Assembly (NCBI GenBank): GCA_000092065.1
Contig: CP000600.1
From: Ostreococcus lucimarinus
Taxonomy: Eukaryota
Length of the DNA stretch: 64,000 bases
Direction: 5' to 3' (one strand)
Shown: positions 1 to 64,000 of the stretch, piece by piece
Position numbering within the stretch: the stretch's first letter is position 1
Layout of the letters: each line of letters opens with the position of its first letter
Position numbers and translations under genes: made by a program
Notes under the pieces: model-generated
What the model was told of the DNA's origin: nothing
Databases searched by the model: none
What the model saw: only the letters and a program-made list of their open reading frames with translations

Positions 1-1246
1 CGAGGCGGGCGCCGAGCTGCTTGCCATCGGAGAAGACGAGCAACGCTGGACCATCCCACGCTTCTTGCATCCCAGCGTAATAATCGTAGAAATCATGAAC
101 TTCCGGGAACGTCGCATCGAGTTCGGGGTGGTTGCGGTGCGCTTCTGGCACAAGCAACATCATAGTCTCCGCCGGCGCGCGGCCGGTTCTCACCAGGAGC
201 TCCGCGACTCTGTCGAGGTTGGCGGAATCGGAGGCAGCCGGATTACAGATCGGGCGGAATTCCGGTTCACGACCGCCCCAGATCGGGTTCTCCATATCAG
301 CTTCCTTAGACGCCATCCAGTTCAAGTTACCTTGAAGGGTGTTGATCTCACCGTTGTGTCCCAAGAAACGCATCGGTTGCGAGAGTGGCCACTTCGGCGT
401 CGTGTTCGTGGAGAAACGGCGGTGGTAAATCGAGAACTGCGACTCGTAGTCGGGGTCTTCCAAATCCTTGTAGAACTTGCCCAACACCGCGGATCGAAGC
501 ATACCCTTGTACACAATCGTGCGGGAGCTCAAGGTGCAAATGTAGAAGCTCTCAGCTAACACGGCGTCGGAGCTCGCCGACTTTTCGCACGTCTTGCGCG
601 CGATGAACAACTTGCGCTCGAGCTCTTCGCGTTCCAAGCCCGCCCCGTCGACGAGAATCTGTTCGTGCACCGGGCACGTCATCTTCGCGAGCGGACCGAC
701 GACGGAGTTGTCCACCGGAACCGCACGCCAACCGAGCACCTTGAGGCCTTCGGCGACGCAGCTCGCCTCAAGAATCTTCTTCGCCTCAGCCGCCTTGGCA
801 CCGTCGGTGGGCAACATAACCATACCGACCGCCGAGGAGCCTTCAGAGAATCCACTGATACCATTCGCCGCGCACCACTTGTCCAAAAGCTTCCACGGAA
901 TGTGCGTCATGACACCGACACCATCACCAGAGTCGTTGTCCGCCGAGCACGCCCCGCGGTGCTCCATGCACCCGACAGCCATCAAGGAATCTTTCACAGT
1001 CTTGTGCGTGCGCTCACCCTTCAACGAAGCGATGAAACCGACCCCGCACGCATCATGCTCTTCCAAAAGCTGCGTGTTATCCACCGCACCGCCTTCATAC
1101 ACGGGCCAATCGCCGTACACCGACCCTCGCTCCGCCAGGCACACCGTCTTCGCGCGGTCGCGTCCCGGCACGCGCACCGTCGAGCACTTGGGCAACGCCG
1201 CGGGCTTACGCAACGTCACCGGGGACGGAGTAAACTTCTGCGCGAT
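1..1246 (-). CDS. Glutamate synthase (GOGAT), N-terminal amidotransferase domain; 3' part runs off the left edge of the window and the 5' exon is unresolved
   Basis: Reverse-strand translation gives ...NTQLLEEHDA-CGVGFIASLKGERTHKTVKDSLMAVGCMEH... and ...AASDSANLDRVAELLVRTGRAPAETMMLLVPEAHRNHPELDATFPEVHDFYDYYAGMQEAWDGPALLVFSDGKQLGARL. These are hallmark GOGAT class-II amidotransferase motifs (catalytic Cys1; FYDYY...WDGPALL). The gene is absent from the ORF track because it is truncated at the edge. There is no in-frame ATG between the upstream stop (about 1262) and the catalytic Cys. Confidence 0.8.
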   Translation of the reverse strand, partial: MAQKFTPSPVTLRKPAALPKCSTVRVPGRDRAKTVCLAERGSVYGDWPVYEGGAVDNTQLLEEHDACGVGFIASLKGERTHKTVKDSLMAVGCMEHRGACSADNDSGDGVGVMTHIPWKLLDKWCAANGISGFSEGSSAVGMVMLPTDGAKAAEAKKILEASCVAEGLKVLGWRAVPVDNSVVGPLAKMTCPVHEQILVDGAGLEREELERKLFIARKTCEKSASSDAVLAESFYICTLSSRTIVYKGMLRSAVLGKFYKDLEDPDYESQFSIYHRRFSTNTTPKWPLSQPMRFLGHNGEINTLQGNLNWMASKEADMENPIWGGREPEFRPICNPAASDSANLDRVAELLVRTGRAPAETMMLLVPEAHRNHPELDATFPEVHDFYDYYAGMQEAWDGPALLVFSDGKQLGARL

Positions 1247-1962
1247 GTAAATGATCACACTCTACCGTCAGTCTTCTTCGTTCGACGTTCGATCGACGCC
1301 TTCGCGCCTCGCCTTCGGCCCGTCTTTTAAACGCGCATTCGCCGTTCGTGATTCGTCGCGGGGTGACTCTTGGAAAACAAGCCCTAACCCCCTTCGCGCG
1401 TCGTCGCGCGCGTCTTACGCACCGCTTGGTTCCCCAACGCGCGCATCGTGCCCGCGCTCGCGCTCGCGACGTTTTTGTTACGCATCGCCTGCGCGTGTGC
1501 ACCATTTTTCGCCCCCACGCGCGCGCGATGGCGACGCGCGCGCGCATCCGTCACCGCGACGGGGCTTACGCGCGCGCCCATCGCTTGCATCGCCTTCGCT
1601 CGCTCGCGCGCCCTTCCGGCGCGCGCACGATCGCGACGACGATCAAAGAATTAACCAACCGTTCGTTCGTCCGCTTCGCGCACGACCGATCGTCAAGTCG
1701 CGACGTCACCGGTCGCGTTCTGACGTCGCGCGCGCGCAATCGCGTCGCCTTCGCGAAACGGTTCCGGTCGCCGTCGTCGTTTTTTTCATCACAAAGGCGA
1801 ATTCGTGTCTTCTCTACGCGAGTTTTGCGATCGACCGCGGTGACGTCGCGCGAGTGGATCGAATGTCGGGTGTCTCGGCACCTCGCCTGTGTGACAGTGT
1901 GACACCTGCGACACGGCCAGCATTGCGCGTCGCGCGCGCGGTGGGACGCGGAAGCCGAAAGA

Positions 1963-4506
1963 ATGGAGTCGAAAAATAAAGCTTCGCGTGAACGGACGCG
2001 AACGCGGCGAGCGCGGCGAGCGTCGATTGGGTGTCGCGCTTTCGCGGCGTTGGCGAGTTGGTGCTGCGCGTCGCGGGCGCGAGGCGCGCACGGACGCTCG
2101 TGCGGGACGTGGGACGTCGCGCGGGTGGCGAACGTGGTGAATGGAATTGAAATTATGATCAGTGGGGGCTCGAGGGTGGAGGAAGCGCCGCGGACGGTGT
2201 GGGTGAATGGACGAGAGCGCTGCGCGAGCGAGTCGTTCTCGACGACGGCGACGACGGCGACATGCGTCATCGTCGAAGCGAACGAAAGAGCGCTGCGTGC
2301 GGCGAGAGATTTTGTGCGAGAGTTTACGTCAGTAGGTCGTGTGCAAGTGTGGGTGGCGAGTTTGCCGCCACGACTGATCGTGGACGCAACGACGAATACG
2401 CGGCACGCGTTGCGTACGATGGACGACGTCCTGAACGCGACGCGGACGGAGACGGAGACGAAAGAAGCGGATTTCAGGGTTGCTACCACCCGTGTTTACG
2501 CGTCATTCACCGTCGATGATCGCCAGTACGAAGAGAGCGCGGAGTATAAAGCCTTTGTCATCGCAACGAGTCACGCGCTCGATTCAACATCAAGGATGAG
2601 AACGCCAATCGATCCGCCTCGCGCGGGTGGCGCCGAAATATTTCGTCTCGACCTTGCAAACGCAACAAAGACGATCGAATTCATTGATCATCACCGAACG
2701 CGGTCGTTTTATCGCGTGACGTGTTGCGTTTCGGTTGGGCGATCGACTTTTGTACTATCCTTCGACGACGGCTCAGAGTGCACCGTGCGGTCGCCGAGTC
2801 GCGATCCAGTAAGACACTTGCGAGGAACAACCAATGATCCTTGCGTCGCCAAAGATCTCAGCCTACCTTATCCGGACGATATCACGTTAGAGTTTACGCC
2901 AAGCGAGCGAGCGACGTTCGACGAGTACCGAGGATTTTATCGTGGAAGTTACGAGAAAATGATGCGAGCCAAATCGAAATTTGCGCTCGCGGTGAGATTT
3001 GATGAAGGCCCGCGCTTGAGAGCTACGGCGCGTTTTCGAGGTGTATCCTCATTTCGAGATTGTGAACGGCGAAAGAGTCTCACCGTAGAGCTCGACGGGC
3101 GAGGCGTGCGCTTGATGCCTGGTTCCTTCGGGACAAAATTCCTGCTGATCAGCCTGTGCATCGATGATCGATACGTAAAGACACACCTCGTGTTGTCGAT
3201 GGCGAAGGCGCTCGGGACGTTTCCGCACGCTTTTCGATACGTCAGGTTAAAAATACGCACACGTGGTCAGAAAAGAGTGGAACATTCTGGCTTATACCTG
3301 CTCATGGATGACCCAAAGTCTTCGCTCGAGCGCGCGCACAATCAGCTCTCCGTCGTCGTGCGCCGACGGTTCGATCCAGCGAGGAAGAATTTTACCAGTT
3401 CCAAGGGTGTGCCCGAAGTGAAATCTTATCCAAATACAGATATTGAAGCAATCGCAGGTCGCGTACGATACGAACGCGTCGTTCTCGCAAGCGAGAGCTG
3501 CGAAGATAAAGCTTGTTTCGACGTTTTGAACAATTTGATCGACCTAGAAGGCTACCTTAGTTGGATGGCGCTGATGACGTGGGTCGAGTCGGGCGATTAC
3601 GTCGATGAACTCTGGTTATACGCATCAAATGAGAATGATGGGAAGCACCGTTTCAAAGTTCACGCGTGGGACCCTGACGATTCTTTTGAGTCTTGTCATC
3701 ACGGCGGCGAAGATGCAATCGTTGGGCTAGGCAATCTCCTGTACTGCGCGGAGGGCGCCATCGATCGCGTACTCGTACGATCTGAAAGCATGCGTGCTCA
3801 TTACATCAAGATTCTCAACGAAGTTCTTCGAGATAGACTAAACGAGCGAGCACTTCGGGAGATCGTTGATGCGCAAGAAGGACAAATTCGTCGGCTCCTC
3901 AACGACGATGACACCGCTCTCGGCCTGCTTGAGCTTCGGGAAATCGAGCCATCGATCGATAGCGCGACGGAGGCTGTGAGTGAAATCATCGGTTCATTGC
4001 GTTATTACAGAGACGTGATAAATTTTCGCAGACGTTCCTTGTTGCGCGACGCAGAAGCTTACGCATCATTCGACCCGAGCGCCACGGCGTGGACGTCGCA
4101 ACCAACGGCGGACGATTGCGACGATGGTGCGCCTACATTAGTGACGCAAGTACGAAGTTATGATAGGATTGATCAAGATATTTTGCTCAAAGTCAGTGGT
4201 AATGGTGGATCATACGCGCTGAACGTGTCTTTTGATCCCATCGTTGTCTACAATGGCTCGACGTACGTCGCCACGCGAGACGAGTTCGTGCTGGAGAGAT
4301 GGTCTTCTGAACAACACGAAAATGTCACACGCATGGCGATGTCATCGCCATGCGTGAGAACTTTCATCGGGGGTGGATACATCGTTCTGAGTTCCATTTG
4401 CGATGACTCAATCCCTCACATGTTTTCACTGCATCATCGATTCTGGCATGGTTTTGCCAACGCGTCTTCGCCGATGATAGTTAGTCGCCTACTCGGATGT
4501 GTGTGA
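1963..4506 (+). CDS. CotH kinase-like domain protein (hypothetical)
   Basis: 847-aa ORF starting at an ATG. The central region DLEGYLSWMALMTWVESGDYVDELWLYASNENDGKHRFKVHAWDPDDSFESC resembles the CotH family signature (..NNYYLY..WDLDxSFG) from my recall of the family. The N-terminal part is low-complexity. Confidence 0.4.
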   Translation: MESKNKASRERTRTRRARRASIGCRAFAALASWCCASRARGAHGRSCGTWDVARVANVVNGIEIMISGGSRVEEAPRTVWVNGRERCASESFSTTATTATCVIVEANERALRAARDFVREFTSVGRVQVWVASLPPRLIVDATTNTRHALRTMDDVLNATRTETETKEADFRVATTRVYASFTVDDRQYEESAEYKAFVIATSHALDSTSRMRTPIDPPRAGGAEIFRLDLANATKTIEFIDHHRTRSFYRVTCCVSVGRSTFVLSFDDGSECTVRSPSRDPVRHLRGTTNDPCVAKDLSLPYPDDITLEFTPSERATFDEYRGFYRGSYEKMMRAKSKFALAVRFDEGPRLRATARFRGVSSFRDCERRKSLTVELDGRGVRLMPGSFGTKFLLISLCIDDRYVKTHLVLSMAKALGTFPHAFRYVRLKIRTRGQKRVEHSGLYLLMDDPKSSLERAHNQLSVVVRRRFDPARKNFTSSKGVPEVKSYPNTDIEAIAGRVRYERVVLASESCEDKACFDVLNNLIDLEGYLSWMALMTWVESGDYVDELWLYASNENDGKHRFKVHAWDPDDSFESCHHGGEDAIVGLGNLLYCAEGAIDRVLVRSESMRAHYIKILNEVLRDRLNERALREIVDAQEGQIRRLLNDDDTALGLLELREIEPSIDSATEAVSEIIGSLRYYRDVINFRRRSLLRDAEAYASFDPSATAWTSQPTADDCDDGAPTLVTQVRSYDRIDQDILLKVSGNGGSYALNVSFDPIVVYNGSTYVATRDEFVLERWSSEQHENVTRMAMSSPCVRTFIGGGYIVLSSICDDSIPHMFSLHHRFWHGFANASSPMIVSRLLGCV

Positions 4507-4529
4507 TGCATCTAAGTTGTATAGCAATC

Positions 4530-5432
4530 CTACTGCGGCGCTTCTGGGACCGGCGCCGCGGATTTCCACTCTGGTTTGAGCCCCCACAAACCCATATTCG
4601 GCCCACGTCTCGTCAAAAGCGCGATTTCGCCCAAGTTTGTCTTTAGCCAATCCACCGGTTGCTTCGTCTCGAGGATCAGCTGCTTCAGACTCCAATACGG
4701 TTGTCGCTCGAACAACCCGAAGAGGACATTTTCCAGGGCCTTCTTTTCCATGCGTTCCTTCTTTTCCTTCTTATTTGATGCGGCGTCGGTGAACCGAATC
4801 AAGTTTCTCGCCTTGGGCAGCGGCGCGAAACGCATCTCAGACGAGCTCTGCGTTACTCTCGTCTTAGTCTGTGCCTGAATCATGCGATCTTTACTAACTC
4901 TATGGTAATCGACATCGTCGATCGATGTCGGACGCATGTCTAACTTCAAGTCCACTTTGGCCTCGAGGGTGATGTCCGCCTGCCCGCTCGTCGTCCCCTC
5001 GCGAACGTCGGAAAACACGCGCATCGGCATATCACTCGGCTGATTGGCTAAAATGTACTGCTTCGGCACGCCGTTCGCCTCTTTTCCGGTGAGTTCCATG
5101 ATCGCGTGCGTCATGTGCTTGGTTTTGTCCTCCTGGAACGGGTCGACGAAGACGCGAACTGTGCCGATGGCGGGCTCGTCCTCCTCCTTGGTGTCCGTAT
5201 CCATGTCATCATCATCCGCCATCGCCTGCTTACTCGCCGCCGCGGCTTCGTGGAACACTCGCGAAACAAATTTCGGCACCTTGACTAACCACGCGTTGCG
5301 ATCGCCCCGCGTGGTGTCGAGCGCGGTGGGCCACAAATACGCCTTGAGCGCGTCGACGACGGCTTCTGGAATGTCCGCCTCCTTAATCCCGAGAATCTTG
5401 CACGCCTGGTGTCGCCAGTGCGCGCGATACAT
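4530..5432 (-). CDS. Transcription initiation factor IIF beta subunit (RAP30/TFIIF-beta)
   Basis: AWLVKVPKF near the N-terminus, and a C-terminal winged helix KKALENVLFGLFERQPYWSLKQLILETKQPVDWLKTNLGEIALLTRRGPNMGLWGLKPEW that matches RAP30. The start is set at the first in-frame ATG (MYRAHW...); the track start is a GTG. Confidence 0.8.
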   Translation of the reverse strand: MYRAHWRHQACKILGIKEADIPEAVVDALKAYLWPTALDTTRGDRNAWLVKVPKFVSRVFHEAAAASKQAMADDDDMDTDTKEEDEPAIGTVRVFVDPFQEDKTKHMTHAIMELTGKEANGVPKQYILANQPSDMPMRVFSDVREGTTSGQADITLEAKVDLKLDMRPTSIDDVDYHRVSKDRMIQAQTKTRVTQSSSEMRFAPLPKARNLIRFTDAASNKKEKKERMEKKALENVLFGLFERQPYWSLKQLILETKQPVDWLKTNLGEIALLTRRGPNMGLWGLKPEWKSAAPVPEAPQ

Positions 5433-5784
5433 CGACGGTGGACCATCCTTTCTCCACACTGGATCGTCATACTTCTCCGCACCCGCCCTGTGATGGATGA
5501 AACGCGCGCGTCGCTCGGTCAGTCGGCCCGTTCGCCCGGCGAGATCGACTCAAAACTTCCCCATCATCGCCCTCAACCTCCCTCCCGCCGCGCGTCGCGA
5601 CCGCGCACTGCGCGCACACGTACCCTAATCGCTCGTGATTCAACAATCCGAGCACCTGTTTCACCTTCCCCGCCGCCGTTCGCTTCTTCGTCAACCAATC
5701 CTTGATCGCCTGTTGCAACTCCTCCGAGTTCGCCGGCAACTCCTCGTCCTGCGTTCGCCATCGCGGCATCGCGCGCGCGTCGTC

Positions 5785-5792
5785 AGTCACCA

Positions 5793-5814
<22 letters not shown>
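5785..5814. repeat. (GTC)10 microsatellite
   Basis: Perfect gtc x10, visible directly in the sequence. On the minus strand it reads as a poly-Thr/Asp tract within a low-complexity leader. Confidence 0.85.
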
Positions 5815-5824
<10 letters not shown>

Positions 5825-6288
5825 CCTCGCGTCCCGCGCGTCGTCCGTCTCGTCCCCGCGCGCGTTCGCCTCCGCCCATCCATCCGTCGTCGTCGTTTCC
5901 TCGTCGTTTCCTCCCCCCCCCGCGCCGTCGCCGACGTCCTCGCGCGCGCGCGTCGCACCTCTTCGCTCATCCTCGCGCCTCCGCGCCGTCGCGCGCCCGT
6001 CGTCGTGTGCGGCGGCGTCCCGCGCGCGCGCGACGTCGCCGCGCCGAAATCCTCGCCTCGGCGCCCGCCGCCGACGTCGTCGCTGTGTACCCATACACCC
6101 GTACCCTTGAGTCGTGAACCGTCGACAAAAAGCACGGTCGCGCATCCATCGATCGCGTCGATCGCTCGCGCGCGCGCGACCCGCGCGGCGTCGATCGCTC
6201 GCGCGCGCCCGACCTCGCGACGCGGGTCGACGACGATCGCGCGTCGCGATCCGACGAACCGGGCACCCTCGACCGCACCGCGCGACCG

Positions 6289-7344
6289 ATGGATCGACAC
6301 GCGTTCTTCGCCGCGCAGGCGTGGTTGACGGCGACGACGACGCGCGCGCGCGACGGCGCGCGTGCGAGCGACGACGGCGACGGCGACGACGGCGCGACGC
6401 GCGAGCGCGAGGAGATATACGCCGGGACGTGCTCGTTTTCGTGCGCGGACGAGGAGCAGTACGAGACGCGGGCGATCGCGACGATGGACGGCGACGACGC
6501 GGCGGACGACGGGGAGGACGACGCGGCGGACGACGGGGAGGAGGACGCGGCGGAGAATGGAAGAGGGCGACGGCGCGCGCGGCCGCGCGGCGCGCTGGCG
6601 AGAGATGCGCAGCACTTGACGTTCGGGACGACGGCGACGCTGCGCGACCCGGCGAGCGTTCGAGTGTCGTTCGCGGCGGTGAAAACGACGTTCGGAGCGA
6701 GCTCGGGAACGGGGTCGGGATCGACGAGCGTGGGGGATGCGACGACGGCGAACGCGCGCGCGCGAATTGAGCTCGAGTGTGAGCTCGACGGTCAGACGTA
6801 CAGGATGTCGACGCGAACGTGCCGCGCCGTCGTGAAATCGTTCAAGGAGACGGCGCGATCGGGGCACACCGAGGCTTTTCCGCGGTATTTGAGCGTCATT
6901 TTCCCTCACGTCACCATGAACGTATACTCTGCCGCGGAATCCGACGCTTCGTGGGACGGTTTGCGCGCGCTCGCGCGCGCTTTGACGGACCCCGCGCTCG
7001 CGACGACGAAGACGACGACGACGACGAGCGAAAACTACGACGACGGACACGACACCGACCCCGACGGAAACGATCCGAGTCCAGTGGGCGTGGGGAAGCC
7101 GAATCCTCTTCCACGTTCGATCGGGAACGAGATCGATCTCGAGACTGTCGCGCTCGCGGACGCCGACGCCTTTGCCGCGCAGCGTTTCGCCGCCGACGCT
7201 CTCTGCGACGCCGCTCGGCTCCTCGTCGCCGACGGCGATCCGTGGCGAACGCTTTCGCACGACTTGCTCGCTCACGGCGTGCGCGACGTTTTCGCGGACG
7301 ATCCATCCGCGTACGCCGGGCGCGCTTTTCCAGGCGACAAGTAA
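6289..7344 (+). CDS. Hypothetical protein
   Basis: ATG-initiated 351-aa ORF with non-repetitive composition in its second half (...IELECELDGQTYRMSTRTCRAVVKSFKETARSGHTEAFPRYLSVIFPHVTMNVYS...). The overlapping minus-strand ORF is R-rich junk. No family recognised. Confidence 0.35.
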   Translation: MDRHAFFAAQAWLTATTTRARDGARASDDGDGDDGATREREEIYAGTCSFSCADEEQYETRAIATMDGDDAADDGEDDAADDGEEDAAENGRGRRRARPRGALARDAQHLTFGTTATLRDPASVRVSFAAVKTTFGASSGTGSGSTSVGDATTANARARIELECELDGQTYRMSTRTCRAVVKSFKETARSGHTEAFPRYLSVIFPHVTMNVYSAAESDASWDGLRALARALTDPALATTKTTTTTSENYDDGHDTDPDGNDPSPVGVGKPNPLPRSIGNEIDLETVALADADAFAAQRFAADALCDAARLLVADGDPWRTLSHDLLAHGVRDVFADDPSAYAGRAFPGDK

Positions 7345-7703
7345 AAGCGTGGACATCCAACCGGGCGATGCGAATCGTCGTATGCGTAAACAGTATGCTC
7401 ATGCGAATCGACAGGGGAGGGCGCCAGCGTGGTTGTCGCGAGGCGCGCCCGCGCCCGTACACCGAGTCGTGCGCTTTCGTCCTGTCGGCGATCGCGCGCG
7501 CGCGGCGCCGAGCGCTCGATCGCGAACGTTCATCCGTAAACGTCTCGATCGCACGCGCGCGCGTCGCGGACGGACGCGTCGTCGCGCGAGCCAGGCGACG
7601 CGCAAAGATCGACGCTCACGCGTTTTCACCCTTCGCGCGTCGTTCACGCGTTTTCCGCGCTTGACGACGCCGCGCGCATCGCACGCGCGCGCATCGACGC
7701 GAA

Positions 7704-8801
7704 ATGAGCGGTGATGGTTTTTTTACGTTCACCGACGCCGATCCGAGCCAGTGGCTGCCCAAAGGGATCGTGGACGAGCGCGAGGAACACGATGCGGGGG
7801 CGTACGCGTCGTTCGCGCTCCCGCAAGGCTCGGCGAGCAGGAGCGCGAGCGACGACAATTCTAGAGGCTCGTTCGATTCGTTTGGGGTGAAATCAAAAGT
7901 GCTCGGGAGCGTGTTGTACGATGATGAAGGATTGATTCCGCTGGGGCTCGGTGGACACGCGTACGTGGACAAGTCGACGTCGCCGAAGAGCACGGCGTCG
8001 CCGACGGCGGCGTTCGTGGCGGATGCGGAGTTCGGCGCGGCGGCGGCGAGTGGATCGAGATTACGTGGGCCTTCTGGTCCTCGACGCGCTGGTCAAGGAG
8101 TCGAGGAAGAAGAACAGCAAGTGGCATCCATAGAGGTCATGGCGAACGGTGGTTTGCGACTGCGCGTGACGCTGCTCGCGGCGGGATTCGTCATCGGCGC
8201 CAGCGGAGCGTCGATTCGAGAAATTATGCGTCACACCGGTTCGACGATTCAGTCTTGGACGCAGCAACCCGAAATGGGGGTATATCATCGTCCATGCCGC
8301 GTTTTCTGCATCCAAGGCTTGCCCGAATCCGTCATGGCGGCCTCGAATATCATCCACGAAGCCGTCGAGCGATACAAGGAGTTGTGCGAAGGGAAGCGCC
8401 GCGGAGAGTTTGTGCAGCGATTGCAGTACATTCGCGGCGTTGAATTCTCGTACCAACCGCCTCCGAAAAATGCTGTACCAAATGCTGCCTCCGTGAATGG
8501 CGCCACTCGTCAAGGTACGAATCCACTCCTGATGCCGAGGCAACCGACGAATGCGGCGAATGAAACCATGCGCCTCCTCGCCGCCGCGCAGGCGCAGCGA
8601 GCCGCTATGCAACATTACCAAAACCTTGCGACACAATCCTACGCCGCGGGGTTAGCCGCCGGTGCTAAGATGGGTCATGTTCCGGCGATATCGGCGATGT
8701 CGGCGATGCCAGACTCTGAGAATCCTTTTGCCGCCGCTCAAATGCCGAACCCAAGTGATTTTTTCACCGCGTTCAGCGCGCAAACTCGCCCGAATGTTTG
8801 A
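7704..8801 (+). CDS. KH-domain RNA-binding protein
   Basis: LRLRVTLLAAGFVIGASGASIREIMRHTGSTIQSW... is a type-I KH motif (VIGxxGxxI). ATG at 7704. Confidence 0.6.
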   Translation: MSGDGFFTFTDADPSQWLPKGIVDEREEHDAGAYASFALPQGSASRSASDDNSRGSFDSFGVKSKVLGSVLYDDEGLIPLGLGGHAYVDKSTSPKSTASPTAAFVADAEFGAAAASGSRLRGPSGPRRAGQGVEEEEQQVASIEVMANGGLRLRVTLLAAGFVIGASGASIREIMRHTGSTIQSWTQQPEMGVYHRPCRVFCIQGLPESVMAASNIIHEAVERYKELCEGKRRGEFVQRLQYIRGVEFSYQPPPKNAVPNAASVNGATRQGTNPLLMPRQPTNAANETMRLLAAAQAQRAAMQHYQNLATQSYAAGLAAGAKMGHVPAISAMSAMPDSENPFAAAQMPNPSDFFTAFSAQTRPNV

Positions 8802-8932
8802 TTGTACTGTCCAAGCGACGAATCTCAAGATTGTTGAACGAAGAGTTGATATTGAAGATATATAGCCAACCTTGGCGAATTCGCATGTAACCATTAGCGC
8901 CTTGAAAACTGATATTTTGTTTCTACAACAGT

Positions 8933-9622
8933 CTACGGCCTCGAAAAACGCAGAGGCTTGTCTCGCAAGTAATAAAGCTTTGCTCTGCGCACTTTCCTAC
9001 GCTCGACGACTTCCATCGCCTTAATATTCGGCGTGAACAGCGGAAACGACCGCTCGACGACGAGATTTCCTATCGCGCTTCGCAAGGTAAAGCTAGATCC
9101 CATCCCTCTGTGCCGCTTGGCGATGCAAATCCCCGTAAACGTCTGCGTGCGCCTGTTATTCTCCGGCACTTCGAGCGTCAACTTCACCACATCTCCCGGT
9201 CGAAACGGTACGATCGCGCGTTCTTTCGCCAACTCCTTCATGTGTTCCCTCTCAAGCGTCTCCATGATGTGTCCACATCGCTTAAAATAGCTCTTCCTTT
9301 TCCGCAGCGCCCGCGTCGGCGTCCACGGCGCCGCGCCGCCGCCCGCTTTCCCCCATCCCTCTTGCGTCGCCCCGGCCTCGAAGCTCGTCATCGGCGCCTC
9401 CATCCCGCGCGCCTCCGGTTTCAGTTTCTTCGTCGCGTTCGATCGATCGTGTTTGATCGCGCTCGCCGTCGACGTCGCGATCGCGCGTCGTCCCGTCGTC
9501 GCGCATCCGCGCGCATCGATCGTCGTCCCCGTCGTCGCGCGTCCCGCCTCGCGCGCGCCGCGCTCGCCCGCGCGCGCGCACCGCTCGAGCGCGCGTCCGA
9601 GCGCGCGCCACGCGAACGTCAT
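8933..9622 (-). CDS. Organellar ribosomal protein bL19 with N-terminal targeting extension
   Basis: C-terminal 115 aa KELAKERAIVPFRPGDVVKLTLEVPENNRRTQTFTGICIAKRHRGMGSSFTLRSAIGNLVVERSFPLFTPNIKAMEVVERRKVRRAKLYYLRDK is an unambiguous bL19 match. ATG at 9622; the R/A/T-rich leader is consistent with a presequence. Confidence 0.75.
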   Translation of the reverse strand: MTFAWRALGRALERCARAGERGAREAGRATTGTTIDARGCATTGRRAIATSTASAIKHDRSNATKKLKPEARGMEAPMTSFEAGATQEGWGKAGGGAAPWTPTRALRKRKSYFKRCGHIMETLEREHMKELAKERAIVPFRPGDVVKLTLEVPENNRRTQTFTGICIAKRHRGMGSSFTLRSAIGNLVVERSFPLFTPNIKAMEVVERRKVRRAKLYYLRDKPLRFSRP

Positions 9623-9736
9623 TTCGCGCCTCGCCGCCGTCCCTCGGCCGCGCCGCGTCCGATCGCGTCGTCGCGCTGTGCCGCCGCCCGAGGGTTACGC
9701 GCGCGACCGCACCGCGCGGCGCGCGTCGCGCTCGGC

Positions 9737-10930
9737 ATGCTGCGCGCGCGGCGCGCGTGCGAGGCGCTGATGCGCGCGACCGCGCGCGCGACGGCGTCGA
9801 CGCCCGAGGCGCGGGCCGGGGCGACGCCGACGCGCGCGGGACGCCGACGCGCGCGAAGGACGGTGACGCGGCGAACGACGACGACGCGCGCGACGGGACG
9901 CGAGGACGCCGATGGGGCGACGAGGAAACGACGCGTGGTGTTTCTCGGGACGCCGGAGTGCGCGAAGGAGGTGCTGGCGCGGGTGCTGGACGCGGCGGAG
10001 GGGAGGGAGAGCGCGTTCGAGGTCGCGGCGGTGGTGTCGCAGCCGGGACGACCGCGAGGGCGAGGAAGGAAGAGCGATGAAGCGGCGCCGAGCCCGGTGG
10101 CGGAGTTGGCGCTGCGGCGAGGGATGGCGGAAGACAGGGTGCTTTGTCCGGAGAAGGCGAACGAGGAGTGGTTTCTGGACGCGCTGCGCGCGCTCGACGT
10201 CGACTTGGCGGTGACGGCGGCGTACGGGAACTTTTTACCGCAGAAATTCTTGGATATTCCGAAATTAGGGACGTTGAACATCCATCCGAGTTTGTTGCCG
10301 CAGTGGCGAGGGGCGGCGCCCGTGCAACGCGCGTTGGAGAGTGGACAGAGCGAGACCGGCGTGTCGGTGGCGTACACCGTGCTCAAAATGGACGCCGGTC
10401 CCGTCCTCAGACAAGTCACTCGACCGCTTAAAGGGGATGAAAAGGCGCCTGATCTCTTGACTGAGCTCTTCGAGACGGGCGTGGGGGCGTTGTTGGAGGA
10501 ATTACCGTCGGTATTTGCCGGCGACGCGGCGGCTCGAGCGGTGCCTCAGAGCGAGGAAACGCTCAGCCACGCCGCGAAAGTGAGCCCAGAGGAGGGTGAA
10601 TTAGACTTCACGAAACAGTCCGCACTGGAGTGTCACAATAAAGTGCGTGCATTTGCGGGTTGGCCCGGAACGAAAGCGACTTTGAAGATTAAGGCAAACG
10701 GGGACGAAGAATCGAAAGAGGTGGTGCTCAAAATCATCACCACTCGTGTCTCTGCCGAGGGAGATGAAAAGGCGGCGAACGGTCAAGTCGAGGTAACGAA
10801 AAAATTACTTCGCGTACCATGTGCAGGGGGCGGTTGGTTAGAGGTGCTCGAGGTTCAGCCCCCCGGAAAGAAAGCGATGCCGGCGAACGCTTTCATCAAC
10901 GGGATCAAAGGCTCAACCGTCTTCATTTAA
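9737..10930 (+). CDS. FMT: Methionyl-tRNA formyltransferase (organellar)
   Basis: VVFLGTPECAKEVL...VVSQPGRPRGRG...NIHPSLLPQWRGAAPVQRALESGQSETGVSVAYTVLKMDAGPVL are Fmt N- and C-domain motifs. Start is the first ATG (MLRARRACEAL...), which gives an R-rich presequence. Confidence 0.8.
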   Translation: MLRARRACEALMRATARATASTPEARAGATPTRAGRRRARRTVTRRTTTTRATGREDADGATRKRRVVFLGTPECAKEVLARVLDAAEGRESAFEVAAVVSQPGRPRGRGRKSDEAAPSPVAELALRRGMAEDRVLCPEKANEEWFLDALRALDVDLAVTAAYGNFLPQKFLDIPKLGTLNIHPSLLPQWRGAAPVQRALESGQSETGVSVAYTVLKMDAGPVLRQVTRPLKGDEKAPDLLTELFETGVGALLEELPSVFAGDAAARAVPQSEETLSHAAKVSPEEGELDFTKQSALECHNKVRAFAGWPGTKATLKIKANGDEESKEVVLKIITTRVSAEGDEKAANGQVEVTKKLLRVPCAGGGWLEVLEVQPPGKKAMPANAFINGIKGSTVFI

Positions 10931-10972
10931 TCTCTAGCTCATTATCATAGCACAGCAGCTAAAGCTAAAACG

Positions 10973-11896
10973 CTAAAAGTCGTCATCGTCGTAATCACCA
11001 TCCGAATCATCCGCCCTTCGCATCGACTCGCCCGGACGTAACGCCCGTATGTGCTTGTGCGGGTACGTCCGACCGCACGTCTCGCATGGTTTATTCACTC
11101 CAAATAACTCCTCATCGCTAGCATCATCGTTCTCTTCGTCCGATGATGCATCGCTATCGACGTTTGTGACGGTTTTTTCAGCGAACGGATGTCCAGGAAG
11201 CGCGTCGTGCTTCGCCAACCATCGCGTCACGCGTTCTTCTTCAAAGTTTTCCGCGCCACCGAAGTCGTCGAGCGCGCACGTCGTAAACGTCAATCGCCCG
11301 CGCCTAAATATCAGCATCGCCGGAAGCGCGCTGATACGATGTTGTCGCATCAACGCCGAGTCGTGACTTGGCCTTATGCGCACGAACTTCGTTTTAGCGA
11401 ACACGGGCGCCAAGTCATCGCACACCTCGTCGATGCGAGCGCACTGCTCCGCGCCCTCCAACACCAGGTGCGCCACCACCCTCGAGCTCGCCCGCACGGT
11501 CTCCCCCAGCGCACTCTCTTTTATTTCCACGTATCTCGCTCTTCGTGCCTCCGCCGCGGCGATCGCCGCCGCGCCTTTAAGCTCTCGTAAGCGCGCCTCT
11601 TGAATCTCTCGCAGCGCCTCGTCGTCGTCGTCGTCACCGTCTGATCTCGCCCAATCTTCGTCGTCCGCGTCTTCTTCGCCGCATTCCCCGACCACGCCTT
11701 CCGCGATTCGCATCCTCGCCGTCGAGCGATCGACTTCGCGCAGCTCGCCGAGCATGCGCGCCGCTTCTTTTTGTTTCTTCACGTCCTCCTCGCAGCATCC
11801 ACCTGGCCGAGGAATGTGCGCGCCCGCCTCCCCCATGGCGTCCAGTTCATCGTCCACCCACGTGCGACACGCGCCGGCTTGACAGTCCACGCCCAT
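10973..11896 (-). CDS. Phosducin-like / thioredoxin-fold protein (PDCL3/TXNDC9-like) with C-terminal zinc ribbon
   Basis: LGELREVD...VVAHLVLEGAEQCARIDEVCDDLAPVFAKTKFVRIRPS...LPAMLIFRRGRL matches the phosducin-like thioredoxin fold. C-terminal CETCGRTYPHKH. ATG at 11896. Confidence 0.6.
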   Translation of the reverse strand: MGVDCQAGACRTWVDDELDAMGEAGAHIPRPGGCCEEDVKKQKEAARMLGELREVDRSTARMRIAEGVVGECGEEDADDEDWARSDGDDDDDEALREIQEARLRELKGAAAIAAAEARRARYVEIKESALGETVRASSRVVAHLVLEGAEQCARIDEVCDDLAPVFAKTKFVRIRPSHDSALMRQHRISALPAMLIFRRGRLTFTTCALDDFGGAENFEEERVTRWLAKHDALPGHPFAEKTVTNVDSDASSDEENDDASDEELFGVNKPCETCGRTYPHKHIRALRPGESMRRADDSDGDYDDDDF

Positions 11897-12008
11897 GAGG
11901 TCGCCGAGCGCGTCGTCCGAGCGCGCGCGCGCGTGTGACGACGGGCCGATGATGCCGCGTAAACCCTAGGTCGGGCCGCCCGCGCGGCTCGGCAGAGCGC
12001 GAAGCGCG

Positions 12009-13196
12009 ATGCTCGTCCGACGCCCGCGCCGAACGGCGCGCGCGAGTGCGATCGAAAATGTGTTTCGAGCGCGATGCGCGCGGTTCGCGGACGCGGCGCG
12101 CGGTGGCGAGGCGAGCACGAGCGGAAAGATGCCAGAGAAAGATGGTGTCGTCGACGTCGAGGGAGCGAAAGCGAGAGCTCGCGCGCGCGCTGAGATGCTC
12201 AAAGATGAGGAGTTGGCGTCGAAAGTGCGAGCGATGATGGTTTTTGATCGAGACGTCGTGCGCGCGCACAGAGATCGAGCGGCGTACTTGCAGAATGAGG
12301 CGCTGAAACGCAGGCCCGAGCGCGCGCCGGATGGGTTGTTGGACGAGCTCGCGAGGCGTTTGTTGGATCGGTTGTTCGATATCAAACGCGGATTTAAGCG
12401 CGTGGTCGTGCTTGGTGGTGCGAGCGAAGCGATCACGCGCAGATTATTAGCGGAAAGGGACGATGTGGAGAAGATTGTCGTCGTGGATTTGTCTCAAGAT
12501 ATGCTCAATTTCGTCGAGCGGCGCATCGGAGCCGAGCCAAGACGGCGAGACGGAGCGCCTGTGGAGGTATTGTACGTGCAAGGAGACGAAGAGAATTTGC
12601 CCATTCAAGAAAATTCGGTAGATGCCGTGATTAGTTGCTTAGGATTGCACTGGGTGAACGATTTACCCGGCGCCATGTCGCGCGCGGCGGCGGCGCTCGT
12701 TCCGGATGGTCTCTTCTTGTCGTGTATTTTTGGTGGTAACACTTTACAGGAGCTTCGTGTGGCGTGCGCGCTCGCCGAGACCGAGCATGAGGGTGGTGTT
12801 AGCCCTCGAGTCTCGCCTTTAGCGCACGTGCGCGATTGTGGGAGCTTGCTCGGTCGAGCCAACCTCACGCTTCCCGCCGTCGACGTCGACATCGTCACCG
12901 TCGGCTACGCCTCTCCCGACGAGCTCGTCGAGCATTTGCGCGCCATGGCCGAGACCAACTCTGGGTTAATGCGTCGTCATCTTCTCCCTCGCGCCACCGC
13001 GCGCGCGGCGAGCGCGATGTATTCCCAAAAGTTCCCCGCCCCCGACGCCCCCGACCCCGGCGCCGTCGAAGCCACGTTTGAGATCCTGTACATGACCGGC
13101 TGGCGTCCTCATTCGAGTCAGCAGACGGCCAAGCAGCGCGGCACCGCCACGGTGTCTCTGAGCGACTTGCAAAAGCACCTCGACGGCGACGCGTGA
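12009..13196 (+). CDS. NDUFAF5: Complex I assembly factor NDUFAF5-like SAM-dependent methyltransferase (mitochondrial)
   Basis: VVDLSQDML...VISCLGLHWVNDLPGAMSRAAAALVPDGLF...ILYMTGWRPHSSQQTAKQRGTATVSLSDL aligns closely with NDUFAF5. Basic N-terminal leader. Confidence 0.8.
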   Translation: MLVRRPRRTARASAIENVFRARCARFADAARGGEASTSGKMPEKDGVVDVEGAKARARARAEMLKDEELASKVRAMMVFDRDVVRAHRDRAAYLQNEALKRRPERAPDGLLDELARRLLDRLFDIKRGFKRVVVLGGASEAITRRLLAERDDVEKIVVVDLSQDMLNFVERRIGAEPRRRDGAPVEVLYVQGDEENLPIQENSVDAVISCLGLHWVNDLPGAMSRAAAALVPDGLFLSCIFGGNTLQELRVACALAETEHEGGVSPRVSPLAHVRDCGSLLGRANLTLPAVDVDIVTVGYASPDELVEHLRAMAETNSGLMRRHLLPRATARAASAMYSQKFPAPDAPDPGAVEATFEILYMTGWRPHSSQQTAKQRGTATVSLSDLQKHLDGDA

Positions 13197-13225
13197 CGCT
13201 CGACGCAAGCCGCGCCGCCGCGACG

Positions 13226-13375
13226 GAGCGCGCCTTGTAACGCGTACGAGCAAACAGTCAGCCCAACCCGATGTGAAGTTTTATGATTCACGAAAAAGTC
13301 GGACAAAAGATTCGTTCCCGCGCATTTTCGGAGCGCGCCTTGTAACGCGTACGAGCAAACAGTCAGCCCAACCCG
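13226..13375. repeat. Direct duplication of a ~45-bp unit (gagcgcgccttgtaacgcgtacgagcaaacagtcagcccaacccg) flanking an AT-richer spacer
   Basis: The same 45-mer occurs at about 13226–13270 and about 13331–13375, in the NDUFAF5 3' / bHLH 5' intergenic region. It contains a TGTAA motif. Confidence 0.6.
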
Positions 13376-13668
13376 CCGCGACGCCATCTCGATCGAAATC
13401 CGACGCGGTCCGACCGACCGCGGCGGTCGGATCGGCGGCGCGGGTGCCGCGCGCGCGGCCGGCTCGTCCGCACACGACGACGGTCGTCGCGATCCGCGAG
13501 CGCACGAACGCGTCGAACGACGGACGACCGCGCACGTCAACGTCTCTCTCGCGCGCGCGGTGCACCGCGCGCGCGCGCCGACGAACGCGCGTCGACGGAC
13601 GTCGATCGCGAGACGTTGGAAACCCTCGCGATCAGAGGACGACGAGCGCGATCGGCGACGCGCGCGCG

Positions 13669-14442
13669 ATGGACGGCGCGACGCCGACGGCGGATTGGTT
13701 GAGCGACTTTTTTGACTCCTTTGACGCGGATGACGTCGGGGCGTTCGACGGCGCGAACGCGTTCGCGGACGTGCCGACGGAGGTGATCGGGGGTGAGGGC
13801 CCTAGGGTTCGAGCGGCGGGGACGAAACGAAAGGCGACGGAGGAGGCTGACGGGAGTCAGGATGAACGCGTCGCGGTGACGGCGACCTCGGTGGCGGCGA
13901 CCTCGGTGGCGGCGACCACGGCGGCGGCGACCACGGCGACGGGACGCTCGAATGTGTTGAGCGAAGGGGCGAAGAAGACGAAGAGCACGCGGGAGAAGCG
14001 TCGACGCGACGTTTTGAACAGTCGCTTTGAGGAGCTCAGCGCGGTGCTCGAACCGGGTGAGTCGCAGGGTGAGTCGCAGTCGAAGGCGACGGTGGTGTTC
14101 GCGGCGACGGAGTTGATCAAGCGACTGCGTGTCGAACACGCGAGGTTAGCGAACATGATCATGCGATTCCAAGAGGATAACCTGCTAAAGACGGAGCTCA
14201 CCCAAAAGCTCGCTGCGGAACGCGATCAACTCATGCAAGAAAAGACGCATTTATTGCGAGAGAAGCTTCGCATCGAGGCACAGTTACAAGGTTTCTTGAC
14301 GAGCATGCCGTTTGCGTCTCCCGCGGATGGCATGGTGTCCACGAAATCGGCGAGCGGCGTCGCGGCGTGGACCGTGCCCATGCCCTTCATGCCGGCGAGC
14401 GAAGAAGGAGAAGACGTCACCTTGCGCGCCCCTGTGGCGTAA
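13669..14442 (+). CDS. bHLH-leucine-zipper transcription factor
   Basis: KTKSTREKRRRDVLNSRFEELSAVLEP...KATVVFAATELIKRLR has the basic-helix-loop-helix signature (ERxRR..LN..F..L), followed by heptad Leu repeats. Start is the first ATG after the upstream gene (MDGATPTADW...). Confidence 0.65.
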   Translation: MDGATPTADWLSDFFDSFDADDVGAFDGANAFADVPTEVIGGEGPRVRAAGTKRKATEEADGSQDERVAVTATSVAATSVAATTAAATTATGRSNVLSEGAKKTKSTREKRRRDVLNSRFEELSAVLEPGESQGESQSKATVVFAATELIKRLRVEHARLANMIMRFQEDNLLKTELTQKLAAERDQLMQEKTHLLREKLRIEAQLQGFLTSMPFASPADGMVSTKSASGVAAWTVPMPFMPASEEGEDVTLRAPVA

Positions 14443-14544
14443 CCAATTGTCTTATGACAAATCGACATGATTTACAATTGTACCTAAAATATCCTAGTCC
14501 TAGTAATTTGTGATCATTTGTAATTTGTGATCGCAGAAAACGAA

Positions 14545-17500
14545 TCACGTGAGCCCGAGTACGGTGCGGTAATCTCGTCCAGGTTTACACACGATGAAAT
14601 CCGCCATATCGTCATACTCATCTTGCGCGCCGCCTTCTTGCGCCACGACGGCGTCCAAGTAAGGATTTCGTATGCGTTTACGAGGCTTTGATGCAGAATT
14701 TTCCCGAGACGAAACGTTCGACGGGCAGCATTTCAACACCTCTCCGTCGACGTTTTGCACGCTCTCACCGAGACGCGACAAATTTTCGCTGTAGAGTTCG
14801 ATGTCATCCATCGCGAGCGCGTTACCAATAGCCACTAAACCGCGATCAAGCGGCGTGCCACTGTTCTTCACGAGCTGAAGCGCCCTTAAGTTGGTGAAAA
14901 CTCCGGCGCAAACAACCATAAACTGTCGTCGTTTGAGTTCAAACGACCTGAGCACCTTGACGTCGTACAGATGTGACATCTTATCCGTGTTGTGATGCAA
15001 GCGAATGCCAGCGAGGACTAACGATGCATTTCGACGTTGACTTTCCAAATGTTTTTGATTTCCATCCGTGCGCGAAAGCTTCGAAGCCGCGGAAATGCAA
15101 CGTTCGAATGAATGCGTAGCCAACGACACGAAGTTTGCCTCGACGTCGTCCAACGACTTCTGCTTTGAGTGCACATGGCGCCACAATATATCACCCGACT
15201 TGACTAGAATCGTCGTCAGAGCGATGAACGCATCTTGTTTCTCAATTTTACCGTGCTGATCGTTGTCAGATGATAAATCTGTGACGATTTCATTCAAGAC
15301 ACTGAGCAAATCGTTGAGCTCATCGGGTATGGATGTCAAGGAATAGCTCAAGGCCATTTTCAACATCTCTGACGCGGTCTTGACGCAATCTGGCAGAGGG
15401 AATCGTCGACGATGATACTGTAAGATCGTGCAAGCGATGTGACACGTAGGCTCGATGGGCAACTCACGCAATTGAATAATATCGTCCTCAAGCATGACGA
15501 CAGAAGCCGACGCCAAGTCTGCATTTTCCACCAATGGCAGCATAGTGTCCAGCAAGTTCAAAACTTCATTGATGATCCGATCCCACGTATCGATCACGGT
15601 GCGTGAATTATACGTCTCTTGGAGCTGATGGTGCAAAGATGTCACGAGCGCGGCAACAACACCTGAGACTGGGGCCTCTACGCCTGCGCGTCCGGCGGCT
15701 TCGTAATCACTTCTCGCAAGATGAGGTTTACCGTAAGACGCGACTTCCTTTGCGGCGTTTTCTAATTCATCATCCGTGAAAGAAGCGCGCATCAAGTCTT
15801 GTAAAACGCCAAGATCTGGTCCGTACGACGCATTACGGCTGACAGCGAGTTCGCACAGCGCTCTGAGCGTTTGAAGAGCATCCAAAGTGGTCTTTGTCGA
15901 CCACAAATCTGAGTTCGGCGCCAATTCCTTCTTATCGAAAGCAAACCAGTTGTCTCGCAATGTTTCGACGCATTGACGCGCGCATGTATTCATAAGTGTC
16001 GCGTACTGATTAGAAGCACGCATATCACCGGAAGAAACGCGCGCCACGCGCAACGTGTGGGCACAAATTTGCGTGATGTGACGCTGCAATTCCGGAGACC
16101 ATTCCGCATCGTCAGACGAGAGCCTGACGCAACTATCAATGCACAAAGCAGATGACACGTTCCCAGCCCGCGTGTTCTCAGAACCGCAACTGAGCTGAAG
16201 ATGCATGAAAAGTAATCGCGTGATCCAACTCTCCAGCGTCTCGCTCGTACCCTCGTCGATCTTAGGGTGTTCTAATTGTTCCAACATCTCCTTGAACCAC
16301 GTCGAGTACGACAGCATGGAATCGAGGACGACTTCAACGACTGGTACAAGTTTAGCCAATACGTGCGACTCCACTTTGTCGTTTGCATCATCGAAAGCAT
16401 CGGCGTCGACGAAGTTGATTTGTTCACCATCTGTGTCTCTGGCTGACTCGGCTTGAAGGATGAGACACTCGCTCAGAGCCGATAGCAATCGAAGCGAGTT
16501 CCGCAAAATTTCTCTATTCTTGACAGATTTGCCGCTCACGTCGAGCGCCAAAATCAATCCGAGCGAGCTCGTGAGGGATTGAATCGTCGCAAAACTCAGC
16601 GTAGGGGTCTCTCTTCGCTGCGATAACGCTCTCAAGATTTCATTGATCGATAAGATGGCGTCAACCTTTGCTTCTGCCTCAGCCTTTTGCAGCATCGCTT
16701 CGTCCGCAATGGACTCGCTCGTAATCAACGTCGTCGCGACGACGAAAGCGTGTTGTCGGACACTCGAGCGGTCATCCACCATCGCGCGTTCTAAAGCCGC
16801 GATACCTGCGTCAAGATGATTGCCGGCTCGCATCATGTCACCGAGCATTTGCAAGCCTAAAATAGTTTTCGAGCAGTCGTCCTCGACGCTTTCGAACAAA
16901 GCCATCACCGGCGCGACGCCAGAGATTTTGGAGAGCGCCGCTACCGCCCTGCGCGCGATATCTCCCCCCTCTTTGACGCTCAACTGGGGTAAATATTCAA
17001 CCGCTCGCTGAATTTCACTCGACATTCTGTCGACGTGCGGCGCCGCGTCCATCTGGACAATCTCCTCGAGCGCGCGAAGCGCCGCGCGCGTTTGAACGCC
17101 CGTCGACAGCCGAGACAACAACGCGCCGAGAATTTCCACGCAAATCTCCGAATCTCTGCGCGCGATCGCTCGCAATACGTGTGCGTCGCTTTCTTTCACC
17201 TCCTCGAGCACGTATTTCGCCATGCTCTCCAACGATCTCGCATCACACGCTCTCAGCGCTCGCTCGACGTCGCTCGCGCTCGCGCTCGCCTCTCGCGCGC
17301 GTCCCCACGCCCTCGCCTCGATCAACACCGCCAACGTCGCATCCTTCGCGTCCCCTAACCGACGCACGCTCGCGTCGTACTCTTCGCACACGCGCGTCGT
17401 GAACCTCTCGTCCATCGCCGCCGCCCTTCGCGTCGCTTCGAGCGCCCGTTCGAGCGCCCGCCCGCTCGTCGACGCCGTCGCGCACAGCGTCCCCAACCAC

Positions 17501-17913
17501 GTCTCCGTCTCCGTCTCCCTCTCCTCCGCCGTTTCCTCGTCCTCGTCCGCCCGTCCGTCCGTTGCATCGTCGCACGTCCGCATCATCGCTTCGCAACACG
17601 CCCGCGCGACGATTTCGAGCGCCTCGTCGTCGTCGTCGTCCCTCGTCGCCGTCGCCATCGCGCGCGCGCCCTCGAGCGCGCGTCGTCGACATCGCGCGTC
17701 GTCGTCTCGCGTCATCCCTCGTCCGTTCGCCACGCATCGCATCGCTCGCGCGAGGTTCTCGCGCGTCCACGCCGCGTCGACGATCGCGCGCGGCGTCGAC
17801 ATCGCGCGTCGTCGGTCGGCGTCGTCGAGTGTCGCGCGCGGCGTCGTCGTTTGAATCCGACGCGCCGTCTGAATCCGACGGACGCGCACACGGACGCGCG
17901 CGGAACTCGACAA
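14545..17913 (-). CDS. Large (1122 aa) alpha-helical protein of unknown function
   Basis: One uninterrupted ORF with complex, non-repetitive sequence throughout. C-terminal tail PRKRIRNPYLDAVVAQEGGAQDEYDDMADFIV. No family confidently recognised. Confidence 0.5.
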   Translation of the reverse strand: MSSSARVRVRVRRIQTARRIQTTTPRATLDDADRRRAMSTPRAIVDAAWTRENLARAMRCVANGRGMTRDDDARCRRRALEGARAMATATRDDDDDEALEIVARACCEAMMRTCDDATDGRADEDEETAEERETETETWLGTLCATASTSGRALERALEATRRAAAMDERFTTRVCEEYDASVRRLGDAKDATLAVLIEARAWGRAREASASASDVERALRACDARSLESMAKYVLEEVKESDAHVLRAIARRDSEICVEILGALLSRLSTGVQTRAALRALEEIVQMDAAPHVDRMSSEIQRAVEYLPQLSVKEGGDIARRAVAALSKISGVAPVMALFESVEDDCSKTILGLQMLGDMMRAGNHLDAGIAALERAMVDDRSSVRQHAFVVATTLITSESIADEAMLQKAEAEAKVDAILSINEILRALSQRRETPTLSFATIQSLTSSLGLILALDVSGKSVKNREILRNSLRLLSALSECLILQAESARDTDGEQINFVDADAFDDANDKVESHVLAKLVPVVEVVLDSMLSYSTWFKEMLEQLEHPKIDEGTSETLESWITRLLFMHLQLSCGSENTRAGNVSSALCIDSCVRLSSDDAEWSPELQRHITQICAHTLRVARVSSGDMRASNQYATLMNTCARQCVETLRDNWFAFDKKELAPNSDLWSTKTTLDALQTLRALCELAVSRNASYGPDLGVLQDLMRASFTDDELENAAKEVASYGKPHLARSDYEAAGRAGVEAPVSGVVAALVTSLHHQLQETYNSRTVIDTWDRIINEVLNLLDTMLPLVENADLASASVVMLEDDIIQLRELPIEPTCHIACTILQYHRRRFPLPDCVKTASEMLKMALSYSLTSIPDELNDLLSVLNEIVTDLSSDNDQHGKIEKQDAFIALTTILVKSGDILWRHVHSKQKSLDDVEANFVSLATHSFERCISAASKLSRTDGNQKHLESQRRNASLVLAGIRLHHNTDKMSHLYDVKVLRSFELKRRQFMVVCAGVFTNLRALQLVKNSGTPLDRGLVAIGNALAMDDIELYSENLSRLGESVQNVDGEVLKCCPSNVSSRENSASKPRKRIRNPYLDAVVAQEGGAQDEYDDMADFIVCKPGRDYRTVLGLT

Positions 17914-18050
17914 AGCGCGGCGCGGACGAACGCGTCGACGTCGGCGCTCGCGTCGGCGGCGCGCCTACACTCGACGGCGCCCACGCGCGAGTCGGCATGG
18001 CGCGCGCGCGCGCGCTCGCGCGATTGATGACGACGACGACGCGAGGCGTC

Positions 18051-18051
<1 letters not shown>

Positions 18052-18095
<44 letters not shown>
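18052..18095. repeat. (GAC)n microsatellite (~14 units), followed by an 18-bp tandem (aacgcggcgacg)x3
   Basis: Seen directly in the sequence. It lies in the leader upstream of the COX15 catalytic region and encodes poly-Thr in the long ORF frame. Confidence 0.8.
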
Positions 18096-18096
<1 letters not shown>

Positions 18097-18281
18097 CGCG
18101 GCGACGCGCGATGCCGATGCCGATGACGATGACGATGGGACGCGAGACGGTGACGCGCGCGCGCGCGAGCGCGAGTCGACGCGCGGTGCGCGAGTTTACG
18201 TCGCTCGGACGGCGCGGATGGGACGCGACGAGCGCGAACGCGACGACGAACGCGGCGACGAACGCGGCGACGAACGCGGCG

Positions 18282-19463
18282 ATGGCGAGCGCGGCGACGC
18301 GAGCGATGGTGAGAAGGATGCGGTCGACGATGGCGACGACGGCGCAGGCGACGCCGTCGATGACGTTGGTCGTCGGAGGCGAACGGGCGACGCGACGGGT
18401 GGCGTGGTGGCTCGGCGGAGGGTGCGCGTGGGTGTTCTCCATGGTCGTCCTGGGAGGGATGACGAGGCTGACGAGGAGCGGATTGTCGATGACGGATTGG
18501 AAGTTTGAGTACGAGCATCCACCGCTCACGGACGAGGATTGGGCGAAAGAGTTTGAAAAGTACAAGCAAAGCCCAGAGTACAAGAAGTCGAACTTGGGGA
18601 TGACGGTGGAGGAGTACAAATTTATTTATTGGATGGAGTACGGGCACCGCATGTGGGGGCGCGTTTTGGGGTTGTACTTCGTCGCCCCGCTCGCGTACTT
18701 TGCGTCGAAAGGGTACGTCACCTCGGCGTTGGCGAAGCGATTGGGAGTCTTCTTCGTTCTCGGCGCGGCGCAAGGCATGATTGGCTGGTGGATGGTGAAG
18801 AGCGGTCTCGAGGAGCAAGAGTTTTCGTACGACGTGCCGCGAGTGAGTCCGTATCGACTCGCCACACACTTGACGGGAGCGTTTACCATTTACACCGGTA
18901 TGCTTTGGACGACTTTGAACGTCATCTATCCCGTTTCGCCGAGTCAAAGCGCTGGAGCGAGCAAGGCGCTCATCGACGCGACGAAGCGTTTGCATCGCGT
19001 GGTGCACCCGCTCGCCGGTCTAATCGGCGTGACGGCCATCTCTGGAGCTTACGTCGCGGGCATGGATGCAGGTCGTGCTTACAACACATTTCCTTTGATG
19101 GGCGGACGCTGGATTCCAGAAGAGTACCTCGACCAGTGGGAGCAGAAAGGCTGGAGAAATTTCTTTGAAAACACCGCCGCGGTGCAGTTTGATCATCGCG
19201 TCCTCGCCTTGACCACCTTGGCGAGCGTATCAGCCGTTTGGCTCGGTCATCGAAATTCTACCGCATTGCATCCGAGAACTAGAATGCTTCTCCACGCCCT
19301 CCTCGCCACGACCGCGGGGCAGGTGACTCTCGGAGTCACCACGCTCCTTCATCATGTGCCCGTCGAGCTCGGCTCGGCGCACCAAGCGGGAGCGTTAACT
19401 CTGTTCACCGTTGTCTTAGCCTTAATGCACTCCTTAAGAGGGCCTAAACGCTTGCGAATTTAG
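18282..19463 (+). CDS. COX15: Heme A synthase COX15 (mitochondrial)
   Basis: WKFEYEHPPLTDEDWAKEFEKYKQSPEYKKSNLGMTVEEYKFIYWMEYGHRMWGRVLGLYF... with multiple TM helices and conserved His. Start placed at MASAATRAMVRRMRST (ATG at 18282). An alternative upstream ATG at 18111 would include the poly-Thr tract. Confidence 0.8.
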   Translation: MASAATRAMVRRMRSTMATTAQATPSMTLVVGGERATRRVAWWLGGGCAWVFSMVVLGGMTRLTRSGLSMTDWKFEYEHPPLTDEDWAKEFEKYKQSPEYKKSNLGMTVEEYKFIYWMEYGHRMWGRVLGLYFVAPLAYFASKGYVTSALAKRLGVFFVLGAAQGMIGWWMVKSGLEEQEFSYDVPRVSPYRLATHLTGAFTIYTGMLWTTLNVIYPVSPSQSAGASKALIDATKRLHRVVHPLAGLIGVTAISGAYVAGMDAGRAYNTFPLMGGRWIPEEYLDQWEQKGWRNFFENTAAVQFDHRVLALTTLASVSAVWLGHRNSTALHPRTRMLLHALLATTAGQVTLGVTTLLHHVPVELGSAHQAGALTLFTVVLALMHSLRGPKRLRI

Positions 19464-19504
19464 ACTGCTTGCTTGCTTTAATTGATTCATCGCTATTGAT
19501 TCTA

Positions 19505-20578
19505 TTACTGTTGATTTCCTAGCTCGCCTCGCGCTGCTCGCCACGAGAAGCTTCCCGTTTGCCTTCCAGGCAGCGATTCCCCGATGTCTACGGCTGGTTT
19601 ATCGAGCTCGAGCGACTCCATCGCATCTTGGGCCTCGAGCTCTTTCACCTCATTCGCCGGTATTTGCATCCTGAGCTCGCGCGTCAGGGCGTCGCAGCGA
19701 CTCTTGAGCCACGGCTCGTACACCTCGCCGCGACGACGGTAGAGCGGCTTCATATCCTTCGTGTAACGTTTAGTCACATCCACCACGCCTTCGACTGAAA
19801 AGGCGATGACGTACGACAATTGTTTGCCCCAACCCTGTTCGTACAGCAACGGCTTATCGCACACGTTCTCGCAAGGATCGCAGTGTAACCACCGCTTTTG
19901 GCGTTCCGAATACACCTCGGTCCACACGTGGTCGGTCCAGTCGAGGACCCAACGCGCGCGATACCCCATCGCTCGGCAGCACAGCGTGAACGCGTTCGCC
20001 CACTCCCCGCATCTACCGCGACGCGTGTCGAGCAGTTTGATTGCGGAATTATACCGCGGAAATCGCGTCTCGGCGCGACACGTCGAGCACTCGTACACCT
20101 CCGCGCGACTCGCTTCGCCCTCGCGCTCTTCCGCGCGCAGCGCTTCGCCTTGATCGGTGCGTTTCAACCTCGTCTCCGCGTTCCCGCACTTTTCGCACTT
20201 CGGTTTATCCACCCACTCGAAAAAATCTTCCTTGAACCAGCGCAAGAGCGCGAGCAGCGTGGCGTCCTCCAGACTCACGCCGTCCCCCTCGTCCGCGCCC
20301 GTCGTCGCCGTCGTCGCCGTCGTCCCGTCCGTCGCCTCCCTCTCCCTCTCCCTCGCCGTCGTCGCGCTCAATCGCATCACCGTTCTCTCTCCCTCGCGCC
20401 GCAGCGTCTCCGTCGGCATCGCGCTCGTCGCGCACGTCGTCGCGAGCTCGTCCTCGTGCGACGCCACCTGCGCCGCGCCCGCGCGCAGTCGCGCGTCGAA
20501 TCGCGCGCGCGCGGGCGTCGTCGTCGCGGCGTCGACGCGCGCGAACGCGTCTCGCAGCGCGCGCGCGTCGATCGTCAT
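19505..20578 (-). CDS. PNG1: Peptide:N-glycanase (PNGase, transglutaminase-like core)
   Basis: LLRWFKEDFFEWVDKPKCEKCG...YECSTCRAETRFPRYNSAIKLLDTRRGRCGEWANAFTLCCRAMGYRARWVLDWTDHVWTEVYS is near-identical in pattern to yeast Png1. The first in-frame ATG (MTIDARAL...) lies 107 aa upstream of the CxxC, the same spacing as in yeast. Confidence 0.85.
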   Translation of the reverse strand: MTIDARALRDAFARVDAATTTPARARFDARLRAGAAQVASHEDELATTCATSAMPTETLRREGERTVMRLSATTAREREREATDGTTATTATTGADEGDGVSLEDATLLALLRWFKEDFFEWVDKPKCEKCGNAETRLKRTDQGEALRAEEREGEASRAEVYECSTCRAETRFPRYNSAIKLLDTRRGRCGEWANAFTLCCRAMGYRARWVLDWTDHVWTEVYSERQKRWLHCDPCENVCDKPLLYEQGWGKQLSYVIAFSVEGVVDVTKRYTKDMKPLYRRRGEVYEPWLKSRCDALTRELRMQIPANEVKELEAQDAMESLELDKPAVDIGESLPGRQTGSFSWRAARGELGNQQ

Positions 20579-20743
20579 GCGCCGCACCGTGACGACATCG
20601 GCGACGCCGGAGACGCCGCATCGCGTCGCGTCGTCCTGGAGACGCTGGGTCGAAATCGCATCGTCCTGGAGACGCCGCGACGCCCGCGCGGCGCCAGATC
20701 GAGCGGCGACGCGCGTCGCGCCGCGCGTCCGGGACGCGTCGCG

Positions 20744-21694
20744 ATGACGAGCGAGGGCGCGACGACGACGACGACGGCGGCGGCGGCGGCGACGCGCGAA
20801 CCGCGGGTCGGCGAGAAACGCGCGCGACGCGACGACGACGACGACGAGGCGAACGGGCGACGCGACGGTGGGAAGACGACGACGGACGACGAGCGCGGCG
20901 GTGACGACGCGCGCGAGGACGGGAAAACGAACGAGGGGAAGACGAACGACGTCGCGAGCGAGGACGCGGCGAAAGCGACGACGAGCGGGTTCGGGAGCGC
21001 GCTCGCGAACGCGGGCTTCGGCGGCTTCGGCGGTTTGAAGAGCGCGGCGGCGAGCGGAGGGGGATTCGGAGGGTTCGCCGCGGCGAGCGCGAGCGCTGGA
21101 ACGGGTGGATTCGCGTCGAAAGCGGCGACGCCAGTGTTCGGTGGCGCGGTGGCCGCGCCCGTGGCGCTGTTCGGGGCGGGGAAGAAGAAGGAAACGACGA
21201 CGGAGGAGGACGAAGAGGGCGACGACGACCCAGAGCGCGAAGTCGCGAACGATTCTATCAAGCCAGTGGTGGAGTTGGAAGTCATCGAGACGAAAACTGG
21301 TGAGGAAGGTGAAACGTGTGCGTTTCGCACCGAAGGCGCGCTGTTTGAGTACGTCAACGACGCCGAGAATGGGTCGCGTTGGGTCGAGCGCGGCCGAGGA
21401 GACGTGAGGCTCAACGAGGGTGAAAACGGCTCTCGACTCGTCATGCGAGCTAAGGGAAACTTTCGTCTGATGCTCAACGCGGCGCTTTTCAAAGGTCAAA
21501 AGTTTCAGTTGATGGAAGGGGGCAAGGGGGTGTCGTTTACGTGCGTAAACGCGGCGTCTGGTGCCGACGCAAAGATGAGCACGTTTGCTCTGAAGATGCG
21601 CGCGGCGGCATCAAACGCGCAATCTCAGGCGGAGAACTTTCACGTAGCCGCGAAGAAAGCGATCGAAAAGCTATCCGAAGAAACACACAACTAA
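20744..21694 (+). CDS. FG-repeat nucleoporin with C-terminal Ran-binding domain (Nup50/Nup2-like)
   Basis: FG/GFGG repeats (SGFGSALANAGFGGFGG...GGFGGFAAAS...) are followed by a RanBD (...CAFRTEGALFEYVNDAENGSRWVERGRGDVRLNEGENGSRLVMRAKGNFRLMLNAALFKGQKFQ...). The upstream part of the 598-aa track ORF is antisense to PNGase and was discarded. Confidence 0.6.
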   Translation: MTSEGATTTTTAAAAATREPRVGEKRARRDDDDDEANGRRDGGKTTTDDERGGDDAREDGKTNEGKTNDVASEDAAKATTSGFGSALANAGFGGFGGLKSAAASGGGFGGFAAASASAGTGGFASKAATPVFGGAVAAPVALFGAGKKKETTTEEDEEGDDDPEREVANDSIKPVVELEVIETKTGEEGETCAFRTEGALFEYVNDAENGSRWVERGRGDVRLNEGENGSRLVMRAKGNFRLMLNAALFKGQKFQLMEGGKGVSFTCVNAASGADAKMSTFALKMRAAASNAQSQAENFHVAAKKAIEKLSEETHN

Positions 21695-21728
21695 CTACAA
21701 CTAGTCTACTAGCGAGTGCAATATACTT

Positions 21729-23903
21729 CTACGTTTGTACGAGAGCGTCCAGAGCTGTGAGGAGCGAGCGAATCTGCACTTTCGGCGCTTGTTCCAATCC
21801 TTTTCTGAATCTCCAGATCAACTTGAGCGCATCGTTGGCGGTATAATTGATCACAATTGGCAGATTTAAAGTTCTGTTACCGCCTTTTAACGATACGACG
21901 AGCGAACCAGGAGATAAAGCCCGAATCGCTGCGCGCGAATTCGGCGCAAACAAGTCCACTGGGACTTCGCGGCCGAGCGCTTCAAGAACCTTTTTCAGCT
22001 CCGATCGAGACAATTCAATTTTCCGCTTCGTGTTCATTAACGGCTCAATGATATGCATGCCATCTTGAGTCAGCATATAAAAGTCATCACGCTCTGATTG
22101 CTCCCAAATCTTGACACCCGACCAAACGCAGCTCATTCGCTTTGCGCCAGGTGAATCTATGCAGTGCTTCTTGACTCCTTCAGCGATATACACGATAGAC
22201 TTCTGTTGATTTGAGCGCGCGTAGAGGCAAGGGGCGATTTTTTCCGAGAATTTATCACCAAGACCAAACTCTTTTGCCAACTTTTTCACCAATGTGCTCG
22301 AAACTTTTGAGTAGACGTGCTTTGGTTCCGTGCGCTCATAAGCGCGGTCGACTTTTTCTGCGGTCGACTCCTTCGCCTGTGGTCCGGGAATCGGCGCCAC
22401 CTTTTTCAATAAGACTGCAAAAAATCCGCCCATGTCTTGTAAGTGAGGTACGAGCCTCATGCAGTGCTGCAATGGGATCGCCGTCGACTTGATGCGTTTT
22501 CCGAGATGGCCCATTCGCGCCAGCGACTGCGCCGGCGGCCACATCGATTTCGCAAACTTTCGCTTCAATCCAATGGGCACGGTCGAAGCTTGACTATCCT
22601 CGTACTTTGGATATTCTACTACGTTCCCTTCGACCATGGTCATCACGTTCCAAGTCGATATTCCCGGTCTGCGCAGTAACTCGGGAATTCGATCAGAAGC
22701 GTCGACAATTTCTAGCGCTCCACCGCACCGTTTGATGAGCTCTGCGACGACAGCCTCGTTTTCCACTGGGTTGAATGAGCACGTACTGTAAACCATATAT
22801 CCACCAACATTAAGGAGTGCCGCGCCACGCTGCGCAATGCGTAGCTGTAGCTTGTGAAGGCCCATGGCGAATTCGGGGCGCCATTCGGACCAAATCTGTG
22901 GGTTTTTCCTAAGCGTTCCGTCACCACTGCACGGAACATCACAAATGATACGATCGTAAGAGCCTTCTGGATATCTTCCTCCGCGTTCAGTCAATGCCTT
23001 ATCGGTGGTAGGTACGTTGATATTTGGATACCATTGAGCTTGGTGCGTCGTCACCATCAAATTCGCAGTGGCGTTGCGAAGCGCTGCACAGCGTCGTACT
23101 AGGAAATAACATCGCATCGGATTAATATCGTTCGCGATGACGCATCCAGACGCCGATCCTTCCTCTCCATTGACGTTGAGTGCCTCAAGTGCCTGCGTAG
23201 TTTTCGATCCAGGACTTGCGCAAAGGTCGAGCACGCGATGGTGCGGCTCGACTTGTAAAATTGCCGCGGGAACCATGGAATCCACCGCCTGTCGAGTGAG
23301 AACGCCGGTATTGTTGCACTTCACCAACCAACGCTGCAAATCTCTCAACATTGGATTTCGAGAGAACTTCAGGCTCATCTTGTCCACGCCGAGCTGCCAT
23401 CCGTCACACCACGGCAGGCGTGTTGGCGGCGGTATCAACCGTCCCCGGTCGTCCCTCGTTTCTCTCGCGTTTTGCAGAAAGTGTTTCGCCACGTTCAGCG
23501 CTTCGCGCACTTCTTCTCGTCTCGACGCCATAACGTTCATCCTAAATGTCACCGGTAAAGGCAATCGAAGGTACCTCAAAAAGTCTCTCCACTCGCCCTC
23601 GTCCACTATGCCCTGTCGTCTGTAGTACGTCTCAAACGACGTCTCCTCGTGCACCGAAAGCGTGCGCGAGAACCAAGGCGCGGACGTCCGCGGAAGCATG
23701 ATCGTTTCTGTCGTCGTCGTCGCCTCGTTCGCGCTGTTTCGTCGCCCAGCGTCATCAGCGTCATCGTCGTTCCTCGTCGCTTTCGCCGCCGCCTCGAGCG
23801 CCCTCGCGCGTTTCCTCGCGCGCACCATGCGCTTCGATCGCGATCGCTTCCCCGACACCGACGCACCGCCGATCGTGTCGTCATTCCACGCGTCGTGCTG
23901 CAT
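21729..23903 (-). CDS. NSUN2: NOL1/NOP2/Sun-family tRNA (cytosine-5)-methyltransferase (NSUN2-like)
   Basis: EGEWRDFLRYLRLPLPVTFRMN...VLDLCASPGSKTTQ...DRIICDVPCSGDGTLRKNPQIW...ALLNVGGYMVYSTCSFNPVENEAV are canonical NSUN motifs, including both catalytic Cys. Start is the first ATG (MQHDAW...). Confidence 0.85.
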   Translation of the reverse strand: MQHDAWNDDTIGGASVSGKRSRSKRMVRARKRARALEAAAKATRNDDDADDAGRRNSANEATTTTETIMLPRTSAPWFSRTLSVHEETSFETYYRRQGIVDEGEWRDFLRYLRLPLPVTFRMNVMASRREEVREALNVAKHFLQNARETRDDRGRLIPPPTRLPWCDGWQLGVDKMSLKFSRNPMLRDLQRWLVKCNNTGVLTRQAVDSMVPAAILQVEPHHRVLDLCASPGSKTTQALEALNVNGEEGSASGCVIANDINPMRCYFLVRRCAALRNATANLMVTTHQAQWYPNINVPTTDKALTERGGRYPEGSYDRIICDVPCSGDGTLRKNPQIWSEWRPEFAMGLHKLQLRIAQRGAALLNVGGYMVYSTCSFNPVENEAVVAELIKRCGGALEIVDASDRIPELLRRPGISTWNVMTMVEGNVVEYPKYEDSQASTVPIGLKRKFAKSMWPPAQSLARMGHLGKRIKSTAIPLQHCMRLVPHLQDMGGFFAVLLKKVAPIPGPQAKESTAEKVDRAYERTEPKHVYSKVSSTLVKKLAKEFGLGDKFSEKIAPCLYARSNQQKSIVYIAEGVKKHCIDSPGAKRMSCVWSGVKIWEQSERDDFYMLTQDGMHIIEPLMNTKRKIELSRSELKKVLEALGREVPVDLFAPNSRAAIRALSPGSLVVSLKGGNRTLNLPIVINYTANDALKLIWRFRKGLEQAPKVQIRSLLTALDALVQT

Positions 23904-24068
23904 CGCGTCGTCGCGCCTCGACGCGTCGACGTCCGCGCGCGCGCGTCTGCAGCGCTCGTCCGCACACGTCGACCGCGGGCGCGGCGAAGCGACGCGAGAG
24001 GCGGCGCGAGCGAGCGCTCGAGCGAGGGCGACGTCGTCAGTCGTCGAATTCTGACGCTCGACCGCGCG

Positions 24069-27000
24069 ATGACGACCGCGAGCCTCGCGTCGCCGCGCGA
24101 CGTCGCGGAGGAGGAGGACCGACGGGACCAACGACCATCGGCGACGAAACGAAGCGATGACGCGGCGTCTACGAGCGAGAACGACGTGCCTGAAGAATAC
24201 GCTGAGAACGCGAGTGCGGTGATACGCGAAACGCTCGATGGCTTCCTCGAGTACGTCGAGACGTGGGCGCAGAAGACGAGGGAGACCGCAGACAACTTGG
24301 GGGAGGAGGGTGTTTCAAATCGCGGGCCGCGCGCGAGCGGGAACGGGGCGAAGGATGCGATCGTCCTGAACGGCGATCCGCGCGAAAATATACGGATTGA
24401 AGATCTCGTCACGTGCGAAAATGCGCTGTTGAGCAAGACGACGATGATTTTAGCGCATTTAGGCGGCGAAGTCGAGCGGTTGAGCGCCGTGGCAGACGAA
24501 ACAATTTATCCGATGCTTACGACTTTCGGCGAGAGAGCGAATGATGCGGACGTGATGTCCGATGCAGAGTTACGAGATGCATTCGTTGGGAAATTAGAGC
24601 CGCTTCAAGACGCACTGTTATTCATGGATCAAGTCAGAGCGGTCGTGTGTAACTTGTTCACGCAACTCACGGTGGTGTATTCGACGTTCGCGGCATACAC
24701 GCCGTATCAAACTGTGCGTTTGGCGTGGTCATTCGATATGCTCGGTCGTGCACTAGCAATTGGAGTCGGAATTGATGAGGTGGTTAGGAACAATAGGGCG
24801 TTGCGGTCGGCGCTGATGAATTTCAAACGCGTGGTGCTGCTCCTTCGAGCCAATCCCGAGCAGTTCGGCATGAACGAAGTCGACGTCGTGAGCTTGGATT
24901 CGGCGGTTGCGATCATCGAAAATCAATTGCTCTCATCTTCATTCTTTGCCTCAGTGCTCACACAGCTCACAGAAACCGAACAACCTGATCGATTTATCAA
25001 GGAGCTCGCCGGCACAACTCTCGAGCTTCTCGAAAGCACGACGGCTCGATTGAATACCGACTCGGAGCGGTTGAACGATAAACGCACACTGCTGTCGTGT
25101 CTTTGCTTGACTATGCTTCATTCAGGATTAGTTCCCGATATAGCCGATAGAAAACTCTGCATGAAGGCGTGGGAAGTCTACAAGGTGTGCGTGCTGGTGT
25201 CGGTGACGACGACGGTTTCAGTGTGTCCAGGGGCAATACTAGAAGCGCATCTATCTCCAGCCGCACGAGAGTGCTTTCCTGATAATGGTTTAGAATCAGT
25301 GATCTCGTTTCGTCGAGAGACGCTCGAGACTCTGGATGAGACTTTCCCTGCGAAGCTCCTCGATTTGTTGTCGGCTTCAGTCGCCTGGCTCACCAAGTTT
25401 ACGGCGACACCAAACGTCTCGCATAGCTTATCGAGCACAATGAACGCTCGCACGAGTTTGTTTCAGGAGGGTATGAGACTGGTAAATCGACTGCGCCACT
25501 ATACTCAGGAGATCATACACCTCCACGTGTCTCTGGAGGCCCCGGTCACGAAGCGGCGGGTGCGACTCATCGCTCGCGCCGTGGAAATGTTGCAAGCCAT
25601 GTGCGAAGCTTTCACTCAAAATCTCAATTTGAGTTTGGAAGTGCAGCACGTGCTGAAATTTCTAGCAGATAGAATACATCGCATGATGGTACGTTTGAAA
25701 CGCTTCTGAGATCGATCGGCTCACATCTGACCTTTTCACGCAGGTTCCTACTCGGGAATTATTAGAAAACAAAATTTCGACGACGACGACGTCGAGTGGA
25801 TGGGAACGCTTAAAGGCTCAAATTTCGTCGGGAAAAGCCGAAAACAATAAACAGGACACCCTCGCGACGGTCAATATCGCAGGTAAGCTTTTCATTCTCC
25901 GTCTAGATGACGTACAAATTAAATTAATTATTTCATTTATTTAGTGCATGTTTTGTCTGGGCCGGCGACTCGAAAAAGGATGCATGTTCTTCGAATCTGC
26001 CTCGATGCGATCCGTGGAGCGAGTCTTCTCAGTGATGAAGATGTCGTGCTCGCATCTGAGTTCGTGGAACTCGTAGAAGTGCTCTCCACGTACCGCAAAA
26101 GCGTTCAAGATCAATGTGATACTTCCTTTTTATTTTTCACGAGGGAATTATTTCCGGTGTGTTTGGCTGATATTTACGTCAAGCCGAACGAATCTGGACG
26201 TCTTACTTTGCTTGTGAGTGCGTTTCGCAATTGTGAAACGTTATTAATGCGTGCTGGAGCGAGCGATAGCGAAGTGGCGACGTTTGACAATTATATTCGA
26301 ACGTCACTGGAGCGAGAAATAATTCAACCGCTTTGTCGAGATATTGAGACAGATTTGAGGTTGCATCTTCATTCTGCGCGCATAGCAGGCGTCATGAACA
26401 CGAATCCGTTCAAGGATGGCGTTCGAGACTTGTCGTTGTTCACGAATCTGCCGCCAATCTACACGTTGAAGCACCAGGTGCGAATATTATTTATTTAATT
26501 AATTGTGGCGAATTTGAAACTGACCGGATTTCGTCCTCGTCGTTGACAGATCGACATTCGTAATCGCGTCGAAGGTTATTTAAATCAGACCTTCCACAAT
26601 CACACGGCGATTGCTCTTCATAACTGGAAGGTGAGTGATAAAATAATTAATTTGTCCTACTTCGCAACCGAGCGAGCTGCCTTTTACGAAAACGACGACT
26701 AACGATCTATTCGCGCGCAGTCTTACGTGGAAATGAGAAATCTTGCGATAGAAAAGTACGGCTTACGCTGCGCCGAGATTGAGCTTCCGAGCCAGACGCT
26801 CGAACAAGGCTTGGATGTGTTGGAGCTGATGCGCAATATCCACGTCTTCGTGTCGAGGTACAACTACAACTTGAACACACAGTGCTTTGTCGAGAAGGCG
26901 AGCGCGGCGCTCGATCGCAAGCATCTGAACACCATAAGTATTCGGCATGTCGCCAACTCTATCAGAACGCACGGAACGGGCATCACGCACACGACCATCA

Positions 27001-27965
27001 ACTTTGCCTATCAGTACCTGGCGCAAAGATTTCAGATTTTCAACCAGTTTCTCTTTGACGACCACATCAGAAGTCAACTCATGAAAGAAGCTCGAATGGT
27101 GCACGCCGAGACAAAGGCTAAGAGTGATACTATCAAGTTAAGCTCAAAGCAAGCAGGATATCGCGCATCGACTGTGGACGAAAAGTTTGAGTACCCAGTC
27201 GAACGCGCCCTTCGAGTGATGCGCGACATTCGAAAGCTCGGTTTATCGAAGGACGGCTCTTCGTTCATCGACGAGTTCCGTGTGTTAGTGACTGAAATCG
27301 GTAATGCGCTCGGTTTTGTTCGCATGGTTCGTCTCGGTGCGATGCACTACAGCACCAACGCCGCCAAGTTTGTACCGAGTGCGCGCGGGTCGAAGTTCGC
27401 CCTCGATGAGAGCCTCGACGCCGACGGTTTGTCCGAGTGGACAAAGACGGCACTGAAAAATCTGCAGAGTGAATTAAAAGCCTTAAGCACAGGCGGTACC
27501 GATGGTACTGACTATTTTCAAGTCCTCGTATCGGTTTTTTCGACCGAGCTTCGAAAGGGTCACGAACACCTAAAAGACTTTTACTTGGTGCTTCCAGCGC
27601 TCACGATGAGCGCCGCTGAAACCATCCTGGCTTCAAAAGACAAGCTCGTGCGACGTGGTAAAGATTCACAGACCGCCACTTTCACCGATGATGGTTTAGC
27701 ACTTGGGATCGTGTACCTGCTGAGCGTCCTCGATCAACACGAAGCCTTCGATGCGCTGCATTGGTTTGAGTCCGCCTCGCACCACTTCGAAGCGGAGGAG
27801 AAGCGCGCAAACGAGGAAACCGGTGGCACTTTCGGCATTTTAGGTCGTAGCATCGACGAAAAGACCAAGCTTCAGGTCAAGTTGGATAAGATTGACGCGT
27901 TAAGGCGCGAGTTTGTACACTTGAAGCATTCACTCGTCGGCGCGCGAAGCTTTGTGAATTTGTAA
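24069..27965 (+). CDS. WASHC5: Strumpellin-like protein (WASH complex subunit 5 homolog), five exons
   Basis: Exons (±1 nt): 24069–25688, 25744–25882, 25945–26477, 26550–26630, 26721–27965, about 1200 aa in total (human strumpellin is 1159). Introns have canonical boundaries (GTACGT..CAG, GTAAGC..TAG, GTGCGA..CAG, GTGAGT..CAG) and are AT-richer than the exons. The segments ...HNWKSYVEMRNLAIEKYGLRCAEIEL... and ...RYNYNLNTQCFVEK... match the human strumpellin region ...[37 protein letters not shown] (my recall of the family). Confidence 0.5.
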
Positions 27966-28124
27966 TTGTAGACGCCTCGCCGCACTCAGCCACAGACGCT
28001 GTGAAAACCTCAGCTTTTCATCGTCATCTTCCAAACGTCATCGTCCGCCACATCACAGTCGCGCGCGCGTCGTCGTCGTAAAGTAAGTGATACTCTGCTC
28101 CAATACAACATCGCACGCCTCGTC

Positions 28125-29555
28125 ATGTCGTGCCAAGCGATGTTAAACACGCCCGCGCTCGCGCCGGCGGTGACATCCGTCGCCCACCGTCGCCCTAGCC
28201 GCCGAGGTGCTCGCGCGTTGACGCGCGCCAACGCCGGTGGTGCCATGGAGCAGCTCACGTTGAAGCCGATGAAGAAAATTGAAGGCACGGTTCGATTGCC
28301 GGGGTCTAAGTCGCTGTCAAACCGCATTCTGCTCCTCGCGGCGCTCGCAGAAGGAACGACCAAGGTGGAAAACTTGTTGGATAGCGACGACATTCGTTAC
28401 ATGGTTGACGCGCTTAAAGTTCTGGGGCTGTCCTTCACGGAAGACAGAGAGAACAACATTTTGGAAATCACCGGTTGTGGGGGTAAGCTCCCGGTCGAGG
28501 GCGCGGAGTTGTTCCTCGGTAACGCCGGGACGGCGATGCGACCGCTCACCGCCGCCGTGGCTGCGGCGGGTAAAGGCACGTTCATCCTCGATGGTGTCGA
28601 GCGTATGCGTGAAAGACCAATTCAAGATCTTGTTGATGGTTTGGTTCAGCTTGGTGTCAAGGCGGAGTGCACGATGGGTACGGGTTGCCCGCCGGTGAAG
28701 GTTGAGGCGAACGGCTTGCCTGGCGGTCGCGTCGAGCTCAGCGGTTCCGTGAGCTCGCAATACCTCACCGCGCTCCTCATGGCGGCCCCACTTTGCGAAG
28801 GGTCGATTGAAATCGTAATTGTCGATGAGCTCATCTCCAAACCGTACGTTGAGATGACTATCACACTCATGGAACGCTTCGGTGTCAAGGTAGAAAAGGC
28901 GGACGACCTCCAGAGCTTTAAGATTCAAGGCGGACAAAAGTACATCTCCCCGGGCAGTGCATTTGTTGAAGGCGATGCTTCGTCCGCTTCCTACTTCCTC
29001 GCCGGTGCCACCATCACCGGTGGTACCGTCACTGTCATCGGTTGCGGTTCGGAGAGCATCCAAGGCGACACAAACTTTGCGTACACGATGGAGCAAATGG
29101 GCGCGACGCTCGAGTGGGGTCCGAACTCGGTCACCTGCACCGGTCCCAAGGGCCCGCTCAAGGCGATTGATGTGAACATGAACGCCATGCCCGACGCTGC
29201 GATGACTCTTGCCGTCGCTGCACTCTTCGCTGACGGCATCACTACCATTCGTGATGTCGCGAGCTGGCGCGTGAAGGAAACCGAGCGCATGATTGCGATT
29301 TGCACCGAGCTGCGCAAGCTCGGTTGCGACGTCTTCGAAGGCGCGGATTACTGCGTCATCACCCCTCCTCACAAGCTCGACCCCCCGGCCAAGATGAAGG
29401 CCAACGTTGACATCGATACCTACGACGATCACCGCATGGCCATGGCTTTCGCCTTGGCCGCGTGCGGCGACGTCGACGTCGTCATCAACGACCCGAAGTG
29501 CACGAAGAAGACTTTCCCGACGTACTTTGACGTCCTCAAGTCCGTCGCCAAGTGA
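28125..29555 (+). CDS. aroA: 3-phosphoshikimate 1-carboxyvinyltransferase (EPSP synthase), plastid-targeted, stand-alone (not AROM)
   Basis: [22 protein letters not shown]...[11 protein letters not shown]...DHRMAMAF... are classic EPSPS motifs. A ~40-aa S/A/R-rich N-terminal transit peptide precedes them. Confidence 0.9.
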
Positions 29556-29663
29556 GCGTCGCGCGCATCTTCGACGTATTAGCTATTATAGAATTGGTGC
29601 AAGCTATCGTATATGAATCATTGGATAAATTTGTCTACCGTCCCCTCTCGCGAGTCGCGAAAC

Positions 29664-29951
29664 CTACTGCGGCGGCCCGCCCATTTGTTGCATCGATTGC
29701 GCGTTTAATTCCGCGAACCGCACCGACGTTCGCGCCGAGTGCTTCAGGAACTTTTCGCAGCACTTCGACACGCATCGCTCTTCGTCCTTCTCCAGCGTTT
29801 TCCTCCGAAACGACTGCACGCACGTCGAGAAGCACCGCTCCACCAAGTTGTTATACATCTTCAGGCTGTCTCGCGTCTGCATCGCTTCGATCATGCCCAT
29901 CATCTTCGCCTTGTCTTCCTCCGGGAACCCATCGAGCATGGCTGGGTCCAT
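29664..29951 (-). CDS. TIM9: Small Tim protein (Tim9/Tim10 family, twin CX3C)
   Basis: 95 aa. ...ERCFSTCVQSF...ERCVSKCCEKFLKHSARTSVRFAE has the twin Cx3C arrangement and the Tim9-like ...RISMRF.E tail. ATG confirmed. Confidence 0.8.
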   Translation of the reverse strand: MDPAMLDGFPEEDKAKMMGMIEAMQTRDSLKMYNNLVERCFSTCVQSFRRKTLEKDEERCVSKCCEKFLKHSARTSVRFAELNAQSMQQMGGPPQ

Positions 29952-30122
29952 GGCGACCTCGGTTTCGCTCGAGTCCGTCGCCGCGTCGCTCGGCGGCGTC
30001 TGCGGTGCCGCCGTCGCGGGCCGCCTTTCGACCCCGACCTAGGGTTCGGGCGCGCCCTCGATCGCGCGCGAAATCCGAGGCGCGGGCGTCCGAATGTGCC
30101 GGGGCGGGCGGGGCGGGTGTCC

Positions 30123-30165
30123 GAATGTCCGAATTGCGCGCACGTCCGCACTGTTTGCGCACACG
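30123..30165. promoter_or_regulatory. Conserved intergenic motif pair (CCGAATGTCCGAAT + CGCACTGTTTGCGCACACG) in the Tim9/AP2 divergent promoter
   Basis: The identical 19-mer and 14-mer recur at 52633–52677 in the DUF1279/MurE divergent promoter, in swapped order. CCGAATGT is locally repeated three times at 30090–30134. Confidence 0.35.
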
Positions 30166-30412
30166 ATACAGACGTCCGCGCGCGCGTGTGATCTTTCGCG
30201 CCGACGTCACGCGCGTCGAGAGGGCGCGCGCTCGGACGCGTCGCGCGCGAGCGGGGACGGGGCACAGCGCGACGCGACGGCGAGGAACGACGCGAAAGAT
30301 TGAGTCGCATCACCGCGCGCGCCGGGCGAGGACGACGCGCGCGAACGACGGCGAGAAGACGCGCGGAAGACGAGGGCGAAAGAGCGAGGGCGAAGGGCTC
30401 GGTGGGGGGAGT

Positions 30413-31528
30413 ATGAAGACGCGGGGACGGACGACGCGGGCGCGGTCGGAGGACGCGGGGGAAGAAAACGAGGGCGCGCGAGATGGAGACGCGGGGAAGG
30501 CGCCCGAGGGAGCGACGGAGGAAGCGGCGGTGCCGAATGATGATTTTCTGTGCCTGTTCGACGAGAGCGCGCGAGAAGAGCCGGCGACGCTGAACGGGGC
30601 GTGGGAGGACGTGTTCGCGCAGCATCATCACGCGAACGCACCGCAAGGCGGTGTGGAAGGAGGGTTTCATCAAGGCAGTGAAGACGCGGGTGAACACTTT
30701 CCACAATCTGGATACGTGGACACGGTGCAGTACAAGCTTCCGACGACGCGCCCAGGGGTGGCGTCGACGTCGAGAGGGCGCGTGACAAAATCGCGCAGCG
30801 GCACTAGAACGTCAGGTTCGAGGAAGCCAAAGCCGATATCTCAATCTTTACCACCACGCCCGCAAGCGATGATGGCTCCGCTACCTCAGCCGATGTCACC
30901 GATGATGTACCGTTCGCCGGGGGGCAAGCCGAGGTCTTCGAGGTACAACGGCGTGTGCCGCCACGCCAAGTCTGGGCGTTACGAGGCGCACGTCTGGTTG
31001 AGAGAGTCACGACGGCAAGTTTACCTAGGTGGACACCTGGAGGAAGAGTTTGCCGCCGAGGCTTTTGATATCATTGTGTTGAAGCTCGCACGCATCGGCG
31101 ATCGCTCTCGAACAGGAACGCGTCCGCTTAAAATGAACTTTCCCGAGTCTCGTTACGCAAACTTGATCGGTTTCATTGATTCTCTTACGCTCGATGAACT
31201 GATCATGGAGGTTCGCCGACATTCCGAAGGTTTTGCGAGGGGTAATTCGGGATACAGAGGGGTCACGCAACACTCGCCTAAGAAGTTTGAGGCGAGAGTC
31301 GGAGTGCCCCCGCAAAGCAAACACGTGTACTTGGGGCTCTACGATTCTGCCGAGAAAGCTGCGGTGGCGTACGACACCGCTCTCGTTCAAGCGAGGGGAC
31401 GGAGAGCTTCGACGAACTTTCCAATTTACAACTACGACGAGCACATTCGCCAATACGAAGAAGCAGTGGCGAGGAATCCGGCGCTCGAGCAACACGAGCA
31501 CGGGCAGTACGAAGATTTACAACGATGA
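30413..31528 (+). CDS. AP2/ERF-domain transcription factor (two AP2 domains)
   Basis: YNGVCRHAKSGRYEAHVWL....VYLGGHLEEEFAAEAFD and YRGVTQHSPKKFEARVGVP..SKHVYLGLYDSAEKAAVAYDTALVQARG are YRG/RAYD elements, present twice. Start is the first ATG downstream of Tim9 (MKTRGR...); the upstream part of the track ORF overlaps Tim9 in antisense. Confidence 0.7.
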   Translation: MKTRGRTTRARSEDAGEENEGARDGDAGKAPEGATEEAAVPNDDFLCLFDESAREEPATLNGAWEDVFAQHHHANAPQGGVEGGFHQGSEDAGEHFPQSGYVDTVQYKLPTTRPGVASTSRGRVTKSRSGTRTSGSRKPKPISQSLPPRPQAMMAPLPQPMSPMMYRSPGGKPRSSRYNGVCRHAKSGRYEAHVWLRESRRQVYLGGHLEEEFAAEAFDIIVLKLARIGDRSRTGTRPLKMNFPESRYANLIGFIDSLTLDELIMEVRRHSEGFARGNSGYRGVTQHSPKKFEARVGVPPQSKHVYLGLYDSAEKAAVAYDTALVQARGRRASTNFPIYNYDEHIRQYEEAVARNPALEQHEHGQYEDLQR

Positions 31529-31619
31529 AACGACCACGAACGACGACCACGATGATGTGACTTTTGAACCAAATGAAATGTAAAACATGTACAAAACGCA
31601 CGCAAATAAATAAGCTATC

Positions 31620-32729
31620 CTACTTCATCGTAAACTCGTCGCCCTCTTCAAGCGCGGGCCAGAGCTCGAGCGGCCCGGCGTCGAAAGCTTTTCCGACATC
31701 GTCGCCCTCACCCCAACGCACTTTTTGCACCAAAACTCGAACGCCCTTGCGCTGAGCCCGCGATAAATGTTTTGCGAACGATGGGCACGCCGCACCGTTA
31801 GGACGCATACCCATTGCGTCTGCTCTACTACAAATAAAAAGCACCGCCGGGTGGACGTCGGGACTCTTGGACGCGAGTTCGCTGAGCTCGCGCAAGTGCT
31901 CGATCGCCCTGGCGCTCACCACTTTTTCACCATCCGGGCCTTTCTGACCTCGTTTTCCCCATGGAAATATTCCCGCGCGCGCGTATGGCTCACCTTTCTT
32001 CGCGCTTGGAGAATACGCGGGGTGCGGCGACTGCTCTCGAGCTTGCGCCTCAACAAATTCTCTAGCGTAATCCGTGTCGACGACTTGCTTCACCTCCAAT
32101 ATCGTCGTCGACCCATCTTCGTGTTTCAAGGCAAAATCTGGTCGGTATGAATTCGACGCGCTCTCCGTCACTTCGCGCTTAAGAGTTTTCTGCGTCTTGA
32201 TTTCGTCTCTGATGATCGGCGACGCGTGCAGGCGGTCGTCCAGCGCCCCGTTCTCCAACAGCGCCAGAGCGATTTTCTCCACCAAGCTCGGATGCGCGCT
32301 CAACCACACCCCTCCCAAGTGTTCGTTCTCTCTCTCCTCGCACCGCAACAACCGACATATCAATTCACACTTTGGCGTCCCGTGCTGTCCGAGCGTCGTC
32401 GCCGTCACGCCCTTTTGCCGCGAGCACAGCGCGCGCGCTCCTTCCCGCAGTTTCCCTCCCGAGTCCAGATTCGGGACGTGCGCGATCGCGACGCTTTCAT
32501 CGCTCTTCACGCGCACGTCCGCGACGTACGGGCTCTTATTTCGCGCGCTCGGTCGTCGCATCACGACGACGTCCTCGAGCGCACCCAAGTCGACGAGCGT
32601 CGTCGCCGTCGTCGTCGCCGTCGATCGCGCGCGTTTCTTCCCTCCCGCGTCGCGACCCGCGTCGGCGTTCCGTTTCACGCCTCGCCCGCCGCGCGCGAAT
32701 CGCGCGAGACCGGCGACGACGCCGCGCAT
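31620..32729 (-). CDS. sfsA: SfsA-family (sugar fermentation stimulation protein A-like) protein with N-terminal extension
   Basis: RRPSARNKSPYVADVRV...IAHVPNLD...YRPDFALKHEDGSTTILEVKQVV...ARAIEHLRELSEL...AQRKGVRVLVQKV is colinear with E. coli SfsA (RFLADV..LHCPNTG..RIDFML..YIEVKSVT..KHLRELM..QQRGVEILAYK). ATG at 32729. Confidence 0.6.
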   Translation of the reverse strand: MRGVVAGLARFARGGRGVKRNADAGRDAGGKKRARSTATTTATTLVDLGALEDVVVMRRPSARNKSPYVADVRVKSDESVAIAHVPNLDSGGKLREGARALCSRQKGVTATTLGQHGTPKCELICRLLRCEERENEHLGGVWLSAHPSLVEKIALALLENGALDDRLHASPIIRDEIKTQKTLKREVTESASNSYRPDFALKHEDGSTTILEVKQVVDTDYAREFVEAQAREQSPHPAYSPSAKKGEPYARAGIFPWGKRGQKGPDGEKVVSARAIEHLRELSELASKSPDVHPAVLFICSRADAMGMRPNGAACPSFAKHLSRAQRKGVRVLVQKVRWGEGDDVGKAFDAGPLELWPALEEGDEFTMK

Positions 32730-32794
32730 CGCGCGACGCGCGTCCCGGTGTCCCGGTGTCCCGGCGGCATTCGGCGCCGCGCGACCACGGACCG

Positions 32795-33829
32795 ATGCCG
32801 CCCGACGACGCGCGCGCGAGCGCGAAAGATCGCTCGAGCGCTCCCGCGGAAACCTCCGTCGACGAGACGTCGCGCTACTTCACCGACGGCGAGCGCGAGT
32901 GGTACGACAGCGAACGAATCCGAGCGTGCGCGACGCACTTGCTCGAGCGGTGCGCGACGTGCGGCGAGGATCAGAGCGTGAGCAACGATTACTGGAGACG
33001 CGTGCAGCGGGAGAGGTACGTGCGAGCGGTCGCGACGCGGGTGGCGACGAAAGACGCCGCGAAACCGCGCAGAGTGGTGGTGGAGGTGGAGTGTCCGCTG
33101 TTCGCGCTCGCGCGCGGCGGAAACGCCGTCTTCAACGTGAGCGTCGTCGCGCCTCTGGAGAACTTGTACGCGAAGGTGCGCGAGCGCATAGCGAAGGTCG
33201 TCGAAAAATTAAGGCACGAAGGCTTTCCTTTCCAGGCTTCGGGCCTGGGAGAAGAAATCAATGATTACGTGAATCAATTCTACCTCTCCAGGATGGATTC
33301 TGAACGATACACGGAAAACGGCGTACACGTATTCACACACATTCTCTATCGCGATGAAACCCTGCTGGATTGCATGCCGACCGTGATTGCAAACCAACCG
33401 ACGTTGTCGAAGTTGATTACCGAAAAATCGATGGAATTACCTCCATATCCGCTACTTACGGCTGTCCTGAAGTCGTGCGTCCAACACATGTTTATCATCG
33501 CCGACGCGTACGAAAGCACGGTGCAGCAGTTGGGTGAACCGAATCATTCACTTTCGGACGAAATTTTCTGGATGAATCCAGGCGATACATTTCAGCGGCA
33601 CTTCGTCGATATGTGCAATTTTTTCAATCGTCCAGTAGACGATGTGCGTTTCGTGGCGTGCGATTCGGATAGAAAATTCTTCGTCGTGGAGCCGACGGAT
33701 ACGCCTGAGAAGTTGCATTTGAGAGACCAAACCGAATTAGTGATGGTAAACAGAGCTTTGATGTCTACGATTGAGTTTCTTCAGCACAGGGGAAGCAAGC
33801 TGTTCACACGACCAGCAGGGGGTGTTTAG
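32795..33829 (+). CDS. Hypothetical protein
   Basis: ATG-initiated 344-aa ORF with complex composition (...FTHILYRDETLLDCMPTVIANQPTLSKLITEKSMELPPYPLLTAVLKSCVQHMFIIADAYE...). No family recognised. Confidence 0.35.
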   Translation: MPPDDARASAKDRSSAPAETSVDETSRYFTDGEREWYDSERIRACATHLLERCATCGEDQSVSNDYWRRVQRERYVRAVATRVATKDAAKPRRVVVEVECPLFALARGGNAVFNVSVVAPLENLYAKVRERIAKVVEKLRHEGFPFQASGLGEEINDYVNQFYLSRMDSERYTENGVHVFTHILYRDETLLDCMPTVIANQPTLSKLITEKSMELPPYPLLTAVLKSCVQHMFIIADAYESTVQQLGEPNHSLSDEIFWMNPGDTFQRHFVDMCNFFNRPVDDVRFVACDSDRKFFVVEPTDTPEKLHLRDQTELVMVNRALMSTIEFLQHRGSKLFTRPAGGV

Positions 33830-33871
33830 CGTCCTAAAAACATTTGTACAATTAAATTATACAGTATCCGG

Positions 33872-34576
33872 CTAAGCGTGCTCGACGACGTCGTCAATCA
33901 TCGATTCTAATTCCCTCGCGAACGCGTGCGCGGGAAGCCCCATGACGTTAAAATAATCACCGACGATTCCTCGAATGAACACCGCCGCCGGTCCCTGTAT
34001 GCCGTACCCGCCCGCTTTATCGTACGGTTCCTTTGTCGCCACGTACGCCGCTATCTCCTCCGCCTTCAGTTCCGCGAATTCGACCCTCGTCGTCTCGCTA
34101 AAGCTCTTCCCATATATCTTCCCAGTCTTCTTCGAAATTTTACCACCGATGATCGCCACTCCCGTGTGCACTTTACTCTCCGACCGCGACAACGCTCGAA
34201 GCATCGCCGTCGCGCTCGCCGCGTCCGCCGGTTTCTCCATCGTCGTCCCATCCGCGGATTCCACCACGGTATCGGCGCCTATGATGACGTCGGGCATTTC
34301 GCTCCCTCGTTCGTTCGCGTCCCAATTTTCGTACACGTCCATCGCTTTCATCCACGCCGTCGCGCGCGCGTACGCCGCCGCGCCGTCGTAGTCTTCGTGC
34401 GGCAAATTCTCGGCGAACGCGCTCGGCGCGATGTCGCACTCGACGCCGACGACGTCGCGCAGGATCTCTCGGCGTCTCGGCGACGCCGACGCGAGGACGA
34501 CGTGCAGCGCGTTCAGCGCGCTCAGGCGGTGCAGGATCATCGCGCGTCGCGCGGTGCCGGGTCCGACGCCGCGCAT
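33872..34576 (-). CDS. maf: Maf-like nucleoside-triphosphate pyrophosphatase
   Basis: VVLASASPRRREIL...IIGADTVVESADGTTMEKPADAASATAMLRALSRSESKVHTGVAII... is the Maf/Ham1-type signature (SxSPRR). Start at an in-frame ATG (MRGVGPG...). Confidence 0.75.
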   Translation of the reverse strand: MRGVGPGTARRAMILHRLSALNALHVVLASASPRRREILRDVVGVECDIAPSAFAENLPHEDYDGAAAYARATAWMKAMDVYENWDANERGSEMPDVIIGADTVVESADGTTMEKPADAASATAMLRALSRSESKVHTGVAIIGGKISKKTGKIYGKSFSETTRVEFAELKAEEIAAYVATKEPYDKAGGYGIQGPAAVFIRGIVGDYFNVMGLPAHAFARELESMIDDVVEHA

Positions 34577-34743
34577 CGGGACGCGAGACGGTCGTCCCGG
34601 CGCGCGCGATCCGACGCGCGCCGTCTTCGCGAGTCGCACTGCGCGACGCGAGGCGACGACGAGAGAAGACGCGCGAAGACGGCGAAGACCGCGAAGACGG
34701 ACGCGTCGACGACGGGAAACCGACCGAGAGGCGACAGCGGCCG

Positions 34744-36006
34744 ATGGCGAGCGATGAACGCGAACAGCAGGCGCTGCAAAAGCGCCTGCTGGAGTGCCTG
34801 AAGCGACCGGAGAATTTGACGTGCGCGGAGTGCGCGATGCGACTGCCGCGATGGGCGTCGACGTCGCTCGGAGTGTTCTTTTGCACCAACTGCAGCGGAT
34901 CGCATCGCGGACTCGGGGTGCACATATCCAAGGTGAAGTCGACGACGCTGGACAAGTGGACCGAGGCGCAGGTGGCGCACATGGAACGCGTCGGGAACGC
35001 CAAAGCGAACGCGTATTGGGAGGCGAACGTGCGCGCAGGGGTGAAACCAGGAGCGACGAGCGGTCGGGATGCGTGCGAGAGGTTCATTAGGGATAAGTAC
35101 GAGCGACAGTTGTACAAGGATACGACGCGGGACGGGCCGGAGGCGTCGATTCACGCGAGCGCCTCCGCGCCCGCGGAAGCGGCGGTGCCGGCCGCGGTGC
35201 CGGCCCAGCAGAGTGGTGGTATGTTTGATTTGATGTCGTTGCACGAACCCGCGCCGGTTCAAGCGAGTGAAGCGTCGACGACGTTCGGTGGCAGTCAATG
35301 GACGGATTTCAACGTCGCGCCGGCGCCGACCGCGCAAGTTCAAGCGGCGCCGGCGCCGGCGCCGAACGCGGGAGTGATGGACCAATGGAGCGATTTCACG
35401 ACGTCCACCGCTGTGCAGGCTCAAAATTCCGTCGCGGACGATGGCTGGGGGGATTTTACTGCGGCACCGCCAGCTGTCGCGGCGCCGGTTGCCGTCGAGC
35501 CCGCGCAAGCGCAAAAACCTGAAATGTCAAAAAATGACATCATGAACTTGTTCGACGCTCCTGCGGTACCTGCGGCGACAGCTCCGAGCGCATCGGCTCC
35601 GATTGGAACAAACATGGCGATGGGGGGCTTCGATCAGCTTCAAGCGGGGATGATGCCGCAAGGTGGGCAGGGGATGATGGGGGGCTACGGTACACAAGTG
35701 CCGCCGCAGCAGCAGTACGCGATGCAACCGATGCCGGGGATGCAGCAACAGCAATACATGGGAGGCGCTCAACAGTATGGCTATCCACCGCAGCACCATT
35801 ATCCGCAAATGGGCGTCGGCATGATGCCGCAAATGGGAGGAATGATGCCGCAAATGGGAGGAATGATGCCGCAAATGGGGGGCACGATGCCGCAAATGGG
35901 GGGCGCCTCGACGTACGGCGCTCAACCGTACATGCAGGCACAACCGCAGGCGCCGCAGAGCCCCCCGAAGCCTGACACGCAAAACATTCCGGAATTCAAG
36001 TGGTGA
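34744..36006 (+). CDS. ArfGAP-domain protein with Q/M/G-rich C-terminus
   Basis: CAECAMRLPRWASTSLGVFFCTNCSGSHRGLGVHISKVKSTTLDKW is the ArfGAP C4 zinc finger with its arginine finger. The C-terminal low-complexity region (MMPQMGG x4) is encoded by a 27-bp tandem repeat. Confidence 0.8.
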   Translation: MASDEREQQALQKRLLECLKRPENLTCAECAMRLPRWASTSLGVFFCTNCSGSHRGLGVHISKVKSTTLDKWTEAQVAHMERVGNAKANAYWEANVRAGVKPGATSGRDACERFIRDKYERQLYKDTTRDGPEASIHASASAPAEAAVPAAVPAQQSGGMFDLMSLHEPAPVQASEASTTFGGSQWTDFNVAPAPTAQVQAAPAPAPNAGVMDQWSDFTTSTAVQAQNSVADDGWGDFTAAPPAVAAPVAVEPAQAQKPEMSKNDIMNLFDAPAVPAATAPSASAPIGTNMAMGGFDQLQAGMMPQGGQGMMGGYGTQVPPQQQYAMQPMPGMQQQQYMGGAQQYGYPPQHHYPQMGVGMMPQMGGMMPQMGGMMPQMGGTMPQMGGASTYGAQPYMQAQPQAPQSPPKPDTQNIPEFKW

Positions 36007-36053
36007 ATGATTAGGCTTAAAAATAGCATTCTTCAATTCATTACACGGCGTTC

Positions 36054-36922
36054 TCATTCATCGTCTTCCCACTCGTCGTCGTCTTCCCATTCGTCGTCGT
36101 CGTCGTCTTCCTCTTCTGGAGTAGGGGTCGCCGGTAATCCGCGTTCAGCTTGCGCGACCCTTCTTCGGCGTTCTTCGATCTCTTTTTGCTTACGAGTTCG
36201 CTCCGCGAGCACGCGAGCTTCTTCGTCTTTGATCGCTCTCGCCTCGCGCGCCTCCACCTCGTGCTTGAGTTTAATCACCCCCACGATCCCACCCACGATG
36301 GCGAAGATAAGCCCCAGAGCTTTCTTCAACCCTCCCGCGGCGTCTTTCACGTTATGTTCCTTGAGCATGGCCACCAATTTCGAAGGCAACGCCCCGCTCA
36401 TCTCTTCCAACTTTTCTCCATTCTTGTACAACTGATACGTCGGAAGCGCCTTGACGTTACACTTCTCCGCCACCGCCGGAACGGCTTCGATATCCACCCT
36501 CACGAAGCGTATGCGTTTAAATTCCGCCGTTCTCGCGAGCGTCTGCATGTACGGCGCCATGGATTTACTCGAAGGGCTGTAGTTCTGTTCGTCGAACGCG
36601 CGCGTCGGGCGACCCCCGCGTCCTCGTCAGTCCTCGCGTCCTCGGTCCTCGGTCCTCGGTCCTCGGTCCTCGATCCTCGATCCTCGCCTCGTTTCCCGCG
36701 CGTCCTCGGTCTCGTCCTCGCGACGGTCTCTCGTCGTCGTCGTCCGCGCTTCGCTTCCCGCGGTCTCGACGCGCGCGTCGGACGCACCGAGACGAACTCC
36801 ACGAGCACGAGCTGATCTTTCCTTCGCAGCGCGCGATCGAACGCCGTCGCCGTCGCGAGCGTCTCCACGCGCGAGAACGCCTTCATCTTTCGCGCCCCGC
36901 CGGCGCGTCGTCGCGTCGACAT
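36054..36922 (-). CDS. Thioredoxin-like membrane protein with a degenerate SPSS active site; two exons (36922–36788 and 36584–36054) split by a ~203-nt GC-rich intron
   Basis: Exon 1 reads MSTRRRAGGARKMKAFSRVETLATATAFDRALRRKDQLVLVEFVS and ends at TCG|GTGCGT. Exon 2 starts after ...GAACAG| with NYSPSSKSMAPYMQTLARTAEFKRIRFVRVDIE...KALPTYQLYKNGEKLEE. The joined sequence is colinear with a thioredoxin fold, where W-CGPC-K is replaced by Y-SPSS-K. It continues into one TM helix and an acidic tail. The ORF track shows the two exons as separate ORFs. Confidence 0.55.
36621..36690. repeat. Heptamer tandem repeat (TCCTCGG/TCCTCGA)n, about 9 units, inside the intron of the thioredoxin-like gene
   Basis: Seen directly in the sequence: tcctcggtcctcggtcctcggtcctcggtcctcgatcctcgatcctcg. 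Confidence 0.85.
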
Positions 36923-37091
36923 CCCGCGTCGTCGTCGTCGTCGTCGTCGAGTCGCGCTCTGCGGGTCAGGTTTACGCGCGCGTCGTCGCGCGTCGCTCGG
37001 GACACCGCGACGCGACGCGCGCGCGACGAGCGACGCGCCGCGCGACGAGCGACGACGCGCCGGTCGAGCGTCGAGCTCGACGCGCGCCCGG

Positions 37092-40000
37092 ATGAGCGAC
37101 AGCGAGAGCGATTACAGCGACGACGACGCGCACATCGGCGGCGGCGATCGGGATGCGGAGGAAACGTACGACGGCGCGGGAGGCGAGGCGACGCTGAACG
37201 TGGACGTCGGATCGTCGCTCACGAGCGCGGATTGGGCGGACATCGATAACTCGGACCTCGTGGCCAAGGTGCGCGGGAGCGCGGGGTTTCGAATCATGCG
37301 AGAGATTCAGCCGTGGGACGGGGCGCTGGACGCGCCGCCGGATTTGATGAAACGACACGTGTTTGAATACTTTTACACGCAGCGCAAGGACAGTGACTTT
37401 TATAAAAAGTTGGCCAAGGATTGCTTCCCGAGCGAGTACGAAAGAGCGGGGGCGGATAAATCGGAGAAGAAGCGGTTGGCGAACCTCTGGGCGGGGGCGG
37501 TTTTGGACGAGTTGAAGGCGATGCGAGACGGGGCGAAGCACACCTTGCGATGGATCAACGCCATCAAGGAAGCGCAGGCGGGTGATTTGTTATTTTTAAA
37601 GCGTGAGGCTCTGACTCACGGGCCCGGGAGCGTGCAGGAGATTGCCAGTCAAATTGTTTGGGACAACGTGAGTAATCGCATCAAGGATCAAACCTTTGCG
37701 GCGATGCACGCGTGGACGAACAAATCGGGTGCTCAATCCGGTGGCGTCGCGCGCATGTACAAGCATCAGCACGAACTCATCGATCAACTGGACAAGCACT
37801 ATGCCGCCATCGGGAAAATGCAAGAGGCGAAGAAGCCGTTACCCAAGCCGTTGCACGTCATCTTATCGACGCCGACGGGGTCGGGCAAGACGTTCACCGC
37901 CATTCTCGTTCACCTGCGTCTTTTGAAGGTCAAGTACCCGGACGCTATCTTGCTCTACTCAGTGCCGACGAAACAAGTTTTGAAGCGCGTTGGACAAGAG
38001 TGTGAAGCGCACGCGGTGCCGTACTGGACGGCGGCGCGCGACAACACGGGCGATGGAACGCTTCACCAAGTGCGTCGTCCGTATTCCATTCGTGATAAGG
38101 CTCGAAACAAGAAAGCACTTCGTGCGGCGCGTGCTATCGGTGAAAAGGTCAGCGCTGGTTCCGGTACGATTCAACAACAGCTCGAATACGCCGCAGATGT
38201 GGGTTACAAGCTCAAGGATCACGGCGCTGGTAAACCGGATATCATCATCGCGGATCTCAATACCACGGCGGCGTTGCTCAAAGCCTGCAAGGAAGAAAGC
38301 TCCAGCTCGTTCTACCACGAGTCTAAGATTCTTTTGTACTTTGACGAGCCGAATATGGGTATTCACCTCGATCCGAATGTTTTGGGTGTGGTTTCGTCTA
38401 TCCAGGCCAACATGCCGCTCACCGCCGTACTTGCTTCGGCGACCCTAGGCGCGTGGGAAGGTTTGGAGCCTTGGTGGCGCGGCCCGACCGATGCGAACCA
38501 AATTACTATTAGTTTGGAGCCGTACGAGTTGCCAATGGCGAAGCTCGCCGTTTTCAACGAAGGCACGAGCGAGTTTTCTCCCATGAGTCCGCTCAACTTG
38601 ATTGAAAATTATGCCGAATACCAACGAGTGATGGAGGATTACCGTTTGCCCACGCTTCTGTTGCGTCACTTGACAGCTCGACATGGTAATGATTTATTGC
38701 AGATTCAACCGCCCGGTGGACCTTGGGATAAGGTGCAGGGTGACGTGAAATCGTTGCGTTTGGCAATCGAACCGACGTTTACGAGCCTGTCGCAAAAAGA
38801 ATTTGAACGACTGCAAGGTCGATGGAAGATGGGCGAGGACGCTCCTACCAAGGTCGATGGCATCCGTGGTGCACTCTCAAAAGAGGGCGTCACTATGGTC
38901 GGTTGCTTGGATCCGCGCAAGGTGGCGTTCGAGCTCGCCGGCTTTGCTGACCAGGAGGCTTGGATCCAAGACGTTCATAAATTGAACAACAAGCTCAAGG
39001 AAGCGGAAAGAATGGTAAAAGAGAACGCCAAGGCTGAAAAACGCAAAAAGAAGGATGACGAAGACGAGGCTAAGGATGGTGGCGACGAAGGCGGCGTCGG
39101 AGTCGTGACTCTTCGACCGATGTTAAAGATTAGTCTCGCCGAAGCTCTCGAGGCTGACATCAACACCTTGGTCATGCTTTCTAAGGGTATCGCTTATGCG
39201 TGCGGGTCAGGCACAGAGCCTATGGTGAAACGTCTTTATAACCAAGCGTTGCTCACCGTTCCCGATTCTCTTCGAGGACGATCTCCGCCGCTCAACGTGC
39301 TGGTTGTCGACTACTCGTCCATTTACGGAACGGATTGTCCCGCGGTTGATACTTTGTTGTTGCAAGAGGATTTGGGTCGACTCTTAGCTTGGGAAGATCT
39401 TCAGCAGTTCCTTGGTCGTCTTCGACGCGATGGAACAGCCGTTTTCTACTCCAAGAAAACTCTTCGCCGGGCCGCTCTCGGCGCCGCGGTCGAAGAGGAA
39501 GAGACGACGGCGCTTATTGAATTCCAAAAGCTTGTTGAAAACTCTGTGCTGGATCTCGAAAAGGCTCAAAAACGCGACACCGACAGCGTCACCGCCCTCG
39601 TGACCAAGCTCTCTGCGTCTTCTGGTCGCAGTGCGGGAGAAGTCGCTTCGTACGTGTTGGCGTCTGTTATATCGTTTGCGCTATCTGCTCCGTCTCATCT
39701 CGATGGTGCGGGCGTGTACCCGGCGACCATCCCGGAGAGCGACAAAGAGCTCTTAGCCGCGATCACAAAGCGCGTGGAGGGTTACTCGGACGCATTGGAA
39801 AATGTGTTGAAAAAGATGTCGGAGCAAGTTCGTGCCGTGAGCGCGATCGAAGCCCTCTCGCTCTCTGCGAACCCGTTCGCCAGCCGTACCGGCGGCGCTC
39901 GCGTGCTCGGCATTGCTGCGCAAGTGTTGAAAATGCTGTACGATGCTGATATCCTCTCCGAAGAAGCACTCTTTGCTTGGGCTAATGCGAAGCGCAAAGA

Positions 40001-40109
40001 ACTTCTCGCTGAGTCAGACGGTGACGCTCGCTTCTTTGGCAAAGCAAAGCCATTCATTCAGTGGTTATCCGAAGCAAGCGATGAAGACAGCGATGAAGAA
40101 GAAGAATAG
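37092..40109 (+). CDS. SF2 helicase-like protein fused to a C-terminal W2 (eIF4G/eIF5/eIF2B-epsilon type) domain
   Basis: P-loop LSTPTGSGKTFTAI, motif II LLYFDEPNMG (DExx degenerated to DEPN), motif III LASATLG, motif VI-like FLGRLRRDG. The C-terminus ...ILSEEALFAWANAKRKELLAE...FIQWLSEASDEDSDEEEE has W2/AA-box character. ATG at 37092. Confidence 0.55.
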   Translation: MSDSESDYSDDDAHIGGGDRDAEETYDGAGGEATLNVDVGSSLTSADWADIDNSDLVAKVRGSAGFRIMREIQPWDGALDAPPDLMKRHVFEYFYTQRKDSDFYKKLAKDCFPSEYERAGADKSEKKRLANLWAGAVLDELKAMRDGAKHTLRWINAIKEAQAGDLLFLKREALTHGPGSVQEIASQIVWDNVSNRIKDQTFAAMHAWTNKSGAQSGGVARMYKHQHELIDQLDKHYAAIGKMQEAKKPLPKPLHVILSTPTGSGKTFTAILVHLRLLKVKYPDAILLYSVPTKQVLKRVGQECEAHAVPYWTAARDNTGDGTLHQVRRPYSIRDKARNKKALRAARAIGEKVSAGSGTIQQQLEYAADVGYKLKDHGAGKPDIIIADLNTTAALLKACKEESSSSFYHESKILLYFDEPNMGIHLDPNVLGVVSSIQANMPLTAVLASATLGAWEGLEPWWRGPTDANQITISLEPYELPMAKLAVFNEGTSEFSPMSPLNLIENYAEYQRVMEDYRLPTLLLRHLTARHGNDLLQIQPPGGPWDKVQGDVKSLRLAIEPTFTSLSQKEFERLQGRWKMGEDAPTKVDGIRGALSKEGVTMVGCLDPRKVAFELAGFADQEAWIQDVHKLNNKLKEAERMVKENAKAEKRKKKDDEDEAKDGGDEGGVGVVTLRPMLKISLAEALEADINTLVMLSKGIAYACGSGTEPMVKRLYNQALLTVPDSLRGRSPPLNVLVVDYSSIYGTDCPAVDTLLLQEDLGRLLAWEDLQQFLGRLRRDGTAVFYSKKTLRRAALGAAVEEEETTALIEFQKLVENSVLDLEKAQKRDTDSVTALVTKLSASSGRSAGEVASYVLASVISFALSAPSHLDGAGVYPATIPESDKELLAAITKRVEGYSDALENVLKKMSEQVRAVSAIEALSLSANPFASRTGGARVLGIAAQVLKMLYDADILSEEALFAWANAKRKELLAESDGDARFFGKAKPFIQWLSEASDEDSDEEEE

Positions 40110-40174
40110 GTCACACACACATCACATTTAATACAAATCAGTACACTAGTCAATTCAATCAGTCAATTTCTATT

Positions 40175-40966
40175 CTAAAATGCTATCCTATTACTTCCCG
40201 GAGCGGTGTACGCGACCTGGTGCGACGCGCAAAAGCCAAGCGACCGCAAACAGTCAGCGACGACATCTCTCCATGTAGCGACGGCGGCTTCAAACTTTAC
40301 CCTCGCGTCGTCATCCATGATCAAAGAGCTCGGTATACTCCACCCATACGCCAGTTCGCTCTCGTTGTCCACGCCGTCTCGTCGTCTACACTCTAACGAG
40401 TGTACGCTTAAACTGCACGACGATAACATCGCCGCCGCGCTTGACATAGACTCGGTCGGAAATGCGTACACGCACGGAAAATCCAATAATACTCCAGAGA
40501 CCGTCGGCGGTCCTATCGCGTCCGACTGCGCGTCAACGATATCGCTTATATCAATCACACCTTCGCGAGCGCGCAATGCCTCCAAAAGCGCCGCCTGGAC
40601 GCGCTCCCACGCGTCCGTCGCCGCCGTCCCGGTCGCCGGCTCCGGCGCGTGACCGCTCAAGTCGACGAAAATTCCCCGCCAATTCGACGCCTCGCGCGCC
40701 AGTACGCGGACATTCACCACAAACGTCGTTCCATGCATCGTCATAGCGCGCAGCTCGCGAGCATCGACGGCCAGAGTGCGCGCACATTCGCTCGAAAGCG
40801 TCGCCAAAAGTGCGGGCGTGACTCTCGGGGCGTAGTCGTTCATGAAGCTCGTGCGCGCACCGAGGGCGACGACGGCGAGGTCTCGGGCAAGAAGACGCGA
40901 CGTCGAGGCATCACACGTCGAGCGCGCGCGCACGATGGCGTCGACGGCGTCGAGGAGGGTTGACAT
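40175..40966 (-). CDS. Hypothetical protein
   Basis: ATG-initiated 263-aa ORF of complex composition. No family recognised. Confidence 0.4.
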   Translation of the reverse strand: MSTLLDAVDAIVRARSTCDASTSRLLARDLAVVALGARTSFMNDYAPRVTPALLATLSSECARTLAVDARELRAMTMHGTTFVVNVRVLAREASNWRGIFVDLSGHAPEPATGTAATDAWERVQAALLEALRAREGVIDISDIVDAQSDAIGPPTVSGVLLDFPCVYAFPTESMSSAAAMLSSCSLSVHSLECRRRDGVDNESELAYGWSIPSSLIMDDDARVKFEAAVATWRDVVADCLRSLGFCASHQVAYTAPGSNRIAF

Positions 40967-41121
40967 CGCGCGAAAGCGTGGTGCTCGCGGCGACGAGTGC
41001 GGTCAACCGTCGGCTGTGCGTCAAGAGTCTGCGTTTGTTGTACAAATAAAATCATCTAGATGCGTCTAAGCAATGCGCGAAGAAAGAATTGTGAAAGTAT
41101 CGGTGATCGAACTTTACTCGA

Positions 41122-43671
41122 TCACTCGATGGGAACCGCTTGGAAGATTACAGCGGAGCGGTCGACGCACACATAAGCGTTACGACGAAGCGAAGGCAAA
41201 ATCATAGCCTCCGCGGTGTATAAATCAGCCTCGGCGACATCATCGCCGGACACGAAGTCAAACGGTGTCTCCAATGCGGTGTCGAGAACGAGTTTCCATC
41301 GCTGGCCCTCGGGAGGGGTTGGAAGCTTCACGAAGGCTGGTTCGTGGTGCGCGTTGAAGGCGACGTAAAACTTTGGTGACTCCGTGGTATCCTGCAAAGT
41401 GAACGCCACAAATCGCGAATCTTCCTCCCAGAGCGGAACTTCAGGTTTATGTCCGTGCCATTGAATGTTCTCGGCGGTCGGAAACGCTGGAAGTCGGAAT
41501 GCACTGTTGTCCTTGCGAAGCGTGGTGAGTTGGCGGACGAATCTCGCAAGTCCTTCGCCGGCGAGTGGATCGTTTGCCTCGTCCCAATTAACCCAATTCA
41601 TCCAGTTATCGTGACAATACGTGTTGTTGTTACCGCACTTAGTGTGTCCGTATTCATCTCCCATGTACAACATCGGCACACCCTGAGCGACGAATAGTGC
41701 AACCATGAAGTTTCTCATTTGTCGATCTCGCAACGAGCAAATCTCAGGATCGCACGACTCACCATCGTCCTCGCACGTCAAACCGCAATTCCATGATTGG
41801 TTGTGCTCTTCCCCGTCGCGGTTCTCTTCTCCGTTTGCGATGTTGTTCTTCTCGTTGTACGTCACGCAGTCGCGCAACGTGAAACCGTCGTGAGCGGTGA
41901 CAAAGTTGATGCTCGCCGCGGGAGTTCTACCATCGGCGTAGAGCTCGGGGCTACCACACAAACGTTCGGCAAACAAACCAGCGTAACCATCAACGCCTCT
42001 GATGAAGTTACGCACGTCATCACGAAACTTCCCGTTCCACTCAGACCACACGCCAAAGTGCGGGAACGAACCGACTTGATACAATCCGCCGGCATCCCAC
42101 GCCTCGGCGATCAGCTTCGTCCCGGCCAACACGGGATCATTGCTAACGGCATCGATTAACGGTGGGTCTTGAAGCGGAGTTCCAATCGCCACCTCTTCTA
42201 ACATCGGTGTCTCTGCCGTTGATTCGCCAAAAATGTTTGCGCGATCCCACTCGCTTGAGGCGCGCGTGAGAATACTCGCCAAGTCAAATCTGAAGCCATC
42301 GATGTGATATTCGAGCACCCAGTAGCGCAAGCATTCGACGATAAATTCGCGCACCACTGCGTGGTTGCAATTCATTGTGTTACCGCATCCGCTGTAGTTG
42401 TAGAACTGCCCCTCCGGGGCGACCATGTAATACACGCGATTGTCCAAGCCTCGGAACGAGAGTGTCAAACCTTCCTCGTTCCCTTCAGCCGTGTGATTGA
42501 AGACCACATCCATGATGACCTCAATGCCGGCTCGATGTGCCTCTCGTACCATGTACTTGAACTCTTGAGCCGCCGCGCGACCGCAATCTTTGTCACCAGC
42601 CTCGGCGTATCGAGTCATCGGACTGAAAAAGTTGACGGTGCTGTATCCCCAAAAGTTTCTTCGAAATTCCCCCGTGGCTGGGTTCACGCTGTGATATTCC
42701 AACTCATTGAATTCATGGCAAGGCATGAGCTCAATAGCATTCACTCCCAGTGTCTTCAAGTACGGCAACGTCTCCACGAGCGCGGCGTATGTACCGGGTT
42801 GCGCCTTGGTTTTCAAATCCGCCGTCATCCCTCGAACGTGCGCCTCGTACACGACGAGGTCGCTCATCGGACGATTCGGCGAAGTCACGCCTTGCCAGTC
42901 AAAATCTTCTCGATCGTCCTTTTTATTCTTTTTCGGCACCGCACCCGCGTATTGCGGCCAGCAATCTTCGCTCCCGTCCGCCTTCTTACCCAGTTCGCCG
43001 TACCGAGGTCGACTCACCGTCGCCTTGGCGTACGGATCGAGCAAAACCTTACTGCGATCGAATCTGTGCCCTTTCTCGGGTTCGTACGGCCCATCGACTC
43101 TGTACCCATAAAGCACGTTCTCCGCACACTTCGGCAGCGCGACGTGCCACACGCTCCCAGTCTTATTGACTCTATCGTCGAGCTCAATCTCGGCGGTAAT
43201 CTCGCCCTTCGCCAACGCCTCGGGCGTCCACAACACCAAACTCACCGCCGTCGCCGACGACGAAAACACCGCAAAATTCACACTGTCATCCTTATCTCCT
43301 CTCACGCGCGTCGCTCCCAGCGCCTGCGCGTTCCCGCGCGTCGGCGTTTCGCACACGCCTCGCACCGCCGCCGGCGGCTTCGGCGGCGTCCGCGTCGTCG
43401 TCTTCACCACCGTCGTCATCGGCGCCTTCCCGCGCGCCATCGGCGGGTTCGCCTCCACCCTCCCGCTCGCTCCCGTCGTCGCGTCGCTTCGCGTCGTCGT
43501 CGTCGTCCGCGCTCGCGCGCGCGCGCTCGCGCGCCTCGTCCCCGTCCCAAACGTCCCCGTCCCCGTCCCCGTCCCTCCGCGCGTCGTCCCGCGCGCATCG
43601 CGCCTCGCGCGTCGCGCGTCGCATCGCGCGACGCGCGTCGTCGCCGCCGCCGTCGTCGTCGTCGCCGCCAT
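41122..43671 (-). CDS. ISA: Isoamylase-type starch debranching enzyme (GH13), plastid-targeted
   Basis: GH13 conserved regions: GFRFDLASIL (region II), LIAEAWDAGG (region III), NFVTAHDGFTLRD (region IV), plus an N-terminal CBM48-like segment. A~T/R-rich transit peptide. Confidence 0.85.
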   Translation of the reverse strand: MAATTTTAAATTRVARCDARRARRDARGTTRGGTGTGTGTFGTGTRRASARARARTTTTTRSDATTGASGRVEANPPMARGKAPMTTVVKTTTRTPPKPPAAVRGVCETPTRGNAQALGATRVRGDKDDSVNFAVFSSSATAVSLVLWTPEALAKGEITAEIELDDRVNKTGSVWHVALPKCAENVLYGYRVDGPYEPEKGHRFDRSKVLLDPYAKATVSRPRYGELGKKADGSEDCWPQYAGAVPKKNKKDDREDFDWQGVTSPNRPMSDLVVYEAHVRGMTADLKTKAQPGTYAALVETLPYLKTLGVNAIELMPCHEFNELEYHSVNPATGEFRRNFWGYSTVNFFSPMTRYAEAGDKDCGRAAAQEFKYMVREAHRAGIEVIMDVVFNHTAEGNEEGLTLSFRGLDNRVYYMVAPEGQFYNYSGCGNTMNCNHAVVREFIVECLRYWVLEYHIDGFRFDLASILTRASSEWDRANIFGESTAETPMLEEVAIGTPLQDPPLIDAVSNDPVLAGTKLIAEAWDAGGLYQVGSFPHFGVWSEWNGKFRDDVRNFIRGVDGYAGLFAERLCGSPELYADGRTPAASINFVTAHDGFTLRDCVTYNEKNNIANGEENRDGEEHNQSWNCGLTCEDDGESCDPEICSLRDRQMRNFMVALFVAQGVPMLYMGDEYGHTKCGNNNTYCHDNWMNWVNWDEANDPLAGEGLARFVRQLTTLRKDNSAFRLPAFPTAENIQWHGHKPEVPLWEEDSRFVAFTLQDTTESPKFYVAFNAHHEPAFVKLPTPPEGQRWKLVLDTALETPFDFVSGDDVAEADLYTAEAMILPSLRRNAYVCVDRSAVIFQAVPIE

Positions 43672-43874
43672 CGCGCGCGGTCGCGCGGTGCGGGCGCGCG
43701 TCGTCGCGAGGCGTTATCCGCGCGAAAAAGCGACGTTCGCGCGGCGCGTCTGGTGGCGTGCGTCGATCGGGCGGTCGCGAACATCGCGCATCGCGCGTAT
43801 TGCGCGCGCGTATTGTGCGCCGTGCGCACGCGATGGGTGCGCGCGATGCGCGTGCATAAATAAATAAACGACCC

Positions 43875-43914
43875 GGTCGGTCGGTCGGTCGGTCGGTCGG
43901 TCGGTCGGTCGGTC
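43875..43914. repeat. (GGTC)10 microsatellite
   Basis: Seen directly in the sequence, in the isoamylase/lumazine-synthase divergent intergenic region. Confidence 0.85.
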
Positions 43915-44361
43915 GCCCGACCGCGCGGCAAAAGGAAACGGGGGGGTTCTTCGCTCATCAGTCTGACCGCGCGCCGTCCTCTGTGACTTGGAATGTGACG
44001 ACACAGGGCCTTCATCAAGCTAGCGCGCCGCGCGGCGTCCGAGACGCCGCGTCGTCGCGAAGCGGATTGTCGAGCTCGAGCGCGCGGCCTTCTCGGTCGT
44101 CGTCTGAGGTAAGAAGCTTGTTTTCATTTGGAGAAAACTGATTAGGTGTACGAAATGTAGAATACGATCCTGTATTAGTACAATCGTGATGTGCAGACGC
44201 GAGACCCCCCTGGACGTCGCGCGCGCGCGTCGCGGCGCGCGTTGTTACGGGTCCGCCGACGCGCGACGTTCGGGCGGGCGCGGAACGCGCCGAAAACGCG
44301 TTCTAGGGTTGTGCGCCGCGACACTCGTCGTCGCGCGTCGCCGCGCCGCGATTCGCGATCG

Positions 44362-45087
44362 ATGGCCGCGACGCGCTCGACGCGCGTCGCGCGCGCGCCG
44401 CGCGTCGCGCTCGACGCGCGCGGACGCGCGCGCGCGCGCGTTCGCGCGAATCGCGCGCGAATCGCGCGCGAGGCGAAAAAGGGCGAGGCGGACGACGCCC
44501 CGACGCGGGCGCCGCTGCCGCGGGAGTACGAACACCACAGCCCGGGATCGGTGCAAGAGACGGACGACGCGGTGACGTTCGCGCACGAACGCGCGGAAGA
44601 GCGAGAGAAATGGGCGAAGACGACCGTCGTGCACGTGGGCGAGGGGTCGCGCGAACGCGTGCGCCTCGGCGTGTGCATCGGCGAGTTTCATAATAAACTC
44701 ATGGATCGCATGCTCGAGGACGCGCGCGTGAGCGCGGAGGCGATGGGAGCGACGATCGATAAGGTGGTGTGGGTGCCGGGGACGTACGAAGCGCCGCTGG
44801 TGGTGGAGAATATGTTGCAGGATCCGACGCTGGACGCGTGCGTCGTGTTGGGATACATCGAAAAGGGATCGACGCTGCACGGGCAAGAGATGGGGGCGAC
44901 GTTTTCCATCATCGCGAAGCAATTAGAGTTAGAGTATGGGAAACCGGTGGGAATGGGGATCATCGGACCGGGCGCGACGGCGGAACAGGCGGAGATGCGC
45001 GTGGCGTACGCGGGCAACGCCGTTCGCGCGAGCGTGCGCATGGCGAGAACGTTCGTGCCCGCGGAAGAAGACGTGGAGACGGCGTGA
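44362..45087 (+). CDS. ribH: 6,7-dimethyl-8-ribityllumazine synthase (RibH/RIB4), organelle-targeted
   Basis: RLGVCIGEFHNKLMDRMLEDA...KVVWVPGTYEAPLVVENML...DACVVLGYIEKGSTLHGQEMGATFSIIAKQLELEYGKPVGMGIIGPGATAEQAEMRVAY is colinear with bacterial lumazine synthase (RFGIVVARFN...VWVPGAFEIPL...[20 protein letters not shown]...). Start at the first ATG (MAATRSTRV...). Confidence 0.7.
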   Translation: MAATRSTRVARAPRVALDARGRARARVRANRARIAREAKKGEADDAPTRAPLPREYEHHSPGSVQETDDAVTFAHERAEEREKWAKTTVVHVGEGSRERVRLGVCIGEFHNKLMDRMLEDARVSAEAMGATIDKVVWVPGTYEAPLVVENMLQDPTLDACVVLGYIEKGSTLHGQEMGATFSIIAKQLELEYGKPVGMGIIGPGATAEQAEMRVAYAGNAVRASVRMARTFVPAEEDVETA

Positions 45088-45221
45088 GTCGTCGACGAGC
45101 GATCACCGACCGCGGGTGGCGTTTAGTTTAAATTTTTATCTCATGGTTAGGATTCTCACGCGACGCTCGCCGTCGTCTCGCTCGCGCTCGCCTCGCTCGG
45201 TCGCCGCACACGGTGACGCCG

Positions 45222-46436
45222 ATGCTCGCCGCCGCGCGTCGCCGCGCGTCCGCCGCGCGAGCGTCCACGGTCGAAGCGTGCGCGCGAGCGCTGGCGTCGG
45301 GGTCGGCGACGCGCGCGCGGGCGTCGGCGTGCGCGAACGCTGCGCGCGGGACGTGGGCCGAAGCATCGACTTCAACGCCGCCTCGCGCCGCGCACGCGAG
45401 CTCTTTCGTCGCTCGACGACCGAGAACGGGCGATGGTGAATATTTCCGTTCGTTCGCCGCGTCGGCGTCGACGTCTCACTCGTCGAGGGTGAAGGCGGAC
45501 GAAGAAGCGTCGTCGGCGTCGTCGGCGGCGACGCCGGCGCCCGAGGCGGAGAACACCTGGGTCGATCGCGTCGTTCCCTCGTCCTTGGTGCCGTACGCCA
45601 AGCTCGTGAGATTGGACCGACCTATCGGGACCGCGCTTTTGGCGTGGCCGTGCTTCTGGTCGATCGCGCTGGCGGCGGACGCGGGCGCGCTTCCGGACGC
45701 GCGTCTGCTCGGACTGTTCGGCGTCGGAGCGCTTCTTCTTCGAGGCGCGGGGTGCACGGTGAACGATCTGTGGGATCGAGACATCGATAATAAAGTTTCG
45801 CGCACGCGTAACCGCCCGATCGCGAGCGGGGCGGTGAGCGTTCCGAAAGCCATATTGTTTTTAGGCGCGCAACTCGCGCTCGGACTCGGCGTGTTGGTTC
45901 AGCTGAACGATTATTCAAAAATTCTGGGCGCGAGTTCGTTGGCTCTCGTCGCAGCGTATCCCGCCATGAAACGCATCACGAATTATCCACAGGCGTTTCT
46001 CGGGTTGACGTTTAATTGGGGGGCTTTGCTCGGCTGGGCCGCCGTGCACGGCTCGTGCGACTGGGGCGCGGTGCTGCCGCTCTACGCCTCAGGCGTGGCG
46101 TGGACTTTGGTGTACGACACTATTTATGCGCATCAAGATAAGCACGACGACGCCAAGGTCGGTATCAAGTCGACTGCGTTGCACTTTGGTAAAGACACAA
46201 AGAAATATTTAGGAGCGTTCGCGCTCGCCGGCACTTCGGCGCTTTGCGCATCTGGGGCGTACGTCGGTTTAGATTATCCGTTTTACGTCGGCGTCGCAAC
46301 CGCGACGTCACATTTGTTTTGGCAAATCGCGACGGTGGATTTGGACGATCGAGAAGACTGTGCGGCGAAGTTTCGCAGCAACTCGACGTACGGCGCACTG
46401 GTGTTCGCGGGGATAGTCGCAGGAAAGGTGTTTTGA
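45222..46436 (+). CDS. COQ2: 4-hydroxybenzoate polyprenyltransferase (COQ2/UbiA family), mitochondrial
   Basis: YAKLVRLDRPIGTALLAWPCFWSIALAA...NDLWDRDIDNKVSRTRNRPIASGAVS...YDTIYAHQDKHDDAKVGIKSTALHFG shows the UbiA Asp-rich motifs. Start at the first ATG (MLAAARRR...). Confidence 0.8.
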   Translation: MLAAARRRASAARASTVEACARALASGSATRARASACANAARGTWAEASTSTPPRAAHASSFVARRPRTGDGEYFRSFAASASTSHSSRVKADEEASSASSAATPAPEAENTWVDRVVPSSLVPYAKLVRLDRPIGTALLAWPCFWSIALAADAGALPDARLLGLFGVGALLLRGAGCTVNDLWDRDIDNKVSRTRNRPIASGAVSVPKAILFLGAQLALGLGVLVQLNDYSKILGASSLALVAAYPAMKRITNYPQAFLGLTFNWGALLGWAAVHGSCDWGAVLPLYASGVAWTLVYDTIYAHQDKHDDAKVGIKSTALHFGKDTKKYLGAFALAGTSALCASGAYVGLDYPFYVGVATATSHLFWQIATVDLDDREDCAAKFRSNSTYGALVFAGIVAGKVF

Positions 46437-46491
46437 TAGTATCTAGATAGATGAAATTGTTTATACGCGTATTCGGTTCTCATATTTTTCA

Positions 46492-49419
46492 TCACGCCGA
46501 CAGAGACGCATCAATGCTCTCGATACGCTCCTCGACGTCACCCCCCGCGGCGAGAGCGGCCAATTTTGCCATCGACAACATTCGTCGTTTTTCATCCTCA
46601 GCGGTACCGGCACGATTACCGATGGACGCCAACGTCTCGCTAGCTCGAGCGTACTTACCCATGCGAAGCTCCATCAACCAACGAAGATCGGGATGGGACG
46701 ACAAGAATCGTTCCAAGTCGCCGTGGAATTCTACCGGTAGGTCGCGCAACAACGCCGCTGCACGATCTTGCACTATGGCCAACTTACGATAGACAAAGTG
46801 CGCGAAAGTCTCTTCGCCGTCTTCTTGGGCACCTAGAAGCGTGCGCATATAATGATGAAGACGGCCCGTAGCATTCGGCGCGTCACAAATCTCGAAAAGC
46901 TCGGCGTAGCCAAAGTGAGCCTCTGCCACAGCGGCGACGGATTCGACGGACACATCAACGCCTTCCGTCAGGGAGCCACGTTGAGGACGATCTTGCTGTG
47001 GTACCGTTGTACTGTGCGTGGCGCACTCAAGAAGTGTGGGCAGGACCAACGCCCGATCGGCCACGTACTCATCGTGCGCTTCAATGCGGTCTGTCGAACT
47101 CGGCAGCGCTGCGTTGAGGTTTGCAGCCGAGGCGTCGAGCAACGGCGCCGCTGAAGCCATCAAGCGTGATCCTAGAACTGGAGCTAGCCCAACATGTGTC
47201 TTACTCAGCGCAGCTTCTTTGTAAAGAGTAATTGCCGTTTTCGACAGCGCGCGAAGGGCTTCGCGTGCTTCAATCTCACACGTCCAATTCACGCCAACGC
47301 TCGATGAAAACGGTGGATATAGCCCAGTACGTCGCCTTCTAAAATCGTTCGCCGCCTCCAAAGCCACTAGTAACCCGCGAGCACAAGTATCGAGCGTGAT
47401 CGCACGCTTTTCTAATGCCTTATTTTTCGCAAGATTCTTTTCTAAAACGTACACGACGGCTGGGAACATCAAGCGTGCTTCGCTCGAACGGCTGAAACAA
47501 ACTTCCACATCTGATCTTTCATCCAACGCGCTGTCGGTCTCTTTGATCGCAGCACCCGCATGCGTGACAATTTCTTCTAACATAGGTTTCATCTCATCGT
47601 CGACGGTGTGTTGCAAACCACGAAGCTGTGAAAGGGCTGCAATCATTTCACCGTGCATCAGTATCTCTGAGCGTTCCTCGGCGTTGATTTCGCTCCAGGC
47701 TCCGCTCTCGGTCAAGAAATCTAGAAAGAGTAGATGTCTGTTTAACTTTTCAGCACCGTGCTCTTCAATGGTTGGACCACCGCCACGGGTGGATTTGCCC
47801 GAAAGCTTCTTTGGCAACGCATCGACGAGACCTTTGCTCATCGTTGCAAACGGCGCAGCGTCGCTCACAAACGCTCCCGACGCTCGCAGGCGGGACTTCG
47901 TCTGACCAAGAGGACCACTTTGCCCGGCGAAGTAGTTTTCAAATTCTACGCGCACGCACTCACTCGCGTTCGTATCGTCCACCGGATTTGCACTGGGACT
48001 AGTCACGTGTGACGACGACCGCGTGGTGCGCTTCGGCGTCTCCTTTGCAGAACGCCGCGGGGTCGTCTGCCTCCCGCTCGCGTGCGGTTTGAACGTAGAA
48101 CAACCACTCTCTTTCGTCAAAATAAGCCACTCACCCGTACCGACGCGTTTAATGTCGATGATTGGTTCGTGGTTGGATGCGTCCATGCGCGCCGATACTC
48201 GAGAATAATCCACGCCTGAGAACATCACGGCGGAACCGTCGCCAGCGAGCACGAACGTATCCTCTCCATCGACGACAACTTTTGCGTGCAAGAAGTTATT
48301 GGGCAAAGCACCCGCGGGAGGCACGGCGGAGGCGATGAGGTTCATCGTATCCGTGCCGTGAGCGCGTTGAAAACGATGGAGCGATCCTCTACCGTCGCAC
48401 TCGACGAGCACGGTGATGTCCACGCCAGCCTTCGTCAGCGTCCAATCTGCAGAAACGAAGACGATATTGGAAGACACGCGCAACGATTTCTGAATTTTCT
48501 TACCGAGCTTGTGCACATGCGCCAAAGTGGGCGACTTCTCCGACACCGAAACGTCGAGCGACCATTCCTCGAGCTTTCCATCCGCCACGCAAACGAGCAA
48601 TCGTCGCTTCGTTTCCGTCGAACCATCGACAAAGCTGAGCGATCGCACGCCCCCCACATTCACTCTTCGACTTAAAAGCGCACCAGCCGCCATCGTGGCA
48701 GACCTGATCGCTCCCCAAGCTCGACTCTTTCCCGGAGTTTTCATCGGCGAGCCCGGCGCGCTCCCTCCGTTCCCCTCCTCCTCTTCTTCGTCGTGCATAT
48801 CATCCACCCAATGACTCGTATTCGTTCGATCAAACACTTTCCACGTCACCCCATCCTTTCCATCGCTCTCGACCGCGTAGAGATTCCCATTAGAATCCCC
48901 CACCACCGCGCGCGCCGTCCCGCTCGTCGTCTCCGTCGCCGCGCACCGCGTCGCCCTCGCGCGCGCCCCCTTCACCTCCACGTACGCCGTCTCGATCGCC
49001 GTCGCTCGCATCGTCGGCGAGTACACATCTCTCACGTACGCCCCATCCCCCGCCTCCGTGAACACCACGCACGCATCATCGTCGACGAACGTCGCGACTT
49101 CGCACGCGTCTCGCAAGCCCAAGTCCCGCGCCGCGTCCAGCGCGCGCCACCGCATCGGTTCCCGTCCCCCCGGGCGCGCGCGTTCGACGCAGAACGCGCG
49201 TCCAACGTCGCGCGCTCTCGTTTCATCGTCCTCCGCGCCGTGCGCCCGCGTCAGCGCTCCGTCGCGTCGCTCGCCGCGCATCCAGACGTTTGTCCCATCG
49301 CTCGCGTTCGCGCGCGATTTCCGCGCGTCCAGCCCCCCGCGCGGGCGCGCGTCGGCGTCGATCGCGCGCGCGATGCCCTCGCGCGCGTCCTCCGCGCGCG
49401 CGGCGTCGTCGCGCGGCAT
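46492..49419 (-). CDS. NUP133: Nucleoporin Nup133-like (N-terminal beta-propeller plus C-terminal alpha-solenoid)
   Basis: C-terminal ...FLSSHPDLRWLMELRMGKYARASETLASIGNRAGTAEDEKRRMLSMAKLAALAAG parallels human Nup133 ...[48 protein letters not shown] (my recall). 975 aa. ATG at 49419. Confidence 0.55.
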   Translation of the reverse strand: MPRDDAARAEDAREGIARAIDADARPRGGLDARKSRANASDGTNVWMRGERRDGALTRAHGAEDDETRARDVGRAFCVERARPGGREPMRWRALDAARDLGLRDACEVATFVDDDACVVFTEAGDGAYVRDVYSPTMRATAIETAYVEVKGARARATRCAATETTSGTARAVVGDSNGNLYAVESDGKDGVTWKVFDRTNTSHWVDDMHDEEEEEGNGGSAPGSPMKTPGKSRAWGAIRSATMAAGALLSRRVNVGGVRSLSFVDGSTETKRRLLVCVADGKLEEWSLDVSVSEKSPTLAHVHKLGKKIQKSLRVSSNIVFVSADWTLTKAGVDITVLVECDGRGSLHRFQRAHGTDTMNLIASAVPPAGALPNNFLHAKVVVDGEDTFVLAGDGSAVMFSGVDYSRVSARMDASNHEPIIDIKRVGTGEWLILTKESGCSTFKPHASGRQTTPRRSAKETPKRTTRSSSHVTSPSANPVDDTNASECVRVEFENYFAGQSGPLGQTKSRLRASGAFVSDAAPFATMSKGLVDALPKKLSGKSTRGGGPTIEEHGAEKLNRHLLFLDFLTESGAWSEINAEERSEILMHGEMIAALSQLRGLQHTVDDEMKPMLEEIVTHAGAAIKETDSALDERSDVEVCFSRSSEARLMFPAVVYVLEKNLAKNKALEKRAITLDTCARGLLVALEAANDFRRRRTGLYPPFSSSVGVNWTCEIEAREALRALSKTAITLYKEAALSKTHVGLAPVLGSRLMASAAPLLDASAANLNAALPSSTDRIEAHDEYVADRALVLPTLLECATHSTTVPQQDRPQRGSLTEGVDVSVESVAAVAEAHFGYAELFEICDAPNATGRLHHYMRTLLGAQEDGEETFAHFVYRKLAIVQDRAAALLRDLPVEFHGDLERFLSSHPDLRWLMELRMGKYARASETLASIGNRAGTAEDEKRRMLSMAKLAALAAGGDVEERIESIDASLSA

Positions 49420-49541
49420 CGCGACGACGCGTCGGCGTGTGCGGCGTCGTCGGCGCGCGCGCCATCGCTCCGCCGAGACATCCGCGCGCGGAGGACGCGC
49501 GCGGCGTCGATTCGTCGCGCGGCGACCGGCGACGTCGAGCG

Positions 49542-50711
49542 ATGGGGCTGTACGACGACTTGCCCGAGGTGACGCGCGCGGAGGCGGGCGCGCGCGCGCG
49601 AGAGGGCGGCGAGGGCGCGGCGGGCGGTTGGGGCGGGACGACGACGACGACGACGACGGAAGCGACGACGGAAGCGACGACGACGAAGGAAGGAGGCGCG
49701 AGCGAAGCGATGCGCGCGAAGGGCGCGATCGGGGGGAAGGCGGGCGTGCTGCGCGCGCAGGCGAACGCGCTCAGGGCGGCGCGGTCGAGGACGCTTCGGG
49801 ACGCGGAGGCGAGACGCGCCGAGTCGAAGAAACGCGCGCGAGAGCGAAAAGAGGACTCGAGAGGAGGCGAGGACGAGGTAAAAACGATCGAAGTCGCCGT
49901 GGCGAGCGATGAGGAGGAGACGGATGATGTGGACGATGGGTACGATCCGGCGGCGCCGAACGACTACGAGCGAACGCTCGCGGAGAGAGCGGAGCGGGCG
50001 AGACGGAGACGGGATTTAAACGCGAACGAGGAGTTGCGAAAGGAGTTAGAATCGAAGAGAAAAGCGATGGAGTCGCAGAGATCGGCGATGGATCGCGAGG
50101 AGGTGTTGGGGGTGGATGGTCGAGAGGCTCGGCGACGGCGGCTGGCGATGGGCCGAGACGCGGGCGCGAGTCGAGATACAAACAGCGCTAGTGGCGCTCA
50201 GAAGGCGAACAAAGGGAAGAGCGCGGCGGAGAAAATGATGGAAAAAATGGGTTGGACGAAAGGTCGAGGCTTGGGTAAGTCTGAGCAAGGGATGACGACG
50301 CCTCTGGAGGTCCGAAAAGACTCGGCGACGAGCGGTAAAATCGTCAACGCGGCGCCGGTGATTTTCGAAAAGAAAAAAGTACCGCTGCGCGGTAAGCCGA
50401 CGCCAGTGCTCTTGCTTCGTAACGTCGTGCTCGCGGGCGAAGTCGTCGATACGCTCGAAGACGACGTCGCCGAGCACTGCGAAAAGTTTGGCGACGTGGT
50501 TCGAGTTTTCATCTTTGAGATCGAAGAAGAGGGTTTCGCCAAAGAAGAGACGGTTCGTATATTCGTCGAGTTCGTCGACACGAAGACCGCCATAAGCGCA
50601 GGTGCCGAGCTCGATGGTCGCGTGTTCGCGAACCGAGTCGTCAAGGCGAGCTATTATGATGTCGAAAGATTCGAAGCCGGCGATTTGGGCCCGCAAGCGG
50701 GCGAAACGTAA
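49542..50711 (+). CDS. RBM17: Splicing factor SPF45/RBM17 (plant DRT111-like): G-patch plus C-terminal UHM
   Basis: Starts MGLYDDLPEV (human SPF45 starts MSLYDDLGVE). PNDYERTLAERAERARRRR. G-patch MMEKMGWTKGRGLGKSEQGMTTPLEV. UHM-type RRM ...VLLLRNVVLAGEVVDTLEDDVAEHCEKFGDVVRVFIFEI...IFVEFVDTKTAISAGAELDGRVFANRVVKASYYDVERF. Confidence 0.8.
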   Translation: MGLYDDLPEVTRAEAGARAREGGEGAAGGWGGTTTTTTTEATTEATTTKEGGASEAMRAKGAIGGKAGVLRAQANALRAARSRTLRDAEARRAESKKRARERKEDSRGGEDEVKTIEVAVASDEEETDDVDDGYDPAAPNDYERTLAERAERARRRRDLNANEELRKELESKRKAMESQRSAMDREEVLGVDGREARRRRLAMGRDAGASRDTNSASGAQKANKGKSAAEKMMEKMGWTKGRGLGKSEQGMTTPLEVRKDSATSGKIVNAAPVIFEKKKVPLRGKPTPVLLLRNVVLAGEVVDTLEDDVAEHCEKFGDVVRVFIFEIEEEGFAKEETVRIFVEFVDTKTAISAGAELDGRVFANRVVKASYYDVERFEAGDLGPQAGET

Positions 50712-50837
50712 TCTAGGAGCACTCCTCGCATAGCGCTAGCAAACACATAGACGCCTTAGTTTTTGTCTCGATGACGCAGTTGATTGATTTACACGCAACA
50801 AGCCAGTAGAGCTACGACTCGACTCGAATTCTTCTTC

Positions 50838-51644
50838 TCATTCCGTCTTCGTCTTTCCCCGCGTCGACTCGCGCGTCGGAAACGTGACCACAGCCAAAAC
50901 ACTCGCCGTGACTATTATGACGCACCCGACGATCATTAAAAGCAACCCGTACTCCGACGATGAATTCGAAATCGCCTTCTCGACGTGCTTACGCGCAGCC
51001 TTGAGCCCTTCTCGCGAAAACGCGCGTCGAGCCGCCGCGTAATCCGCCGTCAACACGTGCGTCATCTTATCCGTCTTCGAGTACAACCGCACCATCGCCA
51101 ACGCGATCGCGCTCGTTATTCTCGCGAATTTCTTCTGAATGTACGTCAACGGCACCGGGACGTCGTGCTCGGCGCCCTCCGTCCCGAACGTCTCCGTCGC
51201 GAACCTTCGCGCGCTGTCCCCGTCCTCCTCCGGCGTCACCTCTCGCGCGTACGCCTTGCCCCCGCGCAGCAGACACCAGCTCGGTGTTCTCTTCACCACG
51301 AATCTAAACCGATCGTACGTCTCCGGGGACTCTCGCGCGTCGATCGTCGCCGCGACGACGCCGTCGTCCAGGAGCGCGTCCTTCGCCAGCGCCAAAGCCC
51401 TCTCCGCGCGCGCGCCTCTGGGACCGTCGCCGTCGGTGAACAGCACCAGCCACGTCCCCGCGGTCTGCCCGCTCGACGCTTGCGTTTCGCGCTCGAACGA
51501 GGCGTCGTCCAGGCGAGGAAGGCCGCGAAGGGTGGGGACGACGGCGAGCGCGCGGGACGCCGACGCGAGGACGAAGACGACGGCGAGGGCGACGCGCGAC
51601 GCGCGACGGCGGCGCGCGCGGAACGTCGTCGTCGTCACCGTCAT
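50838..51644 (-). CDS. Hypothetical membrane protein with a possible thioredoxin-like fold (signal peptide, C-terminal TM)
   Basis: ATG at 51644 (MTVTTTTF...). Hydrophobic leader RVALAVVFVLASASRALA. C-terminal TM helix GLLLMIVGCVIIVTASVLAVV. No CxxC. Confidence 0.4.
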   Translation of the reverse strand: MTVTTTTFRARRRRASRVALAVVFVLASASRALAVVPTLRGLPRLDDASFERETQASSGQTAGTWLVLFTDGDGPRGARAERALALAKDALLDDGVVAATIDARESPETYDRFRFVVKRTPSWCLLRGGKAYAREVTPEEDGDSARRFATETFGTEGAEHDVPVPLTYIQKKFARITSAIALAMVRLYSKTDKMTHVLTADYAAARRAFSREGLKAARKHVEKAISNSSSEYGLLLMIVGCVIIVTASVLAVVTFPTRESTRGKTKTE

Positions 51645-51809
51645 GGACGCGTCGCGCGCGCGAGACGTCGTCACCGCGCGCCGGAGCGCGGATCTGTGAC
51701 GCGTCTCGCGCGCGAGACGTCTCGCGCGCGTCCGCGCCGAGATATTTTTAGAGACGTCTGATATTGCATGTTGTACTTCTCGTGTCGATCGCCGCGAACG
51801 AGCGCGCGA

Positions 51810-51826
51810 TCACTCACTCGCCCGGT

Positions 51827-51857
<31 letters not shown>

Positions 51858-52394
51858 GTCGACCTCCTTGCCGAACCACTTGGCCACCATCGGCGTCAGC
51901 GCCACCGTCGGCCCGAACCTAATCGGCGAACTCGCCTTATGCGCCGCGTACGCCAGCGCGAACGTCCCGAACTGTTCGCTCGTCGCGTTCACGCTGATCC
52001 CAATCTTATCCAACAGGCTCGCCACGTCCACCCCGCCCGCGACGAGAAAATAAAACACCGTGATCGAAATCAAGCTCAGCGAAATCGACGTCGCCAGATA
52101 CGCCGACCCGTACCGCTTGAGCAATTTCTTCGCCATGTCCATGCGCGACGTCCCGAGCTCTTCCGCGCCCTCGCTCGCGCCCTCGCCCGTCTCCGTCCCT
52201 CCCGCCGCGCCGCCGCCGTTCTTGAACACCTTCCACAGCCCCGCCTCGAGTCCCCACTTTCGCGTCGTCGCGTCGATCTCTCGCTCCTTCGCGTTCTTCG
52301 CCTTCGCCCGCGTCGTCGTCGTCGTTCGCGCCGTCGCGCGTCGCCGTCGCGTCGCGCGTCGCGCGCGCTTCGCCGTTCGCGTCGCGTCGTCCAT
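51810..52394 (-). CDS. DUF1279/FAM210-family mitochondrial membrane protein
   Basis: C-terminal LLKRYGSAYLATSISLSLISITVFYFLVAGGVDVASLLDKIGISVN matches the FAM210/DUF1279 core. Start at an in-frame ATG (MDDATRTAKR...). The rest of the 649-aa track ORF is antisense to MurE and was discarded. Confidence 0.6.
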
Positions 52395-52397
52395 CGC

Positions 52398-52436
<39 letters not shown>

Positions 52437-52632
52437 GATTCGCGTCGTCGCGATTCGCGTCGTCGCGCGCGTCGTCGCGCGTCGCGATCGCGCGCCGTTC
52501 GCGACGGGCGCGATTCTCGCGCGGTGCATCGCGCGCGCGGCGTCGCGCGCGCGGCGCAATCGCGACGCCGCGGATCGCGACGACGCGCATCGCGACGACG
52601 CGATTGCGCCGGACGATGCATAAAACAATACG

Positions 52633-52677
52633 CGCACTGTTTGCGCACACGTATGTAGACACCGAATGTCCGAATAC
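52633..52677. promoter_or_regulatory. Second copy of the CGCACTGTTTGCGCACACG + CCGAATGTCCGAAT motif pair (DUF1279/MurE divergent promoter)
   Basis: Exact 19-mer and 14-mer shared with 30123–30165. Confidence 0.35.
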
Positions 52678-52802
52678 ACACCTTTCATATAATAACCACA
52701 CAAACACCGATCGAGCAAACCCAGCCCGACGCCGCGTCGGATTCGCCAACCGCCGGCGGCGGCGCGCGATCGCACACGACGCCGCGCCGCGCGGACGCCG
52801 CG

Positions 52803-54941
52803 ATGTCGCGCGTCTCGAGCGCGACGCGCCGATGCGTCGCGCGACGCCCGTCCGCGGCGACGCTCGGACGCGCGACGGGACGACCGCGCGCGACGACGCG
52901 ACGACGGACGACGCGCGGTTGCCCTCGCGAGGACGCGCGAGGACGCGCGACGCGCGCGCGAGCGACGACGCGGGACGCGCGCGCGAGCGACGACGACGAG
53001 GGATGCGACGACGACGCGCGCGACGACGTCGGGACGGGCGCGGCGCGCGCGCACGCGGAGATCGGGCGCGAGGAGGATGAGGAGGGCGACGCGGAGGCGC
53101 TGCTGCGAGAGATTTTCGAAGACGCGGGCGTCGACGCGAGGTGGATCGCGCTGGAGGACGACGAGGACGTGGAGATATCGGGAATAGCGAACGATGTGAA
53201 CGCGCTGTTGAGCGGGGATCTGTTCGTGTGCGGGTCGGCGCGAGAGGGAGGGGCGATGGAGGACGCGGCGAGGGAAGCCGTGGCGGCGGGCGCGGTGGCG
53301 GTGGTTTCGGAACGCGCGATCGAGGGGTTGGCGGATGTCCCGATCGCCGTGGTCGAGGACGTGGACGAGGCGTTGGCGGATATCGCGAGAGTGTTTTACG
53401 GCGATCCGTCCAAGGCGCTGACGGCGATCGCGCTGACGGGGAGCGTGGGGAAGACGACGACGTCGTACCTCGTGAAAGCCGTCTTCGAGGAGGCGGATAT
53501 TCGCATGGGGCTCGTCGGGTCGAATGGGAATTACGTCGGCGATGAACTCAAGCTCACGGCGCAGGGTGGGGTGTGGGAGAGCGATGAAGAAGACACCACG
53601 CGCGGTCGCACGAGCACGGCGCCGGGGTGGTTGGCACCGTATCGAGGCAAGTACGAATTCGAAGAGCGCGGTTCGGACGCGCTTCAGTTTCAGCAACTCA
53701 CCGCGGGCATCGCCGATAACGGCGCGCAGGCGGCGGTGATGGAGGTGAGCGCGGAACAAGTGCGGCGAAAGGCGACGCGTGGGATGAACTTTGACATCGT
53801 CGCACTGACGTCACCGCTCGAAGGCCCGGACGCGATGAGCGATCGGCGTAAGGATTATCGAGGGTTGGACGCTGAGTACTCGTCGCACGTCGCCGAGGTC
53901 TTCAAAGCGCTCGAAGACGCCGAGACGCAGCGAGCGGTGATCAACGTGGATGCGATTGATGACAACGATAAGACCCCTTATCACGAGTTATGCAAAGAAC
54001 ACGCCAAGGGCGTTCCTCAGTTGACGTATTCTGTGGATCCCGAAAACCCGAACGGGGCGGACGTTTACCCCGCGCGCGTCGACTATTCCCTCTTCGAGAC
54101 GGCGGTGTCGCTGAGCACGCCCGCTGGCAACGTCGAGGTCGTCGTCGGTCTCGTGGGTGAGCATATGGTCAACGCGATCTGTTGCGCTACCGCGATAGGT
54201 CTCGCGGCGGAAATTCCCCTCGACGTCATCGCCGCCGGATTGGAGGCGACGGATTCGATTCCAGGGCGCATGGAGCTCGTGGACGCGGGTCAAGATTTTT
54301 CGGTGTTGGTGGATAGCGCGAACACTCCCGAAGCGATCAGAAGTGTGATTGATAGCGTCAAAGCGACGAATTGTAGGCGAGTCATCACCGTCATCGGTTG
54401 TGAGGGCGAAATGGCGGAGAGCGAACGAGGGCAGCGCGCCGTCATCGGTAAGACGGTGCACGACCATTCGGACGTCGTCTTCGTCACGAACGATTCCCCC
54501 AAGGCTGAGGACCCGTACAAAATCCTTGAAGACATCTGCGCTGGATTTAGAGACGAAATTTATTCCAAGCCCGGCATGGAGGACGAGGCGCTGTTCCCAT
54601 TCTTGAAGGACATGTACGAGGTGCACGAAAACGCCCAATACGAGTGCATGCGGCTTCAAAACTTAGTTCGTAGATACGTCATGGTGGACCGGTACCACGC
54701 CATTCGCGCCGCCATCGGTATGGCGGAGCGCGATGACGTGGTGCTCATCATAGGTCGCGGCGCGAAGGATTACTTTGTCGTCGGTCGCGAGAAGCATTGG
54801 TTCGACGACGTCGTCGAGGCTCGAGACGCGCTTCAGAAAATCGGCGCCATTCAGGACAGCGGCGTCGACACCCACAACCTTCCGTGGATGTCCCTCGCCG
54901 CTCGAGCCACCAATCCGGGCGCGGGTAACTTACTCGGATAA
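52803..54941 (+). CDS. murE: MurE-like Mur ligase (UDP-MurNAc-tripeptide synthetase homolog), organelle-targeted
   Basis: Mur ligase N, central and C domains: GDLFVCGSAREGG...GAVAVVSE...VPIAVVEDVDEALADIARVFYGDPSKALTAIALTGSVGKTTTSYL.... The MurE-specific DNPR motif region is conserved as VFVTNDSPKAEDPYKILEDICAG (E. coli: [22 protein letters not shown]). An R/T/A-rich ~90-aa leader precedes it. ATG at 52803. Confidence 0.8.
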   Translation: MSRVSSATRRCVARRPSAATLGRATGRPRATTRRRTTRGCPREDARGRATRARATTRDARASDDDEGCDDDARDDVGTGAARAHAEIGREEDEEGDAEALLREIFEDAGVDARWIALEDDEDVEISGIANDVNALLSGDLFVCGSAREGGAMEDAAREAVAAGAVAVVSERAIEGLADVPIAVVEDVDEALADIARVFYGDPSKALTAIALTGSVGKTTTSYLVKAVFEEADIRMGLVGSNGNYVGDELKLTAQGGVWESDEEDTTRGRTSTAPGWLAPYRGKYEFEERGSDALQFQQLTAGIADNGAQAAVMEVSAEQVRRKATRGMNFDIVALTSPLEGPDAMSDRRKDYRGLDAEYSSHVAEVFKALEDAETQRAVINVDAIDDNDKTPYHELCKEHAKGVPQLTYSVDPENPNGADVYPARVDYSLFETAVSLSTPAGNVEVVVGLVGEHMVNAICCATAIGLAAEIPLDVIAAGLEATDSIPGRMELVDAGQDFSVLVDSANTPEAIRSVIDSVKATNCRRVITVIGCEGEMAESERGQRAVIGKTVHDHSDVVFVTNDSPKAEDPYKILEDICAGFRDEIYSKPGMEDEALFPFLKDMYEVHENAQYECMRLQNLVRRYVMVDRYHAIRAAIGMAERDDVVLIIGRGAKDYFVVGREKHWFDDVVEARDALQKIGAIQDSGVDTHNLPWMSLAARATNPGAGNLLG

Positions 54942-54943
54942 CC

Positions 54944-55015
54944 GCGCCGTCGCGCCGTCGCGCCGTCGCGCCGTCGCGCCGTCGCGCCGTCGCGCCGTCG
55001 CGCGCGCGCGCGCGC
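54944..55015. repeat. (CGCCGTCG)~7 octamer tandem repeat followed by a (CG)n run, immediately 3' of the MurE stop
   Basis: Seen directly in the sequence. Confidence 0.85.
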
Positions 55016-55090
55016 GTCTCGACGTCTCGACATCTGTATCACACGACGCGACGCCGCTAGCTTGTCACCGACATCGCGCACCCTCACCGT

Positions 55091-55351
55091 CTACTCGTCC
55101 TCCGCGAACAGCTCGTTCGCCTTTCGCATCACCGCCGCGACGTTTTCCCTGATGCACGCGCGCTCCTCCGCCAGTTTCGTCACCCGTCGTTCCATCGCGT
55201 CGCGCAGCTTTGCCCCGCTCGCGCGCGCGCGTCGCGCGTCCTCGCCCGCGCGCGCGCACGCGTCCGCCATCTCGCGCGTCGCGCGTTCGCACGCGTCCGC
55301 GAGCGCCGCGCGCGTCGCTCGCTCGCTCGCGTCGTCGTCGTCGTCGCGCAT
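55091..55351 (-). CDS. Possible small coiled-coil protein (86 aa), hypothetical
   Basis: ATG-initiated ORF MRDDDDDASERATRAALADACERATREMADACARAGEDARRARASGAKLRDAMERRVTKLAEERACIRENVAAVMRKANELFAEDE. It starts with the inverted copy of the same ATGCGCGACGACGACGACGACGCG motif that begins the divergent ankyrin gene. Weak support. Confidence 0.25.
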   Translation of the reverse strand: MRDDDDDASERATRAALADACERATREMADACARAGEDARRARASGAKLRDAMERRVTKLAEERACIRENVAAVMRKANELFAEDE

Positions 55352-55422
55352 CGCGTCGCCGTGTCGCGTCTCGGACGTCTCGGACGTCGCCGCGACACTT
55401 CGCGACGCCGACGCCGCGCGCG

Positions 55423-56931
55423 ATGCGCGACGACGACGACGACGCGATGCGCGACGACGCGACGGCGACGCGGTCGACGACGGCGACGACGGGACGCGCG
55501 TGCGCGCGCGCGCGCGACCTCGCGGACGCCGCGCGAAAGGGGTGCCGAGAATGCTACGCGCGTCTGCATCGCGACGAGTACGGATCGCCGCCGTGGAGGC
55601 GCGACGACGACGCGATGCGCGACGACGACGAGGAGACGTACCTGGGATACAGTCTGCGCGGCGTGCGAGAGGCGCTGCAGACGCTGGTGGACGCGACGAC
55701 GATGAAGGACGTCGAGAGGGAACGCGACGACGACGACGCGAAGGCGCGCGCGTCGATCGAGCGCGAGACGCGGCGATCGTTCGCGCTTTGGATTCTTGAG
55801 TTCATGACCGAGCGAGAGTACGAGTGGAAACACATAAACGCGCGAGATTTTCCGAGTCTTGAAGATGGGTTCCGCGTGCTGCGGGAGATTCGATATTTGA
55901 TTTGGAAAATCGGCGACGTCGAGATTCTGCGGGCGGCGGCGAACGTCCGAGAGAGCCATCCCGGGACGGGCGCGCCTCTGGGGGACGGTTTGAGAAATCT
56001 GGACATGTTCGATCACTCAAACTTTGTGATTGCATATTTCCATGTTCCCGTTGAGATCTATCGATTCTATCACGAAGAAATGCCATCGTTGGTGCCAGAT
56101 TTGGAAGATCGGAAAAAATGCAAAGTCTTAGCGACGCAAGGCGGATTGTATCGGAAAAACATGAGCGAATGGTGGTGCGTTGTCGATTATCTTCTCGCGA
56201 TAGGTTACGAGTGGCCCGTGGAAACGATGGCGAAACTTGTTCATTGGCACAGAAAGTTTGACGACACCGAGAAGAAGGCGCTCGAAGATTACAAAGCGGC
56301 CGGGTGCCCGTATCATCCCCGCGTAGTTCGCGAGGCGGCAAAGCAAGGAAGTCTGGATGCTCTCAAGTGGCTGCGTGAGAAAAATGCGCCTTTCGACAAG
56401 TACGCGGTGAGCTGGGCGGCGAATTCCGGGCAAGTGGAGACGCTTAAGTATCTTGTGCAAGAAATCAAGGTCAAACCGGATCCGATGATGTGCGCGCGAG
56501 CGGCCGAGGCGGGCGAGTTGACCGCTTTGCAGACATTGCACGAAGCCGGCGTTCCGTGGGATAAGCGATGTATAATCGCCGCGGCGAAGGAGAAAAAATC
56601 CAAGAAGAAGCGCAAGCGCGAGGAATGGAGTTCGTGGAATAAGCTCGGTCGCATTCGATGTCTGCAATTCGCGCTCGCCTACGGCTGTCCGGGCGCCGAA
56701 GACGCGCTCGCCCTCTCCGACCAAATCTCGGAGAACACCCGCATCTACCTTCGCCAAGTCGTCCGATGCCCCGGCATCAACCACTGGTTCTTCCGAATCA
56801 GCCGCATCCTCGGCAAAACGGTGCAAACCAAGATGCCCGCCGCGGAGCGAACCGTCCTCGAAGTCTGCACCAACGAGCTCCGACTTCGACAACTGAATTT
56901 CGAGAGCGACGCCTTCGCCGGCATCGTTTAG
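55423..56931 (+). CDS. Ankyrin-repeat-containing protein (hypothetical)
   Basis: Three ~33-aa repeats: AAKQGSLDALKWLREKNAPFD / AANSGQVETLKYLVQEIKVKPD / AAEAGELTALQTLHEAGVPWD. The N-terminal domain is unrecognised. Start at the first ATG of the MRDDDDDAMRDD leader. Confidence 0.45.
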   Translation: MRDDDDDAMRDDATATRSTTATTGRACARARDLADAARKGCRECYARLHRDEYGSPPWRRDDDAMRDDDEETYLGYSLRGVREALQTLVDATTMKDVERERDDDDAKARASIERETRRSFALWILEFMTEREYEWKHINARDFPSLEDGFRVLREIRYLIWKIGDVEILRAAANVRESHPGTGAPLGDGLRNLDMFDHSNFVIAYFHVPVEIYRFYHEEMPSLVPDLEDRKKCKVLATQGGLYRKNMSEWWCVVDYLLAIGYEWPVETMAKLVHWHRKFDDTEKKALEDYKAAGCPYHPRVVREAAKQGSLDALKWLREKNAPFDKYAVSWAANSGQVETLKYLVQEIKVKPDPMMCARAAEAGELTALQTLHEAGVPWDKRCIIAAAKEKKSKKKRKREEWSSWNKLGRIRCLQFALAYGCPGAEDALALSDQISENTRIYLRQVVRCPGINHWFFRISRILGKTVQTKMPAAERTVLEVCTNELRLRQLNFESDAFAGIV

Positions 56932-57112
56932 ATCGACGCGCGCGCGAGCGACGCCACACGATACATTTTTCACCGCGATCCACGACCCTGTGACCCTATC
57001 GCGACGCCGATTCCAAAAATCCAATCGCTTCGCGACGACGTCGCCTTCGCCGCTCGCCTTCGCCGCCCTCTCGTCCACCCTCTTCGCCCGCAGACGCCCG
57101 CGCGCGCGCATC

Positions 57113-58838
57113 ATGCTCGCCAGGCGCGCCCGAAACGTCCGCGCCCTCGCGCACCGCGCGCTGTTCGCGCGCGCGAACGCCTCCGCGGCGTCCGCGGCCG
57201 ACGCGGCGCCGATCTGGACCGGCGACGACGACGATCGGGCGTCGGACGCGACGAACGTTTGGACGCGTCACGGCGCGCCGGAGGCGCGATCGTTCGCGCA
57301 TCGCGGGATATTGGCCGGCGATGACACCAAGGTGAGCGCTCAGCGCGCGCGCGGCGCGGAGGTGGACGAACGAGGCGAGAGGAGGGCGCGCGGAGGCGAG
57401 AAGAGGGCGATCCGCGGGGGGTTTCGAGGACGCGCGAGGCGGGGACGGCGCGAGGCGACGACGCGAGAGAGAGAGCGCGGCGAGGAGAGAGGGATGGTGA
57501 CTGACGATGGAGGCGTGAATGAATTTGTAGGTGACCACGCTCGCGAACGGGCTTCGCGTGGCGACGGAGGCGGTTCCGTACGCGGAGACGGCGACGGTGG
57601 GCGTCTGGATCGACGCCGGGTCTCGATACGAGGACGCGCAGACAAACGGAACGGCGCACTTCCTGGAGCACATGGCGTTTAAGGGCACGAAGACGCGATC
57701 TGCATCGGGATTGGAAGAAGAGATCGAGAACATGGGTGGTCACTTGAACGCGTACACGAGCCGAGAGCAGACGACGTATTACGCCAAGGTTTTCAAAAAG
57801 GACGTCGGCGCGGCGGTGGACATTTTGAGCGACATCTTGCAAAACTCTGCGTTGGAGAACGCGCAAATCGAGCGTGAGCGCGGCGTGATTCTTCGTGAGA
57901 TGGAAGAAGTTGAAAAGGACATCGAAGAAGTGCTCTTCGACCACTTGCATGCGACGGCTTTTCAGCAAACGTCCCTCGGGACGACGATTCTCGGATCGGA
58001 CAAGTGCGTGCGCTCGGTGACGCAAGAAGACTTGCAAACGTACATCAAGACCCACTACACCGCCCCGCGCATGGTCGTTGTTGGCACCGGTGCGGTTGAT
58101 CACGATGAGCTCGTCAAGCTCGCCGAAAAGGCTTTCGCCAGCCTCCCGACGGAGGGTGCGAGCACCAACGCGCTCGTCGCCAAGAACCCGGGACACTTCA
58201 CCGGTAGCGAGGTGCGCATCCGCGATGACGACATGACCACGGTGAACTTCGCCGTGGCGTTCAAGGGCGCGTCTTGGACGTCTCCCGATGCCGTCCCGCT
58301 CATGGTCATGCAAGCCATGCTCGGGAGCTGGGATAAGCAAGCCATCGGCGCGGATGACATGATGTCCCCGCTCGCGCAAGCGTTCTCCGCCAACAAGCTC
58401 GGTAACTCGTTCATGGCGTTCAACACCAACTACGCCGACACCGGTTTGTTCGGTGTGCACGTTTCGAGCGATAACATCGACGGTCTCGACGATACCGCGT
58501 TCGCGGTGATGAGAGAGTTCCAAAACCTCATCTATTGCCCGGAGGAGAATGACTTGTTGCGCGCCAAGGAAGCGCTCAAGTCGTCCTTGTTGTTGCACTC
58601 TGAATCCGGCACCAGCGCGGTGGCGGAAGAAGTTGGTCGTCAACTTTTGACGTACGGCAAACGCATGTCGCGCGCCGAATTGTTCGCGCGCATCGACGAC
58701 GTCAACATCGAAACCGTCAAGTCTGTCGCGTGGAAGTACATTCGCGACCAAGAACTCGCGATCGCCGCCATCGGCCCGACTCAGTTCTTGCCCGACTACC
58801 TGTGGTTCCGCACGTCCACCTACAACAACTTCTATTAG
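57113..58838 (+). CDS. MPPB: Mitochondrial processing peptidase beta subunit (M16), two exons: 57113–57331 and 57531–58838
   Basis: Exon 1 MLARRARNVRALAHRALFARANASAASAADAAPIWTG...RGILAGDDTK is presequence-like and ends at AAG|GTGAGC. The 199-nt intron ends ...tttgtag|. Exon 2 begins VTTLANGLRVATEAVPYAETATVGVWIDAGSRYE...HFLEHMAFKGT (inverted zinc motif HxxEH). Phase 0 on both sides. The junction recreates the conserved ...TxVTTLxNGLRVAxE N-terminus. Confidence 0.8.
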
Positions 58839-58948
58839 CTTTAAAGCGACTTTTTAATCGACGTCAAACACATGTATAGCTACTCGGCGACCCACCGCGT
58901 ATTTTCTTTTCGCTACGAATATGATTACAACTAGGGCGAACTACGTCG

Positions 58949-59401
58949 TCAGTGATGGTCATCGTCGTCGTGTTCAAAGTGCGGTGCGTGACCGTAAATC
59001 AACGTGTCACCGTCGTGATAAAATCTATAGAACACCCAAAACCACATCACCGCGCCGAATCCGGTGCCCAACGCCTTGTGCGCGAAGGACGCGTCGTGCA
59101 GCGTCACGCCCTCGTGCGTCACCCCGCCACCTCCGCTCGCTGCGCGTCGTAAAACCAACGAGTGCGATGTCAGTCGATGGATGCTGGTGTCATGCGTGTT
59201 TCGCGCGCTTTCGCTCGATACGCGCGCGCGTGGATGCGACGCGACGTTGGAGCGCGCGCGCGCGTCGAACGATCACGAGCGCGACGACGACGCGTCTGTT
59301 GACGCACCGAAACCGCGCGACGCCCCTGAGGCGGGGCGCATCGGTTGAGCTAATCGTAATCTCGCGCCGAGACGCAACAGAGCACCGCGCGCGGCGGACA
59401 T
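58949..59401 (-). CDS. NDUFB2: Complex I subunit NDUFB2 (AGGG)-like; probable two exons (59401–59308 and 59139–58949)
   Basis: Exon 2 ...SGGGGVTHEGVTLHDASFAHKALGTGFGAVMWFWVFYRFYHDGDTLIYGHAPHFEHDD parallels human NDUFB2 AGGG...[33 protein letters not shown]. Exon 1 MSAARGALLRLGARLRLAQPMRPASGASRGF ends at G|GTGCGT. The acceptor is ttttacgacgcgcag|CG. The track start is TTG. Confidence 0.5.
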
Positions 59402-59553
59402 CGTGCGCGGAAGACGGTCGTTGGGCGACGCGTTGTGAGGTTTAGCGCGCCGGCGCAAAGACGTCGAGGCGAAGACGTCGAGGCGAGAACGCTGGCGGGC
59501 ACGCGCCGTCGTAGAGGACAACATAAAGCTACGTATGAATCGGTAGGTTTGAA

Positions 59554-61038
59554 TTACACCGCGCTGGCGGCGAGCATGGCGCGCGCCTCTTTGAAAATCA
59601 AACGCGTCAAGAGCAAACCGGCGCACAAATCTGCGACGTAGAGCATGTAAAACACGTGATTCCAATCGTCCGAAAAAGATGTAATGAAGCCGGTGAGCAT
59701 GGGACCGATGGCGGCACCGATAGATCCCGTACCGTCGATGATCGCGGTCACGGTCGCGAGCGCTCGGGAGTTACCCTTTAAGCTTTCGTGCGTACCCAAA
59801 TCCGCGCTCACCGCGGTGGTGATGAGGGCGTACGGGCCATTGACGAGCATACCGCTGAGAGCCATGAGACCGAGGTTCATGGACATCGATCGTGACCCGA
59901 ACTCGCGATACATGTACAGCACGGGGATGGATAAGTACACGAAACCGGCCGCAGTCATCGATCGCGCGTTGTACTTGTCGCTGACGTATCCGGCTAAAAT
60001 CCCGCCCAAAATCCCGCCGAGATCAAAGACGATGCTCAATTCACCCGCCTTCGCCGCGCTCAGATAATTCCCCGCGATTTCAGTGCGTTCGATGTAAAAC
60101 GGCAGCCAGTACAAGAACGTGTACGCGACAAGCTTGGTGAAGAATAGGCAGAGCGAAAACGTAATCACGCCGGGAATTTTGAGCGCCGCGACGAAACCCA
60201 CCGCTTTTTCGCGCTCCGTGCCTCGCGAGGAGCCACCTTCGATCAACCTACGCCGCGCCATGGACTCTTCATCGAACTCATCCAACGCAGTCGCCGAAGA
60301 CGACGACGTCGGGGCGTTCGCCGGGGGCAGCCCGACGTCTTCCGGAGCGACGACGAGAAAGTTCCAAACCAACATCCCCGTCACCATCATCAACACCCCA
60401 GGAATGATAAAACTCATCCCCCAGTTCGAATTCCGAAGCGCAGAAGCGGCCAAAATGCTCCCGAGCATGTTCCCCACCGACGTGTGCGCGTTCCACACGC
60501 CCATGATCAACCCTCTCTTACCCTTACCGAACCAGTTCCCCATGACGCTCACCACCGACGGCCATCCCGTCGATTGCATCACTCCCGCCACCATTTGCAC
60601 CGCGACGTAATACCAAACGCTGTGCACGTTCCAATAATACCCCATCCCGAACATCGACACCCAAAACCCACTCATCAGCATCCCAAACGTCAAAAACTTT
60701 CTCAAATCCATCCTATCGCCGATGTGTCCGCTGAAAAACATCCCCACGCTGTAGCTCGCCAAAAACGCGAAATCGCACGTCCCGATCACCGTCGTCCCGT
60801 CCTCGCCGTCGAACGGCGCCCATCCCCGCGCGCCCATCTTCACGCTCTCCTCGTCCGGGTGCAACACGCTCTTCACGATGCTCGGCGGCTTTCTCGACGC
60901 GTGATACATCGCGTACGCCGCGAACGTCACCGCCAGCACCAAGCTCCGATGTTGGCTCGCCGTCAGCGGTCGTCGCCGTCTGTTCAGATACGCCCGGATC
61001 CCCGGCGCGACGCGCTTCGCGTTCGCCGCCGAATCCAT
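59554..61038 (-). CDS. MFS organophosphate:Pi antiporter (glycerol-3-phosphate transporter / G3Pp family)
   Basis: 12-TM MFS pattern. ...[56 protein letters not shown] is diagnostic of the GlpT/UhpC/G3Pp family. Start at the first ATG (MDSAANAK...). Confidence 0.75.
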
Positions 61039-61173
61039 CCCGCGTCGTCGATTTAAATCTCCAATCGCGCGCGCCTCCTCGTCGCTCTCCTCGTCGCTCG
61101 TCGCCGTCGCGCCGTCGCGCGCGTCGTCGCTCGAGTCCGAGCTCGCGCCGTCGCGCGCGCGCGCGTCGTCGCG

Positions 61174-61204
<31 letters not shown>

Positions 61205-61262
61205 GCGTCGCGATCTCTCGTCGCGCACACGTCGACGCGCCGCCCGGCGCCGCGCGCGCGCC

Positions 61263-62084
61263 ATGGCGCCGCGCGCGCGGCGCATCGACGCGCCGCGCGT
61301 CGCCCGCGCGGACGCGCGCGCGACGTCGACGCTCGGCGACGCGTGCGCGTCGTGCGACGCGTGCGCGTGCGACGACTGCGGCGGATTCATCGTCGACGGT
61401 GGACCGGCGTACGGGCCGAAGCGCGCGCTCGGGGCGCACTTCAGATCGGGCGCGCGCGAGTGGTTCGACACGAGCGGGATGTGCGGGTGCGAGCGACACG
61501 CGCGCGAGGCGTGCGAGACGTGCGAGACGACGCTGCGGCTCGACGGGTTCGCGGGGGGCGGGGATCACGCCGAGTATAACGAGTTCGTGCGACAGTATTT
61601 GCGCGCGGTGCGTCTGCACTGCGACGCGAAGCGTGAGAGTCGCGAGGGCGCGCGCGACGCGTACCATCCGAGCGCGCGACGCGGGACGGCGGTGGAGTGG
61701 GCGAGGGACGGCGCTCTTTTGGGCGCGCTCGTCGTGGCGGCGATTCACTTGAGCCTCAAGCGCGCGAAATCGAAGCGCGGTTCCGACGCGGAGTCGTCGA
61801 GGGTGCTGCAGATGTACGTCGCTTTACTCTGGCGTCGGCCGTTCCCTGAGACGGCGGATCTGATGGACGTCATCGCGAGCGCGGTCCGGAGCGCCGACGC
61901 CGACGCCCGAGCGAAGATTTTTGACGCCCTCGACAAGCCGCGATCGAACGACTTGATGGACTTTGAGGACGCCATTGAGACGCTGATGAGAAGTATGCAG
62001 GCCGGCAGAGTTCTGGGCGTCCGCGACGACTTCATAGCCGCCTTGACCGCGTTGAAGGCCGCGTTGAGCAGAAATCTGCGGTAG
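61263..62084 (+). CDS. Hypothetical protein
   Basis: ATG-initiated 273-aa ORF. Cys-rich N-terminal segment (CASCDACACDDCGG...CGCERHAREACETCE). No family recognised. Confidence 0.3.
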   Translation: MAPRARRIDAPRVARADARATSTLGDACASCDACACDDCGGFIVDGGPAYGPKRALGAHFRSGAREWFDTSGMCGCERHAREACETCETTLRLDGFAGGGDHAEYNEFVRQYLRAVRLHCDAKRESREGARDAYHPSARRGTAVEWARDGALLGALVVAAIHLSLKRAKSKRGSDAESSRVLQMYVALLWRRPFPETADLMDVIASAVRSADADARAKIFDALDKPRSNDLMDFEDAIETLMRSMQAGRVLGVRDDFIAALTALKAALSRNLR

Positions 62085-62773
62085 CGCCGACGCGCGCGCC
62101 GTCGTCGCGCGCGCGCTCTCGCGCGGCGTTCGTCATTCTCACCACTCGCGCTCAGTCTCCGTCGCTCTCACTAGTCTCGCGTAGTTTCCGTTAGTCTCAC
62201 TAGTCTCACTAGTCTCGTTTGTAGTCTCGCCGTTTGCGCTCGCGTCGACGCCGCACACGATGGCGCCGCGAACTACATCGACATTCTCTTTGATCGTGCC
62301 GACAGCGAGGTTATCGCATTCGATGAAGTGCACCGCTTGGCCTCGACGTACCTCGAGGTGTACGACGCGGTCTATACTCCGGATTTAGCCATTAAGTTCC
62401 CCTCCAAGATGACTAAGGCGCTTGGCGCGTTGGCTAAAGCGCTCTTGCACTAGAAAGGCTTGGTTTTCAATTAGAGCCCCTGATTCTTGTAGTTGTATCG
62501 CCAACGGTCGCCGCCATCGCGGCCGCGATCGTGCGTAGAGATTTATTTCTATCACCGCAATCCGGTGCCGAAACCGAATTCGTCGCGATTCGAATTTCAC
62601 TTTTCCTTGTCTCGCGCGGCGTCTCCGCGCGCCCTACTGGTTAACCTGAAGCCGAGGGTCCCAGCATCAGCAAACTCGCGCCGCAGTCTCGCGCGCCCGG
62701 CGCCCGTACGACCGTGTCGCGCATCACGCGCGCCCAGTAACGTATCCACACTCGCGGAGACACACCGAGAACG

Positions 62774-63370
62774 ATGCACGCCGCCGCACACGCGCGCACG
62801 AGCGCTTTCGCCGGCGCAATCCTTGTCCCGAAGCGCGCCGCTGTTCGATCGCGAAACGCGCGCGCCGCGCCCGTGCGCGCGGCGACGACGGAAGAGCGAC
62901 AAGAGCTGTGCAAAGCGGAAATCCCCCCGCACTTGCCGCGAGCGGATTTCGTGAAACAAATGTATCGATGGGCGACGAGCGAGTTCGCGGAGTCCGGGCT
63001 ATCGCGCTACGGCAAGCGCATGGCCGTGGAGTGCATAAACGAGTTAGAAAACGGCGATACGAATGGCGTCTTGGTGCGGTTGTACGATTTCGAAGACGGT
63101 AAGGAAGTTGAAATCGCGCGGTTGATCGCGCAAATGGACGACGAAAAGGTGCAGGTGTGGGACACCATCGTGCCCACGAAGGACGGGGGCATCGAAAAGA
63201 TGAACAGAGACGGCAAGGATAAATTCATCGATGGACGGTTTTTTGTCATTTCTCGACCGTTGCCCGCGAACGAAAACGCCAACGCAGCTTTGAAGGCGAT
63301 GATTAAAAATTTGATGTTGGCCATCAACGCTTACTACTCCTTCGGTTCTCCTTTTGCGGAGGATTTCTAG
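62774..63370 (+). CDS. Hypothetical, probably organelle-targeted small protein
   Basis: ATG at 62774. A/R-rich leader MHAAAHARTSAFAGAILVPKRAAVRSRNARAAPVRA is followed by a globular part ...VLVRLYDFEDGKEVEIARLIAQMDDEKVQVWDTIVPTKDGG...LKAMIKNLMLAINAYYSFGSPFAEDF. No family recognised. Confidence 0.35.
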   Translation: MHAAAHARTSAFAGAILVPKRAAVRSRNARAAPVRAATTEERQELCKAEIPPHLPRADFVKQMYRWATSEFAESGLSRYGKRMAVECINELENGDTNGVLVRLYDFEDGKEVEIARLIAQMDDEKVQVWDTIVPTKDGGIEKMNRDGKDKFIDGRFFVISRPLPANENANAALKAMIKNLMLAINAYYSFGSPFAEDF

Positions 63371-63523
63371 GTCATCGCAGAAGAGCTTTTTCTCCGCGTC
63401 TCGCGGCGGGCGCTTCCGCCCGACCATCGAGCTATATACGTTTAAAAGTTGATCACGCGCACGATGATGTAAGCCTACATTTTCTATTCACTAAAAATCT
63501 ACGACACCTCCTCTCACGCGCCC

Positions 63524-63856
63524 TCAATCCATCCCTCGCATGTACCGCACGCGGTCCACGAGCGCCTTGAAGCTCTTCGGCTCATTCACCGCTAATTCAG
63601 CCAAAATCTTCCGATCCACGCACACGTTCTCCGCCGTGAGCGAGTTAATAAACTCATTATACCGCACTCCGTGCTCCCGCGTCGCCGCGTTGATTCGCGT
63701 GATCCACAGCGCGCGCCAATCGCGTTTTTTATTCCGTCGATCGCGGTACTGGTACTGCCACGCCTTCTCCACGCGATTCCGCGCGATTTTGACGCACGAT
63801 TTCGCTCGACCGCGGAACCCTTTGGCGGCTTTGAAGATCTTATCCTTGATCGCCAT
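63524..63856 (-). CDS. Organellar ribosomal protein bL20
   Basis: MAIKDKIFKAAKGFRGRAKSCVKIARNRVEKAWQYQYRDRRNKKRDWRALWITRINAATREHGVRYNEFINSLTAENVCVDRKILAELAVNEPKSFKALVDRVRYM is a full-length bL20 match. Start at the ATG (MAIKD); the track start is a GTG further upstream. Confidence 0.8.
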   Translation of the reverse strand: MAIKDKIFKAAKGFRGRAKSCVKIARNRVEKAWQYQYRDRRNKKRDWRALWITRINAATREHGVRYNEFINSLTAENVCVDRKILAELAVNEPKSFKALVDRVRYMRGMD

Positions 63857-64000
63857 CGTCCGCGACGCCCCGACGCCGTCGACGCGCGCGCGTCGCGATG
63901 CGGACTCGCGCCGTCGCGGCGCGCGCGCGTCCCCACACTGTCTTGAGTCATGATCCATCACCACAAAATAAATAACACAATCATAGACTTAAAAACACCT

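What the first reader, a model, noticed from the sequence alone, without database searches (positions are those of the whole stretch)
52803..54941. MurE-like peptidoglycan ligase in a nuclear eukaryotic context, with a variant DAP-binding motif (DNPR to DSPK)
A full three-domain Mur ligase with the MurE-specific motif region (VFVTNDSPKAEDPYKILEDI) and a long R/T/A-rich leader sits among ordinary nuclear genes, divergently paired with a DUF1279 gene. Established knowledge: MurE homologs in the green lineage are plastid proteins. Some prasinophytes (Micromonas), glaucophytes and bryophytes retain a peptidoglycan pathway, whereas in seed plants MurE-like has been repurposed for plastid transcription. 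Changing Arg to Lys within the DNPR motif could alter diamino-acid selection. Whether this copy is a biosynthetic or a repurposed ligase is open.
Basis: partly seen in the sequence, partly recalled or inferred. Interest (0 to 1): 0.7.

Follow-up and report, generated by a model that had tools for sequence, protein, structure and literature searches.

The report
Inactive MurE-like protein of Ostreococcus plastids
This nuclear gene of the marine green picoalga Ostreococcus lucimarinus encodes a descendant of the bacterial cell-wall enzyme MurE that keeps its fold but has lost its catalytic residues, and is most likely a structural subunit of the chloroplast RNA polymerase; the gene was already reported, so the finding is largely ordinary.

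Summary
The ORF is real and sits exactly at 52803..54941 (+), 712 aa, in Ostreococcus lucimarinus CCE9901. It is a true three-domain MurE homolog of the green-lineage clade. Its best sequence and structure matches are PAP11, the MurE-like subunit of the plant plastid-encoded RNA polymerase (PEP). DNPR→DSPK is only one of about 24 changes at 43 conserved catalytic and substrate-binding positions. The carbamylated Lys is Val, the D209/H210 pair is Arg-Arg, and the DAP-binding residues R389, N414, R416 and E468 are all replaced. Only the P-loop Lys and Thr residues and the Mg-binding Glu survive. The folded part is under purifying selection (dN/dS 0.18), but the former active-site positions evolve at the background rate. 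The two C-domain additions through which PAP11 binds the polymerase are present. Published work says Ostreococcus keeps only DDL and MURE of the peptidoglycan pathway, and that Chlamydomonas PEP contains an orthologous MurE-fold subunit (PEPS3). The same decay arose independently in Chlorophyceae, some Trebouxiophyceae and the Ostreococcus/Bathycoccus group. The gene and its family role are already known. The residue-level decay census is a modest addition.

The parts
52689..52802 (.). 114-bp spacer between the divergent start codons of the FAM210/DUF1279 gene (51804..52688, -) and the MurE-like gene. Presumed shared promoter region (inferred).
   Evidence: Sequence read. The neighbour has a Pfam PF06916 hit. 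The same arrangement occurs in orthologous loci L003 and L007.
52803..54941 (+). Complete intron-less CDS of the MurE-like protein (712 aa plus stop), the O. lucimarinus ortholog of PAP11/PEPS3.
   Evidence: ORF. In-frame stop upstream at 52656, and no other Met before residue ~151. The identical protein is on contig L002. Orthologs of 712-735 aa exist in four sister clades.
52803..52982 (+). Basic, hydroxylated, Ala-rich presequence (aa 1-60), a putative plastid transit peptide.
   Evidence: Residues 1-60 have 19 R+K, 3 D+E and 25 S+T+A, and the first acidic residue is at position 43. The leader (1-95) evolves almost neutrally, dN/dS 0.84. Targeting itself is inferred, not tested.
52983..53087 (+). 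Acidic linker (aa 61-95) preceding the folded protein.
   Evidence: Residues 61-110 contain 20 D+E and 4 R+K. It cannot be aligned between clades.
53088..53417 (+). N-terminal Mur-ligase domain 1 (aa 96-205). Folded, but below Pfam detection.
   Evidence: NCBIfam NF001124 aligns residues 117-680 to model positions 20-495. Residues 110-251 align with the PAP11 N-domain. The AF2 model has pLDDT of mostly 86-97 over model residues 1-110, with one 10-residue block at 77.
53418..54212 (+). Central (ATP-binding-type) domain, aa 206-470.
   Evidence: Pfam Mur_ligase_M covers 212-465, E 5.5e-16.
53439..53462 (+). P-loop GSVGKTTT (aa 213-220). The Lys (K119 equivalent) and both Thr are kept; the conserved Thr-Asn is replaced by Ser-Val.
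   Evidence: K119 and E182 equivalents are retained in every green-lineage sequence examined, decayed or not.
53547..53666 (+). Chlorophyta-specific insertion of about 47 aa in the central domain (LKLTAQGGVWESDEEDTTRGRTSTAPGWLAPYRGKYEFEE).
   Evidence: The segment is 46-47 aa in all Chlorophyta sampled (100 in Bathycoccus) against 13-15 in streptophytes and bacteria.
53808..53903 (+). Degenerate catalytic loop: TNLxxDHLDxHG has become TSPLEGPDAMSDRRKDYRG, and the carbamylated-Lys position (E. coli K224) is Val363 (nt 53889-53891).
   Evidence: The loop varies in length and sequence among the Ostreococcus clades.
54213..54809 (+). C-terminal domain (aa 471-669) with degenerate DYAHTP (now DSANTP), GGDRDxxKR (now EGEMAESERGQR) and GKGHE (now GRGAK).
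   Evidence: Pfam Mur_ligase_C covers 488-653, E 1.9e-17.
54492..54503 (+). DSPK (aa 564-567), the former DAP-binding DNPR motif.
   Evidence: SP(K/R) is shared with Bathycoccus, and N414S recurs in other decayed chlorophyte lineages.
54537..54692 (+). Green-lineage C-domain insertion (about aa 579-630, ...ALFPFLKDMYEVHENAQYECMRLQNLVRRY...), the counterpart of one of the two PAP11 folds that are absent from E. coli MurE.
   Evidence: 50 aa here, 33 in plant PAP11 and 13-14 in bacteria. The role of these folds in beta-prime clamp-toe and PAP1 contact comes from PMC11561172.
54810..54938 (+). Green-lineage C-terminal tail (aa 670-712) with the conserved ...G[VI]DT..[LF]PW motif.
   Evidence: 43 aa here, 27-32 in streptophytes and 12-14 in bacteria. 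P694 and W695 are near-invariant in the green lineage and absent in bacteria.

Best explanation
The gene encodes the Ostreococcus lucimarinus ortholog of the green-lineage MurE-like protein, known as PAP11 in angiosperms and PEPS3 in Chlamydomonas. [quoted passage not shown] It would dock on the beta-prime clamp region through the green-lineage-specific additions of its C-terminal domain. It no longer ligates diaminopimelate or lysine to UDP-MurNAc-dipeptide. Shown here: homology, fold, orthology, loss of catalytic and substrate residues, purifying selection on the fold, and loss of special constraint on the active site. Inferred: plastid import and PEP association in Ostreococcus, by phylogenetic bracketing between Chlamydomonas and angiosperms.
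For: (1) Family. PAP11 chains are the best PDB sequence hits (8w9z_N 1e-86, 8r5o_Q 2e-85, against bacterial MurE at 1e-34 or weaker). They are also the best structural hits (8r6s_Q E 1.6e-53, TM 0.88 normalised to the target). NJ trees place the protein in a monophyletic green-lineage clade (100/100 and 60/60). (2) Catalytic death. Only 19 of 43 conserved motif positions are kept, against 40-43 in bacteria and in intact algal or plant forms. The changes include K224V, D209R, H210R, H186E, R389M, N414S, R416K, H467A and E468K. Curated MurE model cut-offs are missed (TIGR01085 244.1 < 257.3; NF001126 254.3 < 373). (3) Still functional. dN/dS is 0.18 for residues 96-712 against 0.84 for the leader, and 0.09-0.63 for neighbouring genes. 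Intact ORFs exist in five Ostreococcus clades and in Bathycoccus, with conserved synteny. (4) Constraint has moved off the active site. Motif sites are invariant at 42/43 in the intact clade (background 0.63, p = 3e-7) but at 26/43 in Ostreococcus (background 0.67, p = 0.41). (5) PEP-binding features. Both C-domain additions absent from bacterial MurE are present, and these are the elements through which spinach PAP11 contacts the beta-prime clamp-toe and PAP1 (PMC11561172). (6) No pathway. The three Ostreococcus genomes and Bathycoccus contain only DDL and MURE (PMC4815162). (7) Bracketing. Chlamydomonas PEP contains the MurE-fold subunit PEPS3, orthologous to PAP11, with its substrate pocket filled by beta-prime (bioRxiv 10.64898/2026.06.23.732312). 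Chlorophycean relatives show the same decay (20-22/43) and the same insertions as the window protein.
Against: There is no direct evidence for plastid localisation or PEP association in any Mamiellophyceae. The targeting inference rests on leader composition only. The partner subunits (PAP1/PEPS2, and the beta-prime extension) were not examined in Ostreococcus. The P-loop Lys and Thr residues and the Mg-binding Glu are retained in all lineages, so nucleotide binding, or some residual or novel chemistry, is not excluded. Retention of DDL alongside MURE is unexplained by a purely structural role. A plastid-division role has been claimed for Arabidopsis MurE (cited in PMC12681378). The streptophyte-specific N-terminal domain of PAP11 is absent.
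Confidence: 0.7

Rival explanations
1. It is an active peptidoglycan-pathway MurE whose DSPK motif changes the third-position amino acid (meso-DAP versus Lys).
For: MurE models are the best NCBIfam matches. The three-domain fold is intact. The P-loop Lys and Thr residues and E182 are kept.
Against: The carbamylated Lys, D209/H210, H186, the TTP motif, Y357/H359, D388/R389/K393, N414/R416 and H467/E468 are all replaced. These sites evolve at the background rate within Ostreococcus. Curated MurE cut-offs are not reached. The genome is reported to lack MurA-D, MurF, MraY, MurG and PBP.
Confidence: 0.03
2. It is a nucleotide-binding pseudo-ligase, or a ligase with a new, non-peptidoglycan substrate, possibly working with the retained DDL. 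Its selected function is chemical or regulatory rather than structural in PEP.
For: GxxGKTT and the E182 equivalent are invariant in all five Ostreococcus clades and in all decayed lineages. Ten replaced pocket residues are themselves fixed across Ostreococcus: G, A, E, S, V, E, S, R, A and K at the T158, S185, H186, N205, K224, G386, N414, K465, H467 and E468 equivalents. DDL is co-retained.
Against: The residues needed for acyl-phosphate formation and Mg2+ coordination (K224, H210) are gone. The catalytic loop varies in length among sister clades. In Chlamydomonas the equivalent pocket is occupied by a beta-prime segment, which would also explain newly fixed pocket residues.
Confidence: 0.12
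3. It is a plastid-division or envelope-associated scaffold independent of the RNA polymerase, a relic of the peptidoglycan-linked division role seen in moss.
For: MurE knockouts in moss give macrochloroplasts, and a division role has been claimed for Arabidopsis MurE (PMC12681378).
Against: Those phenotypes depend on peptidoglycan synthesis, which Ostreococcus cannot perform. The conserved green-lineage additions map to PEP-contact elements. The chlorophyte ortholog is a stoichiometric PEP subunit located in nucleoids.
Confidence: 0.1
4. It is a decaying relic (pseudogene in progress) with no selected function.
For: Massive loss of catalytic motifs. A long branch leads to the Ostreococcus/Bathycoccus group.
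Against: dN/dS is 0.18 over 617 codons with dS about 0.8. The ORF is intact in at least six species-level lineages, with conserved synteny. The fold prediction is confident. 67% of non-motif sites are invariant across the five clades.
Confidence: 0.02

Closest known systems
PAP11 / MurE-like (AtMurE, ALBINO OR PALE-GREEN 13) of angiosperm plastid-encoded RNA polymerase (PDB 8r6s_Q, 8w9z_N, 8xzv_J)
   Same: Best sequence and structure match. Same green-lineage clade. Same three-domain fold. Same two C-domain additions absent from bacterial MurE, and the same conserved C-terminal ...GxDT..xPW tail. The Brassicaceae protein (Sinapis) is degenerate at several of the same sites (D209E, H210D, K224E, DNPG; 28/43).
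   Different: There is no streptophyte-specific N-terminal domain; the leader is only about 95 aa. There is an extra insertion of about 47 aa in the central domain, specific to Chlorophyta. The C-domain insertion is longer (50 versus 33 aa). Catalytic decay is much deeper than in most angiosperms (19/43 versus 38-42/43 in tobacco, Amborella, Dioscorea and eudicots). PEP association is unproven here.
PEPS3 of the Chlamydomonas reinhardtii 2-MDa PEP complex (bioRxiv 10.64898/2026.06.23.732312)
   Same: A chlorophyte MurE-fold protein reported as orthologous to PAP11 and judged non-enzymatic in the complex, with its pocket filled by beta-prime. Chlorophycean relatives (Tetradesmus, Raphidocelis, P0047) share the central insertion, both C-domain additions and a similar level of decay (20-22/43) with the window protein.
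   Different: The PEPS3 sequence and structure were not available to me, so the comparison runs through chlorophycean relatives. The decay arose independently in the two lineages. Whether Ostreococcus beta-prime has an equivalent pocket-filling segment is unknown.
Bacterial and cyanobacterial MurE (UDP-MurNAc-L-Ala-D-Glu:meso-DAP ligase, e.g. E. coli 1E8C), and the active plant or algal MurE of moss, Picea and intact-type prasinophytes
   Same: Homologous three-domain fold (TM 0.81-0.89 normalised to the target). The P-loop Lys and Thr residues and the Mg-binding Glu are conserved.
   Different: 24 of 43 catalytic and substrate-binding positions are replaced, including the carbamylated Lys and the entire DAP-binding set. 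Curated family cut-offs are missed. It has additions that bacteria lack. The organism cannot supply the substrate.

Membership tests
Mur ligase superfamily (fold level) | Three-domain architecture: N-terminal domain, central P-loop domain and C-terminal domain. | tested here: met
   Pfam M and C domains. The AF2 model has pLDDT 90. Foldseek aligns about 600 columns to MurE and PAP11.
Catalytically competent MurE (EC 6.3.2.13 / 6.3.2.7) | Score above the curated NCBIfam MurE cut-offs. | tested here: not met
   TIGR01085 244.1 < 257.3; NF001126 254.3 < 373; NF001124 239.3 < 476.
Catalytically competent MurE (EC 6.3.2.13 / 6.3.2.7) | P-loop GxxGK(T/S) for ATP binding. | tested here: met
   GSVGKTTT at aa 213-220. 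Lys and Thr are kept, and Thr-Asn is replaced by Ser-Val.
Catalytically competent MurE (EC 6.3.2.13 / 6.3.2.7) | Carbamylated Lys (E. coli K224) and the D209/H210 Mg2+/phosphate ligands. The residue roles are recalled from the 1E8C literature, and the positions coincide with invariant columns. | tested here: not met
   K224 is V363. D209/H210 are R/R. H214 is R.
Catalytically competent MurE (EC 6.3.2.13 / 6.3.2.7) | Diamino-acid pocket: R389, DNPR (N414, R416), G464 and E468. | tested here: not met
   R389M, N414S, R416K and E468K. Only G464 is kept.
Catalytically competent MurE (EC 6.3.2.13 / 6.3.2.7) | Upstream pathway (MurA-D) present in the genome to supply UDP-MurNAc-dipeptide. | not testable with these tools
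   The rest of the genome was not searchable here. PMC4815162 reports only DDL and MURE in the three Ostreococcus genomes.
Green-lineage MurE-like PEP subunit (PAP11 / PEPS3) | Orthology: placement inside the monophyletic Chloroplastida MurE clade, following the species tree. | tested here: met
   Green lineage 100/100 and 60/60. Mamiellales, decayed and intact together, 60/60. All decayed forms together 0/60.
Green-lineage MurE-like PEP subunit (PAP11 / PEPS3) | Two C-terminal-domain additions absent from bacterial MurE, which mediate beta-prime clamp-toe and PAP1 contact. | tested here: met
   Insertion of 50 aa and tail of 43 aa, against 13-14 and 12-14 in bacteria. Conserved tail motif. 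The functional role comes from PMC11561172. Presence was tested; binding was not.
Green-lineage MurE-like PEP subunit (PAP11 / PEPS3) | Plastid targeting. | tested here: inconclusive
   The leader composition is compatible with a transit peptide. No targeting predictor or localisation data were available.
Green-lineage MurE-like PEP subunit (PAP11 / PEPS3) | Physical presence in the purified PEP complex. | not testable with these tools
   Shown only for angiosperms and Chlamydomonas.
Streptophyte PAP11 specifically | Streptophyte-specific N-terminal domain of about 200 aa. | tested here: not met
   Alignment to PAP11 starts at query residue ~110 and PAP11 residue ~244. The query has only a 95-aa leader of low complexity.
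   FolC 28 bits and cyanophycin synthetase 60 bits, against MurE 254 bits. Cyanophycin synthetase ranks 47th or lower in Foldseek.

The most novel reading that the evidence does not exclude
The Ostreococcus/Bathycoccus protein may be a natural separation-of-function form of MurE. The ligase chemistry is erased, but the P-loop Lys and the Mg-binding Glu are kept in every decayed lineage, and ten replaced pocket residues are newly fixed across Ostreococcus. This suggests the old active-site cleft has been re-specified. It could clamp a segment of the RNA polymerase beta-prime subunit, as in Chlamydomonas PEPS3, and perhaps also act as a nucleotide-sensing switch on plastid transcription. Across Mamiellales the decay appears stepwise and tracks the reported loss of the peptidoglycan pathway: intact-type Mamiellaceae at 42-43/43, M. 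commoda-like at 36/43 with K224 already lost, and Ostreococcus and Bathycoccus at 17-20/43. That pattern would mean the polymerase role predates and outlives the enzymatic one.
Probability: 0.3. Interest if true: 0.5.

Novelty: already known. Interest (0 to 1): 0.3.

Why it matters
The question of why green algae and seed plants that cannot make peptidoglycan still keep MurE has been open for nearly two decades. Recent PEP structures answer it for angiosperms and Chlamydomonas. This locus adds a clean natural experiment. In one of the smallest free-living eukaryotes, the catalytic machinery of MurE has been erased, while the fold and the polymerase-contact additions remain under purifying selection. 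That supports a structural role as the selected function, ancestral to Chloroplastida. It does not reveal a new kind of system. The practical value is a warning against annotating this gene as a functional "UDP-N-acetylmuramyl tripeptide synthase", and a pointer to transformable O. tauri as a minimal system for studying PEP accessory subunits.

Tried and rejected
(1) Pseudogene: rejected on dN/dS 0.18, conserved ORFs and synteny.
(2) Ancient paralog for the decayed forms: rejected. A tree built without the motif columns follows the species phylogeny, and the decayed forms never group together (0/60).
(3) FPGS or cyanophycin synthetase: rejected.
(4) Contig L002 (SRR1179203) as transcript evidence: rejected. 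It is 100% identical to the window but ends in tandem repeats on both sides, so it is an assembly break.
(5) Naming the intact-motif Mamiellophyceae clusters, to tie them to M. pusilla or CCMP2099: this failed. Only the Pyramimonas, Bathycoccus and M. commoda clusters carried names. The correlation between intact motifs and a full pathway within Mamiellaceae is therefore inferred.
(6) Direct comparison with Chlamydomonas PEPS3: not possible. Its PDB entry is not in the library, and no Chlamydomonas sequence was returned. Chlorophycean relatives were used instead.
(7) Literature search for a prior description of catalytic decay in Ostreococcus or Bathycoccus MurE: none found in the searchable library. 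This is not proof of absence.
(8) Not done: a targeting predictor, a genome-wide search for other Mur genes, and a complex prediction with beta-prime. No tool was available for any of these.
Full report
OBSERVATION. An in-frame stop lies upstream at 52656, and there is no alternative Met before residue ~151. The quoted peptide VFVTNDSPKAEDPYKILEDI is residues 559-578. Pfam detects Mur_ligase_M (212-465) and Mur_ligase_C (488-653). The N-terminal domain is missed by Pfam but is aligned by NCBIfam MurE models and by PAP11. It folds confidently in an AlphaFold2 model of residues 96-712 (mean pLDDT 90, pTM 0.91). The divergent neighbour at 51804..52688 (-) is a FAM210A/B (former DUF1279) protein. 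Only 114 bp separate the two start codons. The first 42 residues of the leader contain no acidic residue (13 Arg), and an acidic stretch follows.

SOURCE ORGANISM AND CONTEXT. Two long window ORFs are identical in sequence to Ostreococcus lucimarinus CCE9901 RefSeq proteins XP_001422576.1 and XP_001422735.1 (Nup133). Other window ORFs fall in clusters that contain O. lucimarinus entries. Orthologous loci from marine metagenomes keep the gene order Nup133 / G-patch / unknown / FAM210 / MurE-like / small ORF / ... / peptidase M16 / complex I B2 / MFS, both in the same species and in a sister clade. This is an ordinary nuclear locus of a Mamiellophyceae picoalga. The window is gene-dense, and this gene has no intron.

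WHAT THE PROTEIN IS. Among solved structures, the best sequence matches are the MurE-like subunit PAP11 of plant plastid-encoded RNA polymerase: 8w9z_N at 1e-86, 8r5o_Q and 8qma_O at about 1e-85, and 8xzv_J at 4e-81. Bacterial MurE follows at 1e-34 or weaker. Foldseek on the model also ranks PAP11 first (8r6s_Q, E 1.6e-53, TM 0.88 normalised to the target). Bacterial MurE comes next, with MurF, MurC and cyanophycin synthetase far behind. NCBIfam's best families are all MurE (254 bits), against MurF 102, cyanophycin synthetase 60 and FolC 28. No curated MurE cut-off is reached. In NJ trees the protein groups with four sister clades at 76-80% identity (100/100). That group is sister to Bathycoccus prasinos (98/100), and both lie inside a monophyletic green-lineage clade containing plant PAP11 (100/100).

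THE ACTIVE SITE IS GONE. I aligned the protein to E. coli MurE, taken from NC_000913. Genome numbering equals the 1E8C paper numbering plus 1, and my recalled functional residues K119, T120, H210, K224, R389, N414, R416, G464 and E468 all land on invariant columns. I then scored 43 positions of the conserved Mur-ligase and MurE motifs. Bacteria and intact algal forms keep 40-43 of 43, tobacco PAP11 keeps 39 and Sinapis PAP11 keeps 28. The window protein keeps 19.

The individual motif changes are as follows.
- GTNGKTT has become GSVGKTT.
- TTP has become RGS.
- MEVSSHGL has become MEVSAEQV.
- TNLxxDHLDxHG has become TSPLEGPDAMSDRRKDYRG.
- The carbamylated Lys is now Val363.
- DYAHTP has become DSANTP.
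- GGDRDxxKR has become EGEMAESERGQR, so R389 is now Met.
- DNPR has become DSPK.
- GKGHE has become GRGAK, so E468 is now Lys.

DSPK is therefore one symptom of a dismantled site, not a specificity switch. On its own, R to K is unremarkable. DNPK is described as common in streptophyte MurE (PMC12681378), and I see it in tobacco, Amborella and eudicots.

IT IS NOT A PSEUDOGENE. Against the sister-clade ortholog (L003), dN/dS is 0.18 for residues 96-712 (dS 0.78), but 0.84 for the leader. Neighbouring genes range from 0.09 to 0.63. The selective regime at the old active site has changed. In seven intact-type Mamiellophyceae sequences the motif sites are invariant at 42 of 43, against a background of 0.63 (Fisher p = 3e-7). 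Among the five Ostreococcus clades they are invariant at 26 of 43, against a background of 0.67 (p = 0.41). The former catalytic loop even varies in length between clades. Ten replaced pocket positions are nevertheless fixed across Ostreococcus. Several derived states (E at H186, S at N414, K at R416, S at Y357) are shared with Bathycoccus, so inactivation predates the split of the two genera.

WHAT IT MOST LIKELY DOES. Three lines of published evidence converge. First, van Baren et al. 2016 report that the three Ostreococcus genomes and Bathycoccus contain only DDL and MURE of the peptidoglycan pathway. [quoted passage not shown] Second, in angiosperms the MurE-like protein is PAP11, a PEP subunit that binds the beta-prime clamp-toe and PAP1 through two folds of its C-terminal domain that are absent from E. 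coli MurE (PMC11561172). Third, a 2026 preprint shows that Chlamydomonas PEP contains PEPS3, a MurE-fold subunit orthologous to PAP11. Its substrate pocket is occupied by beta-prime, and it is proposed as one of the earliest recruited subunits. O. lucimarinus was in that study's comparison set.

The window protein has both C-domain additions. The insertion is 50 aa, against 33 in plants and 13-14 in bacteria. The tail is 43 aa, against 27-32 in plants and 12-14 in bacteria, and it carries the conserved GxDT..xPW motif.

A broader census supports this reading.
- These additions are present in every green-lineage sequence and in no bacterium.
- A central insertion of about 46 aa marks all Chlorophyta.
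- Decay to 19-23 of 43 sites recurs in Chlorophyceae (Tetradesmus, Raphidocelis), in the trebouxiophytes Coccomyxa and Symbiochloris, and in Ostreococcus and Bathycoccus.
- Myrmecia, a pedinophyte, Pyramimonas, intact-type Mamiellaceae, a liverwort and a streptophyte alga stay at 41-43.

A tree built without the motif columns follows the species phylogeny. Mamiellales are monophyletic in 60/60 bootstraps and core chlorophytes in 60/60, while all decayed forms together never group (0/60). The decay is therefore repeated and independent in one orthologous lineage, not an old paralog. Because Chlamydomonas and angiosperms bracket the Mamiellophyceae, the simplest inference is that the Ostreococcus protein is a plastid-imported, non-catalytic PEP subunit. 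I put this at about 0.7. The catalytic-death component is close to certain; PEP association is inferred.

RIVALS. An active MurE with altered specificity is essentially excluded (0.03). A nucleotide-binding or otherwise chemically active pseudo-ligase is possible (0.12), because the P-loop Lys and Thr residues and the Mg-binding Glu survive in every lineage and DDL is co-retained. A PEP-independent plastid-division scaffold is possible but less parsimonious (0.10). A decaying relic is refuted by the selection data (0.02).

NOVELTY AND SCORE. The gene sits in a genome published years ago. Its presence as MURE in Ostreococcus is in the literature, and the family's structural role in PEP is established for plants and now for Chlamydomonas. 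I found no paper describing the residue-level decay in Ostreococcus or Bathycoccus, or its gradient across Mamiellales. That is an incremental refinement rather than a new kind of system. I rate it as already known, with interest 0.3.

LIMITS. No targeting predictor, genome-wide search, complex prediction or PEPS3 sequence was available. The trees are NJ on BLOSUM distances with 60-100 bootstraps. The plant PAP11 sequences were rebuilt from HMMER alignment printouts (lengths verified), and were later corroborated with full-length plant sequences. The functional roles of the E. coli residues are recalled from the 1E8C literature, not re-derived here.

Noticed in passing
window 54942-55016: A tandem octamer repeat (CCGTCGCG-like, about 7 copies) followed by a (CG)n run starts immediately after the MurE-like stop codon. 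The only public contig carrying the exact protein (L002) breaks inside this repeat, and at its other end inside a (GTC)n run at about 52413.
   Followed up: partly
window 55091-55351 (-): An 86-aa ORF convergent with the MurE-like gene is called at the same position in orthologous loci of two Ostreococcus clades (84-86 aa). It has no Pfam hit, only 41% identity between clades and dN/dS of about 0.6. It is unclear whether it is a real gene.
   Followed up: partly
window 55210-56931 (+): An ORF of up to 573 aa with ankyrin-repeat hits lies downstream. O. lucimarinus-type contigs carry it as calls of 375-502 aa. The sister-clade locus L003 has only a 229-aa gene at this position, so this appears to be lineage-specific gene content inside otherwise conserved synteny.
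   Followed up: partly
window 52878-54750 versus L007/L009: The window's MurE-like gene differs from metagenomic O. lucimarinus-type contigs by 7 substitutions. All are nonsynonymous and none synonymous, and 5 lie in the leader (G26R, C68R, D69E, D70G, T78M, V552A, I650L). The flanks are 99.5% identical. The numbers are too small for significance (about p = 0.15 under neutrality).
   Followed up: partly
P0010 / P0044 (Micromonas commoda-type homologs): The M. commoda-type MurE keeps DNPR, R389 and E468 but has already lost the carbamylated Lys (Val in P0010, Thr in P0044), H186 and the TTP motif (36/43). This matches the species' reported partial pathway (MURE, MRAY, MURG, PBP) and looks like an intermediate stage of decay.
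   Followed up: partly
alignment of green-lineage MurE-like proteins; query K217 and E314: The P-loop Lys (K119 equivalent) and the Mg-binding Glu (E182 equivalent) are retained in every decayed lineage examined (Chlorophyceae, Trebouxiophyceae, Ostreococcus/Bathycoccus, Sinapis). N414 to Ser recurs independently in several of them.
   Followed up: no
window 50838-51674 (-): A conserved neighbour (268-278 aa, called in all orthologous loci) has no Pfam family above cut-off, only a sub-threshold Trp_oprn_chp match. Its dN/dS is about 0.57. Function unknown.
   Followed up: no
window 14001-16000 and 26001-28000: Two 2-kb stretches have distinctly lower G+C (0.51 and 0.49) than the window average of about 0.60.
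   Followed up: no
window 28125-29555 (+), 41122-43671 (-), 12009-13196 (+): Other identifiable genes in the window are EPSP synthase, isoamylase and the complex I assembly factor NDUFAF5. The ATG-to-stop ORFs (476, 849 and 395 aa) are longer than the NCBI protein models in the same clusters (436, 765 and 274 aa, the last marked partial), probably at the N-terminus. This suggests unannotated presequences or different start-codon choices.
   Followed up: no
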